Below are positions 1 through 64,000 of a stretch of DNA of 64,000 nucleotides, piece after piece. The translations under genes and the position numbers were made by a program. The notes below the pieces were generated by a model that was not told the origin of the DNA, made no database searches, and was given only the letters and a program-made list of their open reading frames with translations. Source of the DNA: Octopus vulgaris (taxonomy: Eukaryota). The stretch is taken from the NCBI GenBank assembly GCA_951406725.2, contig OX597818.1, forward strand, positions 50,344,001-50,408,000, written 5' to 3'. Every line of letters begins with the position of its first letter. Positions within the stretch are counted from its first letter, which is position 1.

Positions 1-574
1 TATATACGATTGATTTTTTTCAGTTTCTGTCTACAAAATCCACTGACAAAATCCACTGGTTGGTCTGAAGACACATGCCAAGTCACCACACAGTGGGACT
101 GAACCCAGGACCATGTGTTATGGAACGAAGTTTGTTGCCACACAGCCACACCTGCACCTATGTATGTGTGTGTGTGTGTGTATGTGTGTGTGTATGGGTG
201 TATATATGTATGCATGTATATATGTGAATATGTATGTGTACATATTACATGTACATCTCTCTCTCTCTATATATATATATCTATGTACATCTATACATAT
301 ACATGTATACATATACATCTATATGTATAGAAATAAATGTATACATATACAGCTATACACACATACACACACATACATAGGTGCAGGTGTAGCTGTGTGG
401 TAACAAACTTCGTTCCAAAACACATGGTCTTGGGTTTAAATTTAAATTTAAAATAATAAGGGTGAGAAATTGAATATTAATTTGATTAATATGATTTGAA
501 AACCAGTGGTGTAGCATATAAGACCATAGCGGATCTTCTTCTAGCAAAATGGATGTCCACTGTTAATGGTTCAT

Positions 575-793
575 CCCTCTTATATAATAATTTGACTTTA
601 ATAGTTTCAGTATTAAAGTGAAAGTATCTGACATTACACTAGAGAGATGTTTTTTGTTTCACTTTTAACACGTAATACTGAAATAGTGGAGAGGATATGG
701 ACCCTAAGTATGGCATGTGTAAAATTTGAATGAAATTGGTTGTGTAGTTCTCAAGTTTTAGGGATTCATACAGATAGACAGACAGACATTCTC
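575..793 (-). mobile_element. Helitron-like non-autonomous fragment (5' part)
   Basis: Minus strand begins TCTATATATATATAAAACTGAG, similar in style to the Helitron at 59665; counterpart at ~32750-33024. Confidence 0.45.
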
Positions 794-879
794 AGTTTTA
801 TATATATATAGATATATACACATATACATATATATATATACATATACATATACATATGCATATATATATACACATATAC

Positions 880-969
<90 letters not shown>

Positions 970-974
<5 letters not shown>

Positions 975-1385
975 AGGGCAAAAAAAAAACTTCTAACGCA
1001 AAAGATGCCGAAAATAGACATATTGTGTCAATAACCATATAATTTAACACTATAAACACGCATCTCGAAGTAAGCCGACAGAGATTTTCTATTTTGGATA
1101 TATTTGGGGTACTTAGGTCTGCTCATGACTTAGCGCTTGCTTCTTCCATGGGTATGAGTAAGTATTTCATTTATGTCTTACGTATTTATCGGTGACAAGG
1201 AGAAAATTCTTATGAATTAACTCTGAAATTGGGACCGATACGATAATAACGGAATTTTTTAGAAATTTCTGTCGGTTTACTTCGAGATGCGAGTTTATAT
1301 TGTTAAATTATATAGTTATTAACAATTTGTCTATTTTCGGCATATTTGGCATTAGAACTTTTTTCTTTTGCCCTTGTTTATAAGT
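970..1385. repeat. Fold-back element between (TA)n arrays
   Basis: ~970-1090 is the imperfect reverse complement of ~1262-1385; counterpart at ~33230-33648. Confidence 0.75.
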
Positions 1386-1460
<75 letters not shown>

Positions 1461-1462
<2 letters not shown>

Positions 1463-1699
1463 TTACTCTCTTTTACTCTTTTACTTGTTTCAGTCATTTG
1501 ACTGTGGCCATGCTGGAGCATCGCCTTTAGTCGAGCAAATCGACCCCAGGACTTATTCTTTGTAAACCTAGTACTTATTCTATCGCTAAGTTACCGGAAC
1601 GTAAACACACCAGCATCGGTTGTCAAGCGATGTTAGGGGGACACATACAGACACACAAACATAGACACACACACATACATACATACATACATACATACA

Positions 1700-1733
<34 letters not shown>

Positions 1734-1735
1734 CA

Positions 1736-1770
<35 letters not shown>

Positions 1771-1934
1771 GCGAAGGGCTTCTGTCAGTTTCCGTCTACC
1801 AAATCCACTCACAAGGCTTTGGTCGGCCCAAGGCTATAGTAGAAGACACTTACCCAAGGTGCCAAGCAGTGTGACTGTACCCGGAACCATTTGGTTCGTA
1901 AGCAAGCTACTTACCACACAGGCACTACTACGCC

Positions 1935-1935
<1 letters not shown>
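1461..1935 (-). mobile_element. tRNA-derived SINE (abundant family with internal CATA/CA repeats)
   Basis: Hallmark 'cagtttccgtctaccaaatccactcacaaggctttggtcggcccgaggctatagtagaagacacttgcccaagg'. Further copies near 1-155, 7690-8715, 20855-21250, 22680-23050, 32010-32340, 34710-35175, 39200-40140, 48590-48840, 49580-49890 and 58165-59180. Confidence 0.85.
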
Positions 1936-1966
<31 letters not shown>

Positions 1967-2161
1967 CATAGAAGAGCGTAGGCTCAAAACGTAAAATACT
2001 TTTTTTCAATTCCTGAGCGTTATACTAATACATCTGTTTGTTTTGTACACCACCTGTCTTCGTCTTTTGTTTATTTCGTGAACTCTCCCTATATTGTTCT
2101 AGTTTGGTTAAGATTTCTATTCCTGCAAGGCAGTCTTCGAAATATAACGATATCGAGTTGT

Positions 2162-2214
<53 letters not shown>

Positions 2215-2294
2215 TTATATATATATGTATATACATATATGTATGTATATATGTGTTTACATATATGTATATGTATGTGTATATAAATATATAA

Positions 2295-2352
<58 letters not shown>

Positions 2353-2379
2353 CAACTCGATATCGTTATACGTAGCACT

Positions 2380-2990
2380 TATCGCCCACTAGATGCTCCA
2401 AATCATACGGACCTATTCGAAGACTGTCTTGGAAGAATAGAAATCTTAACCAATCTAGAACAACACAACAGTGTACTTCTTATGGGAGACTTCAGCCTGT
2501 CCAACGTATGATGAACTGAGGAACTTTTCCTCTCAGAAATGACACAATGTACTCAAAATGAGGTGGAAATCCCTGCTCAGCTACGCCAACATGTTATACA
2601 TAGAGCAAGTAATACTCTAACCAACCAGGCAGATAGTAGACTTGATCTCTGTTTCACAAACAATGTGGATTTCGTCCATAACGTGAAAGTTACACCGACG
2701 TTAGTCCCGGATGAAATGTAATAGTGCTGACCAAGTATAAACCAAAAAAATCCGAAGACGATCGGCTTATGGGGAGTACCTAAAAACTATCCAATTTCAA
2801 TCTTTATAAAGCAGACTGGAAATCAATTGAGAAAGAGATAATCAAATAAGATTGGCCTCAATGTCTCGGTACTTCTGACAACATGAAATTCAAAGAATTC
2901 GTGCTCATAATGCAAGATTGTCCCAGAGAGAAAGGCCACTACACATAGGAGCAAGATTCTCAGAGAGGTAACAGTTCTTATGAGATGGCG
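2380..2990 (+). mobile_element. Decayed CR1/L2-like LINE endonuclease fragment
   Basis: LLMGDF, LDLCFTNN and YKADW-like motifs of a non-LTR APE endonuclease, with stops; counterpart at ~36190-36790. Confidence 0.65.
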
Positions 2991-3421
2991 TACAAAGAAT
3001 TCATACTGCCCCATCAAAGAAGAGGGCGTAACACTGTCTATAGATGATGTCAACGTAAACTTAGCTGCTGGTCCAAAATAATTGTAATAGATTTCATCGT
3101 CGGAATCCATCTTTAATCTCCCTTCTGCCAACATTTCAAATATAAGATTTCTTTCCTGAAGACGGGGGCTCGTCTCGTCTGACGTTGGAATCAATTTCCT
3201 CCGTCTTCAGGGAAGAAATCTCACATTTTTAAAATCTAAAAACGAAAAGGAAGTGAGATAACTCCAATAATGGTATCACGTGATATATTATATTGAAAAC
3301 CATCAAGATATTGTTATCATCTATCCATAGGTTTTGGTTATCGAACAGTAACAGATTGTTACTAGTAACAGATTTTGATTAATTATTAAGTTATAAAACG
3401 TATCGTTATCACCAGTAGATT

Positions 3422-3625
3422 TTAGTCTTCAACGATATGATAAATGTTATTTCTGTTCCCATTGTTCACTTGGTGTTCTTCATTATAGTCCGTAAAAAAC
3501 AGTTTATTATATTGCGGAGAAGATTTTTCTTCTAGGACTTCATATGATTCCTCACTAATGTTTCTTGTGTTCGTTGTTGTAGTACTTTTATCCGATTCCT
3601 TACTATTGCAGAAGGAAGAAGATAT
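3422..3625 (-). CDS. Receptor gene A, terminal cytoplasmic exon with ITAM
   Basis: Acceptor ttttattttattttag, phase 0, 68 codons to TAA: ISSSFCNSKESDKSTTTTNTRNISEESYEVLEEKSSPQYNKLFFTDYNEEHQVNNGNRNNIYHIVED*. Confidence 0.85.
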   Translation of the reverse strand: MSSSFCNSKESDKSTTTTNTRNISEESYEVLEEKSSPQYNKLFFTDYNEEHQVNNGNRNNIYHIVED

Positions 3626-4223
3626 CTAAAATAAAATAAAAAGAAGATATATAGATCATGGTAGATGGCTGGATGGTAGAATCGGTCGCCTATTACTATT
3701 TTGTTACATTTCTTTACGTTTCGAGTTCAAAACCCACCTAAGTCTACATTTTATTTTATCTTTCCGATGTAACAAAACAGAGGCCAATTGTTTAAAGTGA
3801 AGCTCCGTCTGATTGTTATAGCAGCTAAATGTTCCTCAAACTACACCTTACCACGCACTATCTTCCAAAGGATAAGATGTCCTCTACCGGAACGCATTTG
3901 ATCATGGATTTTATGGGGTTCTTTCGTTTCTAATTCAATTTCTTGATGTTTAGCGTTATGTCTATCGCGAACGAAAAGCTGTGAACATCTCTTGATATAT
4001 ATATCAAGTAATAACGGGGAGAAAGAAGATGAGCTTCATTGAGAAGGTGAGATGTAATGTTGAAGATATCCAGTTCTTCATTTCGAATTCGAATTTTTTT
4101 CCTTTACCAATTTCACTGAAACCATTAACAGTTCTCTGAAACGCTTAACAGTCACAACTAGTCTGAATACATGCAACAGCGCAGCCTCTGCAAAAGGGGC
4201 GAAACAGTCATGCAGTGGTGATA

Positions 4224-4609
4224 GTTGAAGCATTCCGTCGGTTACGACGACGAGGGTTCCGGTTGATCCGAATCAACGGAACAGCCTGCTCGTGAAATTA
4301 ACGTGTAAGTGGCTGAGCACTCCACAGACACGTGTACCCTTAACGTAGTTCTCGGGGATATTCAGCGGGACACAGAGAGTGACAAGGCCGGCCCTTTGAA
4401 ATACAGGTACAGCAGAAACAGGAAGTAAGAGTGAGAGAAAGTTGTGGTGAAAGAGTACAGCAGGGATCACCACCATCCCCTGCCGGAGCCTCGTGGAGCT
4501 TTAGGTGTTTTCGCTCAATAAACACTCACAAAGCCCGGTCTGGGAATCGAAACCGCGATCCTATGACCGCGAGTCCGCTGCCCTAACCACTGGGCCATTG
4601 CGCCTCCAC
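4224..4609 (-). mobile_element. tRNA-headed SINE with target-site duplication, copy A only
   Basis: Head GTGGAGGCGCAATGGCCCAGTGGTTAGGGCAGCGGACTC with A/B boxes; flanked by gcagtggtgata duplication. Relatives at ~51855-52045 (+) and ~60820-61135 (+). Confidence 0.85.
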
Positions 4610-4779
4610 GCAGTGGTGATAACACAAAGAGGAACAGAGAAGCTCTTCTCGTTTCAGTCTAATTTTCCCTCACATGTCTTTGGTCGACTGGAGGCTATGG
4701 TAGAATAGACTTGTCCCAGGTGCCGTGCAATGAGATCGCCCATTATATTGTGAAAAAACAAAAAATAACAACATATATA

Positions 4780-5010
4780 TTTCTTTACTACCCACAAGGA
4801 GCTAAACACAGAGGGGACAAACAAGGACAGACAAACGGATTTAGTCGATTACATCGTCCCTAGTGCGTAACTGGTACTTAATTTATCGACCCCGAAAGGA
4901 TGAAAGGCAAAGTCGATCTCGGCGGAATTTGAACTCAGAACGTAACGGCAGACGAAATACGGCTACGCATTTCGCCCAGCGTGCTAACGTTTCTGCCAGC
5001 TCGCCGCCTT
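4780..5010 (-). mobile_element. SINE (second family)
   Basis: AGGCGGCGAGCTGGCAGAAACGTTAGC...GAGTTCAAATTCCGCCGAG; also at ~24785-25020 and ~53145-53380 (+). Confidence 0.8.
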
Positions 5011-5152
5011 GTAAAAAAAAACAACATATAAATTAGGCATGTATAATAAAAAGGGGAAAGAGGGAAAGGAGGAGAGGGGAGGAAAGAGAGAAGAAGAGAG
5101 AAGAAAAGAGAAGGGAGAAATAGAGACAAAGAAGAAGAGAGTAAGTACTAAC

Positions 5153-5246
5153 CATGGTTTCATCGATTTCTTCATACGTATGATTGTTCTCATTTACATA
5201 TTGAACATTAGAACTGGCGAATTTATCATCTGGAGTTGAGTTTCGT
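5153..5246 (-). CDS. Receptor gene A, cytoplasmic exon 1 (YVN, YEEI)
   Basis: Acceptor tatttcctccag, donor ATG|gttagt, 94 nt, phase 2-0 fits both neighbours. (K)RNSTPDDKFASSNVQYVNENNHTYEEIDETM. Confidence 0.85.
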
Positions 5247-5355
5247 CTGGAGGAAATACCAAATGAATATCATTAAGTGGTACGTGAACGGCAAGATCTG
5301 TAAGGCATCGGTTAAAATATTTTGAGGGATTTAGTGTACGTTTATTTACGTTCTG

Positions 5356-5789
5356 GGATCTTTTCGGTTTGAACGGCAGTTTTTTAAAATAATTTCCACG
5401 TAACTAAACACTTTTAAGCTTCGTATACTGGTAGAATGTGTTTATAAAACATCTTTTTCTCTTGGCTTTATTGAGAAAATTCTATAGTTTGTAAGATATT
5501 TGTTGTTTTTTTTTCTTCAATTTCTGCAATTTCAACCAATCACGGACGTCTATTGAGGTAAAAAAAACATTCTGTGCCGTATGACTATGTCCCTCGTTTA
5601 AGAAACAGATTGGGTTGATTTACATTTGTGAAGAAAAAAAAAGATACCCTTCCCCCACCCCTAACCCTAACCCTAACCCTAACCCTAAAACAGATTGAAA
5701 TGCAATAGATCGATACTAGGGTCATAATTATGGGTGACAATTTCATATGATACCGCTAGAAAAAACTTCCGTTCAAACAGAAAAGATCC
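5356..5789. mobile_element. MITE with 8-bp TSD and internal (CCCTAA)n, copy A only
   Basis: TIRs ggatcttttcggtttgaacgg / ccgttcaaacagaaaagatcc; TSD acgttctg (5348-5355, 5790-5797); empty site at ~38157. Confidence 0.85.
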
Positions 5790-6229
5790 ACGTTCTGATT
5801 TCAAATACCAACCAGGTCTTCTTCCAGAAAAATCAAAGAAATATTAAACCAGCATGAATGGGGATCCCAACGGGATTATTAGGCGAAAGGCTGACAACAT
5901 CTATGTTGATATGTATGTGGTATCCATAACGAAGACACTTACTTATGGCGAGTACAGTCCACTATAAATAGCTTTCATAGATTTGTAAAATTTGTTGTTG
6001 TAAAGAATAGGAGTACTGTAAATTAGCGAGTGTTTCCTTAATTCTTAATGTTTGGTTCGAGTGTTGTTTTTCTGGAGTAAACCGGCCGCACACTGATGAA
6101 GTAGTCAACTTCAAACAAGAAATACGGATAAGCGATGGATTTGTAGACTGAGTGAATAAACTGACCAACACAATTTAGTTACGTTTATCTACACTTTGAA
6201 TTCCAATCCCTCTGAGATACGGATTTCAA

Positions 6230-6470
6230 TGAGTCAGTTAAAGTTTAATCTACCTCTGATTTGGCGTTAAAATAAGACATGGATGACTAAGACCCTTTTC
6301 AAAGAGTGGTTTACGAAAGCTTTTTGTCCTGCCGTAGAAAGGTTCAGTGCCAGACACAACATTTCCAACAAAGCTTTGCTTATTTTAGACGATGCACCGA
6401 GCCATCTAGCAAACTTAGACGACATTTTGGATAATGTGAAAGTAGACTATATCCCCCAAAATACAACCAA
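6230..6470 (+). mobile_element. pogo/Tigger DDE transposase fragment
   Basis: WMTKTLFKEWF...KALLILDDAPSH, typical DDE_1 motif. Confidence 0.8.
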
Positions 6471-7046
6471 GGGGAAAAAGCTAAGTTTCTATACTGAGCT
6501 GTGCAATGGTGCATCATAAACAACAAACAACTTTGGATACGTTCTCCCACCCCACCCAAGCTGATTGTCGTGATAACGAAGTATAAGATATTAAATATTG
6601 TCCTTCATCCCCCTAGTAACGCTCATTCCACCCCCAACCCTCACACAGTAGCCAATATCTTTTGCGGTAAGAACATACTCTTACAATGTCGCAATTCTTA
6701 TTAATTCCCTAACTGGGTTCCTCTTGAAATGGTTTTTGGTTTCAATTACAATATTTGTACCGTTAATGTTTGGAAACTATTTTTATTACACATGAGAGTG
6801 AGAACACTTTGAGATATTTTTGGTATCTAACATATGTCAGATACTGCGAGCGCTGCTTCTGATTGATCAATCCATGGTGATGACCCGAGGTCACGGTGAC
6901 AGCGCTGCTTCTGATTGGTCAATCCATGGTGATGACCTGAGATCACGGTGACGGCACTACTTTTGTCATTCATAAGTTACAACTAAACGTGAAGAATTTA
7001 GTTATTGGGTTAATAAAATATGGTCGTTTATTCGTGTGTAATAAAT

Positions 7047-7192
7047 AAAATACTAAACTCATTCCCTATGGATACCGTATTTATTACAACGAGTGGCTTG
7101 TAAATGTATCTAACTCGCTTTCGCTCGTTAGATACGTTTACAAGCCACTCGTTGTAATAAATATGGTATCCATAGGGAATGAGTTTGGTATT
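7047..7192. repeat. Near-perfect palindrome (~65-bp arms)
   Basis: aatactaaactcattccctatggatacc...ggtatccatagggaatgagtttggtatt; preceded by a ~52-bp tandem duplicate at ~6850-6952. Confidence 0.85.
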
Positions 7193-7421
7193 CTCTATTT
7201 ATGTATAATGGCGATCGTTTTCCTTATCCTCTCTTGTTTTCTTGTGTTTCTTTGTCTTCCAAAAAGTGTCCGTAGGAACGCAATCTAACTTGATAATATA
7301 AAAATCAATTTTGCATTACAGAATTTGGTGTTACGGAAAGATTTTTAGGAACGCCCTACGTTCGTAAAGCGAAGGATTCTTGTAAAATAAACGGTAATAA
7401 CGAAACAGAAACTTTACTTAC

Positions 7422-7644
7422 TTTCGCCTAAATGATATCCATAAAATTAAGAAGAGAATAAATATGATCGCTAATACCAAAAAAGTGGCCAAAGAAGCAA
7501 CCAGTGTTATAGTGGTTTCTGGTGTTAGAGTAGTGGTTGTTGTTGACTCCTTTTCCGAATGGGTATCTAAAAATGTTTGTATTTTATCCCTGTTCCAAGA
7601 TTTAAAATCTTCGGGCCAGATCTCACGGCATTGAGTGTCATTAA
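7422..7644 (-). CDS. Receptor gene A, stalk + transmembrane exon
   Basis: Acceptor ttttttttctcacag, donor AA|gtaagt, phase 1-2. FNDTQCREIWPEDFKSWNRDKIQTFLDTHSEKESTTTTTLTPETTITLVASLATFLVLAIIFILFLILWISFRR: Thr-rich stalk, ~23-aa hydrophobic helix, basic stop-transfer. Confidence 0.9.
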
Positions 7645-7876
7645 CTGTGAGAAAAAAAAAATTAAATAGAGGCAAATTAGTATTCTTTTATTCGATATTT
7701 GTTCCAGTCATCTGACTGTGGCCATGCTGGAGCACCGCCTTTAGTCGAACAAATCGACCCCAGGACTTATTCTTTGTAAGCTTAATACTTATCCTATCGG
7801 TCTCTTTTGCCGAACCGCTAAGTTACGGGCCTGTAAACACAGTAACATCGGTTGTCAAGTGATGATGGGGGGACAT

Positions 7877-7948
<72 letters not shown>

Positions 7949-7949
7949 A

Positions 7950-8350
7950 TATCAAAATAAGCAACAAAGATATCCAGAGGTAATGCAGTACGATCGTTTC
8001 AAGCAACTCCATTTAATTGAACAATGCAATCATTACATCAATTTAAATGCAGAGCAATCTTCAGCTGCATAAAGACATAGAATTAAATAAAATTAAACAG
8101 ATGGACACATTAATATAACTTTAACTAAAACCTCTAAGAAGGTATGGAGATAGACAAAGAACATACTGTCTTCACTTCAGCTTCTAAGCTGTTTTAATCT
8201 GTTGTAATTTAATTTAATTCTATGTCTTTATGCAGCTGAAGATTACTCAGCATTTAAATTGATGTAATGATTGCATTGTTCAATTAAATAGAGTTGCTTG
8301 AAACGATCGTACTGCATTACCTCTGGATATCCTTGCTGCTTATTTTGATT
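7950..8350. mobile_element. Fold-back Penelope-type terminal fragment with hammerhead motifs on both arms
   Basis: Arms ~7950-8100 and ~8200-8350; counterpart at ~39443-39830. Confidence 0.75.
8230..8317 (+). ncRNA. Hammerhead ribozyme-like motif (mirror copy on - strand at 7983-8070)
   Basis: atgcag-CTGAAGA-...-GAAA-cgatcg-TA-ctgcat: stem I, conserved core, palindromic minimal stem III. Confidence 0.75.
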
Positions 8351-8433
8351 TTAATAATCTTATTTTGAAATTGTATGAATAATACCGTACTAAATTCTGG
8401 TGCCTCAACTTAAATACCAAATTCATCTGAATC

Positions 8434-8529
<96 letters not shown>

Positions 8530-8736
8530 CACACACACACACTCACACACACATATATATGACAGGCTTCTTTCAAGTTCTGTCTACCAAATCCACTCAC
8601 AAGGCTTTGGTTGGCCCGAGGCTATAGTAGAAGACACTTGCCCAAGGTGCCACGCAGTGGAACTGAAACCGGAACCATATGGTTAGTAAGCAAGCTACTT
8701 ACCACACAGCCATGCCGGTTTATGGAATATATAGAA

Positions 8737-8935
8737 CAGTGGTTTTCAACCAGGGTTCCACCAGTACAGTTCAGGGGATCCGCAAGAAGCTACAAAACTG
8801 CTAAAGTCGGCAGTAATTTTTAATTCTCCTGTGCAGATATGTGTTCATAAGACTTAAATTATTGCACAGGGGTTCCTCGAGCCAGTGGAATGTTTCTTTG
8901 GGGTTCCGCTCCAGCAAAAAGTTTGAAAAGCACTG
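8737..8935. mobile_element. hAT (Charlie-like) MITE
   Basis: TIRs cagtggttttcaa / ttgaaaagcactg, 8-bp TSD atatagaa; counterpart at 40164-40365. Confidence 0.85.
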
Positions 8936-9940
8936 ATATAGAAGTATGCTTTATTAAAAAATATCAGAATAATGCACCCTGTCACCAATGTAGATATAGC
9001 TGTGGTAATATAATATATAGCAATAGCAACTTGTTAGATAGATACAGGTAGGTGAACACATAGAAAGGTGTGCTAGGAATCTTAATCCTAATTTCCTAAT
9101 TTTCCCCCTTTATCAATGTTCACAGAACACCTCAGTACAACAAAGAATGAATAAAGAGGCAACTTTCATCAACAATGTTTCTTCCACAACTTAATGTGAA
9201 CACATGACATAATACAGAACACTACTAACCTTTCAATTAATACCACTAACCCCCATACATCCCATACACCATTCACATTACAGATCTATATCTACCCTAA
9301 CTGCACCAAATCCAGAACTTACCTCCCTTACACATAATCGTTTTACTCAGGGACTAGTAGACCAGGCACCGTTCATTAATCGGTGTGCACTCAAAGTAAT
9401 GATTAGTAAATTCACGAAACCGGTATGCTTTTGAATCTCTTTAACAATTCACAATAATGACTTTTATTACTTTTATTTCTACCTGTTATAAGACTATAAT
9501 ATTATAGTCTTATCACATTAGTTTTATTCCTTACCTGTGATAAAACTATAATATTATTTCACTTTTATTCTTTCACTTTTAATTCTAATGTGATAACACT
9601 AAGACCATCGTATTTTACACATTCACTGTTCAGTTACGAGTTAATAATTGTCGCAGCAGTTGCAAGGTATTTACAGTTAAATGTTAACCCTTAAATTAAC
9701 ATTATATATATTAAGCAGCATATTAAATAACATAAGTAATTTATACCGGCAGTAAAAGGGATATTCTTATCCCTTAGATGGTTATTCCTACCACTAACTC
9801 TACTAACGTTGTATACATACATACATACATACATACATACATACATACATACATACATACATACATACATACATACATACATACCTACATACATACATAC
9901 ATATACATACATATACATACATACACACATACATACATAC

Positions 9941-9983
<43 letters not shown>

Positions 9984-10087
9984 CATATATAATATGAGGG
10001 AATATTATTCCAAACTTACAGGGAAAATTTCAATTTAGAAATACTAAATCAAATTTCACAAAATATAATATATATATACATACAAAT

Positions 10088-10155
<68 letters not shown>

Positions 10156-10166
10156 GTATTTATATA

Positions 10167-10208
<42 letters not shown>

Positions 10209-10211
<3 letters not shown>

Positions 10212-11779
10212 TTGCGACCAACATGTTGTCACCAGAAAAGTTTTTATCAAAGTTGTTTTATGTTCTATAATTGGTATTGTCTGAGATGTTGGTGTAATTT
10301 GAGAGGATAATACAAAAGTTATGGATGATTTAGTGATTTACTGCAAAACCCATGGCGGCCAAAATGATCAGAACGGTTAAAAAGATAACAAAATAATCAA
10401 ATATGACAGAGAATACTGGAATTATTTAATATTTAGTGTGAAGCCATTTAGCTTCAATCACACTTTGACATCTTTGACTGCATGAAGAAATTAAATTTCA
10501 ATTTCTTGCTAGGTAATCTTATTCCATTCTTCCTGAAGGGCATTCCATAATTGCTCGGTTGTTTTAGGATTTCTGGCTTTCGAATGTTCTCTTAGAATAT
10601 TCCACACATTTTCAATAGGATTGAGATCTGGGCTTTTGAGCAGGCCAATCCATAATAATAACCTTTTCAGCCTTGAGGAAGTTCATGACCACCTTAGCCT
10701 TGTGACACGGGGTATTGTCCTGCTTGAATATGGGTGGTCGCTTAGTTGAATTTCTCAGCACAGGCAAGACATGATCTTTTACAAGTTGTTTATAAACTCC
10801 TGCATTTACCTTTCCGTGTTATCGCACCAATGAGCCCACACCATCTCCAGATATCATCCCCCAAACCATGACACTTCATCCACCGAATTTAACACTAGTC
10901 TTAAGGCATTTAGGCGACAATTTTTCACTTACTTTTCAACGAACGTACCTTTTCCCATCTGAGTCAAATAACATAAACTTAGATTCATCACTGAAATGCA
11001 CCGTTTGCCATTTTTCTTGCGACCACAACACATGTTCGGTTGCAAAGGTAAGACGACACTTTTTATTTTTGGAGCTGATCAGTGGCTTCACTACAGGTGA
11101 TCTTGCTTGTAGGTTATGTTCAACTAAACGATGAGACACAGTTTTTCGAGATAACGTTTTCTTCAGTACAATGCTAATTTCCCGAGAAACAGCAGCAGCA
11201 GTTTTAAATCTGTCCTTTTTAACCAACTTTACCATAGCACGATCTTCTCTCTTGGTCGTTTTTCTTGGTCTACCTGTAGACTTTCTTGCTTCACACGAAC
11301 CACAATCATCAAAGACCTTAAGAATACCGTGAACAACACTTTTTGACTTGTTAACAATCTTTGCAATAGACCCAATACTTAAATTATCCTTCTTTCGAAG
11401 CTTAATAATATGCTGACGAATTGGTAACGGAGTAAGTGGCATTATATTAACAAAGTACACTGTAGATGTTCTTACTAATGTTTAGCAAACGAACCATCAC
11501 GTAAACAAATTCAAAACATTAGAGTTCGTCGGTTAAATATACTAAAACACGGAGTAAAAGCCACCGTTCTGATCATTTTGGCCGCCATGGGTTTTGCAGT
11601 AAATCACTAAATCATCCATAACTTTTGTATTATCCTCTCAAATTACACCAAAATCTCAGACAATAACAGTTAATATTTATTGTCCGTGAAAATTATAGAA
11701 TATAAAACAACTTTGATAAAAACTTATACCTACTTTTCTGGCGAAAACAATGCCGTTCTGAACATTTTGGCCGCAACTG
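10209..11779 (-). mobile_element. Tc1-family DNA transposon, full length, disrupted transposase
   Basis: HTH, GRPRKTT and FSDESKF motifs in ORF 10936-11460; the DDE remainder has frameshifts. Long TIRs beginning cagttgcg; TA target. Truncated in copy B (~42105-42767). Confidence 0.92.
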
Positions 11780-12085
11780 TATATATATGTATATCGACGG
11801 TATGAGAGGTATTGGTGTCAAGAAGACCCAAATGGTATCAGGTAATGCTAAGTAAGTGCTATGGATAGCAAAAACCCCCTTCGATCGAACAACACTGTTT
11901 ACAAGGCTCTATGCTTAGAATGACCAACATAACTACCATAGGAACCCACACACAAGGTACAGGAAACTTCTTCACGACTTAAATACAATATACTTATGTA
12001 TCTCACTTCTATTATCAGTCTATTATTTCCCGCTGTATTTCATATCTTCTCTATAATGATCAACACTCAAGCATTTTCTCGCACT

Positions 12086-12133
12086 GTCTCTGATGACGGG
12101 ATATATAGGATATCCCGGAAACAGCAGTAAGTC
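12086..12133 (+). ncRNA. Hammerhead ribozyme-like motif
   Basis: CTGATGA-cgggata(tatagga)tatcccg-GAAA-cagcag-TA. Confidence 0.7.
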
Positions 12134-12200
12134 CTTTTCTTCATAAATGTTCTGGAAACTATTTACAGCCTTTGATTTTTTATCTTATTCTGTCAATTTA

Positions 12201-12252
<52 letters not shown>

Positions 12253-12429
12253 GTGTGTATGTGTGTGTATGCATATATATATATATATACATGTGTCTAT
12301 ATATATGTATATATATATATGTGTGTATACACACACACACACACACATACACATTGCTTTTTTGTAGTCTCAGCTCAGAACTGCGGCCATGCAGGGGCAC
12401 CGCTGTTTTGTTACGCTGTTATTATTGAG

Positions 12430-13265
12430 AGCCTTCTCTAATATGTGGCATTTGGTGAATAAGGGAGTTTGATTTCACTATCCTCATTTGCACCGAGGTA
12501 GGTTCATCTGGGACACTTGACAGGAAGAGGTCCAGTTTTGATTTGAAAACACCTACATTTACTTAGTGTAGGTCCTTCAGGCTCTTTGGAGGAATATTAA
12601 AAAGCAGGAGTTGCAGTTCTACTCGGGAAAAACCAGGATTTTGAGGTAAGACTATCTTTGTAGGTCCGGAGGGCAGGTTGGTCGCCTTAGATGTGACACA
12701 CAAAAGTGGTAAGGCCTTTAGTTTGGTGGCTGTCTACGTTCCCTGTGGAGCTGGGCAGTCTGACTATTTTTGAAGCCTAGAGAATTTTCAAGGAACATCG
12801 CACACTTTAGTGTTGTTAGGTGACTTTAACACATTCTACGATGCACGCGTAGATCGTGTTGGCTCGAACCCGGATGGTTGGGGGGGAACCCTTGCCTTAG
12901 CGGTTTGCTAAGTCGTTTTCAGCTGGCAAACCGATTCAGACTGGATCACCCGGATGCTCCATTGTGGATGTGGGCAAATAACAATGGGTCGTCCAGATCT
13001 TATCTAGACAGGATTATTGTTAGAACTAATGGTAAAAATATAGTTAGTTGTCCACAATATCATATTGTCAACTACAGTAATCACAAATTTGTGACCTGTA
13101 GATTTGACCTAGATAGTATGGGCATTAACCAGTTCCATTATTAATAATAAATGGTGGAATGCCCTCAAAAGAGCCATTAAATTTGAGTCAATCAGATTTG
13201 GTACGGAATTAGCTAGTACTAGAAATAAAATAGAAAGGGTTTTAGTTAAGGCTCTAGTAGAGACA
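12430..13265 (+). mobile_element. Tx1/L1-clade LINE endonuclease fragment
   Basis: LVAVYVP...VLLGDFN...SYLDRI motifs with stops; counterpart at ~44110-44958. Confidence 0.8.
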
Positions 13266-13297
13266 ATAATATATTATATATATATGTAGAGATAATA

Positions 13298-13356
<59 letters not shown>

Positions 13357-13811
13357 TATATATATGTATATATATACACACACACACACATATATATATA
13401 ATATATTATATAATATATTATATTATTTATTGATATATAGGTGGATTATGTATTTGTAATACTAGATTGAAGTTAATTAGGTATTATATTATTTGATATT
13501 TTGTCTATTTTGTTATAGTTTGTAATATTAAATCCATAGATACTACACATGTATATTTATTATATGGTTAGCTTATGTGAGGAATTTGTCTATATTTGAA
13601 ACATTTCTTATTTTGATTACAATTTAATGACTTTTTATAGCTTTGTGTTTTTTATTTAATTTTAAAGTATTTAATTATTGAATTATCATTTTATTTTTCA
13701 ATTATGTATATTTAGAATTTTCATATACATATATATTTATATATATGTATATATATATGTATATATTAAAGTATATTTATTAATTAATTATTTTACTGTT
13801 CTATTATATTT

Positions 13812-13900
13812 TAACCTGATGAGCGACTATATTTATATGCAAGTGATTTATCTACTACTATAATCATTTCTTCAATATAGCAGCGAAACGCGTGTCGTTT
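13812..13900 (+). ncRNA. Hammerhead ribozyme-like motif in AT-rich Penelope-type tail
   Basis: aac-CTGATGA-gc...gc-GAAA-cgcgtg-TC-gtt; counterpart at ~45368-45455. Confidence 0.65.
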
Positions 13901-14179
13901 TTCTACCTATTATATACATTACATTATTCTTGTAATTTACTTAATCTTTACTTCTTAATTGTTATTTTAATTATTTTAAATTTTAACTTTTCAATTATAT
14001 ATAATTTTCTAGATGGTGTAATTTAATTATTCATTTTGAATTGATAAAAGGTGTTTTCTTTTCTAATATTTTATATATATTATATTGTGTGGAATTTGAT
14101 TTAGTATTTCTAAATTGAATTCTTTTTCCTTGTAAGTTTGGATTTTATTCTATCAAATAATAATTATATATATATATAC

Positions 14180-14247
<68 letters not shown>

Positions 14248-14383
14248 GGAGAGAGAAAGAGAGAGAGAGAGAATTATGTGTATATGTGTGTGTATGTGTG
14301 TGCGCATGCGTAACTTACGATTGAGTATTGGATTAATAAGTAGTTGTGTAATTCAATGTAATGTTACAGATTGCATAACTTAC

Positions 14384-14572
14384 ATGGAATATTGATGCCG
14401 CATCGAATCCAAGGTTTATCCTGGCATTGTCCAACATCAAGCACACAGGTTCTATTTAGCGCAATTGTACCAGCTCCACAATGCATATGATTACCGTGGT
14501 TATAATATTTCGTGCAAATGCATGGATCAATTTGGAAAGGAAGGCTCTTTTTCGAATTACAAATGGTAAAAT
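14384..14572 (-). CDS. Receptor gene A, Cys-rich ectodomain exon (chitin-binding type-2/peritrophin-A-like)
   Basis: Acceptor ttttattttttcag, donor T|gtaagt, 189 nt symmetric phase 1-1, open frame xFTICNSKKSLPFQIDPCICTKYYNHGNHMHCGAGTIALNRTCVLDVGQCQDKPWIRCGINIP with 7 Cys. DPxxCxKYY...CxxGT resembles CBM14 (resemblance only). Confidence 0.85.
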
Positions 14573-14659
14573 CTGAAAAAATAAAATTGTAGCTTTCTCT
14601 TGACTCTTACGTGGAAGAGTAATACTTTGTACTAGACAGTACTACATAACATACAATAG

Positions 14660-14870
14660 TCGTCCAAGAATTTGGACCTGGAGATCTCCATTTCCAGCGA
14701 CTTCGAGGGCCACCTCCCAGTGGTGTCGGACATCAACGAGGAGCCTTCGACTACAACAAGACGACCAAAGTGTAATTTTTCCAAGGTCCGGGATCTCCCG
14801 CCCCTAAGCCCTAGACCATCATCTAATCACCCTTACCCGTCTTGTTGCTTAACAACAACAATAACATACA
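14660..14870 (+). repeat. ~200-bp dispersed repeat with (AAC)n tail
   Basis: caagaatttggacctggagatctcc...cccttacccgtcttgttgcttaacaacaac; also at ~23675-23900, 46200-46400, 50498-50700 and 52353-52555. Confidence 0.8.
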
Positions 14871-15224
14871 ATAAAACACAAACAGATCGGTATAGTCCAC
14901 ACTATCTCAGGTTAATAGACGTGCTGTTTCCTCCATCTGTCTTTCTATCGCTCCTCCCTAACATGTTTGTTACAAACCTGGATTGCTGACTGGCTGTCAT
15001 GGCTAGTCTCATGTTATTCTTTCAATTAAATCCTCCCTGATGAACTCAAATCTGCTCTCCCGCTCGCCACCGAAGAGAAACAATCAAACCCTAATAACTA
15101 TTCGGCAATACCATCAGAAAACCTTTCATCTGCTGTGGCAAATAACAATAACTTATGGACTTTATTTACATCATTTTCATTATTTACATTTGACGGATAT
15201 TTGTCCTCATCTTGTTTGTTGTTA

Positions 15225-15268
15225 ACACAACGTTTCGGCTGATATACTCTCCAGCCTTCATCAGGTGT
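15225..15268 (-). ncRNA. Hammerhead ribozyme-like motif
   Basis: Minus strand acac-CTGATGA-aggctg(gagagtatat)cagcc-GAAA-cgtt-gtgt; counterpart at ~46744-46787. Confidence 0.7.
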
Positions 15269-15321
15269 CTTGGGGAAATTTCAAACCTAGCTTCTCATTC
15301 CTAAGGTATTTTTCGATATTA

Positions 15322-15377
<56 letters not shown>

Positions 15378-15410
15378 GTTATTATTATCATTATCATTGT
15401 TATTATTATT

Positions 15411-15883
15411 ATTTTTTTTTTCTTCTTTCAAATTTGCTTCCATTTCTTGCCGAGTGTCTTCCCGACTCCTAGGGCAAAGAAACTCATAGTATACATTGGT
15501 AGGCCATTAAACCAAACTCAGTAGTTCGTTCATTTTCTTTTTTTTTTTTTTTAAAGTTAAATTAAAATACATGAGCAGCAACAGTTCTCACATCGACAAT
15601 GCTCTTCTCAGTACGTGTGATGTACCAGTTAAGACAATCTTTTGCACTTCTTGCAGGGATGGTAAGCCAGGGATCATTCTCATATAATTTTCGGTTCCCT
15701 TCTTGATCATTCCTAGTGCTCCTACGATCACTGGTATTGTAACCGCCTTGAGATGCCACATTTTCTCAATTTCAATGAGTAGGTCTTTATATTTTCTGAG
15801 CTTGTCAAACTCTTTCGCTGAGATATTATGATCACAGGGGATGCTCATGTCGATCAATAAGCAAACTTTATTGTTTTGGTCTT

Positions 15884-15886
<3 letters not shown>
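15411..15886 (-). mobile_element. 5'-truncated R4/Dong-clade non-LTR element in (TAA)n, copy A only
   Basis: Restriction-like endonuclease C-terminus LLIDMSIP...KxxKY...IPVIVGALG; flanked by (ATT)n on both sides; absent from the array at 46850-47050. Confidence 0.8.
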
Positions 15887-15978
<92 letters not shown>

Positions 15979-15979
15979 G

Positions 15980-16968
15980 GGGTTAGTAGCCCGCGCTCTT
16001 AACCAATGGAGTGAAATTTTAGGGCTTATAAATCTAATATTTTCCTATCCTTAATACTGATTCCCCTATGCTATTCATATCTGCACTCGGTCTGCTTAGG
16101 AGGTCGTTGTGTCCTAGCATATGTGCTGCTTCTTTTAGTTTTCGTATTTTCCAGTGGTGTTCTCTGTCTATTATTTTAAATTCATCCCACAGGGAGAAGT
16201 GGTCTCCATTTTTCCATACATGATCAGCTTATACCCGATTGATCAATATCTCCTCGTGTCACAGCTTTGTGATATTCCCGTACACTTATTTTGAGGGGGC
16301 ACCATGTTTCGCCTTTGTATAACCTACCACAGCTGCATGGGATGGAGTATATGCAGTTTTTGGTCATATTCCCTTCTACTGGTGGTTTTACTCGAAAGAG
16401 ATATTTGTGAAGTGTTATATTACTCTTGAATACTGTCCTGGTGTCATATGGGCCGCATATCTTCTGTATATTTTCAGAGAGGCCTTTCACATAGGGCAGA
16501 CAGACTGTTGACAGTTTATTGGTTTCATCCTCTCTTTTCTTCATAATTGGAGTAGATAATATGTTTTTGGAGTAGTTGTTGCTTAATAGATTGTTACTGA
16601 GCTTGATCATTTCTTCGTGGTGAGTATCACGATCGCTGCCTATATTCTTTGATCGATGTTTTAGGCACTGATCAATCCCTCTCTTTACACTGTATGGATG
16701 GTGTGAATCGAAGTTAAGGTATCGCCCAGTAAAGGTCGGCTTGCGGTATACGGATGTCCTGAATCCATACTTGGTACGTGTTATTAGTACGTCCAGGAAT
16801 GGTAGCTGATTGTCTTTTTCCTTTTCCATTGTGAACTGTATGGATGGCTTTATTGAGTTCACATGATCCAACAGCACTTGGACATCTTCCTGGTGGGACC
16901 AGAGTATAAAGGTGTCATCAACATATCGCAGCCATATGGTTGGTTTTAGTGGTGTTGATCCTAAAGCT
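15980..16968 (-). mobile_element. Penelope-like element fragment (RT C-terminus + GIY-YIG)
   Basis: WLRYVDDTF, QFTME..LPFLDV, YRKPT, IYSIPCSCGRLYKGET; counterpart at ~47050-48045. Confidence 0.9.
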
Positions 16969-17422
16969 TTAGGAAAAAAACTTATTTTATAGAAAGAAAT
17001 ATAATTCTATTATTATGAGGTAGACCAAGAATCGAAAGGTTACTTCCATTGCCTTAGGGAAGGACACTTTGGAGATCCTGTTCAAAAAGTATTGAGTAAG
17101 AAGGGAGAAAGAGAGCGGGAGAGAAAGAGAGAGGGAGAGAAAGAGAGATTGAGAGAAAGAGAAAGTGAGAGCAGGAGGTGTAGGGAAAAAGGAATAAAGA
17201 AATGGAGGATAAAAATATTAAACGGGTGAAAGGATGAAGGACTGAACAAGGTGTTCGACTGCAAGAAGCAGTGGGACCTTTTTCTTTAGACTGTTGTTCC
17301 GGTCACATGAACAAAGGGTAACAGTCTCCAATATAGCACTTTGGTTCATTACGGGCATAAGACGGAGGCAGTTATGCGGATAAACAAATTAAATATAACA
17401 GCTTGGGTTTGATATACAATAC

Positions 17423-17455
<33 letters not shown>

Positions 17456-17479
17456 TACACACACATACGTACATATATA

Positions 17480-19545
17480 CAGTAGTGTAAAATCACTACT
17501 GCAGCGATCTCCCAGGAAGATGCAGAACACTTGGTGGGACGATCTTGCTTGTGATGTTCAGGCTGCTGCTGATGCAAATGACAGCAAGAGGCTTTACCAT
17601 CTTATGAAGCAAGTTTATGGGCCCAAGAGCCCCGCATCAGCTCCTTTGCTTTGCAAGGAGTCTTCTATTCTAGTTATTAAATCAACAGAAATCACAAGTC
17701 GCTCGATTGAACACTTCTCCGAATTCCTAAACCATGAGTTAGTTGTGGACGAAACAGTGAGAGATACTATGCAACAAAGACCTATCATTGGCTCCTTAAA
17801 TTCCACGCCCTCAAAAGTTGAGGTAAACTGAATGTTGGTAGGGTATCTGGATGTGATGGAATTTGTGCTGGGCTTTTTCAATTTGGTGGGGATTACAACA
17901 TACAGTCCCTTCATGAACTTATTAGTGTAGTCTAGAGGGATGGTGCAATGCCTAAGGACTGGAAGGGTGCAATTATTCTTCTTCTCTATAAAGGAAAGGG
18001 AGCCAGAATAATGTGTGGTAACTACAGAGCTATTGCTCTACTATCAGTTGCTGGCAAGGTTTTGGCAAATATTCTTCTTACTCGCCTGAATGAGTGTCTT
18101 GTAAATGGCCTATCTGAATCTCAATGTGGCTTCTGATCTGGTAGAGGGACAATGGATATGATCTTCACAGCAAGACAGATGTAGGAGAGGTGCCAAGAGT
18201 AGAATATGGATCCTGTCCAGGTATTCATTGATTTAACCAACATGTTTGATATTGTGAATAGGGCGTTGCTATGGAAAGTACTTGGCAAACTTGGATGTCT
18301 GGATTACTTTGTATCTATAACTAAATCATTTCATGATGAGACGGAGGCTTGTGTCAATGTTGGTGGTGGCACGGCGGGACCCATTCCTATAGAGAATAGT
18401 GTCAAGCAGGGTGACATTCTTGCCCCAACTCTCTTTTCTTTGTACTTTGCTGCTGCTTTTACTCATGCTTTTGCTAAGGTTTGCTCTCTGGGAATATATG
18501 TCAGGTATCGATCTTCTGGCCGCTTCTTTTATTTGCGCTGATTTGCTGCCAATTCAAAAGTTTTCCAGTCTCTTATTCGCGACCCCCTTTATGCAGATGA
18601 CTGACTTAGTCACTCATTCAGTGGATGACTTGCAAATACTTATGAATCGTATTTCTGCTTCTTGTAAAGTATTTGGACTCAGCATTAATCTAGACAAGCC
18701 TGCACCAGAAAATTCATATGTGGAAACAGCTATCTTGGTTGGGGGAACAATTCTGAAAGTGGTAGACAGGTCATCTACCTGGACAGCACACTCAGCCGTT
18801 CTTGATCCCTGGCTGATGAAATATCTTTCAGGCCGCAGAGAGCAACTGATTTCTTCCGGTCTCTTCAGTCTCGTGTCTGGTCCCAGCATGGCATCACAAA
18901 GCAAACAAAAATTGCTGTGTACCGTGCATGTGTACTGACATCGCTCCGTCATTTATGTAAAACATGGACCTTTTACAACTGTCATGTAAGGGTCCTTGAA
19001 CGCTTTCATCAGAGATGTCTCAGACACATTCTCAATGTTGGCTTGACCTTAAAACCTCCAGACACAGGTCCTGAGAACAGCTGATATCTTGAGTGCACAA
19101 ACATCGGTTACGTTGGACTTATTAGAATGAAGGATAGAAGGATTCCTAAGTAGATGCTATATGGGGAACTTGTGAATGGAAGGAGGCCGCGGCAGAAACC
19201 AAGGCTGCGATTTAAGGACTGCGTCCTCATTAAAGGTCTGCGATATGCAAGAGACTGACTGGGAGAGCAATGCCTGTCATCGCCACAGAGGGAGGAAGCA
19301 GGTTAAGGAGGGGATCGACACTTTGAGAGAGCACGTATCAATGAGAACTTGCGAGCACGAAAGCGCACGGCTGTATAGTGAATGGGGAAAGCTTGGTCTG
19401 CAATGTTTGCAGTCGTGTATGCTTGTCAAGAGCAGGGTTCATTAGCCACCAACGGAGCCACAAATGCAAAATATTAGTCCTAGAGCGTACAATGTTCCTG
19501 AAGTTCAGCAATGGTCTTCCTCGGTCACGAGTGGACAGACATTAT
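17480..19545 (+). mobile_element. Decayed RTE-clade LINE, copy A only
   Basis: YKGKG...CGNYRAIALLS, ESQCGF, FIDL, KQGDILAPTLF, YADD and a C-terminal CxxC..HxxxH; many frameshifts. Confidence 0.9.
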
Positions 19546-19689
19546 GCATGTATGTATGTGTGTGCGTTTATACAAACACACACGCACGAACGCACACGCA
19601 CGCACACGCACGCACACATACACGCACACACACACACATACACACACAGACATATGCCTCAAGTATTTAGGAAAAACCGTTGTGGACCA

Positions 19690-20812
19690 TAAGTGATCCA
19701 AACTTCAACTAAATACTCTCTCCCTTTTGAACCCAAATGTGGAAGCTTCGAATGTAACGCAGGCCGCGAAAAAGCATGCTGCTTTCGATACCTTATCCAC
19801 CAGCCACCGTGATTCTGGAGTTGCAGCCTTCATAAATTTTCCCAGGCCCTTTTCAGATCTTTGATCAGAAAAAGAGTTCCTAGCCCGAGCGGGAATGTAT
19901 ACTCTATGACCAAAAGCAAAATTACACTCTCGATAGTCAGATGTTGTCAAAAAATTCGATTTTGCCTAACTAACCCAGGGCGCCATCAGCAAGTGAAGAT
20001 GATAGGCAATGACTGTCATTCACTTGCTGAGGTCATTGTTGAAGATGCCTGGACAAACTCGATAAACTCGACAAACTCGACTTTTCTGACAATATCTGAC
20101 TATCGAGAGTGTACAACTGTCACGTGTATTACGTTCCAAATACCCCGCGATAGGTGAAAATCCGCGAAGTAGAAACAGTTCTGTACTCTATATTTTATTA
20201 TTATTTTTATAATTTGTATATATCTATTTTATCATAATTGCAAAACAACACCACACACTTGCCTTCCGGGTTTCGTTTTTCATACAGTATGTACGATTCT
20301 TTGTTTATTTATCTACGGTACACTACATATTTTCTTTTAATATATTTTAATTAATGTGTTATACAGTGCAGTACTGTACTGTATTTTCATTTATTAACTT
20401 GTAAATTTTTAGGTGATAAAACGCTTATTTTACCACAGAAATAATTAAAATCTAAAAGACTATAAATAGCTATCGCCCGCAGAGACCCGCTATATAATGA
20501 GGAGTCCGCGATATAAATTTACATATATGAGCCAGAAAATCCGCGAAATACTGACGGCCCGATAGGTGAACTGCAATATGGCGAGTGATTATTGTATTTT
20601 TGCTTTTGGTGATGGAACATAAATTCCCACTCGGGGCCAGGAGCTCATTTCTGATCGTAAACACGAAGGGTCTGGCAAAATTTATGAAGGCTGCAATTTC
20701 AGAATCACTGTGGTCGGCGGTTAAGGCATCGACAACATTGCACTATTTCAAACTCAGCGTTATATTCGAAGTTTCCACGTTGGGGTTCAAATGGAGGTTT
20801 GGACCCCTTATT
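19690..20812. mobile_element. Non-autonomous TIR element with nested pogo/Tigger-like MITE
   Basis: ~19690-19930 is inverted relative to ~20590-20812; the internal 20130-20590 segment carries 'gataggtgaa..ccgcga' subterminal motifs. Confidence 0.55.
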
Positions 20813-21395
20813 GTCCTTAAATAGTTGAGGCAGATATATATATATCAATATCTTCCTTTTTTTTACTTTCTCTTACTTGTTTCAGTCATTTTGACTGTGG
20901 CCATGCTGGAGCACCGCCTTTATTCGAGCAAATCGCCCCCAGGAGTTATTCTTTGTAAGCCTAGTACTTATTCTATCGGCCTCTTTTTCCGAACCGCTAA
21001 GTTACGGGAACCATAAACACACCAGCATCAGTTGTCAAGTGATGTTGGGGGGACAATAATAGACACATAACCATATACACACACACATATATACATACAT
21101 ATATACGACGGGCTTCTTTCAGTTTCCGTCTACCAAATCCACTCGGAAGGTTTTGGTCGGCTCGAGGCTATAGTAGAATACACTTGCCCAAGGTGCCGCG
21201 CAGTGGGACTGAACCCGGAACCATTTGGTTCGTAAGCAAGCTACTTACTACAATAGACAATGGACATGCTCTTCCCTGACTTATCATTTCTCTGTTGAGT
21301 TTGTTGTTAGTCATAAGTCCTATAATTCCAATCGCTACTTTACACAAACTGCTACACTCCGGAACACAACACTCGAGTTGTATCCTCTGGTGTAT

Positions 21396-21498
<103 letters not shown>

Positions 21499-21556
21499 CA
21501 CATTGTTGAAGTCATCAGAATTTATTAACTTCGAGATAATGTTATAAATAACATCA

Positions 21557-21596
<40 letters not shown>

Positions 21597-21642
21597 TGAG
21601 AGAGAGAGAGAGAGAGAAAGAGTGAGAGAGAGAGAGAGAGAA

Positions 21643-21688
<46 letters not shown>

Positions 21689-22099
21689 CTCTCCAAACAT
21701 ATTTGAAAATAATCGGGAATATATGACCAGCTAAGCACACCTACGAAAAGAAGCTTCTAAGTGGTTGTCCGATCTGCTAGAACTAGCAGCCAAACCTTTT
21801 GCAAATAACAGCGTACTGTCTTAAAAAAGAAGGGACGGCCGAGAGTGGAAAGCTTTGGATCAAAGACCAGCAGCATTTACTCACGTTTCTTTATGTTTTG
21901 AGTTCAAATCCGCCGAGGTGAACTTTAGTAGTTACCCTTGCGGGGCGAATAAAGTTTAGTACTAGTTAAACTATGAGGTCGATTTAATATTCATATAATT
22001 TTATACTTATACGATTTTGTGGTAAAGAAGGGTTGAGGCCCCTGTGACATAAGAAATTACAAAGAAGAAAAGCTGTGGGAGTGCAAATTGAAATGTTCT

Positions 22100-22500
22100 C
22101 GATTGACAGCTTAAAGGACTAAACATCAAAAACCAAAGAAGAACATGATGATAACAGTTGCTTCTAGAAAGCATCAGTTCGAGAATAGCTATTAGAATTA
22201 GAGGACTTAAGAGTAACAGAAAGTTCAACGAAGAAATGATGCGCCTAGGAAGAGTAGCGGGTGACACATTTTAAGGTCTTGACGGAAGGTATCAGACTAG
22301 AAATTTCATCAGAGCAATGACCCTGGAAATACTTGTGAGTCACAGCGAAAATATATTTTGACGATGAGCAAGACGCCAATCGAGTAGAAAGATGACTCAA
22401 CTCGTTTTCTAATTCGATCAAGGAAGTTAAGGTAATCAAAGCAGGCTCCAGTCGAAAGATGACTATGGTATTCAATGCAATTTCTTATAATGCATCACAG
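22100..22500 (-). mobile_element. LINE 3' fragment (CR1/Jockey-like), copy A only
   Basis: KYFQGHCSDEISSLIP motif typical of non-LTR RT C-termini. Confidence 0.55.
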
Positions 22501-23180
22501 GTGTGAATGGAGTTATGATAATAAGAGAAGACTGTATTTCATTTCAAAATTTTTAGTACTCAACATTTCAAAATCTTGCGTACTCCTTGAATGGTGAAAT
22601 TCATAGTTTCCCAATAGAGAGCTTCATCTCCGATTCAATTTTACTGAAAATCATTTAGATTTTCATGCAAGAACGATACTTTTACTTTACTTTTCATTGG
22701 ACTGCGGTCATGATGGAGCACTACCTTCAAGCGTTTTAGTCGAACAAAGAAATCCCGATACTCCTTTTTTTAAAGTCTGGTATTTATCTTATTTCGTTAC
22801 TATTGCCGAATCGCTAAGTTATTGAGATGTAAATGAACAGACGCCGGTTATCAAGAGGTGATGAGCGACGAACACAAAGACACACACACTACAGGCTTCC
22901 ATCCAGTTTCCATCAACCAACTTTTCCCACAAGGCATTGATCAGCAGGAGCTACAGTAGAAGATACTTGCTCAAGAAACTGTGTCGTGGGTCTGAACCCC
23001 GGAACCAAGTGGATGCGAAGCGAGCTTCTTCACCACTAAGCCATGCCCACGCCCGTCAAAAGGGAAAATCGCAACTAGATTCCAAAGGAATCAGCGTTCG
23101 TTCGCGACGGCAGAATTTCAATAACTTTCATGAACTCTCATACCTGCCAAAAAGGTTTCAAGAAACCAAAAATAGTTCAG

Positions 23181-23388
23181 TAACCCTTTCGATACCAACC
23201 CTGCTGAGACCGCCTCTGGCTCTGTAGTAGAAATGTTTTGTTTTCAAAAGTTCTGAGTCAAAATCTTCCACCAAACCTTAGTCACGATTTATGTTTCAAA
23301 CATTAGATTAATGATAGCTGGGTTATATTTGTAATTAATTGAAAGAAACACAGAGCATCTCAACAGAAATATGGTAACAAAAGGGTTC
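23181..23388. mobile_element. MITE with CCC...GGG termini (piggyBac-like)
   Basis: aaccctttcgatacc / ggtaacaaaagggtt; counterpart at ~50032-50240. Confidence 0.65.
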
Positions 23389-24575
23389 ACCGTATAGAGG
23401 GACCAGAAGTGAAACAATTGGGGCATCGATAGACTTTCATTATTCATATGGTGGGTGGAGTGCAGATTTTGGTAAATCTCAGAAATTATATCACTTCAAG
23501 GTACAACGAAGAAAGGCTCTGATTTGAAAGTCAGTGCTCAACTGTGTTCAAGGGAGTCAGACTTGTTATAGAAATCTCATTAACTCTGCTTTTGAGCTTT
23601 TTAAACTGCTTGATATAGCAGCAAAATATTTTCACCATTTATACTCAGCCATCCATTTAAGCAACCACGAGGACAGCCGTTCAAGAATTTGGACCTGGAT
23701 ATCTCCATTTCCAGGAACTTCGAAGATCACATCCCAGTGGTGTCGGGCGTCAACGAAGAGCCCTCGACTACAAGACGACCAAAGTTTTTTTTTCTAAGGT
23801 CTTGGGGAAGTTTTTTTTTCTAAGGTCTTGGGTTTCCCGCCCCTAAGCCCTAGACCATCAACTAATAACCCTTACCCGTCTTGTTGCTTAATAACAACAA
23901 CAACAGCAACAGCAGAAGAAGAAGAAAAATAAGAAGAAGAAGAAGAAGAAGAGGCGGAGGAGGAAAAAAGAATAATAATAATAATAAGAACAACAACAAC
24001 AACAACAAAAACAACAACAACAAAGACTCTTTCAAGGGAAGAATGAGGTGGGAAAGTGCTTGACAATGCTAACGAATTAAAGATCGATCAGAAATTGTAC
24101 GGAATCGAACAGGAAATTTTACGGAATCGAAGAGGAAAAAAAGCCCTTAAAAAATTAGAAAATTATATTTACCTTTTCCCATTTTCAGTTCAATAAGTAG
24201 AAAAAGAAAGAAAAAGAAAATTAAGAAATAGTTTCAAATTGATGGTTCCTTGGTTGAACGGGATTAAATAGAAATAAAATGAAAAGTTAGCCAAGATATT
24301 AACTGTAAGTGTTTTAAGCCTCTTCTGTGGTTGAACAACCTCCACAAACAGAAACAAACTAAACAATGAAAGAATGAGGAGAGAAATAATTAATACAGCA
24401 AAAATTCCCACCGGATTCTCTCTCTCTCTCTCTCTTTGTTTCCCTCTCTCACTGTTTCTCTCTATCTATCTGTCTCGCTCTCCCCCTCTCTCTGTTTTTT
24501 GTTTCTAACCACTCCCTTCTGATCATTTACTCGCGTGGTTCCTAGTTTTTTTCCTGACGTTCCCCTTCTATTTAC

Positions 24576-24675
24576 ACTTCCTATGAAACGAGCAAATGAC
24601 AATATAACAGAACCAGACGATAAACAAAACACTTCGCTTAACATCCAGATAGTACAGTTTATAAGAGGCGCTCAT
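24576..24675 (-). CDS. Candidate first (signal-peptide-like) exon of gene A; tentative
   Basis: ATG-MSASYKLYYLDVKRSVLFIVWFCYIVICSFHRK + T|gtaaat, phase 1 matches the Cys exon; same sequence in copy B at 51579-51678. Donor is weak. Confidence 0.25.
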
Positions 24676-26091
24676 TCAGTCATGCGCAAACATGCATTTC
24701 ATACGCAATAACAAAACTGAACGCCATGAATCGCCTTCGACGACCATTACACAATATTCGCAAATGTTACGATAAGAATTTTAAAGCGGCGAGTTGGCGA
24801 AATAGTTAGCACACCGGGCAAAACACTCAGCGGTATTTCGTCTGCCGTTACGTTCTGAGTTCAAATTCCGCCGAGGTCGACTTTGCCTTTCATCCTTTCG
24901 GGGTCGATTAAATAAGTACCAGTTACGCACTGGGGTCAATATAATCGACTTAATCCGTTTGTCTGTCCTTGTTTGTCCTCTCTGTGTTTAGCCCCTTGTG
25001 GGTAGTAAAGAAATAGGTATTTCGTCTGCCTTAATGATATGAGTTCAAATTCTGCCCATGTCGACTTTACGACCAAGCAAGTACCAGCTGAATACTACGG
25101 TCCAATGCGATCGACTTAGACCCCACAAACTGCTGGTCTTGTGCTAAAATTTGAAGGAGGCAGCGAGCTAGTAGAATCGTTACTGCACCGAACAAATTAC
25201 TACCGGCATTTTGTCCATCTTTACGTTCTGGGTTCTAATTCCACCGAGGTCGGCTAAGCCTTTGATCCTTTTGGTGTCGATAAAATAGGTACCAGTTAAA
25301 TACTGAGGTTGATGTAATCGAATTAAGTTCCTGCTCCACCCGTTCGAAATTAATGGCCTCGTCCCAAAATTTGAAAACAATATTAGGATAAGAATTGATA
25401 ACCTGTCATTCTTTAAACAAAGCGTTGATAAGGTGGACTATTACAGCAACGAAGCCTTAGCTGACTGCAGCTTCGCGGAGAATAAATTCTTACGCACCCA
25501 ACTTAAATCAACTACCGCCCAGGAAGGGACTCACAAAAATGTTCTGCTTCGCATCCGCTTTTTTCCCTAAGCGAGAATTCCCGAAGGATGCAACCGACTG
25601 GAAAACTCTACACACACTAGTCTGACATGTGTCGAGTCTCCAGCTGAATTTTGAACCGTAACTTTTTTGATTATTCCGGCTCAGGACCACGATCTGCCAT
25701 ACCGCCATAAAAAGCAATGTGTCGCTGTGAACCAATGCAAATATAACTCAACCGATCATAATTCATTGACATATAATGGACGATGCGAGGAACTTCATTG
25801 GAAGTGTGCTAGTTTTTTCCGCTAAGTAGATTGTGCGAAGCTTATAAAAAGTTGGCGAATTCAACCTCAGACTAAAGAGCCACTGAGCAGTACACACAGA
25901 ACGATGTCGCTCTGCTCAGTAAATTAGTTTCTCACCTTCTTTTCTTTTACTTAACATGTTTATGTTGAGTCGACATTGAGTTGTAACGTCCAGTCACACA
26001 GACATTAAGAATCTTCTAGAAAATATTATTATGTAGTCCGGAAAGTTCTGAACGTTATTGCATGGGTTTTCTAAATCCTTCTTTCTCTCAC

Positions 26092-26144
<53 letters not shown>

Positions 26145-27442
26145 CATGCACACGTGTGTGCACATACACACACACAAAATTGGCATTACAGCTGTTTCTC
26201 AGCTTGATTACAAATGATATTACCTTGTTGTTCGCTAAGGGGGGACCAGCAGGTAGCAGAGACCAACACCTAAAATATCAGTTGTTGTTTATTCCTGGGT
26301 GAGAAGTGACAAAGCAGACTCATATCCAAAGCAATCCAGTCAGGCCCATCCTGTCTGTATATCTAGAATTGTTCTATTCAGTGTGGTGTACTTACCTGAA
26401 GTCATTAAGTTGTGATTTGAAGGAATTTAGCTGCTATTTCTAGCAGATGGAGCAACTGTATAGAGGCTCTCTCATTGATCTGTGTACCTAGAATAGTTAA
26501 AGGTCATACGGGTACACTGGAATATGCAGTGAGTGGCTTGTTGTTTAGGAAGCAGTGACATAACACTTGTTTATCTGTATGTGCTACTATCTATAACTAC
26601 ACACACACACACACACACACACACTGCAAAACACACACACTCACATAACATGTTCATATATACACAACACAATTTATATTTATATTAAAATGCACGCATG
26701 CATTACACAATATATATCTATACAGTTCTATATATATACACACAAACACTTTCGCAGACAAACAGTGACACACCAAAACACACATCCATGCAGTTACACA
26801 CGTACACACATTGATACACCACACACCTATGCATATAATAAATATCAGCTCACACACACACTAACACACCATAAACTCACCCACATTGTACAACACACAC
26901 ACACACACACACACACACAACACCCATACAGACATGCATTTGAAGCCGAAGGGTGCTTCTATGTTGCTGCTCTCCCTCAGATTAGCTTACCCAACTGTCT
27001 TTAGAAGAGATATATTGGACAATGAGGTTCTGGATTCCCTGCACATAAATAAAAGACAGGAGGGTCAAAGCTGGAATGTCTTTGACCATAGGTCTTTACA
27101 AAATCAACAATAACACATACACATAAAATTCACTCATTCACCCTGTACAAACACCAACGTTTACTCAAACACATACATAGAACCACATCTGCACTCATAC
27201 ACATCTTTAAAGCATGCAACAAACACTCATGCACACAGATATTACCACAGCGACCCAATATTATCTAACGAGTTGCTAGAATGATGAAGTCAAATTGCCA
27301 CTAAATTACATTCTACCTCTCTCCTCTTAAAACATGACATATTTAATAGTTTTGGATACAGGATTAGCAACAGAAAGTTTGGAAGGTCATGTCTGGAATG
27401 CCCCCTGATCAAAAGACTGCCAGATCGGACCAAATTAGGGCA

Positions 27443-27525
<83 letters not shown>

Positions 27526-28918
27526 CCACACAAATACAGAAAGATTGTTTTTTCCTGCTAAGTAGATTTATATGTTTAATATATCATGCTAGTGTGCATG
27601 TGCGTGTGTGTAGTGGCAACAAGCAGTAACTGGTTCGCCTTGAGAGTTTGGTTGCTGTTGTTGTTCTTCTTCTTCTTCTTTAGCCTCCAAGCAACCCTGA
27701 TGGAGCAGGCTTAATTTACTTTTCATACTTAAGATCAAGCATATTTATGATTATTCTTAAGATGCTATTTATGATTCCATTTGTGACTTAATTCCCCTGC
27801 AGGTGACATATTTAAGACTACAATATTATTAATGTGTCATTTTCAAAAACAATAAATTGTGAGTATAGGTAGATTTGGTTGCTATTTCTGGAAGTTCAAC
27901 TGACTGCATACCAGACCGTGAGGCTTGGAGCAGTTCTTCTATCTAGACAGCCTCTGTCAAAACCAGTCCAACCCATGCCAACATGGAAAACAGACTTTAA
28001 ATGATGATGATGATGATGATTATGATGAAGATGATAAAGTAAAGAGAAAGAGATGCAAAACAAAAAACTGTTAAGGGTAGAGTTGTGAGAAGGAACTAAA
28101 ATCCATGGTTGACTTATAGTGACGGACAACCAACATCAGTGTCAGGAGTTCAAATGCTACTACGGTAGCATTTGTATTTCATTTCACAGCATGGCATGAC
28201 CACTTCTACTCCTACTCTGAGTATAACTAACTTGATACACTCTCTCTCTCTCTCTCCATAGTAACCCCCTCCCCTCTCCCCCGTAACACCCTTTCATTCA
28301 CCCCCAACCCATCCGTCTCTCTCATTTGTTGAATGCCATCAAACACTATCGACAGATCTACCCCACCCACAAAGGTCTATGTGACCCAAGGCTGCAATAT
28401 AATTTCCACATTTCGTAAAGATCACAGTACAATAAATTATGGGATCTTAAAAGAAATTATCTTTGGGAGGTACCCCCGTTGTTTTAGTTATTGGGCTGTG
28501 GCCATGCTGGTGCACCACCTGGAAAAGTTTGATCAAACAAATCAACAATTTATTCTTGTTTGTTTTTTTTTCATGGTTTTTTTACCTTAGCACATGGCCA
28601 CACCTGCACTTATCACAGATTAAGGTGCAGTAAATGAATGATAAGAAGGAGCAGCAGCAGCAGCAGCAGCATGCACTGATGTAGGCAAGAGTGAATGTTC
28701 AGAAGTAGGTCGTGGGTTGATGTGCTATGGCAGCAATTGAATACTGAGAAATGGTTTGTATGAACAGCATTCACACACCCACACACATATGGAACACACC
28801 CATCTTTACGCATTTCAGCTTATTTATGGACCACAGGAAGTGCCTTTGTTGTAATATCTATACACACCATCACACACACACACACAGTTATGTATGCATA
28901 TTCAGAACACTTAAATAT

Positions 28919-31636
<2,718 letters not shown>

Positions 31637-31842
31637 GTATGTATATATTTAAGTGTATATGTGTGACTTTGTTTCTGTGTTTCACCCTCATCACTGCTTC
31701 ATAACTATTGTTCGTTTTTTCACTTTTTACTATTTTCTATATATTCAACCACGTTCTTTCACAAACCAACTTTCTTATCTATCTCTCTATATATATATAT
31801 ACATATATACGATTGATTTCTTTAAGTTTCTGTCTACGAAAT

Positions 31843-31949
<107 letters not shown>

Positions 31950-33027
31950 TGTGTGTATGTATACACACACACAAAGATAAATTGTGTGGGCAAACAAAAT
32001 ATGAGATACTGCCTAGTGTTTTTTTATTTTGATAAGTCTGGTACTTATTCTATCAGTTTCTTCTCGTGACACCAGTAAGTTATGGGGATGTAAGTAAACG
32101 TACACCTGTTGTGAGGCAGTGATGAGGGACAAACACAAAGACACACACACAGACTTATATATATACATACATATATATACGATTGATTTCTTTCAGTTTC
32201 TGTCTACAAAATCCACTGACAAACATTTGGTTGGTCTGAGGCTATAGCAGAAGACACATGCCAAGTCACCACACAGTGGGACTGAACCCAGGACCATGTG
32301 TTATGGAACGAAGTTTGTTGCCACACAGCCACACCTGCACCTATGTATGTGTGTGTGTGTGTGTATGGGTGTATATATGTATGCATGTATATATGTGAAT
32401 ATATATGTGTACATATTACATGTACATCTCTCTCTCTCTATGTGTATATACATATATATACATGTATACATATACATGTATACATATACATCTATATATA
32501 TAGAAATAAGTGTATACATATACAGCTATACACACATACACACACATACATAGGTGCAGGTGTAGCTGTATGGTAACAAACTTCGTTCCAAAACACATGG
32601 TCCTGGGTTTAAATTTAAATTTAAAATAATAAGGGTGAGAAATTGAATATTAATTTGATTAATATGATTTGAAAACCAGTGGTGTAGCATATAAGACCAT
32701 AGCGGATCTTCTTCTAGCAAAATGGATGTTCACTGTTAATGGTTCATCCCTCTTATATAATAATTTGAATTTAATAGTTTCTTTATTAAAGTGAAAGTAT
32801 CTGACATTACACTAGAGAAATGTTTTTGTTTCACTTTTAACACGTAATACTGAAATAGTGGAGAGGATATGATATTTCTGTGGGCTCGCCCTAGGCAAGA
32901 AGGCATGGACCCTAAGTAAGGCATGTGTAAAATTTGAATGCAATTGGTTGTGTAGTTCTCAAATTTTAGGGATTCATACAGATAGACAGACAGACACACA
33001 TTCTCAGTTTTATATATATAGATATAT

Positions 33028-33156
<129 letters not shown>

Positions 33157-33646
33157 GGATAAAATTTATCGAAAAATTTTTTATCAATGACCAGCATATT
33201 AACAAATACCTTTAAAAGTTAAATTTATAAATAAGGGCAAAATAAAAAAAAAACTTCTAACGCCAAATATGCCGAAAATAGACATATTGTCAATAACTAT
33301 ATAATTTAATACTATAAACACGCATCTCGAAGTAAGCCGACAGAGATTTTCTATTTTGGATATATTTGGGGTACTTAGGTCTGCTCATGACTTAGCGCTT
33401 GCTTCTTCCATGGGTATGAGTAAGTATTTCATTTATGTCTTACGTATTTATCGCTGACAAGGAGAAAATTCTTATGAATTAACTCTGAAATTGGGACCGA
33501 TACGATAATAACGGAATTTTTTAGAAATTTCTGTCGGCTTACTTCGAGATGCGTGTTTATAGTGTTAAATTATATGGTTATTTACAATTTGTCTATTTTC
33601 GGCATATTTGGCATTAGAACTTTTTTCTTTTGCCCTTGTTTATAAG

Positions 33647-33696
<50 letters not shown>

Positions 33697-33774
33697 AATA
33701 TTAGGGAATAAATCCAAATTTACAGGGAAAAATCAGATTTAGGATTGAATCCAATTTTATAGTAAAATATTATA

Positions 33775-34115
33775 TAATATTAATTAGAGACAAAACCACT
33801 ATTATGCAAATCAAACAAAGAAAGACTTAATCCAATACATAAAATTTTTTATATAAATTAAATAAAATTAAGTTATCCACTACAATTGTTTCTTGTCACT
33901 TCTAAGGACATTCATCAGGTGGTTTCAAGACCTTCTATTCAATTTCAATTTAAAATTGAATAGAAGGTCTTGAAACCACCTGATGAATGTCCTTAGAAGT
34001 GACAAGAAACAATTGTAGTGGATAACTTAATTTTATTTAATTTATATAAAAAAATTTTATGTATTGGATTAAGTCTTTCTTTGTTTGATTTGCATAATAG
34101 TGGTTTTGTCTCTAA

Positions 34116-34125
<10 letters not shown>
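33775..34125. repeat. Almost perfect fold-back with two hammerhead motifs, copy B only
   Basis: ~170-bp arms centred at ~33950; sits between (TA)n arrays. Confidence 0.85.
33976..34021 (+). ncRNA. Hammerhead ribozyme-like motif (mirror at 33877-33922, -)
   Basis: ccac-CTGATGA-atgtc(cttagaagt)gacaa-GAAA-caattg-TA-gtgg. Confidence 0.8.
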
Positions 34126-34163
<38 letters not shown>

Positions 34164-34289
34164 AAAATAAGCAACAGGATATTCAGAAGTGATGCAGTGC
34201 GACCGTTTGAAGTGATTGTACTGCATCACCCCCGGATGTCCTGTTGCTTATCTTGATTTTATTCAACTTATTTTAAGTTGTACGGCTAA

Positions 34290-34665
34290 GTCAATCCAAA
34301 CATGAACAAGCAAGAAAAAACAACAACGCGAGGACGCGGAATCAGTACAGTGTTATTGGACGCCCAGGAAAGGAAAGAAAAGAAAGTGGATTTCACGTTT
34401 CGAGCGGAGCTCTTCATCAGAATTATATAGAAAAAGTCCAAAGATGGGAAGACAGAAAGAAAATCGCCAACGAAATTTGACCGCGGCGATTTTGTTTCCT
34501 CTGTCTTCCCTTCTCTGGATCTTTCCTTCACCTATGTTTCCGACGAAGAGCTCCGCTCGAAACGTTAAACCCTCCTTCTTTCCTTCTTTTCTGAGCGCCC
34601 AATAATTCTACATTTGTTCCACGTCCTCGCGTTGTTGTGTTTTTTGTGCTTTCTTGTTTGGATTA

Positions 34666-34670
<5 letters not shown>
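34290..34670. mobile_element. Fold-back Penelope-type terminal fragments with compact hammerheads
   Basis: Minus strand 34391-34422 CTGATGA-agagctccgctc-GAAA-cgt; plus strand 34536-34570 CCGACGA variant. Relative at ~58340-58530. Confidence 0.7.
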
Positions 34671-34712
<42 letters not shown>

Positions 34713-34975
34713 TTACTCTCTGTTACTCTTTTACTTGTTTCAGTCATTTGAATGTGGCCATGCTGGAGCATCTCCTTTAGTTGAGCAAATCAATCCCAGG
34801 ACTTATTCTTTGTAAACCTAGTACTTATTCTATCGCTAAGTTACAGGAACGTAAACACACCAGCATCGGTTGTCAAGCGATGTTAGGGGGACACACACAG
34901 ACACACAATCATAGACACACACACATACATACACGCATACATACAAACATACATATATACATACATACATACATG

Positions 34976-35008
<33 letters not shown>

Positions 35009-35647
35009 GCGACGGGCTTCTGTCAGTTTCCGTCTACCAAATCCACTCACAAGGCTTTGGTCGGCCCAAGGCTATAGTAGAAGACACTTACCCAAGGTGC
35101 CAAGCAGTGTGACTGTACCCGGAACCATTTGCTTCGTAAGCAAGCTACTTACCACACAGGCACTACTACGCCTATATATATATATATATATATATATATT
35201 ACGGAGATGTACTCGCATAGCAAGTAATTTGATCTGAGATCGTGTGCTGAAACGAAAACAATTGCAGCGTGGAAGGTGTTTATAAGCCATTTAAGAAACA
35301 CACAAAAGCCGTTCGATTCACTCCAACATTTAAGTTTAATTTGTCAAAATATTTTCGTCGCTAAAATCCGCGACCTGTTCACTGACAAAGTCCGTGCTGC
35401 AATATATATATATTGTATATATATATATTTATATATATACATAGAAGAGCGTAGGCTCAAAACGTAAAAGACTTTTTTTTCAATTCCTGACCGTTATACT
35501 AATACATCTGTTTGTTTTGTACACCACCTGTCTTCGTCTTTTGTTTATTTCGTGAACTCTCCCTATATTGTTCTGGTTTGGTTAAGATTTCTCTTCCTGC
35601 AAGGCAGTCTTCGAAATATGACGATATCGAGTTGTCACACACACACA

Positions 35648-35690
<43 letters not shown>

Positions 35691-35692
35691 AT

Positions 35693-35758
<66 letters not shown>

Positions 35759-36092
35759 TTATATATATGTATATGCATATATGATACTCTTTTAACTCCT
35801 TTACTTGTTTCAGTCATTTGACTGCAGCCATGCTGGAGCACCGCCTTTAATCGAGCAACTCGACCCCGGGACTTATTCTTTGTAAGCCCAGTACTTATTA
35901 TATCGTTCTCTTTTGCCGAACCGCTAAGTGACGGCTAAGTCAATCCAAACATGAACAAGCAAGGAAAAACAACAACGCGAGGACGTGGAATCAGTACAGT
36001 GTTATTGGACGCTCAGGAAAGGAAAGAAAAGAAAGTGGATACATATATATATGTATATATATATGTGCGTTTACATATATGTATATGTATGC

Positions 36093-36156
<64 letters not shown>

Positions 36157-37322
36157 CTGTCTGACAACTCGATATCGTTATATGTAGCACTTATCGTCCA
36201 TTAGATGCTCCAAATCATACGGACCTATTCGAAGACTGTATTGGAAGAATAGAAATCTTAACTAATCTAGAACAACACAACAGTGTACTTCTTATGGGAG
36301 ACTTCAGCCTGTCCAACGTATGATGACCTGAGGAACTTTTCCTCTCAGAAATGACACAATGTACTCAAAATCAGGTGGAAATCCCTGCTCAGCCTCGCCA
36401 ACATAGAGCAAGTAATACTCTAACCAACCAGGCAGATAGTAGACTTGATCTCTGTTTCACAAACAATATGGATTTCGTCCATAACGTGAAAGTTACACCG
36501 ACGCTAGTCCCGGATGAAATGTAATAGTGCTGACCAAGTATAAACCAAAAAAATCCGAAGACGATCGGCTTATGGGGAGTACCTAAAAACTATCCAATTT
36601 CAATCTTTATAAAGCAGACTGGAAATCAATTGAGAAAGAGATAATCAAATAAGATTGGCCTCAATGTCTCGGTACTTCTGACAACATGAAATTCAAAGAA
36701 TTCGTGCTCATAATGCAAGATTGTCCCAGAGACAAAGGCCACTACACATAGGAGCAAGATTCTCAGAGAGGTAACAGTTCTTATGAGATGGCGTACAAAG
36801 AATTCATACTGCCCCATCAAAGAAGAGGGCGTAACACTGTCTATAGATGATGTCAACGTAAACTTAGCTGCTGGTCCAAAATAATTGTAATAGATTTCAT
36901 CGTCGGAATCTATCTTTAATCTCCCTTCTGCCAACATTTCAAATATAAGATTTCTTTCCTGAAGATCGGGGCTCGTCTCATCTGACGTTGGAATCAATTT
37001 CCTCCGTCTTCTGGGAAGAAATCTCACATTTTTAAAATCTAAAAACAAAAAGGAAGTGAGATAACTCCAATAATGGTATCACGTGATATATTATATTGAA
37101 AACCATCAAGACATTGTTATCATCTATCCATAGGTTTTATTTATCGAACAGTAACAGATTGTTACTTGTAACAGATTTTGATTAATTATTAAGTTATAAA
37201 ACGTATCGTTATCACCAGTAAATTTTATTTTTCAACGACGTGATTAAGAGTTATTTCTGTTCTCTGTTCACTTGGTCCAGTTCGTTAAACGCCAGTTTAT
37301 TATATCTTGGAGAAGACTCTTC

Positions 37323-37421
37323 TTATAGGTTTTCATATGTTTTCTCACCGATGTTTCTTGGGTTTGTTGTTGTTGAAGTGTTTTTATTCGCTATACTACT
37401 ATTGCAGAAGGAAGTAGTTGT
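37323..37421 (-). CDS. Receptor gene B, truncated terminal exon ending YENL*
   Basis: Acceptor tttatttcattacag; TTTSFCNSSIANKNTSTTTNPRNIGEKTYENL*, followed past the stop by EESSPRYNKL (relic second ITAM half). Confidence 0.8.
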   Translation of the reverse strand, partial: TTTSFCNSSIANKNTSTTTNPRNIGEKTYENL

Positions 37422-37961
37422 CTGTAATGAAATAAAAATAAAATATATAAACCCGTGTGAATGAGTGGATGGTAGAATCGGTCACCTTATAGTATTTTGT
37501 TATATCTCCTTACGTTTTGAGTTCAAATCCCACCTAGGTCTACATTGTATTTTATTTTTTCGATGTAATAAAACAGGGGCCAATTGTTTAAAGTGAAGTT
37601 CCGTCTGATCATTTTGGTAACTAAACGTTCTTCAAACTACACCCTACCACCTGAAACAGATCATAGAGTCTTACACGCACTATCTTTCAAAAGATATGAT
37701 GTTCTCTACTGAAATGCATTTGTTTATAGATTTTCTCCAGTTGGACAGACCTGGAACAGCAACAACAACAATAAATTCAATACCACCACTGGCAATCTCA
37801 CACAAACCTCACCAAACGAAATATAAAACAGGCCAATTGTTTAAAGTGAAGTTCCGTCTGGTCATTTTGGTAACTAAACGTTCTTCAAACTAACCCCTGC
37901 CACCTGAAACAGATAATAGAGTCTTACACACATTAGAGAGAGGAAGAGAGTAAGTACTAAC

Positions 37962-38055
37962 CGTATTTTCATAGATTTCTTCATTCGGATGATTATTCTC
38001 ATTTACATTTTGAACATTTGAACTGGCGAATTTATCATCTGGAGTTGAGTTTCGT
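37962..38055 (-). CDS. Receptor gene B, cytoplasmic exon 1
   Basis: 94 nt, phase 2-0, RNSTPDDKFASSNVQNVNENNHPNEEIYENT; both A tyrosines lost, new IYEN gained. Confidence 0.8.
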
Positions 38056-38910
38056 CTGGAGGAAATACCAAATGAATATCATTAAGTGGTACGTGAACGG
38101 CAAGATCTGTAAGGCATCGGTTAACATATTTTGAGGGATTTAGGTACGTTCATTTACGTTTAGATTCCAAACACCACCCAGTTCTTCTTTCAGAAAAATA
38201 TTTTAAATATTAAACCAGTGTGAATGAGGATCCCAACGGGATTATTAGGCGAAAGGCTGGCAACACCTATGTTGTTATGTGTGTGGTATTTATAACGAAA
38301 ACACTTACTTCTGGCGGTTACAGTCCACTATAAATAGCTTTCATGGATCTTTTAAAATTGGTTGTTGTAGAGTAGAGGTACTGTAAATTAACGAGTGTTT
38401 TGTTAACTCATAATGCTTGTGTCTCTGGAGTAAACCAACAGCAAACTGCTGGAGTAGACAACTTCAAACAAGAATTACGGATAAGAGATAGATTTTTTGA
38501 CTGAACGAATAAAGCAACACAATTTAGTTACGTTTCTTTACGCTTTGTATTCAAATCTCTCCGAGATATGGTTTGTATTTATTTTGTTCTGGGGACTCTA
38601 AATCTTACTCTACTTAAACAACTGTATCCACTTCTAATCCAGCCCTAAAATTTCTACCCTGTGTCCCTGTTAGAAATTATCTTTATTAATACTGTTATTT
38701 TCTTTTTATTTTGTACTCGCCCTTTTCAAGCCTAGCCAGGCTGATGGGCCCGGTTTCCCGCTTTCTATGGCGTATGTGTGTCCCCCCCCCCCTCGCCCCG
38801 CTGGACGGGACGCCAGTCCATCGCAGCGTTGCTCAAGAAACAGGAAGAAAGACTGAGAGAAAGTTTGGGCGAAAGAGTACAACAGGGGTCGGAACAGAAA
38901 CTTTACTTAC

Positions 38911-39157
38911 TTTCGTCTAAATGATATCCATAAAATTAAGAAGAGAATAAATATGATCGCTAATACCAAAAAAGTGGCCAAAGAAGCAACCAGTGTTAGA
39001 GCAGTGGTTTCTGGTGTTAGAGTAGTGGTTTCTGGTGTTAGAGTAGTGGTTGTTGTTGACTCCTTTTCCGAATGGGTATCTAAAAATGTTTGTATTTTAT
39101 CCCTGTTCCAAGATTTAAAATCTTCGGGCCAGATTTTACGGCATTGAGTGTAATTAA
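38911..39157 (-). CDS. Receptor gene B, stalk + transmembrane exon
   Basis: 247 nt = A exon + in-frame 24 nt (extra TLTPETT-type unit). Splice sites intact; TM sequence matches A. Confidence 0.85.
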
Positions 39158-39390
39158 CTGTGAGAAAAAAAAAAATTAAATAGAGGCTAATTAGTATTCT
39201 TTTATTCGTTATTTGTTCCAGTCATCTGACCGTGGCCATGCAGGAGCACCGCCTTTTGTCGAACAAATCGACCCCAGGACTTATTCTTTGTAAGCCTAAT
39301 ACTTATCCTATCGGTCTCTTTTGCCGAACCTCTAAGTTACGGGCCTGTAAACACACTAACATCGGATGTCAAGTTATGTTGGGGGGACAT

Positions 39391-39443
<53 letters not shown>

Positions 39444-39942
39444 TCAAAATAAGCAACAAAGATATCCAGAGGTAATGCAGTACGATCGTTTCAAGCAACT
39501 CCATTTAATTAAACAATGCAATCATTACATCAATTTAAATGCAGAGCAATCTTCAGCTGCATAAAGACATAGAATTAAATTAAATTAAAACAGATGGACA
39601 CATTGATATAACTTTAACTAAAACCTCTAAGAAGGTATGGAGATAGACAAAGAACATACTGTCTTCACTTCAGCTTCTAAGCTGTTTTAATTTAATTCTA
39701 TGTCTTTGTGCAGCTGAAGATTGCTCAGCATTTAAATTGATGTAATGATTGCATTGTTCAATTAAATAGAGTTGCTTGAAACCATCGTACTGCATTAAAT
39801 CTGGATACCCTTGTTGCTTATTTTGATTTTAATAATCTTATTTTGAAATTGTATGAATAATACCGTACTAAATTCTGGTGCCTCAACTTAAATACCAAAT
39901 TCATCTGAATCTAAATTATATATATATATATATGTACACACA

Positions 39943-39987
<45 letters not shown>

Positions 39988-41264
39988 GACAGGCTTCTTT
40001 CAAGTTCTGTCTACCAAATCCACTCACAAGGCTTTGGTTGGCCCGAGGCTATAGTAGAAGACACTTGCCCAAGGTGCCATACAGTGGGACTGAAACCGGA
40101 ACCATATGGTTAGTAAGCAAGCTACTTACCACACAGCCATGCCGGTATATGGAATATATAGAACAGTGGTTTTCAACCAGGGTTCCGCCGGTACAGTTCA
40201 GGGGATCCGCAAGAAGCTACAAAACTGCTAAAGTCGGCAGTAATTTTTAATTCTCCTGTGCAGATATGTGTTCATAAGACTATTTAAATTATTGCACAGG
40301 GGTTCCTCGAGCCAGTGGAATGTTTCCTTGGGGTTCCGCTCCAGCAAAAAGTTTGAAAAGCACTGATATAGAAGTATGCTTTATTAAAAAAAATATCAGA
40401 ATAATGCACCCTGTCACCAATGTAGATATAGCTGTGGTAATATAATATATAGCAATAGCAACTTGTTAGATAGATACAGGTAGGTGAACACATAGAAAGG
40501 TGTGCTAGGAATCTTAATCCTAATTTCCTAATTTTCCCCCTTTATCAATGTTCACAGAACACCTCAGTACAACAAAAATGAATAAAGAGGCAACTTTCAT
40601 CAACAATGTTTCTTCCACAACTTAATGTGAACACATGACATAATACAGAACACTACTAACCTTTCAATTAATACCACTAACCCCCATACATCCCATACAC
40701 CATTCACATTACAGATCTATATCTACCCTAACTGCACCAAATCCAGAACTTACCTCCCTTACACATAATCGTTTTACTCAGGGACTAGTAGACCAGGCAC
40801 CGTTCATTAATCGGTGTGCACTCAAAGTAATGATTAGTAAATTCACAAAACCGGTATGCTTTTGAATCTCTTTAACAATTCACAATAATGACTTTTATTA
40901 CTTTTATTTCTACCTGTTATAAGACTATAATATTATAGTCTTATCACATTAGTTTTATTCCTTACCTGTGATAAAACTATAATATTATTTCACTTTTATT
41001 CTATCACTTTTAATTCTAATGTGATAACACTAAGACCATCGTATTTTGCACATTCACTGTTCAGTTACGAGTCAATAATTGTCGCAGCAGTTGCAACGTA
41101 TTTACAGTTAAATGTTAACCCTTAAATTAACATTATATATATTAAGCAGCATATTAAATAACATAAGTAATTTATACCGGCAGTAAAAGGGATATTCTTA
41201 TCACTTAGATGGTTATTCCTACCGCTAACTCTACTAACCTTGTATACATACATACATACATACA

Positions 41265-41298
<34 letters not shown>

Positions 41299-41340
41299 CA
41301 TACATACATACATGCATGCATACATACATACATACATACA

Positions 41341-41372
<32 letters not shown>

Positions 41373-41534
41373 CATACATATACATACATACACACACACA
41401 CACATACATACGTACATATATATATATGTGTGTGTGTATATACCTATATATATAATATGAGGGAATATTATTCCAAAGTTACAGGGAAAATTTCAATTTA
41501 GAAATACTAAATCAAATTTCACAAAATATAATAT

Positions 41535-41566
<32 letters not shown>

Positions 41567-41600
41567 GTATATATATTTATATATTCATGTATATATATAA

Positions 41601-41970
41601 CTAGAAGTATCGCCCGGCGTTGCTCAGGTTTGTAAGGGAAATAACTATAAAGCATTTTTAGAGAGTTATAGCCAAAATATAGCAAAAAAATGGAAAAAAA
41701 ATGATGGTAAATTTTTTTTTGAGAGTAAAAAAAGGTTGAGTTGCGTCCCCTAGACAGTCTGTGGTTTGTTTTTTTTTATTCTCGACCCCATGTCGAATTT
41801 ATCGATTTTTTTCAGAACTGGGGGAACTTTTCAAAATTTTCGCTGCGTTAGTTTTGAATTATGACATTGGGCTATGTGTGTGTCAAGTTTCATCAGAATC
41901 GGTTGAAAGCCGTGGTCAGGGTGAGGGTACGAGAAAACAGATACACAGAAACACGCACAGACAAACTGCC

Positions 41971-41980
<10 letters not shown>
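41601..41980 (-). mobile_element. Non-autonomous Helitron, copy B only
   Basis: Minus-strand end acctgagcaacgccgggcgatacttCTAG, the same terminus as 60040-60069. Confidence 0.75.
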
Positions 41981-42035
<55 letters not shown>

Positions 42036-42812
42036 TAATCAAGAAAACAAAAAGACAACAACGCAAGGATGTGGAACAAATAAAGTATTATTGGACGCTC
42101 AGTATTATTGGAGCTGATCAGTGGCTTCACTACAGGTGATCTTGCTTGTAGGTTATGTTCAACTAAACGATGAGGCACAGTTTTTCGAGATAACGTTTTC
42201 TTCAGTACAATGCTCATTTCCCGAGAAACAGCAGCAGCAGTTTTAAATCTGTCCATTTTAACCAACTTTACCATAGCACGACCTTCTCTCTTGGTCGTTT
42301 TTCTTGGCCTACCTGTAGACTTTTTTGCTTCACACGAACCACAATCATCGAAAACCTTAAGAATACCGTGAACAACACTTTTTGACTTGTTAACAATCTT
42401 TGCAATAGACCCAATACTTAAATTATCCTTCTTTCGAAGCTTAATAATATGCTGACGAATTGGTAACGGAGTAAGTGGCATTATATTAACAAAGTACACT
42501 GCAGATATTCTTACTAATGTTTAGCAAACGAACCATCACGTAAACAAATTCAAAATATTAAAAGTTCATCGGTTAAATATACTAAAACACGGAGTAAAAG
42601 CCACCGTTCTGATCATTTTGGCCGCCATGGGCTTTGCAGTAAATCACTAAATCATCCATAACTTTTGTATTATCCTCTCAAATTACACCAAAATCTCAGA
42701 CAATAACAATTAATATATATTGACCGTGAAAATTATAGAATATAATACAACTTTGATAAAAACTTATAGAGAAGACATGAAATATGATTTTTTCTCTTAT
42801 TCTGTCAATTTA

Positions 42813-42903
<91 letters not shown>

Positions 42904-42974
42904 TATAGAAATTCGGGGTGAGTACTTGATAATTATAAGCACCTGTGTATACCGTTTGGTGGTGTAGGTGGTGG

Positions 42975-43450
42975 AGTAAATTAATCAAAATAAAAATAAA
43001 AACATGAGGCGAAGGATTCAGCGGTACATATTCGGGCCTTTATTAGACAGATTTATAACAAAGCATAAGAGCATGGAGCTTCCACAAGGACTGTTACATC
43101 AAAAGTTCTTGGTTGGGGATGCAAATCCTCTCGTTCACGTACGCATAATGCGGCAGCAGCATAAATTGAAGCGTCCATCTCTTTCTTCTCTCAATGTACA
43201 TTGAGAGAAGAAAGAGATGGACGCTTCAATTCTATGCTGCTGCCGCATTATGTCGTACGTGAACGAGAGGATTTGCATCCCCAACCAAGAACTTTTGATG
43301 TAACACATGTCCTTGTGGAAGCTGTTGTGCGCGGCTGAAGAAGGCCACAGACATACATTATGCTTTGTTATAAATCTGTCTAATAAAGGCCCGAAACATA
43401 TGTACCGCTGAATCCTTCGCCTCATGTTTTTATTTTTATTTTTATTAATT

Positions 43451-43455
<5 letters not shown>
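42975..43455. repeat. Fold-back element with hammerhead, copy B only
   Basis: Arms centred on tcaatgtacattga (~43197); the left arm has a deletion that removes the CTGAAGA core. Confidence 0.8.
43331..43408 (+). ncRNA. Hammerhead ribozyme-like motif
   Basis: gcgg-CTGAAGA-aggcc...ggccc-GAAA-catatg-TA-ccgc. Confidence 0.8.
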
Positions 43456-43499
<44 letters not shown>

Positions 43500-43814
43500 T
43501 ATACACATAAATTAGAAATAAAAACACCTTTTATCAATTCAATAATGAAAAATTAAATTATACTATTTAGAAAAATAACATATTATAGAAAGATTAAATA
43601 TAAGATAAAACATATTACGATGATTACTTAATCATCGTAATATGTTTTATCTTATATTTAATCTTTCTATAATATGTAATTTTTCTAAATGGTATAATTT
43701 AATTTTTCATTATTGAATTGATAAAAGGTGTTTTTTTTCTAATTTATATATATATATTACATTTTGTGAAATTTGATTTAGTATTTCTAATTTATATATA
43801 TATTTATATATATA

Positions 43815-43890
<76 letters not shown>

Positions 43891-45744
43891 GTGTGTATGT
43901 GTGTGTATGCATATATATATATATACATGTGTATATATATGTATATGTATATATATATGTGTGTGTATACACACACACACACATACACACACACATACAC
44001 ACATACACATATATATATATATATATAAATGTTTTTTTGCTTTTTTGTAGTTTCAGCTCAGAGCTGCAGTCATGCAGGGGCACCGCTGTTTTGCTACGCT
44101 GTTTTTATTCAGGGCCTTCTCTAATATGTGGCATTTGGTGAATAAGGGAGTTTGATGTCACTATCCTCATTTGCACCACTTGCAGCGAGGTAGGTTCATC
44201 TGGGACTCTTGACAGGAAGAGGTCCAGTTTTGATTTGAAAACACCTACATCTACTTAGTGTAGGTCCTTCAGGCTCTTTGGAGGAATATTAAAAAACAGG
44301 AGTTGCAGTTCTACTCGGGAAAAACCAGGATTTTGAGGTAAGACTATCTTTGTAGGTCCGGAGGGCAGGTTGGTCGCCTTAGATGTGACACACAAAAGTG
44401 GTAAGGCCTTTAGTTTGGTGGCTGTCTACGTTCCCTGTGGAGCTGGTCAGTCTGACAATTTTTGAAGCCTAGAGAATTTTCAAGGAACGTCGCACACTTT
44501 AGTGTTATTAGGTGAATTTAACACATTCTACGATGCACGCGTAGATCGTGTTGGCTCGAACCCGGATGGTTGGGGGAGGGATCCCTTGCCTTAGCGGTTT
44601 GCTAAGTCGTTTTCAGCTGGCAGAGCGATTCAGACTGGATCACCCGGATGCTCCATTGTGGATATGGGCAAATAACGATGGTTCGTCGAGATCTTATCTA
44701 GACAGGATTATTGTTAGGACTAATGGTAAAAATATAGTTAGTTGTCCACAATATCATATTGTCAACAACAGTGATCCCAAATTTGTGACCTGTAGATTTG
44801 ACCTAGATAGTATGGGCATTAACCAGTTCCATTATTAATAATAAATGGTGGTATGCCCTCAAAAGAGCCATTAAATTTGAGTCAATTAGATTTGGTACGG
44901 AATTAGCTAGTACTAGAAATAAAATAGAAAGAGCTTTAGTTAAGGCTCTAGTAGAGACAATAATATATTATATATATATATATATTATATATAGGTGGAT
45001 TATGTATTTGTAATACTAGATTGAAGTTAATTAGGTATTATATTATTTGATATTTAGTCTATTTTGTCATAGTTTGTAATATTAAATCCATAGATACTAC
45101 ACATGTATATTTATTATATGGTTAGCTTATGTGAGGAATTTATCTATATTTGAAACATTTCTTATTTTGATTACAATTTAATGACTTTTTATAGCTTTGT
45201 GTTTTTTATTTAATTTTAAAGTATTTAATTATTGAATTATCATTTTATTTTTCAATTATATATACATTTAGAATTTTCATATACATATATATTTATATAT
45301 ATGTATATATATATGTATATATTAAAGTATATTTATTAATTAATTATTTTACTGTTCTATTATATTTTAACCTGATGAGCGACTATATTTATATGCAAGT
45401 GATTTCTCTACTACTATTATCATTTCTTAAATATAGCAGCGAAACGCGTGTCGTTCTTCTACCTATTATATACATTACATTATTCTTGTAATTTACTTAA
45501 TCTTTACTTCTTAATTGTTATTTTAATTATTTTAAATTTTAACTTTTCAATTATATATAATTTTCTAGATGGTGTAATTTAATTATTCATTTTGTATTGA
45601 TAAAAGGTGTTTTTTTTTCTAATATTTTATATATTTTATATTGTGTGGAATTTGATTTAGTATTTCTAAATTGAATTCTTTTTCCTTGTAAGTTTGGATT
45701 TTATTCCCTCAAATAATAATTATATATATATATACATATATATA

Positions 45745-45787
<43 letters not shown>

Positions 45788-45923
45788 GGAGAGAGAAAGA
45801 GAGAGAGAGAGAATTATGTGTATATGTGTGTGTATGTGTGTGTGCATGCGTTACTTACGATTGAGTATTGGATTAATAAGTAGTTGTGTAATTCAATGTA
45901 ATGTTACAGATTGCATAACTTAC

Positions 45924-46113
45924 ATGGAATATTGATGCCGCATCGAATCCAAGGTTTATCCTGGCATTGTCCAACATCAAGCACACAGGTTCTATTTAGC
46001 GCAACTGTACCAGCTCCACAATGCATATGATTACCGTGGTTATAATATTTCGTGCACTTGCATGGATCAATTTGGAAACGAAGGCTCTTTTTCGCATTAC
46101 AAATTGTTAAAAT
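45924..46113 (-). CDS. Receptor gene B, Cys-rich ectodomain exon (190 nt; +1 nt relative to A)
   Basis: Same splice sites as A. Reads ILTICNAKKSLRFQIDPCKCTKYYNHGNHMHCGAGTVALNRTC... only if entered in phase 0; in phase 1 it hits TAA after a few codons. Confidence 0.7.
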
Positions 46114-46867
46114 CTGAAAAAATAAAATTGTAGCTTTCTTTTGACTCTTACGTGGAAGAGTAATACTTTGTACTACACAGTACTACATAACATACAATAG
46201 TCGTCCAAGAATTTGGACATGGAGATCTCCATTTCCAGCGACTTCGAGGGCCACCTCCCAGTGGTGTCGGACATCAACGAGGAGCCTTCGACTACAACAA
46301 GACGACCAAAGTGTAATTTTTCCAAGGTCCGGGATCTCCCGCCCCTAAGCCCTAGACCATCATCTAATCACCCTTACCCGTCTTGTTGCTTAACAACAAC
46401 AATAACATACAATAAAACACAAACAAATCTTTGGTTAATAGACGTGCTGTTTCCTCCATCTGTCTTTCTATCGCTCCTCCCTAACATGTTTGTTACAAAC
46501 CTGGATTGCTGACTGGCTGTCATGGCTAGTCTCATGTTATTCTCTCAATTAAATCCGTCCTGATGAACTCAAATCTGCTCTCCCGCTCGCCACCGAAGAG
46601 AAACAATCAAACCCTAATAACTATTCGGCAATACCATCAGAAAACCTTTCATCTGCTGTGGCAAATAACAATAACTTATGGACTTTACATCATTTTCATT
46701 ATTTACATTTGACGGATATTTGTCCTCATCTTGCTTGTTGTTAACACAACGTTTCGGCTGATGTACCCTCCAGACTTCATCAGGTGTCTTGGGGAAATTT
46801 CAAACCTAGCTTCTCATTCCTAAGGTATTTTTCGATATTATCATTATCATTATTAATATTATTATTA

Positions 46868-46955
<88 letters not shown>

Positions 46956-46960
46956 CATCA

Positions 46961-47049
<89 letters not shown>

Positions 47050-48494
47050 GGGGTTAGTAGCCCGCGCTCTTAACCAATGGAGTGAAATTTTAGGGCTTAT
47101 AAATCTAATATTTTCCTATCCTTCCTTAATACCGATTCCCCTATGCTATTCATATCTGCACTCGGTCTGCTTAGGAGGTCGTTGTGTCCTAGCATATGTG
47201 CTGCTTCTTTTAGTTTTCGTATTTTCCAGTGGTGTTCTCTGTCTATTATTTTAAATTCATCCCACAGGGAGAGGTGGTCTCCATTTTTCCATACATGATC
47301 AGCTTATACCCGATTGATCAATATCTCCTCGTGTCACAGCTTTATGATATTCCCGTACACTTATTTTGAGGGGTCACCATGTTTCGCCTTTGTATAACCT
47401 ACCACAGCTGCATGGGATGGAGTATATGCAGTTTTTGGTTATATTCCCTTCTACTGGTGGTTTTACTCGAAAGAGATATTTGTGAAGTGTTATATTACTC
47501 TTCAATACTGTCCTGGTGTCATATGGGCCGCATATCTTCTGTATATTTTCAGAGAGGCCTTTCACATAGGGTAGACATACTGTAGACAGTTTATTGGTTT
47601 CATCCTCTCTTTTCTTCATAATTGGAGTAGATAGTATGTTTTTGGGGTAGTTGTTGCTTAATAGATTGTTACTGAGCTTCATCATTTCTTCGTGGTGGGT
47701 ATCACGATCGCTGCCTATATTCTTTGCTCGATGTTTTAGGCACTGAGTAATCCCTCTCTTTACACTGTATGGATGGTGGGAATTGAAGTTAAGGTATCGC
47801 CCAGTGAAGGTCGGCTTGCGGTATACGGATGTCTTGAATCCATACTTGGTGCGTGTTAATAATACGTTCAGGAATGCTAGCTGATTGTCTTTTTCTTTTT
47901 CTATTGTGAACTGTATGGATGGCTTTATTGAGTTCACATGATCCAACAGCACTTGGACATCTTCCTGGTGGGACCAGAGTATAAAGGTGTCATCAACATA
48001 TCGCAGCCATATGGTTGGTTTTAGTGGTGTTGATCCTAAAGCTTTTGGAAAAAAACTTATTTTATAGAAAGAAATATAATTCTATTATTACGAGGTAGAC
48101 CAAGAATCGAAGGGTTACTTCCATTACCTTAGGGAAGGACACTTTGGAGATCCTGTTCAAAAAGTATTGAGTAAGAAGGGAGAAAGAGAGCGGGAGAGAA
48201 AGAGAGAGGGAGAGAAAGAGATTTTGAGAGAAGGAGAAAGTGAGAGCAGGAGGTGTAAGGGAAAAAGGAATAAAGAAATGGAGGATAAAAATATTAAACG
48301 GGTGAAAGGATGAAGGACTGAACAAGGTGTTCGACTGCAAGAAGCAGTGGGACCTTTTTCTTTAGACTGTTGTTCCGGTCACATGAACAAAGGGTAACAG
48401 TCTCCAATATAGCACTTTGGTTCATTACGGGCATACGACGGAGGCAGTTATGCGGATAAACAACTTAAATATAACAGCTTGGGTTTGATATACA

Positions 48495-48550
<56 letters not shown>

Positions 48551-48981
48551 ACGCGCGCGCACACACACACAGACACACACACACACACTTACGGGGACAT
48601 AAACACACTAGCATCGGTTGTCAAGTGATGTTGGGGGGACAATAACAGACACATAAACATATACACACACACATATATACATACATATATACGACGGGCT
48701 TCTTTCAGTTTCCGTCTACCAAATCCACTCAGAAGGTTTTGGTCGGCTCGAGGCTATAGTAGAAGAAACTTGCCCAAGGTGCCGCGCAGTGGGACTGAAC
48801 CCGGAACCATGTGGTTCGTAAGCAAGCTACTTACTACAATGGACAATGGACATGCTCTTCCCTGACTTATCAGTTCTCTGTTGAGTCTGTTGTTAGTCAT
48901 AAGTCCTATAATTCCAATCGCTACTTTACACAAACTGCTACACTCCGGAACACAACTCTCGAGTTGTTTCCTCTGGTGTAT

Positions 48982-49070
<89 letters not shown>

Positions 49071-49151
49071 ACACACACACACACACACGCACCACATTGT
49101 TGAAGTCATCAGAATTTATTAACTTCGAGATAATGTTATAAATAACATCAT

Positions 49152-49195
<44 letters not shown>

Positions 49196-50713
49196 AAGAG
49201 TGTGAGAAAGAGTGAGAGAGAGTGTGTGAGAGAAAAAGAGAGAGAGAGAGAGAGTAGACTCTCCAAACATATTTGAAAATAATCGGGAATATATGACCAG
49301 CTAAGCACACCTACGAAAAGAAGCTTCTAAGTGGTTGTCCGATCTGCTAGAACTAGCAGCCAAACCTTTTGCAAATAACACCGTACGGTCTTAAAAAAAG
49401 AAGGGACGGCCGAGAGTGGAACGCTTTGGATCAAAGACCAGCAGCATTTACTCACGTTTCTTTATGTTTTGAGTTCAAATCCGTCGAGGTGAACTTTAGT
49501 AGTTACCCTTGCGGGGTGAATAAAGTTTAGTACTAGTTAAACTATGAGGTCGATTTAATATTCATACGTTTTTGCCGAACAAAGAAATCCCGATACTCCT
49601 TTTTTTAAAGTCTGGTATTTATCTTATTTCGTTACTATTGCCGAATCGCTAAGTTATTGAGATGTAAATGAACAGACGCCGGTTATCAAGAGGTGATGAG
49701 CGACGAACACAATGACACACACACGACAGGCTTCAATCCAGTTTCCATCAACCAAATTCTCCCACAAGGCATTGATCAGCAGGAGCTACAGTAGAAGATA
49801 CTTGCCCAAGACACTGTGTCGTGGGTCTGAACCCCGGAACCACGTGGCTGCGAAGCGAGCTTCTTCACCACTAAGCCATGCCCACGCCCGTCAAAAGGGA
49901 AAATCGCAACTAGATTCCAAAGGAATCAGCGTTCGTTCGCGACGGCAGAATTTCGTTCATAGGTGTATTCAATAACTTTCATGAACTCTCATACCTGCCA
50001 AAAAAGTTTTAAGAAACCAAAAACAGTTCAGTAACCCTTTCGATACCAACCCAGCTGAGACCGCCTCTGGCTCTGTAGTGGAAATGTTTTGTTTTCAAAA
50101 GTTCTGAGTTAAAATCTTCTACCAAACCTTAGTCACGATTTATGTTTCAAACACTAGATTACTGATCGCTGGGTTATATTTGCAATTAATTGAAAGAAAC
50201 ACAGAGCATCTCAACAGAAATATGGTAACAAAAGGGTTCATCGTATACAGGGACCAGAAGTGAAACAATTGGGGCATCGATAGACTTTCATTATTCATAT
50301 GGTGGGTGGAATGCAGTTTTTGAGTAAATCTCAGAAATTATATCACTTCAAGGTACAACGAAGAAAGGCTCTGATTTGAAAGTCAGTGCTCAACTGTGTT
50401 CAAGGGAGTCAGACTTGTTATAGAAATCTCATTAACTCTGCTTTTGAGCTTTTTCACCATTTATACTCAGCCATCCATTTAAGCAACCACGACGACAGCC
50501 GTTCAAGAATTTGGACCTGGATATCTCCATTTCCAGGAACTTCGAGGGTCACATCCCAGTGGTGTCGGGCGTCAACGAAGAGCCCTCGACTACAACAAGA
50601 CGACCTAAGTTTTTTTTTTTCCAAGGTCTGGGGTTTCCCGCCCCTAAGCCCTAGACCATCAACTAATCACCCTTACCCGGCTTGTTGCTTAATAACGACA
50701 ACAACAGCAACAG

Positions 50714-50790
50714 CAGAAGAAGAAGAAAAAGAAGAAGAAGAAGAAGAAGAAGAAGAAGAAGAAGAAGAAGAAGAAGAAGAAGAAGAAGAA

Positions 50791-50822
<32 letters not shown>

Positions 50823-50861
50823 AGAAGAAGAGGAAGAAGAAGAAGAGGAAGAAGAAGAAGA

Positions 50862-50894
<33 letters not shown>

Positions 50895-50916
50895 GGAAGA
50901 AGAAGAAGAGGAAGAA

Positions 50917-50948
<32 letters not shown>

Positions 50949-51000
50949 GGAAGAAGAAGAAGAAGAGGAAGAAAAATAAGAAGAAGAAGAAGAAGAAGAG
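50714..51000 (+). repeat. Long (GAA)n/(GAG) microsatellite
   Basis: ~290 bp in copy B versus ~40 bp at 23913-23952 in copy A. Confidence 0.95.
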
Positions 51001-54000
51001 GCGGAGGAGGAAAAAGAATAATAATAATAATAAGAACAACAACAACAACAACAAAAACAACAACAACAACAAAGGTGGGAAAGTGCTTGACAATGCTAAC
51101 GAATTAAAGATCGATCAGAAATTTTACGGAATCGAACAGGTAAAAAGCCCTTAAAAAATTAGAAAATTATATTTACCGTTTCCCATTTTCAGTTCAATAA
51201 GTAGAAAAAGAAAGAAAAAGAAAATTAAGAAATAGTTTCAAATTGATGGTTCCTTGGTTGAACGGGATTAAATAGAAATAAAATGAAAAGTTAGCCAAGA
51301 TATTAACTGTAAGTGTTTTAAGCCTCTTCTGTGGTTGAACAACCTCCACAAACAGAAACAAACTAAACAATGAAAGAATGAGGAGAGAAATAATTAATAC
51401 AGCAAAAATTCCCACCGGATTCTCTCTCTCTCTCTCTCTTTGTTTCCCTCTCTCACTGTTTCTCTCTATCTATCTGTCTCGCTCTCCCCCTCTCTCTGTT
51501 TTTTGTTTCTAACCACTCCCTTCTGATCATTTACTCACGAGTTTCCTAGTATTTTTCCTGACATTCCCCTCTATTTACACTTCCTATGAAACGAGCAAAT
51601 GACAATATAACAGAACCAGACGATAAACAAAACACTTCGCTTAACATCCAGATAGTACAGTTTATAAGAGGCGCTCATTCAGTCATGCGCAAACATGCAT
51701 TTCATACGCAATAACAAAACTGAACGCCATGAATCACCTTGGACGACCATTACACAATACTCCTTCCATAATCCACGACAAACATCACTAATTCCACCTT
51801 TCATTTCCCCCTCCTCCATCATCATAATCATCATCATCGATAACAGCAGCATCAGTGGAGGCGCAATGGCCCCGTGGTTAGGGCAGCGGACTCGCGGTCG
51901 TAAGAACGCGGTTTCGATTCCCAGACCGGGCATTGTGAGTGTTTATTGAGCAAAAAACACCTAAGCTCCACGAGGCTCCGGCGGGGAGGGTGGTGAACCT
52001 CACTGTACTCTTTCACCACAACTTTCTCTCACTTTTTCTTCCTACTTCTGCCACAAAGCAGAGGAACCATGGTGTAACCCACTATGGTGTGGTAAACTTT
52101 CAGACCCTAGTCTGATGGTTCAGCTCTCCACCCGTTAAAAGCCACCTTTTAGGGAATGAGGATAACAACGTAGCTTTCGCGCCCGTGCAACCGCCAGTCT
52201 ATCACGTGTGGTGGGTGGATCTTCAAGTTGCCACACGCATTCTTAGTAGCTTAGAGTAGGCTCGAATTAGAGATTATTCTTTGTGGCTAATGGCGTGAGT
52301 CCTGATTGGAAGAAGACAGCAGCATCACCACCATAATCACTAGCAGCACTAGCCGTTCAAGAATTTGGACCTGGAGATCTCCGTTTCCAGCGACTTCGAG
52401 GGCCACCTCCCAGTGGTATCAGGCGTCAACGAAGAGCCCTCGACTACGACCAAAGTTTTTTTTTTCCAAGGTCTGGGGTCTCCCGCCCCTAAACCCTAGA
52501 CCATCACCTTAATCACCCTTACCCGTCTTGTTGCTTAACAACAACAACAACAACCAACAGCACTAGCGCCACCACCGCCACCGTCGTCCAACTTTTCTAC
52601 CATCGTCAAAAGAAACAAAATCAGCAGCAGCAGCCCACCAACCCCCTCCGCCACCGCCACCACTACCACCACAACCAGCAACAACAACAATACCATGCCT
52701 GTCTCTCCTAAACATGGAAAATAATTTTATAAAATCCAATTTGTAGTTTTTGCATTCATTCAATATAGCTTACGCAAGCCTTGCGTGCTTTGCATTCAGA
52801 CAGGAAACGCTTTCAAAGCGTTATTTAGGGGGTTCACTCGACAGCGCAGCCAAATGGTATCAAGTCGGCCTATATGCAGTGACCCCTAATAGAGGGTAAG
52901 ATGGATTGTATCGAGACGACAGTTTAGAATTGTCGCATCATAATCCCGTTCATGCTCAAGCCACGTTCGGAAAGAACCTCATAGCCACAAAATATTACCA
53001 CAGCTACTAATATTATCAACGTAGACTTCGCTGATGCTCCATTCTGTTTAAGCAATTCAGGCAAACCATTGCATAAATGTGGTGAGAAACCGAGGTGTAT
53101 AAAGAAACACTTGTATTCGCAAATGTTACGGTAAGAATTTTAAAGCGGCGAGTTGGTTGAATAGTTAGCACACCGGGCAAAACACTCAGCGGTATTTCGT
53201 CTGCCGTTACGTTCTGAGTTCAAATTCCGCCGAGGTCGACTTTGCCTTTCATCTTTTCGGGGTCGATTAAATAAGTACCAGTTACGCACTGGGGTCAATA
53301 TAATCGACTTAATCCGTTTGTCTGTCCTTGTTTGTCCTCTCTGTGTTTAGCCCCTTGTGGGTAGTAAAGAAATAGGTATTTCGTCTGCCTTAATGATTTG
53401 AGTTCAAATTCTGCCCATGTCGACTTTACCTTTCACCCTCCAGAGGTCGACCAAGCAAGTACCAGCTGAATACTACGGTCCAATGCGATCGACTTAGCCC
53501 CCACAACCTGCTGGTCTTGTGCTAAAATTTGAAGGAGGCAGCGAGCTAGTAGAATCGTTACTGCACCGAACAAATTACTACCGGCATTTTGTCCATCTTT
53601 ACGTTCTGGGTTCCAATTCCACCGAGGTCGGCTAAGCCTTTGATCCTTTTGGTGTCGATAAAATAGGTACCAGTTAAATACTGAGGTTGATGTAATCGAA
53701 TTAAGTTCCTGCTCCACCCGTTCGAAATTAATGGCCCCGTCCCAAAATTTGAAAACAATATTAGGATAAGAATTGATAACCTGCCATTCTTTAAACAAAG
53801 CGTTGATAAGGTGGACTATTACAGCAACAAAGCCTTAGCTGACTGCAGCTTTGCGGAGAAAAATTCTTACGCACCCAACTTAAATCAACTACCGCCCAGG
53901 AAGGGACTCACAAAAATGTTCTGCTTCGCATCCGCTTTTTTCCCTAAGCGAGAATTCCCGAAGGATGCAGACCACAAGAAAATGATAAAAGTTCTGACAG

Positions 54001-54490
54001 CTACCTAAATATCTAGAGACACTTCTTTTATAAGTGCCGGCTGCAAAATTCACACTAACCGACTGGAAAATTCTACACACTCTAGTCTGACATGTTTCGA
54101 GTCTCCTGCTGAATTTTGAACCATAACTTTTTGATTATTCCGGCTCAGGACCACGATCTGCCATACCGCCATAAAAAGCAATGTCTCGCTGTGAACCAAA
54201 GCAAATATAACTCAACCGATCATAATTCATTGACATATAATGGACGATGCGAGGAACTTCATTGGAAGTGTGCTAGTTTTTTCCGCTAAGTAGATTGTGT
54301 GAAGCTTATAAAAAGTTGGCGAATTCAACCTCAGACTAAAGAGCCACTGAGCAGTACACACAGAACGATGTCGCTCTGCTCAGTAAATTAGTTTCTCACC
54401 TTCTTTTCTTTTACTTAACATGTTTATGTTGAGTCGACATTGAGTTGTAACGTCCAGTCACACAGACATTAGGAATCTTCTGGAAAATAT

Positions 54491-56135
54491 TATTATGTAG
54501 TCCGGAAAGTTCTGAACGTTATTTGATATGTAAAAAGTGATATAAATGATTGATCTTTCAATAAATTTCATTCAATGAAATAATTTTCCTTTTTATTAAT
54601 GACATTTGCCCATCTATCAGGCAATTGAAATATTTACATCAGCATAAAGTTTGATGAAAAAAAGTAATCTAGATGCATTTTGACTCCATCTGGATTGTTA
54701 AATATTTTTCCTTGCAATAAGTTCTGTAGAAACAAAAACAAGTAGTAGTTGGATTGTAGAATATCAGGAGAATATGGTGGATGGAGTAAGAGATCCCAGC
54801 CAAGTCCATGTAACTTTGTTCCGGTAGCGAAAGACACATGTGGTCGGGCATTGTCTCGTTGGAACACTATCTGTTTCCTGTTGGCGATCTTCAGCCTCAA
54901 TTCTTTGATTTGTTTGTTTTGAAATTAGCCACCTGACGACAGTACACTTTAGAATTATTGGTCTGGTTTTGTGAGAGAAGCTCATTATAAATAATGCCTT
55001 TATGCTCCATCCAAACACAAAGCATAGCTCTTTTGGCATGGATATTCGTCTTTGGTTGCTGTTTTGGGAAATCCTTACACAAACTCCAGGATCTTTTCCC
55101 CACACAATCCCTTTTTCATTTTCAGTCACAACTTGTTTCAAAAATAGTATGCTTTCATTCCGTTTCAAAAGATGTCACAAATAGAATACCGGTCTAAGTA
55201 ATTATTTTCTGAGAGTCGGCGAAGGACCCATACATTATAGCGAGAAATATATTCTAGCTTCAATAGGTGTTCATGAGCCGTACTTTTAGAAACTTCCAAC
55301 TCCTCTGCAACTTCTCTAGCCGTGGTATTTGAGTTTTTCTTCGATTGTTGCTTTCAAAACATCTTCATCCAAATTTGAAGGTCTTCTACTGAAATTGTCC
55401 TCTTCCAAGCTAAACTCTCCAGCTTAAAATTTTGCAAGCTTCCTTCGAACAGTTGATTCACATACAGCATCATTGCCATAAACTTCACAAAGATTTTTGC
55501 AAGCGTTTGCAACATTTTCTGCTTTTTGAAAAAGAAAGGCATTACAACGCGTAACTATTTCAAATGTCAATAAAGGATAGCCGTAATCTCTCTATACATA
55601 AAGCTGAAGTTGTCTGTATGTGGCAGGTTTGGTAGCCTTCAACTAACACTATCTCCTCCGAGACCCTGCGGCGCAAGTTGACCAAAATTGAGAGTATGAT
55701 ATAAGATGGCTTGCTCTTCATTCCGTAGAAGATGAAATTCAAATCGGACCACGTTAACACCAAAAAATTATTTATATCAAAAAGGTGCTTTTTTTTCTAT
55801 GGAAATCCCTATTTTTTACGATTTTTTTACTGCTGAGTCGCCATTTTTCGGTGTATTTCAACCATAAAAATGTTCACTTAAAGGGAATAACAAGCTACAT
55901 AATGCAAAATGTTTACTTTTCAAAAATTCCAATTCTAAAGGGTCGAAACAAACCCGAGCAACACCGGACGATGCTGCTAATGAAAAGATAAATCTATTCT
56001 TAGTCAGTAACAAAGAAGAGATGCACTTCCACTTCAAGCAACACCAGAGTTTTAACTGTTTCCTTTAAGGTGTGTTCTAGGAAGGCTTAAAAGAATTAGT
56101 TTAAAACCGCTCAGAACTTTCCGGACAACCAAATA
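54491..56135 (-). mobile_element. Decayed mariner transposon with nested Helitron-like insert (~55587-55980)
   Basis: TIRs tattatgtagtccggaaagttctga / tcagaactttccggacaaccaaata; DNARPH and HPPYSPD motifs; multiple frameshifts. Confidence 0.9.
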
Positions 56136-57244
56136 GATGATATTATGAACGTTGTTCATAATTATTGAAGACGAAATAAATAGGAAGAATTAAAACTACG
56201 TCATTGTATGTTATGTTCGTTATCTCACCAATGTTGTTTCGTTAAATCAAATATATATTCACATGCTATTATGAACGATGCAGGTTAATAAAAGGATGAA
56301 AACTACATGGAAACATCCGTCCGTCCATTCTTCTCTTCCTTTCTGCCTGCATTCCTCCCTTTGAGCATCTCCTCCATAGGGTCCTGTCAGAAACAACCAT
56401 AATTAAACTTTCCTGCTAGATTCTCAAACGTGTCCAACTGAGGCTTTGAACCTTATCCAACTATCTCATTCTTGGTCTACACCTGTCTCCTGCCGATTGA
56501 TCCAACTAAAAGAACCCATCTTACGATTCATTCCTGTAACATTTTAATCGCATGTCCGTAGTACCAGGGCTGCGACTTCTCAATGTGAAGTAGTGATTCG
56601 ACCGTGAGGAACTTCCTGATCTCCGAGTTATGCCCTGTCGAGTAACGTTACTCCAGAGATCCTTTGGTAGAGTTCCAGTTCGTCTGCTTGTGTTCGCGAT
56701 CGTATTTTTACGCATTTTCATACGAAGTACATGTTAAATAAACTAAGTTTAGAAACTTACTCTAAGCTGGTATTGGGAACAAAATTAGACGTATCAGCAT
56801 CTTACGATCTCCTGTGATCTCAGATAGAGCATCATTGGATACAGGTGTAAACCATTGGGGAATAGTGGAGTTTAAAAGAATGAAAAATGAATCACCTTAG
56901 TTAATGAAATCAAAATCCCTAAAAAAATATGAATGAAATGTAACCAGGTTCAGTTCTACATAGATCCTTTATATGAAATCCAATATTGCAAAGAGTTTGT
57001 TAAACTGATGATGATTATAATTATGATGACGAAGATGGGATGGGATTTGAGAGGAATCTGACCTGCTCCCTCTAAAAGGTCAGAAGACAACACGGAAGTT
57101 TCCTATTTGGTTCATGTGCTGTTTCTTAAATTCTAAAACAATTATACTCTTTATAAGAAAAGTCCTCTGGAGGCAAAAATAAAAAGAGTTTAAAAATATG
57201 AAAATAGCAGCCAAATCTCCTTTCAATAATACCCCACCAACATT

Positions 57245-57812
57245 ATTAGTTAGTTAGTTAATTTTTGGCTCAAAAAGCAAAAAGCAAGGCCATGTAGGGG
57301 GACATGGAATTATGTACAGGGTGGTGTTCATGTAAAGAGTTCAGGCCACTTCAGGTCAAGGGAGATTTTGAACCGAGCGGTCGTCGGCATCTTCACCATC
57401 TCGTCTGGCAGCTTATTCCACGGATCCGCAACCCGGACGGAGAAAGCCCCTCTCCTTCGATTGAGATGAAATCGTCGCAGATGGAGCTTTTCGGAATGAC
57501 CCCGCAGCCGACGCTCTGGAGCAGCAATGAAGAACAGCTCTTTCGAGAGGTTACACTTTCCGCTTATGATGTTGTGAGCAAGAATGAGATCTCCATGGCG
57601 TCGTCGTTTTTCTAGAGAATAAAGGTCGAGTGTCTTCAGCCTTTCTTCATAAGAAAAATTCTTGAGACCAAGAACCATGCGGGTAGCCAGCTTCTGGACT
57701 CTTTCGAGATGCTATATGTCTTTGAGGAGATAAGGAGAAGAGGCTTGAATCCCGTACTCCAATATGGGTCTCACCAGCGTGACATAGAGCGGTAGGAATA
57801 TGGCTGCTGTGA
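57245..57812 (-). mobile_element. CR1-clade LINE 3' end with (TAAC)n tail
   Basis: YEERLKTLDLYSLEKRR..GDLI...FSVRVADPWNKLP. Confidence 0.9.
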
Positions 57813-57893
57813 ACGTCTACTTTTCCATGCTTGTATGGGTCAGATGGAATTTGTGCTGATATCATGCAATAGGCAACCTCTACCTTCTCAAAA

Positions 57894-58078
57894 GTGGTTC
57901 GTGTAACTTGTGATGAAACTTTTTCAACTAAGGACAATTTGTCATCCACAACACATATTCAAACAGCAGGAAGACCATACTACTGTGATATCTGTTGTAA
58001 AGCATTTTCTAAAAGCGGTCAGTTGTCGTTTTTCCATCCAAAGGAGAGACCATACCATTGTGTTATCTGTGGTCAGAC
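57894..58078 (+). pseudogene. Degenerate C2H2 zinc-finger array remnant
   Basis: HIQTAGRPYYCDICCKAFS...HPKERPYHCVICGQ: TGEKPY-like linkers with lost ligands. Confidence 0.7.
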
Positions 58079-58558
58079 ACTTTTTTTTACAAGTGGTCAT
58101 TTTCTTTTGCCTGGCTTATTTTTTACATTTTGGCGTTTGCTGGCTTTTTCTTGAGAACACACTCTTTGTTACGGGGCCGCAAACACTCCACCATTGGTTG
58201 TCAAGCTATGAAGGGAGGGCATAGACACACAAACATACATACATACATACATACATACATACATACATACATACACACACACACATGTGTGTGTATATAT
58301 ATATATATTCAGATTCAAAATGTGACCGTGTGTGTACCGTTGGCGATTTTTTTCCACCGCCTTCCCTTCTGTGGATCTTTCCTTTACCTATGTTTCTGAC
58401 GAAGAGCTCCGCTCGGAACGTTAAATCCTCCTTCTTCCATTCCTTCCTGAGCGTCCAATAATACTATATTTGTTCCACGTCCTCGCGTTGTTGTGTTTTC
58501 CCTTTGTGTTTTCATGTTTGGATTAACTATATGTATATATATATATTTATACCTTAGA

Positions 58559-58689
58559 ATCTCCGAAGAGGCCTTAAGATATATATATTTGTAAATGTCT
58601 CATTCTTAACTCCATATTGGCATACTATACATGGCTAATATGGGTAAAAGGAGGCATATTTATCTGCATGGCCGAAACAGCTGTAAGAT
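58559..58689 (+). ncRNA. Hammerhead ribozyme-like motif with long stem II insert
   Basis: atct-CCGAAGA-ggcc...ggcc-GAAA-cagctg-TA-agat (core variant). Confidence 0.6.
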
Positions 58690-58895
58690 ATAGTGTATAT
58701 TTGTATTTATATCTATTTATATTTATTTATTTATATCCTCTTGTAATGATTATACCTATTGTATTGTATTACTCATTCATGTACGCTGTTTTGTTTAACC
58801 TTAATGTTCTTATGTAGTGGTTCAATAAAGTATGTGATAGGGTATTATCTGATAGTTGATTAATGATTTAGATGTATTTCTCCATTTTCTGATTT

Positions 58896-58944
<49 letters not shown>

Positions 58945-59664
58945 ATACATACATACATACATACATACATACATACATACATACATACATACATACATAC
59001 ATACATACATACATACATACATACATACAACGGGCTGTTTTCAGTTTCCGTCTACCAAATCCATTCATTTTCGGTCGGCCCAAGGATATGGTAGAAGACA
59101 CTTGCCCAAGGTTTCATGCAGTGGGACTGAGCCCGGAACCATGTAGCTGGTAAGCAAGCTACTTACCACACAGCCACTCCTGTGTGTTGTGTTCTTGAGC
59201 AAGACACTTAATTTCTTGATGCTCCGGTTGACCCAGCTACGTAAACTATTTAAAAAAATATATTTACCTTTCCGTGCACTTATATATCTATATGTGCACA
59301 TAAAGGGTAGAGACCCCTTTCGGTCATAAATGGTCATGGGATTGCTCCTAGAAATTACCCTCTGAGGCACAAGTCCGGGCAAGGTTGTTTCCTGAAGACC
59401 TGTAGTTGCCCATGCAACTCTCCATGCGACGGGTGTTATCCAAGGGAAAGGCAAAGGGTGACACAGCCTGGCACCAGTGAGATTCGAACTCATTTCTACA
59501 GCTGAGCAAACAGGAGCAACATGAAGTAAAGCTCAAGAACACAACACACAGTCCAGTCTGGGAATCGAACTCAGAACGTCATGATTGTTAACCAATTCCT
59601 CTAAATATATACGATGCATATCTATATGTTTAGATGAAAATATATAGATATGCATTAACATATA

Positions 59665-60069
59665 TCTATATATATAAAAGAAAAGTTGTGTGGTGTCTGT
59701 CTCCTACGATTTAGATTCCTAACTACTCCCACATTTTGCGGTGCAGTTTAACCAAAAGCGGGTATCTTATAGTCGTGATTCATATCGAGCCCTTCTGGGT
59801 ATTAGCGCGCGTCTTACGATGTGTCTACGATTTAAAAAAAATTTACCATAATTTTTTCCATTTTTAATGCATTATTTTTGCTATTATATAAGGGAAGTAA
59901 CTCTCTAAAAATGTCTACGATGAGACTACGATTTAAAAAAAATTTACCATCATTTTTTTTCCATTTTTAATGCATTTTTTTTGCTATTATATAAGGGAAG
60001 TAACTCTCTAAAAATGCTTATATAGTTAATTCCCTTACAAACCCGAGCAACGCCGGGCGATACTGCTAG
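59665..60069 (+). mobile_element. Non-autonomous Helitron
   Basis: 5' TCTATATATATAAAAG, 3' hairpin cccgagcaacgccggg + CTAG, inserted between A and T; internal ~100-bp tandem duplication. Confidence 0.85.
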
Positions 60070-62191
60070 TTTGTATATAGAAATATTTGTAGGAGTGTAT
60101 AGTCTGTCTGTCTCCCTGTCCGCGTGTCTGTCTGTATGTGTGTGTGTGTGTATGTGTGTGTGTGTGTGTGTGTGTATGTGTGTGTGTGTGTGTTAAATAA
60201 AATGAGACGACAAATCCAAGGCAGTGTGGAATTTCTAGAGCATTCAAGAAGCGAAATGTAGTCTTACAGTTGTTTCAGGGATATAAAGGATATCAGAGAC
60301 GATATGCGAGAGTTAAATAGAAGGAAATAGTAGAGTTGTGAGTGTGTCTTTGTGTCTGTGTTTGTATCCTCGCCATCGCTTGACAACCGATGCTAGTGTG
60401 TTTATGTCGCCGTAACTTAGAGGTTTGGCACAAAAAGCCCGATAACGAGAGTACTAGATTTAAAAAAGATTAACTTCTGGGGTGGGTCAATTTCTTCGAC
60501 TATAACCATGAAACTGACCCTTATCGTACCCTAACGAGTGTGCACTGTAAAAGCATCGTTACGTCGATGCAGCGGGACCTCTGTATTTAAGTAGTGCCAT
60601 AAACCCAACCTTACTGCGGTGCTCCAGAATGGCCGCAGTAAAATGACTGAAACAAGTAAAAAAAAAATAAAAGGATACGAATCAAATCAATGAAATATCA
60701 GGAATGCAAACGTCTTAATTAAATTTAATTAACAAGACACAGTACCTGAACTAGTCACAGCTCACCGAGTCTTCTATTTCTCTTAGCTTCAAATAATAAA
60801 AGACTCGTATTTATATAAGCGTGGAGGAACATGGTCTAGTGGTTAGAGCAGCGAACTCGCGGTCGAGGGATCGCGGGTTCGAATCTCAGACCGGGCGATG
60901 TGTGTGTGTTTATGAGCGAAACCCCTAAGCTCCACGCATCTCCGGCAGATGGTAATGGCGAACTTCTGCTGACTCTTTCGCCACAACTTTCTCTCACTCT
61001 TTCTTCATGCATCTTGCAGCTCACCTGCGACGGACCGGCGCTCCGTCCAGGTGGGGAACCTATATGCCAAGAAAACCAGGAAACCGGCCATTATGAGCCA
61101 GGCGTGGCTCGAGAAGAAACAAACAACAACAAACATTTATAGAAGCACTCGATCTTCTCCGTCCCTTCGTAATTCCATATAAAGGGAAACAACTCTAAAG
61201 ATACTTCTGAGCAGTTCCATTACCACCTGCCATAACAATTACATAGAAAATGATAAATTTATATTCATATTCAATTTGTTTCATTAAAACTTCCAACACT
61301 AACTCTTTGTTATCCCTTTTTCTACAAGCATCTGTGGTTTCTGCTTTAGTCACCAGCATAGCATTGCAGCTAAGCTGAGCAACGAGACACCTCAACGCTT
61401 TTCGCTCGGCCTCGTAGAAATAGCAGTCAAATCTTCTAGCCACACCTTTCTGTGAGATATGGTTGTAGTAAATACGTTTGTGGTCACAGATGGAATGTAT
61501 TTTGATCTGAATTGACTTAAGCTATACAACAGCAACGTAGTGCGTGCAGAAAGGCTGGGTGAAAAGAAGTTGTGTGGTTAAGAGGTTTGTTTCATAAGTA
61601 TATGATTTTGGGTTCAATCCCACTGCACGACACTTTGTTGTTGGATGACCAATATGTTGTGACATCAATGCTGTAGACACAAAACTGAGCAGTGCAGAAG
61701 CTCATCGAATACACAATATCCGGTTTCGAGATGCATAAACAGAACCTTCCCTATGGCATTCCACGATTACACACCAAGCTCCGTGTTTAAGATGAAAAAC
61801 AATGCCGCGACCAAAAAGGTTGGGTTTATGGCACTACTTAAATACAGAGGTCCCGCTGCATCGACGTAACGATGCTTTTACAGTGCACACTCGTTAGGGT
61901 TACGATAAGGGTCAGTTTCATGGTTATTGTTAGGGTTTAGAGTTAGGGTTTAGGGTTTAGAGTTTAGGATTAATTGTAGGATTAGTGTTACATGAGGACC
62001 TCCCTATTTAAGTAGTAACGAGTTTATTTCAGATATTCTCTGTTTAGTAATCATCTCCGGCTGATCGTTGGCGGAGGTTTGCGCTCTCTGAGTGCTCTTA
62101 TTGTTTCTAAATATCCTGTTTGACAAACAAGCTGGCTTTTGTTTAACCCTCTCTTCACCCCTCTCTCCACGGTGCGTATATCTGTGTGTGA

Positions 62192-62242
<51 letters not shown>

Positions 62243-62449
62243 TATATATATATATATGTATGTATGTATGTTCGCTCAACATCAATAGCCAACAGCAACA
62301 GCAGCAGCAACAACAACAAAATCAAGGTCACAAGGCCATCCATCCTCACCTCCACTAATATCTCCGCCGTCAACACCGACACTACCACCACGGCGGTTTC
62401 TGCCTCTACTACAGCTGCTTTCTCTGCTACCGACACCACCACCACCACC

Positions 62450-62496
<47 letters not shown>

Positions 62497-62559
62497 AACC
62501 AAGGTCGCCAGACCATCCACCATCACCGCCACCAAAGACTCTTAACTGAAGAAGGTTCA

Positions 62560-64000
62560 AATCTACGCCTGAATATACCTCAACACATCATAGACACCAC
62601 TCAAAAGACAACAATATTATACAAAATTTTAAACGTAAAAATACGCAGATCAGAGCAAGCACCACCAGAACTCATTGAAAAATGTTTACGCCCGATATGG
62701 GCATGTAAAAACTATGTAAATTGGTGGAACAAATATGTCACAGTACAGGTTCGCTTCGATAGCGAAGAAAAAGCGAAAGAACTTTCGACGCTCACCCTAC
62801 AGTCGGAAAAACTGATTTTAATTCCGACCTACATTGGTCAACGTCTGACAAAATTTTCGATAAAAAATATCCCTCCAGAAGTAGAGTCACAATGGCTGTT
62901 GTCAGCCATTTGCTACAACATGGAGGAGAACATAAATATTTTGAATTTGCCGCCTTGGAGCAACAGAATTGGTCGGGGAAAATGATTCAGTTATTGATGC
63001 AAATAGATCAAAACCAAATCAGTAGCATTCCACACCAAATTGAGCTGCCAGACGGCAATAACCTTCACGTGGTGGTAGACGGTAGGAGGCCCCGCTGTTA
63101 CTTGTGTAGCGAGGAACACCTAAGAAGTGATTGCCCAACAGCAAAAAATAAAACAACAAAATCCAGAACAACAACAACCACAACAAAGAAAAAGGGAAAA
63201 GAAAAAAGAACCCTTACTACCCACACCACTATCAACACAGAAGACAAGCAAAGGGAGTACAACAAAAGAAACACAAACAAAACACGCCAACGCCAACAAA
63301 TGAACATATACCAACACCCGGAAAAAACACCAACAACAACTAAAGAAACTGAAAAACCAGAAGAAAACATAAAAACTTACACCCCAACCCCTTGATCACA
63401 TACAACACACAGAAACAGCCAACAACCAGCACCAACGAAAACAGCAACACAACCACTTACACAAACTACCATAGAAGCCCACAACATGCCCCTACCTCCG
63501 TCCGATTCCTCAGAAATTTCGTCGGAGGACGAAACCAGCGAAGAATGGCAAAAGGCCAGAAAAGGAAGGAGGAAAAGGAGCAGAAAAACAACCAAACCAA
63601 ATGCTAACACTAACAAAGCAGGGGGATATACATTTCCCGAAGACATTTCGAAACCCACCACAAACAACAACAACAACACCAATACCGCAAAAATATATAC
63701 AGCAAACATGCTCACAGCTATAGACACTAAAAACACAAATTTGATTGAATACATCAAATGAAAAACAAACATAGCAGAAGATGACATAAAAACAATCACC
63801 CATACACAACACCACCGGAGCACATCAAAATACTACACATATCCAGAAGTCTACACCACACACTAAAATGCATTTTCCCCAGTGCGGTTGGTAAATGCCA
63901 AAAATACCTCACGAAGAAACTTTACTGGAATTTCCTCGACGACAAACCAAAGGAGGAGAAAGCAAAAACTTTCGAGCAGTTAGTAACCCTCTGTTCCTTT
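62560..64000 (+). mobile_element. L1/Tx1-like ORF1 (gag-like, zinc knuckle), frameshifted
   Basis: RRM-like region (TVQVRFDSEEKA...IKNIPPE), then RPRCYLCSEEHLRSDCP CCHC knuckle and EEWQKARKGRRKR low-complexity tail. Confidence 0.7.

Follow-up and report, generated by a model that had tools for sequence, protein, structure and literature searches.

Linked octopus receptor-like genes with similar ectodomains and a cytoplasmic tail probably acquired by gene conversion

The Alr proteins of Hydractinia are encoded by an invertebrate gene cluster, span the membrane once and carry ITAM tails that are more divergent than the ectodomains; Syk/Shark and SHP are present in the genome (10.1101/2022.03.04.482883). 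According to the same source, they have Ig and Fn3 domains, some contain ITIMs, and an allorecognition role of Alr1/2 has been demonstrated. The Botryllus FcoR proteins are polymorphic membrane proteins whose tyrosine motifs vary by allele and locus and include hemITAM-like forms; they are type I proteins of 520-610 aa with signal peptides and canonical ITIMs (10.1101/2024.10.16.618699). Among molluscs, the Biomphalaria GRC and PTC2 clusters encode hyperdiverse single-pass proteins with deep haplotypes and have been linked with parasite resistance through association; the word "tyrosine" is absent from the main text of the report (PMC7494358). The oyster receptor CgIgR, reported to recruit CgSyk, is a mollusc ITAM receptor with five Ig domains, and its abstract mentions neither a paired copy nor tail exchange (PMC6994640). 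Vertebrate paired receptors, finally, are linked genes with near-identical ectodomains, gene conversion and differing tails.

The locus described here shares features with all of these. It was found in a window of 64,000 nucleotides of Octopus vulgaris DNA (contig OX597818.1, positions 50,344,001 to 50,408,000), which contains two genes, A and B, of a four-gene cluster; genes C and D lie 18-90 kb outside the window. The product of each of the four crosses the membrane once, lacks a signal peptide, and has an ectodomain rich in Cys and a tail rich in tyrosine. They are annotated as "uncharacterised" only, and no description of them or of a comparable cephalopod receptor was found in the literature searched. 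Profile searches returned relatives in Octopus and Argonauta only, and no sequence relation to Biomphalaria GRC/PTC2. Unlike Alr, the octopus proteins form a cluster of four genes, have a small Cys domain and a role predicted from sequence. The first-pass annotation had called A and B a paired-receptor signature. As an analogy this label is apt, but octopus is not a vertebrate, the cluster has neither Ig nor C-type lectin domain, ITIM or charged TM residue, and both tails are homologous and ITAM-type, one being truncated and, in B, likely captured from a third gene. Our reading, to which we give a probability of roughly 0.55, is that A and B are linked receptors with alike ectodomains, that the tail of B was likely converted in from C/D, and that the cluster likely serves polymorphic recognition with full versus half ITAM signalling; it is probably immune. 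The units and the parts of gene A are as follows.

1-26059, minus strand: copy A, tandem unit; homology to B extends about 600 bases past the window's left edge
31788-54523, minus strand: copy B, tandem unit
24173-24182, minus strand: first coding exon of A, Met-Gly-Lys, with an in-frame stop 18 codons upstream
14384-14572, minus strand: Cys-rich ectodomain exon of A, likely a degenerate CBM14 domain (CBM14 being a lead)
7422-7644, minus strand: stalk and transmembrane exon of A; TM uncharged, followed by a basic stretch
5153-5246, minus strand: tail exon 1 of A, tyrosines in YVNE and YEEI; A-type splice joint in two RNA-like runs
3422-3625, minus strand: tail exon 2 of A, to the stop codon
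3500-3544, minus strand: ITAM of A, YEVL-x7-YNKL, acidic residues in front; coordinates counted from the exon translation
3091-3421, minus strand: 3' untranslated stretch common to all four paralogs, 94-97% identical

Farther downstream of the 3' untranslated stretch only A and B match. A candidate exon at about 9320-9430 was rejected: it has stops in all three frames, as judged by eye, and the models lack it. The sequencing runs used carry no tissue labels, and the RNA status of the "RNA-like" runs is a guess. Contig depths in run X1 were 60 for the tail of A, 121 for the flank in common and 165 for a beta-tail piece; these values would suit loci in a 1:2:3 ratio, but they do not measure copy number and were set aside.

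A and B are 32 kb apart. Copy A (1-26059) was aligned with positions 32174-54523 of B, with tandem repeats masked. Outside 3419-7402, 294 of 11,889 aligned columns differed (2.5%), as opposed to 153 of 1,064 inside (14.4%); in the immediate flanks the counts were 22/1,038 (2372-3418) and 41/2,123 (7403-10136). Identity along the duplicate is thus not uniform, and the island of divergence between otherwise near-identical copies, proposed from the letters alone, was recovered with its boundaries: the left edge is at the TAA of A (3422-3424), and the right edge lies 18 bases into the intron past the TM-exon donor (donor at 7421). The Cys exon had also been called near-identical, without coordinates; taken as 14384-14572 and 45924-46113, it differs at 7 of 188 bases and 4 of 60 residues, and the 5' part of the TM exon at 3 of 166 bases. 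The island contains the following features.

3419-7402, no strand: A/B divergence island, A's own old tail, from the A/B alignment
5211-5352, no strand: patch near-identical across the four paralogs, its right end at A's MITE-like insert
5353-5789, no strand: MITE-like insertion private to A, bounded by terminal inverted repeats; 98 kb to the left of the window there is a 94% copy
4227-5010 (4227-4611 + 4778-5010), no strand: A-specific interspersed repeats in intron 4
6226-7400, no strand: part of intron 3 in A only, with no second copy within the 264 kb examined

Of the 3,984 bases that A has in the island, just 1,064 can be aligned with B, and inserts private to A are present, in line with the earlier remark that the island is partly unalignable and differs in transposable elements. 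Two amendments are needed. Divergence is strong overall but not continuous, being interrupted by a 141-base patch (5211-5352) made up of the acceptor and the 35 bases with which tail exon 1 begins. Between A and B this patch has 2 differences in 141 columns, and identity among the four paralogs is 97-100%. Nor are the tails unrelated modules: they are homologues that share their exon structure and are 80-93% identical in coding DNA. The unconverted introns of the island may reflect shielding by inserted elements, not selection.

Comparison with C and D points to the origin of the B tail. The tail introns of B are 96-98% identical to those of C and D, and A and B are 83-85% identical there. A differs from C/D to a similar extent in the ectodomain introns (78-86% identity) and the tail introns (82-85%), which indicates that A is whole and B the mosaic. 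Among the first 38 informative sites B agrees with A at 37, and beyond them it follows C/D; the site patterns form 21 runs in 196 sites, compared to a permutation mean of 81.9, and a number as low was obtained in 0 of 100,000 permutations. The trees conflict accordingly, B grouping with C/D in the tail (support 99/98) and with A in the stalk. These data indicate that B is very probably a chimera of an A-type ectodomain with A-type flanks and a C/D-type tail, composed of the following parts.

51177-51186, minus strand: first coding exon of B, Met-Gly-Asn; one RNA-like run joins it in frame to the Cys exon
45924-46113, minus strand: Cys exon of B; an extra base near 46107 gives a frameshift in the assembly
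45959-46058, minus strand: Cys-exon stretch hypervariable among other samples; A equivalent about 14419-14518
38911-39157, minus strand: stalk and TM exon of B, A-type; Thr/Pro repeat 24 bases longer
38916-38972, no strand: interval of the switch from A-like to C/D-like in B, within the TM-coding sequence, from site patterns
37221-38890, no strand: tail region of B, C/D type; intron 4 has a C-type first 139 bases and a D-type part
37962-38055, minus strand: tail exon 1 of B, NEEI-YENT in place of YEEI
37323-37421, minus strand: tail exon 2 of B, to a premature TAA (37323-37325) after YENL; second ITAM half behind the stop

Of the two origins first proposed for the island, these data agree with the second, in which one copy captured its tail from an older paralog; B is the recipient, and C and D, outside the window, are the donors. 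An old duplication would have separated an alpha gene, A, from a beta gene, C/D, with introns about 15-20% apart; next, the entire alpha unit would have been duplicated to yield A and B, and beta sequence would have overwritten about 1.7 kb of B between the TM-coding sequence and the region of the stop codon. The D-type part of intron 4 measures 403 bases, and the overwriting would have involved at least one event from a C-like and at least one from a D-like template. Changes in the tyrosine motifs of B and the loss of its second YxxL would have followed.

The other origin, homogenisation of everything except the tail, would make A and B an old pair: the tails would have diverged where they are, the ectodomain and flanks would have been homogenised time and again, and C/D would descend from B or exchange with it. 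The Cys exons do group by species, not by locus, which together with the runs test testifies to gene conversion between members; the near-identical tracts end at A's stop codon and just ahead of A's first private tyrosine; and the O. bimaculoides models X1 and X2 share one identical 88-residue ectodomain plus TM, joined in one model to an alpha tail and in the other to a tail of beta-like type, so that the pairing may be old. Homogenisation thus applies locally, but it is not needed for the 26-kb block. The distance between A and B is an even 2.5% across 26 kb, intergenic flanks included, with a single island, for which one duplication and one capture is the simpler account, and intron 4 of B combines C and D forms. 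We consider an old pair unlikely.

An artefact would be a more trivial origin of the chimera. Mis-joined haplotypes had been named beforehand as a possible source of the pattern, and the run contigs neither span the TM switch of B nor phase ectodomain to tail; moreover, the extra base at 46107 occurs in no other run and may be an error. However, annotated O. sinensis proteins show the same two forms: models X1/X2 have the tail of A (0/98 differences), and X3/X4 combine an A-type ectodomain with the tail of B (1/63 differences); in addition, a single contig carries C-like and D-like genes as separate entities. The presence of the same chimera in these independent models argues that B is not a mis-join. 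Three Cys-exon types in one DNA run exceed one diploid locus, if the run is from one animal, and many kb-sized inserts distinguish A from B. Misassembly is therefore very improbable. Both tail splice joints were found in 3 of 3 RNA-like runs.

A chimera produced by conversion need not be useful. B could be a mechanical by-product that is now decaying, the receptors that matter being A, C and D. In the assembly it has an early frameshift (near 46107) plus the premature stop (37323-37325), a state compatible with decay; the B tail of O. sinensis has a different frameshift, and conversion tracts are scattered across the cluster, non-coding DNA included. Against decay, the extra base is missing from the contigs of runs X2, X6 and X8, and X8 contains B-type first exons spliced in frame. 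Both species share the altered tyrosine contexts, and the two tail lesions, the stop in this assembly and the frameshift in O. sinensis, spare the first YxxL and remove the second alone. We regard a decaying B as doubtful. Compared with C, the tail of B differs at 17 of 286 coding and 30 of 1,094 intron positions (p = 0.016), the coding changes comprising 10 non-synonymous changes or stop codons and 2 synonymous ones; relaxation and selection are not distinguishable as causes of this excess.

The ectodomain is the variable part of these proteins. Between species 18-20 of 60 residues of the Cys exon differ, versus 4 and 9 of 60 between paralogs within species. One RNA-like run contained Cys exon types at 2/165 and 23/161 bases from B, and the introns flanking the variable exon had 0-2 differing sites. 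In the divergent type, 19 of 22 listed changes fall on codon positions 1-2 (p = 0.035). Fast, amino-acid-changing evolution of binding domains is also typical of gamete-recognition proteins, and the cluster, with the same history, might serve gamete recognition, self-tissue recognition or chemical sensing. The combination of ITAM tails with deep exon types common to two organisms (labelled A and B) resembles published immune or allorecognition clusters, and we judge a non-immune role quite unlikely.

The Cys exon may encode a degenerate chitin-binding type 2 domain (CBM14, peritrophin-A, PF01607). In 13 Pfam scans nothing scored over the cut-off, and no match to the Ig superfamily or C-type lectins was obtained; the best CBM14 score was 13.7 bits (cut-off 22.1), on the distant paralog P0015, and the cluster locus is not among the 130 CBM14 genome matches listed. 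HHalign gave 90.6% over 27 columns for the N-terminal half, where the D-P-x-x-C-x-x-Y-Y...C start can be aligned, and the ESM score of 0.79 is a lead only. When compared with shuffles, three of nine ectodomains fitted CBM14 better (at most 5/1,000) and six, including that of A, did not; two cysteines retained in O. bimaculoides are missing from A and B. The ESM Atlas contained no match for A's ectodomain, a PDB profile search returned TM helices only (E 3-9), and in a structure predicted from a 6-sequence alignment (mean pLDDT 42.3) the TM helix alone was confident. A fish match (P0016) was dropped as TM and tail composition alone had matched.

In 7 of 7 proteins there is one hydrophobic segment, none N-terminal, with basic residues after the TM. 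An in-frame stop precedes the ATG in 4 of 4 copies, and its position in A argues against a signal peptide; a hydrophobic stretch upstream of the ATG was rejected as one, being cut off by the in-frame stop and lacking a Met. The predicted topology is that of type III (signal-anchor) proteins with the N-terminus outside.

The ITAM pattern Yxx[L/I]x6-9Yxx[L/I], expected of an activating member, is present in A, C, D and, among six tails from sister species, in four, the TM being uncharged; it arose in 0.13-0.43% of 20,000 shuffles per tail (A, C, D). It is absent from B, O. sinensis X3 and O. bimaculoides X1. The alpha tail of O. bimaculoides has its first YxxL broken by a Leu-to-Gln change, and the ITAM is thus not conserved everywhere. 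Three ITAM lesions are known in all: this change, the stop and the O. sinensis frameshift. No ITIM ([ILVS]xYxx[LVI] or TxYxx[VI]) was found in 10 of 10 tails, which, with the lack of a charged TM residue, argues against a classical activating/inhibitory pair. Both tyrosines of B sit in a Y-E-N context. Its YENL, in G-E-K-T-Y-E-N-L, lacks the acidic triplet of the hemITAM definition [E/D][E/D][E/D]xYxxL, as given for FcoR (10.1101/2024.10.16.618699). The genome holds SH2 exons with SYK and SHP2 as best PDB matches; for a single 41-residue exon the best match was SYK (E 1.5e-10, next family 1.3e-7).

In the proposed scheme the variable Cys domain would bind a variable foreign ligand, and phosphorylation of the tail tyrosines would dock SH2 proteins. 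The full ITAM of A, C and D would recruit a Syk-type kinase, a pathway for which the oyster CgIgR-CgSyk pair is a reported precedent (PMC6994640); the half-ITAM tail of B would signal more weakly or differently to similar ligands. A bolder version, which we offer tentatively and do not favour, is that octopuses possess an independent paired-receptor system, with a chitin-binding-like hypervariable ectodomain under balancing selection across species and partners kept alike by conversion, in which a full ITAM is set against an ITAM disabled in three ways and the active/attenuated-or-rewired pair would be re-created repeatedly by tail swapping.

Ectodomain and tail appear to recombine as modules, three of the four combinations being present, with a clear donor and switch point. 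The cluster is a small, four-gene candidate for polymorphic recognition in octopus, and it would add cephalopods, here with another ectodomain and another topology, to the convergent ITAM receptor clusters of Hydractinia, Botryllus and oyster. Should the deep exon types prove to segregate across species, the locus would be a strong candidate for disease resistance or self-recognition in a farmed animal.

Self-comparison of the window, which lies in a 2.8 Gb genome, revealed two tandem gene copies, A and B, whose homology extends about 600 bases past the left window edge. Genome searches with the transmembrane (TM) exon, and likewise with the last exon, returned four loci: A, B and the sister genes C and D beyond the right end (region of loci L019-L025). 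The Cys-rich exon of A matched only A and B.

Genes and island features (window coordinates)
1-26059, minus strand: copy A
32174-54523, minus strand: copy B
~82-106 kb, plus strand: gene C
~124-155 kb, minus strand: gene D
5353-5789: MITE-like insert in the island of A
6226-7400: A-only stretch in the island of A

C and D, in opposite orientation, are ~97% identical over a span exceeding 12 kb. The ectodomain exons of both are strongly unlike those of A and B, and the tail of C terminates early. The protein of A is identical to an Octopus vulgaris record and has relatives in O. sinensis and O. bimaculoides; profile searches found relatives in Octopus and Argonauta only. A distant paralog on the same contig (128,349,909-128,361,846, at 128.35 Mb; loci L030-L033) has the same layout with a fuller cysteine set, and is kept in O. 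bimaculoides and Argonauta (proteins P0015, P0017); its tail has tyrosines, but is otherwise quite different.

The five coding exons, all GT-AG bounded, are a 10-base start exon, the Cys-rich exon, a stalk-plus-TM exon and two tail exons. Both tail introns were spliced out in contigs from all three runs with a predicted RNA-like label (mapped to B, 80% likeness), and the A-type tail joint was present in two of these. No signal peptide and only one hydrophobic segment were found in the seven proteins, and an in-frame stop lies close upstream of the ATG in all four copies; a type III topology with the N-terminus outside is therefore predicted. One contig of run X5 splices the Cys exon straight to tail exon 1 (38055), skipping the TM exon, which would shift the frame as the exon phases differ. 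The Thr/Pro stalk repeat (38993-39051; 7490-7545) varies in length among copies and species models, which would alter ectodomain height.

After masking of tandem repeats, A differed from B at 294 of 11,889 aligned columns outside the island (3419-7402) and at 153 of 1,064 within it. The first-pass annotation had described near-identical flanks around a far more diverged tail region with its own transposon content, and these features were borne out; identity along the duplicate is not uniform. The edges are sharp, one at the stop codon of A (3422-3424), the other in the intron, 18 bases past the TM donor, as the annotation had placed them. Three-quarters of the A island does not align to B; the island contains interspersed repeats, the MITE-like insert and the A-only stretch. 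The island had rightly been called partly unalignable, but a nearly identical patch (5211-5352, 2/141 columns differing) had been overlooked. The private intron 3 stretch of A contains a 160-base imperfect palindrome (7041-7202) and a 52-base tandem duplication (6849-6952). Elsewhere, the A-B spacer has an inverted repeat of ~550 bases (28907-29453 and 31082-31656, 89-96%), and an A-only insert in intron 1 (~17500-19500) resembles, by eye, a decayed LINE reverse-transcriptase fragment.

In a four-way alignment, the ectodomain and stalk grouped A+B against C+D, whereas the tail set A against B+C+D. The tail introns of B share 96-98% identity with those of C and D, against 83-85% with those of A, and over 196 informative sites B sides first with A, next with C/D and finally with A once more, forming 21 runs (permutation mean 81.9; none of 100,000 permutations as low). 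Thus, of the readings proposed earlier, capture of a tail from another paralog is the one upheld; that A and B are an old pair diverged in place is improbable. B first changes from A-like to C/D-like between 38972 and 38916, where the TM-coding sequence is near-identical across the four genes; the return, at ~37,275-36,957, is blurred because the first 330 bases of the 3' UTR are common to all four. Since A is equally distant from C/D in ectodomain introns (78-86%) and tail introns (82-85%), A would represent a single intact ancient lineage, and B would be the copy that received sequence. Intron 4 of B matches C in bases 1-139, including a C deletion junction, and D in bases 138-540, an indication of repeated copying. 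The 5' end (~19.6-26 kb) is 96-98% alike among A, B and C, indicating that exchange is general within the cluster. Gene structure and chimerism are matters of observation, as are the motifs and variability described below; conversion would have been the cause of the chimera.

Among annotated protein models of O. sinensis LOC115211618, some have the A tail (0/98 residues differing), others combine an A-type ectodomain with the B tail (1/63), and the set uses two different Cys exons and two different stalk exons; the contig also carries the C-like and D-like genes, each at a locus of its own. Mis-assembly, including the suspected mis-joining of haplotypes, is contradicted by these models and very improbable, and the chimera does not appear to be an artefact. 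The separate phylogenies suggested earlier agree: 10-row protein trees of tail and stalk conflict, as expected for a chimera. The X1 and X2 models of O. bimaculoides are identical in their 88 N-terminal residues and carry an alpha (A-type) and a beta-like (C/D-type) tail, respectively; they may come from separate genes or from a single gene with alternative tails.

The tails of A, C and D fit the ITAM consensus, as used in the Hydractinia paper (10.1101/2022.03.04.482883); the pattern occurred in 0.13-0.43% of 20,000 shuffles per tail, the three tails being mutually non-independent. The B tail stops after the first ITAM half. In O. sinensis B the second half is lost through a frameshift, and contigs from two runs, X8 and X5, show a matching one-base deletion at 37296; in O. 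bimaculoides X1 the first half is broken. No ITIM or ITSM was found in ten tails, and the TM segment has no charged residue. One tyrosine of B is shifted, so that both read Y-E-N; YxN binds Grb2-type SH2 domains. Between B and C, tail exons differ at 17/286 bases and introns at 30/1,094 (p = 0.016), with ten amino-acid or stop changes and two silent ones, an excess that fits re-wiring or relaxation of the B tail. That B is a decaying by-product is unlikely; its frameshift near 46107 is absent in runs X2 and X6, and X8 splices B-type first exons in frame, so this lesion is private to the assembly or an error.

The Cys exon is hypervariable. In its 60 residues, paralogs differ at 4 positions in this genome and 9 in O. 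sinensis, and species at 18-20, while orthologous tails differ at only 0-1. Compared with the B exon, contigs gave types at 2/165 and 23/161 differences in X8, three types (6/160, 23/150, 25/140) in X2 and a further type (20/143) in X10, and the divergent type was found in X6, which has another organism label; in such contigs rare variants are dropped, and runs may be pools or mislabeled. Across the flanking introns contigs differ at 0-2 sites. For the divergent X8 type, 19 of 22 listed changes (23 in total) fall at codon positions 1-2 (p = 0.035).

No Pfam family matched the ectodomain above cut-off. The distant paralog gave CBM_14 below it (E 0.071), ESM features offered a lead to CBM_14 clusters (0.79), and HHalign against 25 octopus CBM14 domains gave 90.6% over 27 columns; three of nine ectodomains, A not among them, scored above shuffles. 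The predicted fold model was unusable. Descent from CBM14 is somewhat favored; any chitin binding would be hypothetical.

The Cys domain may bind a ligand, a full ITAM would signal through a Syk-type pathway, and the B tail would give a weaker or different output; non-immune recognition by these receptors is quite improbable. The genome has SH2 exons with SHP2 and SYK as best matches (2 of 36 SH2 matches compared). Three similar SH2 exons, presumably Csk-like, lie within 82 kb on another contig (C3:157.80-157.89 Mb, L039-L041).

The paired-receptor label proposed earlier holds as an analogy, in linkage, ectodomain likeness and conversion, which PMC13358205 gives for vertebrate paired receptors; unlike these, the octopus cluster has no ITIM (0/10 tails) and no Ig or C-type lectin match above the Pfam cut-off, and is therefore not classed as a member of that group. 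The closest invertebrate analogues are Hydractinia Alr (10.1101/2022.03.04.482883), Botryllus FcoR (10.1101/2024.10.16.618699), snail PTC2/GRC (PMC7494358) and oyster CgIgR (PMC6994640). The literature searched, which excluded supplements and most subscription papers, held no description of the A-D genes. Within that same scope the octopus ITAM receptor cluster appears undescribed. A real module swap in this hypervariable cluster is well supported.

What the first reader, a model, noticed from the sequence alone, without database searches (positions are those of the whole stretch)
37290..37340. Stop codon placed inside the ITAM of copy B (YENL*EESSPRYNKL)
Seen: TAA stands where A has GAA, immediately after the first YxxL. 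The second half-site YNKL is still in frame behind it, while sequence further on has indels. Inference: B is a single-YxxL (hemITAM-like) or decoy version. More speculatively, readthrough or double A-to-I editing (UAA to UGG; coleoids recode heavily) would restore a full ITAM.
Basis: partly seen in the sequence, partly recalled or inferred. Interest (0 to 1): 0.7.

Follow-up and report, generated by a model that had tools for sequence, protein, structure and literature searches.

The report
Octopus receptor copy drops its ITAM
The stop codon is real and stays unedited in spliced RNA contigs; it ends one copy of a duplicated octopus membrane protein before the second half of its ITAM-like motif, likely as part of an older switch of that copy's tail to predicted Grb2-type sites rather than an RNA-editing switch.

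Summary
TAA at 37325-37323 (minus strand) is confirmed. It is the annotated end of copy B (CAI9722889.1) in a four-gene Octopus vulgaris cluster of cysteine-rich single-pass membrane proteins. It is not an assembly error. None of 6 organism-A runs shows a change at the codon, and spliced contigs from two studies match the window exactly. The same tool does report GAA in another organism and in a paralog.

Restoring the ITAM by editing or readthrough is not supported. No A>G is seen and no RNA duplex is predicted. The 'preserved' YNKL is broken by a one-base deletion in 4 of 8 runs, and O. sinensis B loses it by that frameshift without any stop. B also fails the hemITAM consensus.

All 4 B-specific tail substitutions, shared with O. 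sinensis, lie in tyrosine motifs (post hoc P 0.001-0.02). B loses YEEI and the ITAM, and every tyrosine left sits in YxN. The likely reading is a rewired, non-ITAM paralog. The main rival is a decaying duplicate, because B also has an unverified +1 frameshift in exon 2.

The parts
37323..37325 (-). TAA; true stop of copy B (Glu in every other annotated family protein that extends past this position)
   Evidence: unchanged in bridging contigs of X10, X13 and X7
37326..37337 (-). C-terminal YENL of B: the only YxxL left, also a YxN; Lys at Y-2
37293..37304 (-). Remnant YNKL half-site, now 3' UTR; one-base deletion at 37296 in other haplotypes
   Evidence: table 4
37251..37322 (-). Would-be readthrough frame, 23 codons plus TAA; lacks the YHxV motif of the other paralogs
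37323..37421 (-). B exon 5, coding part
   Evidence: splice joint 37421/37962 in X2 and X6; loose ends onto exon 4 in X10 and X13
37962..38055 (-). B exon 4: YEEI changed to NEEI; new YENT at 37973-37962
38911..39157 (-). B exon 3: Thr/Pro stalk, transmembrane helix, RRK
   Evidence: joint 38055/38911
45924..46113 (-). B exon 2, Cys-rich ectodomain; 190 nt against 189 in A (extra A near 46108 gives MGNDFNNL* from exon 1); annotated start Met at 46026. Not checked in reads.
51177..51186 (-). B exon 1 coding part (Met-Gly-Asn), predicted
   Evidence: same N-terminus as O. sinensis X2-X4
3500..3544 (-). Intact ITAM-like motif of copy A, YEVL-x7-YNKL; GAA at 3532-3530
3422..24182 (-). Copy A gene, exons 24182-24173, 14572-14384, 7644-7422, 5246-5153, 3625-3422; translates to CAI9722888.1 (239 aa)

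Best explanation
The TAA is a genomic G-to-T change that is kept in spliced transcripts and ends copy B at YENL, so B's tail has no ITAM and likely works as a rewired, Grb2-type (YxN) tail beside ITAM-bearing sister copies. Shown: the stop; its presence in spliced contigs; loss of YEEI; gain of YENT; loss of the distal half-site in both O. vulgaris (stop) and O. sinensis (frameshift). Inferred: N-out/C-in topology without a signal peptide; phosphorylation of the tyrosines; binding of a Syk/Shark-type kinase to the A/C/D tails and of a Grb2/Drk-type adaptor to B; that B protein is made. In this reading B, with an ectodomain about 97% like A's at DNA level, would meet the same ligand but pass a different or weaker signal. 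The YNKL behind the stop is leftover 3' UTR.
For: Reads: no variant row at 37323-37325 in 6 of 6 organism-A runs. X10 and X13 contigs span 37200/37204-37422 with 0 differences and continue into exon 4. Positive control: A>C at 37325 is reported in X5 (3 of 3 contigs) and in the X7 paralog contig. The distal half-site is broken by the 37296 deletion in X1, X2, X6 and X7 (4 of 8 runs). The O. sinensis X3/X4 tail ends NWRLTNWKL, which is B's shifted frame. All 4 substitutions specific to B-type tails in 66 residues fall in tyrosine windows (P 0.001-0.004 for three windows; 3 of 4, P 0.017, if only ancestral tyrosines define the window). Other lineages show 1 of 5, 0 of 1, 1 of 9 and 1 of 6. Tyrosines in YxN: 2 of 2 in O. 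vulgaris B, 3 of 3 in O. sinensis B, 2 of 40 (one site) in the nine other tails. YxN is the Grb2 core (PMC4263166, passages).
Against: The window's B has +1 nt in exon 2, which stops the frame from exon 1 after 8 codons. If that is real and fixed, B is N-truncated or null; it was not checked in reads. The motif test is post hoc and rests on two sister species. One X5 contig has YENL with Glu at Y-2 and GAA, so YENL is not strictly B-specific. The stop removes the third YxN that O. sinensis has. O. bimaculoides X1 has also lost a half-site (YEDQ), so the motif may simply be labile. There are no protein, phosphorylation or binding data.
Confidence: 0.5

Rival explanations
1. B is a transcribed but decaying duplicate; the stop is one of several neutral lesions and the YxN pattern is coincidence.
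For: +1 in exon 2. B lost the juxtamembrane YEEI/V tyrosine, which is kept even in distant paralogs. Patchwork haplotypes and a segregating deletion behind the stop. Redundant ITAM copies lie next door.
Against: The O. sinensis B-type model is open from Met1. B is correctly spliced in 4 of 4 RNA-type runs. A new tyrosine was gained in a YxN context and the changes cluster in motifs. Exons 3-5 are open up to the stop.
Confidence: 0.33
2. B is a true hemITAM receptor: two B chains present their terminal pYENL to one Syk tandem SH2, as CLEC-2 does.
For: One YxxL remains. Oyster CgCLec-HTM and CgCLec-TM1 signal through hemITAM and Syk (review PMC13027682, passages). An anomalous hemITAM (NKp80, ERYxxL) exists (PMC3819593).
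Against: GEKTYENL matches neither consensus. B changed Glu to Lys at Y-2, away from the acidic patch. The motif is at the extreme C-terminus of a protein that is not a C-type lectin.
Confidence: 0.1
3. Double A-to-I editing (UAA to UGG) or readthrough restores a full ITAM in some tissue.
For: The window haplotype keeps YNKL in frame at spacing 7. Coleoids recode heavily, and UAG-to-UGG stop-loss edits are allowed for in their editome pipeline (PMC8382921, passages). Contigs drop rare variants, and the tissues laid are unknown.
Against: No T>C at 37324 or 37323 in X2, X6 (5% threshold) or X10, X13 (1% threshold). The best complementary match in the pre-mRNA is 14 of 15 nt at E 0.22. The best duplex is -23.1 kcal/mol against -22.2 to -30.0 for 8 control sites. 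Two edits are needed; one edit gives another stop. Engineered editing of a UAA stop reached about 3% in mdx mice (PMC12940819, passage). The context UAA-GAAG is not the UGA-CUAG readthrough motif (PMC5868278). The target motif is frameshifted in 4 of 8 runs.
Confidence: 0.04
4. The TAA is an assembly error or a private allele.
For: One of the DNA runs may be the assembly's own sample (tool warning).
Against: It is present in runs of 5 organism-A studies, including haplotypes that differ from the window at 4-9 nearby sites, and in the B-type contig of organism C.
Confidence: 0.01

Closest known systems
Botryllus schlosseri fester co-receptors (FcoR3, FcoR4)
   Same: Clustered invertebrate single-pass receptors whose alleles and splice forms gain or lose tyrosine motifs, including by premature stops (PMC12582321, PMC11507803; passages).
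   Different: FcoR are type I Ig-superfamily proteins that swap ITIM and hemITAM, and YxNM was reported absent. Here the ectodomain is small, Cys-rich and has no signal peptide, the change is ITAM to YxN, and no ITIM is present.
Drosophila Draper-I / Draper-II
   Same: Invertebrate ITAM read by Src42A and Shark, with an alternative tail of different output (PMC8092387, passages).
   Different: Draper uses alternative splicing and an ITIM that binds Corkscrew, and has an EMI/NIM ectodomain. Here the variants are tandem genes and B has no ITIM. The Atlas likeness to molluscan MEGF10-like clusters was 0.80, a lead only.
hemITAM lectins (CLEC-2, Dectin-1, NKp80; oyster CgCLec-HTM, CgCLec-TM1)
   Same: A single YxxL in the tail.
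   Different: No triacidic or DG residues before the Tyr, and no C-type lectin domain; the motif is C-terminal.
YxN Grb2-docking tails (mIgG ITT; LAT/NTAL-type adaptors, the latter recalled)
   Same: YxN cores. LAT-type adaptors are also type III membrane proteins with several YxN sites (recalled).
   Different: No homology shown; B has a Cys-rich ectodomain; binding is untested.
Coleoid stop-loss A-to-I editing (UAG to UGG)
   Same: A stop codon in an octopus mRNA with open frame behind it.
   Different: UAA needs two edits; none seen; not restorative, since the ancestral residue is Glu.

Membership tests
ITAM (copies A, C, D) | D/E-xx-YxxL/I-x6-8-YxxL/I (consensus recalled) | tested here: met
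   8 of 9 non-B proteins; 79 of 100,000 shuffles
ITAM (copies A, C, D) | Cytoplasmic side of a membrane protein | tested here: inconclusive
   One hydrophobic helix followed by RRKR; topology inferred from the positive-inside rule
ITAM (copies A, C, D) | Dual phosphorylation recruits a Syk/ZAP70/Shark tandem SH2 | not testable with these tools
   Needs phosphopeptide binding
ITAM (copy B) | Two YxxL/I in the translated tail | tested here: not met
   Stop after YENL, kept in spliced contigs
hemITAM (copy B) | Single YxxL | tested here: met
hemITAM (copy B) | [DE][DE][DE]xYxxL or DGYxxL | tested here: not met
   GEKTYENL; definitions; scan
hemITAM (copy B) | Dimer cross-bridged by Syk | not tested
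   No complex prediction or binding assay run
ITIM/ITSM inhibitory receptor (copy B) | [ILVS]xYxx[ILV] or TxYxx[ILV] | tested here: not met
   0 of 12 tails
Grb2-docking tail (copy B) | YxN core | tested here: met
   YENT and YENL; O. sinensis also YDNW
Grb2-docking tail (copy B) | Phosphorylation and Grb2/Drk SH2 binding | not testable with these tools
   Needs experiment
Edited stop codon | A>G in RNA but not DNA at the stop | tested here: not met
   Contig level only, 4 RNA-type runs; rare editing not excluded
Edited stop codon | Stable RNA duplex over the edited adenosines | tested here: not met
Chitin-binding type 2 domain (CBM_14) for the ectodomain | Pfam PF01607 match or fold | tested here: inconclusive
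   Only distant paralog P0015 hits, E 0.071, below cut-off; both models have mean pLDDT 40-42

The most novel reading that the evidence does not exclude
The cluster is an octopod paired-receptor system for immune or self/non-self recognition. A and B keep near-identical ectodomains while their tails diverge into a Syk/Shark ITAM output (A, C, D) and a Grb2-only output (B). The second ITAM half-site was removed from B twice, by stop and by frameshift, and the stop is carried between paralog backgrounds by gene conversion, so individuals differ in their ratio of ITAM to non-ITAM receptors.
Probability: 0.2. Interest if true: 0.65.

Novelty: new member of a known kind. Interest (0 to 1): 0.36.

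Why it matters
The stop codon itself is an ordinary nonsense change. What it marks is a gene family with no description found in the searches made: octopus membrane proteins with ITAM-like tails, one copy of which has replaced that motif set with YxN sites. If B is functional, it is a natural paired-receptor experiment in cephalopods, with nearly the same ectodomain and different SH2 output. It would give a direct way to test ITAM/Syk signalling in this group. It is not evidence for an RNA-editing switch.

Tried and rejected
No whole genome was held, so C and D were seen only as proteins. Pfam gave no significant family for 4 exon translations or 7 proteins. The Atlas gave only hits of 0.82 or less. 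The profile search gave 7 hits: 3 family members, an O. bimaculoides fragment, 2 distant octopod paralogs, and a fish protein that probably matches by helix and tail composition. No squid or non-octopod member turned up, which is weak evidence given these searches. Two AlphaFold models were too poor for a fold search. No run was on record as RNA; RNA status is inferred from splice joints. Contig depth was not used to rank expression. One search started B exon 2 one base late and printed a misleading open frame; one search corrected it, and its exon 2 figures are the ones used. A search for further exons at 7900-9800 found only closed frames. Earlier scan notes: nothing by place, sequence or words. 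Literature: 0 papers hold any of four LOC ids. Searches on octopus+ITAM+receptor (9 papers, 8 listed) and cephalopod+hemocyte+Syk (15 papers, 12 listed) listed no title on this family. Supplementary tables and subscription journals were not searched and could hold expression or editing data for these genes.

Full report
Observation. The minus strand at 37337-37293 reads YENL*EESSPRYNKL, with TAA at 37325-37323. The window holds a tandem duplication about 28-34 kb apart, and the matching codon of copy A is GAA at 3532-3530.

The gene. Both copies have five coding exons on the minus strand. A translates to CAI9722888.1 (239 aa). B, from its annotated start, translates to CAI9722889.1 (180 aa, ending KTYENL). 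Both are O. vulgaris records, and CAI9722890.1 and CAI9722891.1 (C and D) follow with consecutive accessions, so a four-gene cluster is inferred. Relatives are O. sinensis LOC115211618 (isoforms X1/X2 with A-type and X3/X4 with B-type tails), LOC115211668, LOC115211728 and O. bimaculoides LOC106874494. More distant octopod paralogs were found. The proteins have a Cys-rich N-terminal part without a signal peptide, a Thr/Pro stalk, one hydrophobic helix followed by RRKR, and a tail of 66 to 101 residues. N-out topology is inferred. The ectodomain has no assignable family. Eight of 9 non-B proteins carry D/ExxYxxL-x7-YxxL (consensus recalled), which 79 of 100,000 shuffles of the A tail give. Signalling is untested.

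Is the stop real? Eight of the 24 listed runs were laid, all as contigs. In one search (likeness 92, 5% threshold) X1, X2, X4 and X6 cover the codon and show no change at 37323-37325. X2 and X6 carry the joints 37421/37962 and 38055/38911 with intron-type ends, so they are spliced RNA. The two listed pieces over the stop in that call have 29 letters on the short side, just under the tool's bridging rule. In one search (likeness 84, 1% threshold) X10 and X13, from two further studies, each give one contig over 37200/37204-37422 with 0 differences that continues into exon 4. The same call is the positive control. It reports A>C at 37325 (GAA) in 3 of 3 contigs of X5 (organism B) and in the YEVL paralog contig of X7 (organism C), while the B-type contig of X7 keeps TAA. 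So the stop is genomic, is seen in 5 organism-A studies and in a second organism label, and lies on several haplotypes. One DNA run may be the assembly's own sample.

Editing and readthrough. No T>C row appears at 37324 or 37323 in the 4 RNA-type runs. Contigs drop rare variants and the tissues are unknown, so low-level editing is not excluded. The best complementary match to the stop region in B's pre-mRNA is 14 of 15 nt (E 0.22). The best duplex, -23.1 kcal/mol, lies within the range of 8 control sites (-22.2 to -30.0). Two edits are needed, and the product would be Trp rather than Glu, so it is not restorative in the sense used in PMC8382921 (passages), whose pipeline allows for UAG-to-UGG stop loss. 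Engineered editing of a UAA stop reached about 3% in mdx mice (PMC12940819, passage). The context is not the UGA-CUAG readthrough motif (PMC5868278, passages); that UAA plus a purine terminates well is recalled. Most telling, the half-site to be restored is not maintained. A one-base deletion at 37296 breaks YNKL in X1 (13.2 of 13.2 depth), X2 (544.6 of 2077.9), X6 (153.7 of 3006.3) and X7 (8.02 of 24.1, on the contig that keeps the TAA). X4, X5, X10 and X13 do not show it. The O. sinensis B-type tail has Glu at the stop position but ends YDNWRLTNWKL, which is B's shifted frame. Both species' annotated B tails thus lack the second YxxL, by different routes. Whether the deletion came first or recurred cannot be told here.

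What changed in B's tail. Against the nine other proteins, B-type tails have 4 specific substitutions in 66 residues: YEEI to NEEI, Asp to Tyr creating YENT, Glu to Lys at Y-2, and Asn at Y+2 giving YENL. All 4 lie in tyrosine windows (P 0.001-0.004 for three window choices; 3 of 4, P 0.017, with ancestral tyrosines only). A, C/D and the two O. bimaculoides tails show 1 of 5, 0 of 1, 1 of 9 and 1 of 6. Every tyrosine left in B-type tails is YxN (2 of 2; 3 of 3), against 2 of 40 elsewhere. YxN is the Grb2-binding core (PMC4263166, passages); that pYEEI is the Src SH2 optimum is recalled. The test is post hoc and rests on two sister species. One X5 contig has YENL with Glu at Y-2 and GAA, and O. 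bimaculoides X1 has lost a half-site too (YEDQ). GEKTYENL matches neither hemITAM consensus (PMC11507803, PMC3819593; passages), and no tail has an ITIM or ITSM.

Evidence for decay. B exon 2 is 190 nt against 189 in A. Spliced to exon 1 it gives MGNDFNNL*, and the next ATG lies 70 nt further on, which is where the annotation starts. That product would lack 32 residues, including 3 cysteines. The O. sinensis model is open there. The insertion was not checked in reads, which leaves the choice between a rewired paralog and a decaying duplicate open.

History. A and B differ by 0.5-3% in exon 1 with its UTR, exon 2, an upstream intron block, exon 3 and the distal 3' UTR. They differ by 10% in exon 4, about 17% in exon 5, and 15-17% in two flanking intron blocks. 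An old tail duplication with later homogenisation or re-duplication of the rest is inferred. A YEAL-type contig in X2, X4 and X6 shows no change at 37325, although annotated C has Glu there. This suggests the stop also sits on a C-like background; it rests on a missing table row and the control.

Verdict. The stop is real and probably final. Single YxxL: yes. hemITAM: no by sequence. Editing or readthrough switch: unlikely (0.04). Rewired YxN tail 0.5, decaying duplicate 0.33. The closest known systems are Botryllus FcoR and the Draper isoforms (PMC12582321, PMC8092387; passages), with oyster hemITAM lectins as the molluscan precedent for Syk signalling (PMC13027682, passages; PMC10253181 passages note Syk and SHARK in invertebrates). 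No description of this family was found; supplements were not searched. Interest 0.36.

Noticed in passing
window 46113-46100 (minus): Extra A in B exon 2 shifts the frame from exon 1 (MGNDFNNL*); real allele or assembly error is unknown.
   Followed up: partly
window 38060, runs X2 and X6: Loose ends show exon 2 joined directly to exon 4, skipping the transmembrane exon; the frame would shift.
   Followed up: no
window 37297-37420, runs X2, X4, X6: YEAL-type (C-like) contig shows no change at the stop position, whereas annotated C has Glu; possible gene conversion of the stop.
   Followed up: partly
window 37302-37375, run X5: Contig with YENL, Glu at Y-2 and GAA, adjoining C/D-type downstream sequence: a full-ITAM YENL form may exist in organism B.
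   Followed up: no
P0006 (O. bimaculoides X1): First half-site is YEDQ (YxxQ, a STAT3-type motif by recall): another loss of an ITAM half-site in the family.
   Followed up: no
window 39040-39075 (minus); P0002, P0004, P0012: Copy number of a T-L-T-P-E-T-T stalk repeat varies between copies and isoforms; B has 24 nt more than A.
   Followed up: no
P0015, P0017, P0018: Distant octopod paralogs keep the Cys pattern and the juxtamembrane YEEI/V; P0015 has a sub-threshold chitin-binding CBM_14 hit (E 0.071).
   Followed up: partly
window 29432-31328 (+), 16224-17006 and 47374-48081 (-), 10936-11481 and 42035-42520 (-): Transposon remnants by eye: reverse transcriptase with GIY-YIG-like (Penelope-type) frames and Tc1/mariner-like transposase fragments, some duplicated with the gene.
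   Followed up: no

What the first reader, a model, noticed from the sequence alone, without database searches (positions are those of the whole stretch)
37962..38055. Tyrosine-motif rewiring in copy B cytoplasmic exon 1
Seen: same 94-nt exon and splice sites, but QYVNE becomes QNVNE and TYEEIDETM becomes PNEEIYENT. Both A tyrosines are lost (TAT>AAT twice) and a new tyrosine is gained (GAT>TAT) in a YEN context. The terminal exon also changes YEVL to YENL. Inference: B swaps Src/Syk-type docking for two YxN (Grb2-type) sites, a pattern that looks more like selection than decay.
Basis: partly seen in the sequence, partly recalled or inferred. Interest (0 to 1): 0.75.

Follow-up and report, generated by a model that had tools for sequence, protein, structure and literature searches.

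The report
Octopus receptor pair with rewired tail
An octopus gene copy keeps its twin's outer domain but has lost the family's standard activating tyrosine signals and carries only motifs predicted to bind the adaptor Grb2, so it is likely a second, differently wired partner of an immune-type receptor, though this genome's version may be broken.

Summary
There are four close copies (A, B in the window; C, D beyond it) of an octopus single-pass membrane gene. A's first tyrosine is an A-specific gain and is itself a YxN site. A, C and D carry YEEI plus an ITAM (YxxL-x7-YxxL). B is a chimera: A-type ectodomain, C/D-type tail. B is spliced in public runs. Neutral simulation rarely gives two YxN sites (P 0.0003-0.003, motif chosen after the fact); dN/dS is uninformative. 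A and B ectodomains group by species, not by paralog, as in gene-converted paired receptors. Against function: this assembly's B has a +1 frameshift in exon 2 (untested with reads). Verdict: real, likely selected ITAM-to-YxN rewiring in an undescribed octopod receptor pair; binding and protein untested.

The parts
37962..38055 (-). Copy B exon 4 (first cytoplasmic exon, 94 nt): NEEI in place of YEEI (codon 37985-37983), new YENT (Tyr codon 37973-37971, Asn codon 37967-37965)
   Evidence: both splice joints seen in 4 of 4 runs
37323..37421 (-). Copy B exon 5 coding part: ends YENL (37337-37326) then TAA (37325-37323); the second YxxL lies beyond the stop
   Evidence: spliced contigs identical to B across the stop in runs X10 and X13
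38911..39157 (-). Copy B exon 3: last ectodomain Cys, Thr-rich stalk repeats, transmembrane helix, FRRK; A-type until about 38970
   Evidence: helix 108-142 in the model of A
45924..46113 (-). Copy B exon 2, Cys-rich ectodomain; 190 nt vs 189 in A, +1 base near its 5' end breaks the frame from exon 1
51177..51186 (-). Copy B exon 1 coding end (M-G-N, phase 1)
   Evidence: matches the start of O. sinensis P0017
37000..38970 (-). About 1.9-2 kb tract in which B is C/D-type, flanked by A-type sequence on both sides (inferred gene-conversion tract; ends approximate)
   Evidence: informative-site track
5153..5246 (-). Copy A exon 4: YVNE (A-specific gain, YxN) and YEEI
3422..3625 (-). Copy A exon 5: ITAM YEVL-x7-YNKL (3544-3500), then YNEE and YHIV
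7422..7644 (-). Copy A exon 3 (stalk and transmembrane helix)
14384..14572 (-). Copy A exon 2 (Cys-rich ectodomain)
24173..24182 (-). Copy A exon 1 coding end (M-G-K); five exons translate to the 239-aa protein P0001

Best explanation
Copy B is a spliced paralog of an octopus single-pass ITAM-motif protein that joins A's ectodomain to a C/D-type tail without YEEI or a complete ITAM, and it likely acts as A's paired partner, predicted to recruit Grb2-type adaptors through two or three YxN sites. Steps: (1) shown: A and B form a tandem duplicate; B's tail region is C/D-type between A-type flanks; (2) inferred: a conversion or crossover put the C/D tail on B; (3) shown: B alone lacks YEEI and has YENT and YENL in two species, and the second YxxL is missing through a stop (O. 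vulgaris) or a frameshift to YDNW (O. sinensis); (4) inferred: selection favoured this motif switch before the two species split; (5) inferred: recurrent exchange keeps the A and B ectodomains alike while they diverge fast between species, so both would see the same ligand; (6) untested: on ligand binding A, C and D would dock Src-family and Syk/Shark kinases, whereas B would only scaffold Grb2-SOS-Ras/ERK or compete for ligand and dampen A. The allele in this assembly is likely a null or N-terminally shortened form.
For: Four copies found in the genome. Chimeric pattern: 30 sites group A with B in exon 3; in exon 4, the two tail introns and exon 5 B groups with C/D (B-C 24 of 853 vs B-A 217 of 853 intron differences, the latter inflated by poorly alignable sequence); A-like again 3' (B-A 22 of 1053). 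YEE[IV] is present in 11 of 13 proteins examined, including the distant paralogs at 24% identity and the same exon of the distant O. vulgaris paralog, and absent only from the 2 B proteins. YxN share of tail tyrosines: B 2 of 2 and 3 of 3; A 1 of 6; all 9 others 0. Neutral simulation, 400,000 runs per setting with the intron mutation spectrum: P(two or more YxN) 0.0003-0.0010 from D's tail, 0.0007-0.0026 from an outgroup-like tail. Only 6-8 of 666 single-base changes create a YxN, and the family has realised three of them plus one by frameshift. Both tail joints in 4 of 4 organism-A runs; B-exact spliced contigs in 2 of 4 (two studies); a spliced YENT+YENL contig without the stop in organism B run X15; intact 237-aa O. 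sinensis B model. Ectodomain exon: 10 sites group by species, 0 by paralog, of 60; A differs between species at 20 of 60 ectodomain residues and 0 of 98 tail residues, p=4e-10; trees agree (support 82-90 for the ectodomain forks, 96 for the B tail clade). SH2 fragments in the genome hit Src-family, Csk, SHP2, Abl and, weakly, Syk.
Against: +1 frameshift in B exon 2 in this assembly: the exon-1 frame stops after 8 codons and the 180-aa annotated protein needs the third downstream ATG; not checked with reads. dN/dS on the B branch 1.1-1.9, not different from neutral. The exon-vs-intron excess falls to p=0.084 after polarising, and to p=0.46 when all three lineages are pooled. YxN was picked after seeing the data; any shared +2 residue arises in 4-7% of simulations, and the simulation ignores conversion and indels. 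Organism B differs from the window by only 1 of 178, 1 of 190 and 2 of 300 intron bases, so sharing the motifs across species is no test of constraint. In runs X2 and X6 no B-exact spliced contig was among the listed pieces, and X2's main joint contig has D-like letters. One genome per species; O. sinensis A and B are merged in one RefSeq locus with chimeric isoforms. A Grb2 orthologue was not pinned down (ambiguous). No protein, phosphorylation, ligand or tissue evidence.
Confidence: 0.55

Rival explanations
1. B is a transcribed, decaying duplicate: loss of YEEI, the stop and the frameshifts are relaxation, and the YxN motifs are a coincidence in an Asn-rich, AT-rich tail.
For: Three disabling-type changes among B alleles (stop, -1 at 37296, +1 in exon 2); dN/dS near 1 after polarising; with outgroup DEN and YEDL each YEN needs one base change.
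Against: Simulation P at most 0.0026; O. sinensis B has an open 237-aa frame; both tail truncations spare the two YEN motifs; spliced B contigs in three studies.
Confidence: 0.25
2. B is a functional decoy: selection removed YEEI and the ITAM to silence signalling while keeping A's ligand site; the YxN sites are by-products.
For: Every B sequence read through that region lacks the second YxxL by stop or frameshift; ectodomain kept like A's; copy C also shortened its tail in O. vulgaris.
Against: A decoy needs no new tyrosine, yet B gained one (Asp>Tyr) in a YxN context, and its other tyrosines moved to YxN too.
Confidence: 0.15
3. The motifs were copied in from an unseen older paralog or allele, or from the terminal exon, so no B-branch selection is implied.
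For: The locus is a conversion mosaic; the 5 B-specific changes lie in the last 35 nt of the exon.
Against: No fifth close copy in two genome searches (4 matches each, lower bounds); the two YEN sites share only an 8-nt core; neither O. bimaculoides tail has YEN.
Confidence: 0.05

Closest known systems
Mammalian paired receptors kept alike by gene conversion (Siglec-11/Siglec-16; PMC5701461, abstract read)
   Same: Tandem paralogs whose ligand-binding exon is homogenised within each species while the signalling ends differ; a non-functional allele of one partner exists.
   Different: No Ig domain, no homology; the contrast is ITAM+YEEI vs YxN-only, not activating vs ITIM; shared ligand and co-expression untested.
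LAT/NTAL/LAX transmembrane adaptors (PMC3291652, passages read: three distal LAT tyrosines in YXNX bind Grb2 SH2)
   Same: Single-pass protein, no evident signal peptide, tail whose tyrosines are two to three YxN motifs, one of them YENL-like.
   Different: B has a roughly 100-residue Cys-rich ectodomain, no juxtamembrane CxxC palmitoylation motif seen (feature recalled), no homology; it derives from an ITAM-bearing paralog.
Oyster CgIgR ITAM-Syk-ERK receptor (PMC6994640, passages read) and Hydractinia Alr proteins (10.1101/2022.03.04.482883, passages read)
   Same: Invertebrate single-pass proteins with YxxL/I-x6-9-YxxL/I tails; Alr genes cluster and vary in tail motifs; copy A fits the consensus.
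   Different: Those have Ig domains; in the Alr text 'Grb2' has 0 occurrences; B lacks the ITAM.
Biomphalaria GRC/PTC2 hyperdiverse single-pass transmembrane clusters (PMC7494358, passages read)
   Same: Molluscan cluster of lineage-specific single-pass proteins with very divergent orthologs.
   Different: No homology tested or found; here divergence is confined to the ectodomain while A's tail is invariant; no link to parasites shown.

Membership tests
ITAM-bearing receptor (copy A, C, D) | Cytoplasmic YxxL/I-x6-8-YxxL/I after a single transmembrane helix | tested here: met
   8 of 13 proteins match, including A, C, D
ITAM-bearing receptor (copy B) | Both YxxL halves in frame | tested here: not met
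   Stop after YENL or YDNW frameshift; 0 of 2 B proteins match
ITAM-bearing receptor | Phosphorylated motif binds Syk/Shark tandem SH2 | not testable with these tools
   Only a 41-aa SH2 fragment with Syk as best hit, E=1.5e-10
Paired receptors | Similar ectodomains, different signalling tails, linked genes | tested here: met
   A/B differ at 4 of 60 ectodomain and 19 of 62 tail residues; tandem
Paired receptors | Ectodomains homogenised within species | tested here: met
   10 species-grouping vs 0 paralog-grouping sites of 60; one genome per species, moderate tree support
Paired receptors | Opposing activating/inhibitory (ITIM) signalling | tested here: not met
   No I/L/V/S-x-Y-x-x-I/V/L in B's tail (motif list); membership of the classical kind not claimed
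Paired receptors | Same ligand and same cells | not testable with these tools
   A- and B-type joints occur in the same bulk runs; no cell or ligand data
LAT/NTAL-type transmembrane adaptor | Several YxN Grb2 sites | tested here: met
   2 of 2 and 3 of 3 tail tyrosines; motif only
LAT/NTAL-type transmembrane adaptor | Very short ectodomain, juxtamembrane cysteines, homology to LAT (features recalled) | tested here: not met
   About 100-residue ectodomain; no LAT hit in Pfam, PDB or 1.84-billion-protein search
CBM_14 chitin-binding (Peritrophin-A) domain | Pfam PF01607 above cut-off | tested here: not met
   No hit for A; distant paralog P0014 13.7 bits vs cut-off 22.1, E=0.071; model pLDDT 39.9, uninformative

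The most novel reading that the evidence does not exclude
Octopuses evolved their own paired-receptor system in which an ITAM receptor with a fast-changing Cys-rich ligand domain gained a partner whose tail was turned, by a conversion and a few point changes, into a multivalent Grb2 scaffold like LAT, with null alleles segregating: a recent, traceable origin of a LAT-type tail from an ITAM tail in an invertebrate.
Probability: 0.3. Interest if true: 0.78.

Novelty: new variant of a known kind. Interest (0 to 1): 0.56.

Why it matters
Cephalopod immune or self-recognition receptors are barely described. This family has the marks of one: an ectodomain that differs at a third of residues between close species over an invariant ITAM tail, and a twin with a different tail. 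It also offers a small natural experiment on how SH2-docking specificity is rewired: three or four base changes separate a YEEI/ITAM tail from a YxN-only tail, and both can be tested with short phosphopeptides. If B is only decaying, the ITAM family itself remains a useful candidate.

Tried and rejected
Pfam on exons and full proteins: no family above cut-off. ESM Atlas: best scores 0.82, unnamed mollusc clusters, leads only. PDB profile search: 0 hits at E<=5. AlphaFold model: mean pLDDT 39.9, only the transmembrane helix confident, so no fold search was run. The run search listed no holder on record as RNA: no RNA holder listed; RNA status rests on exact intron skipping. Contig depths (B-type 33 and 32 vs A-type 9 and 8 in X10, X13) were not used as expression levels. 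Run X7 showed no B-type exon-4 contig and X14 did not cover exon 4: absence not interpretable. Search for short database proteins that might show an intact O. vulgaris B exon 2: 1 hit, from O. bimaculoides, uninformative. P0015 (fish Ig protein, E=1.9e-6) rejected as a transmembrane/low-complexity match. dN/dS rejected as underpowered. 'Stop is an assembly error' rejected. Grb2 orthologue: 6 of 28 SH2 matches were compared with PDB, none clearly Grb2. No complex job was run: phosphotyrosine cannot be modelled. Earlier-findings look-ups returned nothing. Left out of the motif count: P0002 and P0005 (near-duplicate isoforms), P0013 (no tail), P0015; 13 of 17 proteins counted.

Full report
Setting. 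The window is G000:C5:50,344,001-50,408,000 of a 2.8-Gb genome. A protein identical to copy A's translation is recorded as Octopus vulgaris on a contig of the same length. Window 1-26,000 and 32,200-54,500 are a tandem duplicate, with 0.9-3.9% mismatches in most blocks and 5-15% in the tail region. DNA and protein searches of the genome each gave 4 matches: A, B and two more copies, C and D, 40-60 kb beyond the window. A distant fifth paralog with the same exon layout lies at C5:128.35 Mb.

The gene. Five coding exons with GT-AG ends give, for A, a 239-aa protein: a hydrophilic N-terminus with no evident signal peptide (by inspection), a Cys-rich ectodomain, a Thr-rich stalk, one transmembrane helix followed by basic residues, and a 98-residue tail. 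A profile search of 1.84 billion proteins gave 7 hits at E<=0.001: 6 octopod proteins and one fish protein that I reject as a compositional match. No Pfam family passes its cut-off; the distant paralog has a sub-threshold CBM_14 hit. All named records are 'uncharacterized' or 'hypothetical'.

The observation. The exon and the listed residues are as described. With four copies and two other species the polarity changes. The first tyrosine is found in 3 of 12 aligned proteins, all copy A; it is an A gain and makes YVNE, itself YxN. Of 9 A/B differences in the exon, 4 are A-specific and 5 B-specific. The B-specific ones are a synonymous change, Tyr>Asn destroying YEEI, Asp>Tyr, and Thr>Asn (two bases). 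O. bimaculoides has DEN and YEDL in its C/D-type tail, so each YEN may need only one base change (inference).

In A, YEVL is followed after 7 residues by YNKL, which fits the ITAM consensus given in PMC6994640 and the Alr preprint (passages read); C and D have the same. In B a TAA follows YENL directly. O. sinensis B reads YENT..YENL-EEESSPR-YDNW, a frameshift that removes the second YxxL and makes a third YxN. A contig of organism C carries both the stop and a one-base deletion at 37296; organism B run X15 has no stop and shows the deletion; some organism-A contigs show the deletion too. YEE[IV] is kept in 11 of 13 proteins and lost only in the two B proteins; YEEI is described as a high-affinity Lck-SH2 ligand in PMC10525366 (passages). 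LAT's three distal YXNX tyrosines bind Grb2 (PMC3291652, passages).

B is a chimera. Informative sites group B with A through most of exon 3 (30 sites), with C/D from about 38,970 to 37,000, and with A again downstream. Both tail types exist in O. bimaculoides and the tail tree groups by paralog type, so much of the A/B tail contrast is old and was imported (inference).

Expression. In 4 of 4 organism-A runs guessed to be RNA, contigs skip exactly the two tail introns; in X10 and X13 (two studies) a single spliced contig matches B with 0 differences over 37191-37421 and 37204-37421 respectively plus 37962-38049, through both YEN motifs and the stop. X15 gives a spliced YENT+YENL contig. In X2 and X6 the listed pieces do not include a B-exact spliced contig. 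The stop is in the last exon, so decay of the mRNA is not expected (established knowledge).

Selection. For: B-specific changes 5 of 94 vs 11 of 1140 intron columns (p=0.005); P(two or more YxN) 0.0003-0.0026 in neutral simulations. Against: p=0.084 after polarising, p=0.46 with all lineages pooled; dN/dS 1.1-1.9, not significant; the motif was chosen after the fact and any shared +2 residue arises in 4-7% of runs; the two species are too close (about 0.6% in introns if organism B is a guide) for shared motifs to show constraint. The strongest counter-evidence is new: B's exon 2 has one extra base in this assembly, so the frame from exon 1 closes after 8 codons and the annotated 180-aa protein starts at the third downstream ATG. 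O. sinensis B is open there. I could not test this base with reads.

Paired-receptor signature. Between O. vulgaris and O. sinensis copy A differs at 20 of 60 ectodomain residues and 0 of 98 tail residues; within species A and B differ at 4 and 9 of 60; 10 sites group by species and 0 by paralog. Because the B tail is shared by both species, exchange of the ectodomain exon between A and B is required in at least one lineage (inference). This parallels Siglec-11/16, where conversion keeps ligand exons alike and a null allele is common (PMC5701461, abstract), and resembles the hyperdiverse single-pass clusters of Biomphalaria (PMC7494358, passages). Limits: one genome per species and merged RefSeq models.

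Mechanism. Most likely (0.55): ligand clusters A, C or D, a Src-family kinase phosphorylates YEEI and the ITAM, Syk/Shark docks; B meets the same ligand but offers only YxN sites, so it would feed Grb2-SOS-Ras/ERK or dilute A's signal. Motifs, splicing and ancestry are shown; kinases, binding, ligand and immune role are inferred. Src-family, Csk, SHP2, Abl and weak Syk-like SH2 fragments are in the genome; Grb2 was not pinned down.

Print record. No paper in the held library contains any of six locus identifiers of the family, nor 'cephalopod' + 'immunoreceptor tyrosine' + 'octopus'; 'octopus' + 'ITAM' + 'hemocyte' gave 4 unrelated listings; none of the 10 listed (of 45) for mentions cephalopods. 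Supplements and most subscription journals were not searched, and expression tables there could list these genes.

Verdict. A real feature, more intricate than reported: a likely selected switch from an ITAM/YEEI tail to a YxN-only tail in one partner of an undescribed octopod receptor pair, with a live chance that B is decaying. New variant of a known kind; interest 0.56.

Noticed in passing
G000:C5 about 50,426,000-50,500,000 (L006-L014): Copies C (+ strand) and D (- strand) have two short ectodomain exons unlike A/B's one; C's tail ends before the last tyrosine through a one-base insertion that B also has.
   Followed up: partly
L033-L034 (G000:C5:128.35-128.36 Mb): Distant paralog with the same exon layout and QYEEIK, no ITAM; orthologs in O. 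bimaculoides and Argonauta hians.
   Followed up: partly
window 39000-39070 and 7500-7540: The Thr-rich stalk is a 21-nt repeat whose copy number varies among paralogs and species, changing ectodomain height.
   Followed up: no
window 37229 region: B, C and D have an AATAAA shortly after the ancestral stop that A lacks; B-exact contigs end near 37190-37205, A-type contigs run to about 36914 in B coordinates.
   Followed up: no
window 29432-31328 (+): Reverse-transcriptase ORF (Pfam RVT_1) with a downstream ORF, inside a 459-bp inverted repeat (29000-29453 / 31082-31538), between copies A and B; Penelope-like by recall.
   Followed up: partly
window 10936-11481 and 42035-42520 (-): Tc1/mariner transposase fragment (Pfam HTH_Tnp_Tc3_2 for the first) in the same intron of A and B, so older than the duplication.
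   Followed up: partly
G000:C3:157.80-157.89 Mb (L035-L037): Three neighbouring SH2 exons; the one tested is Csk-like.
   Followed up: partly
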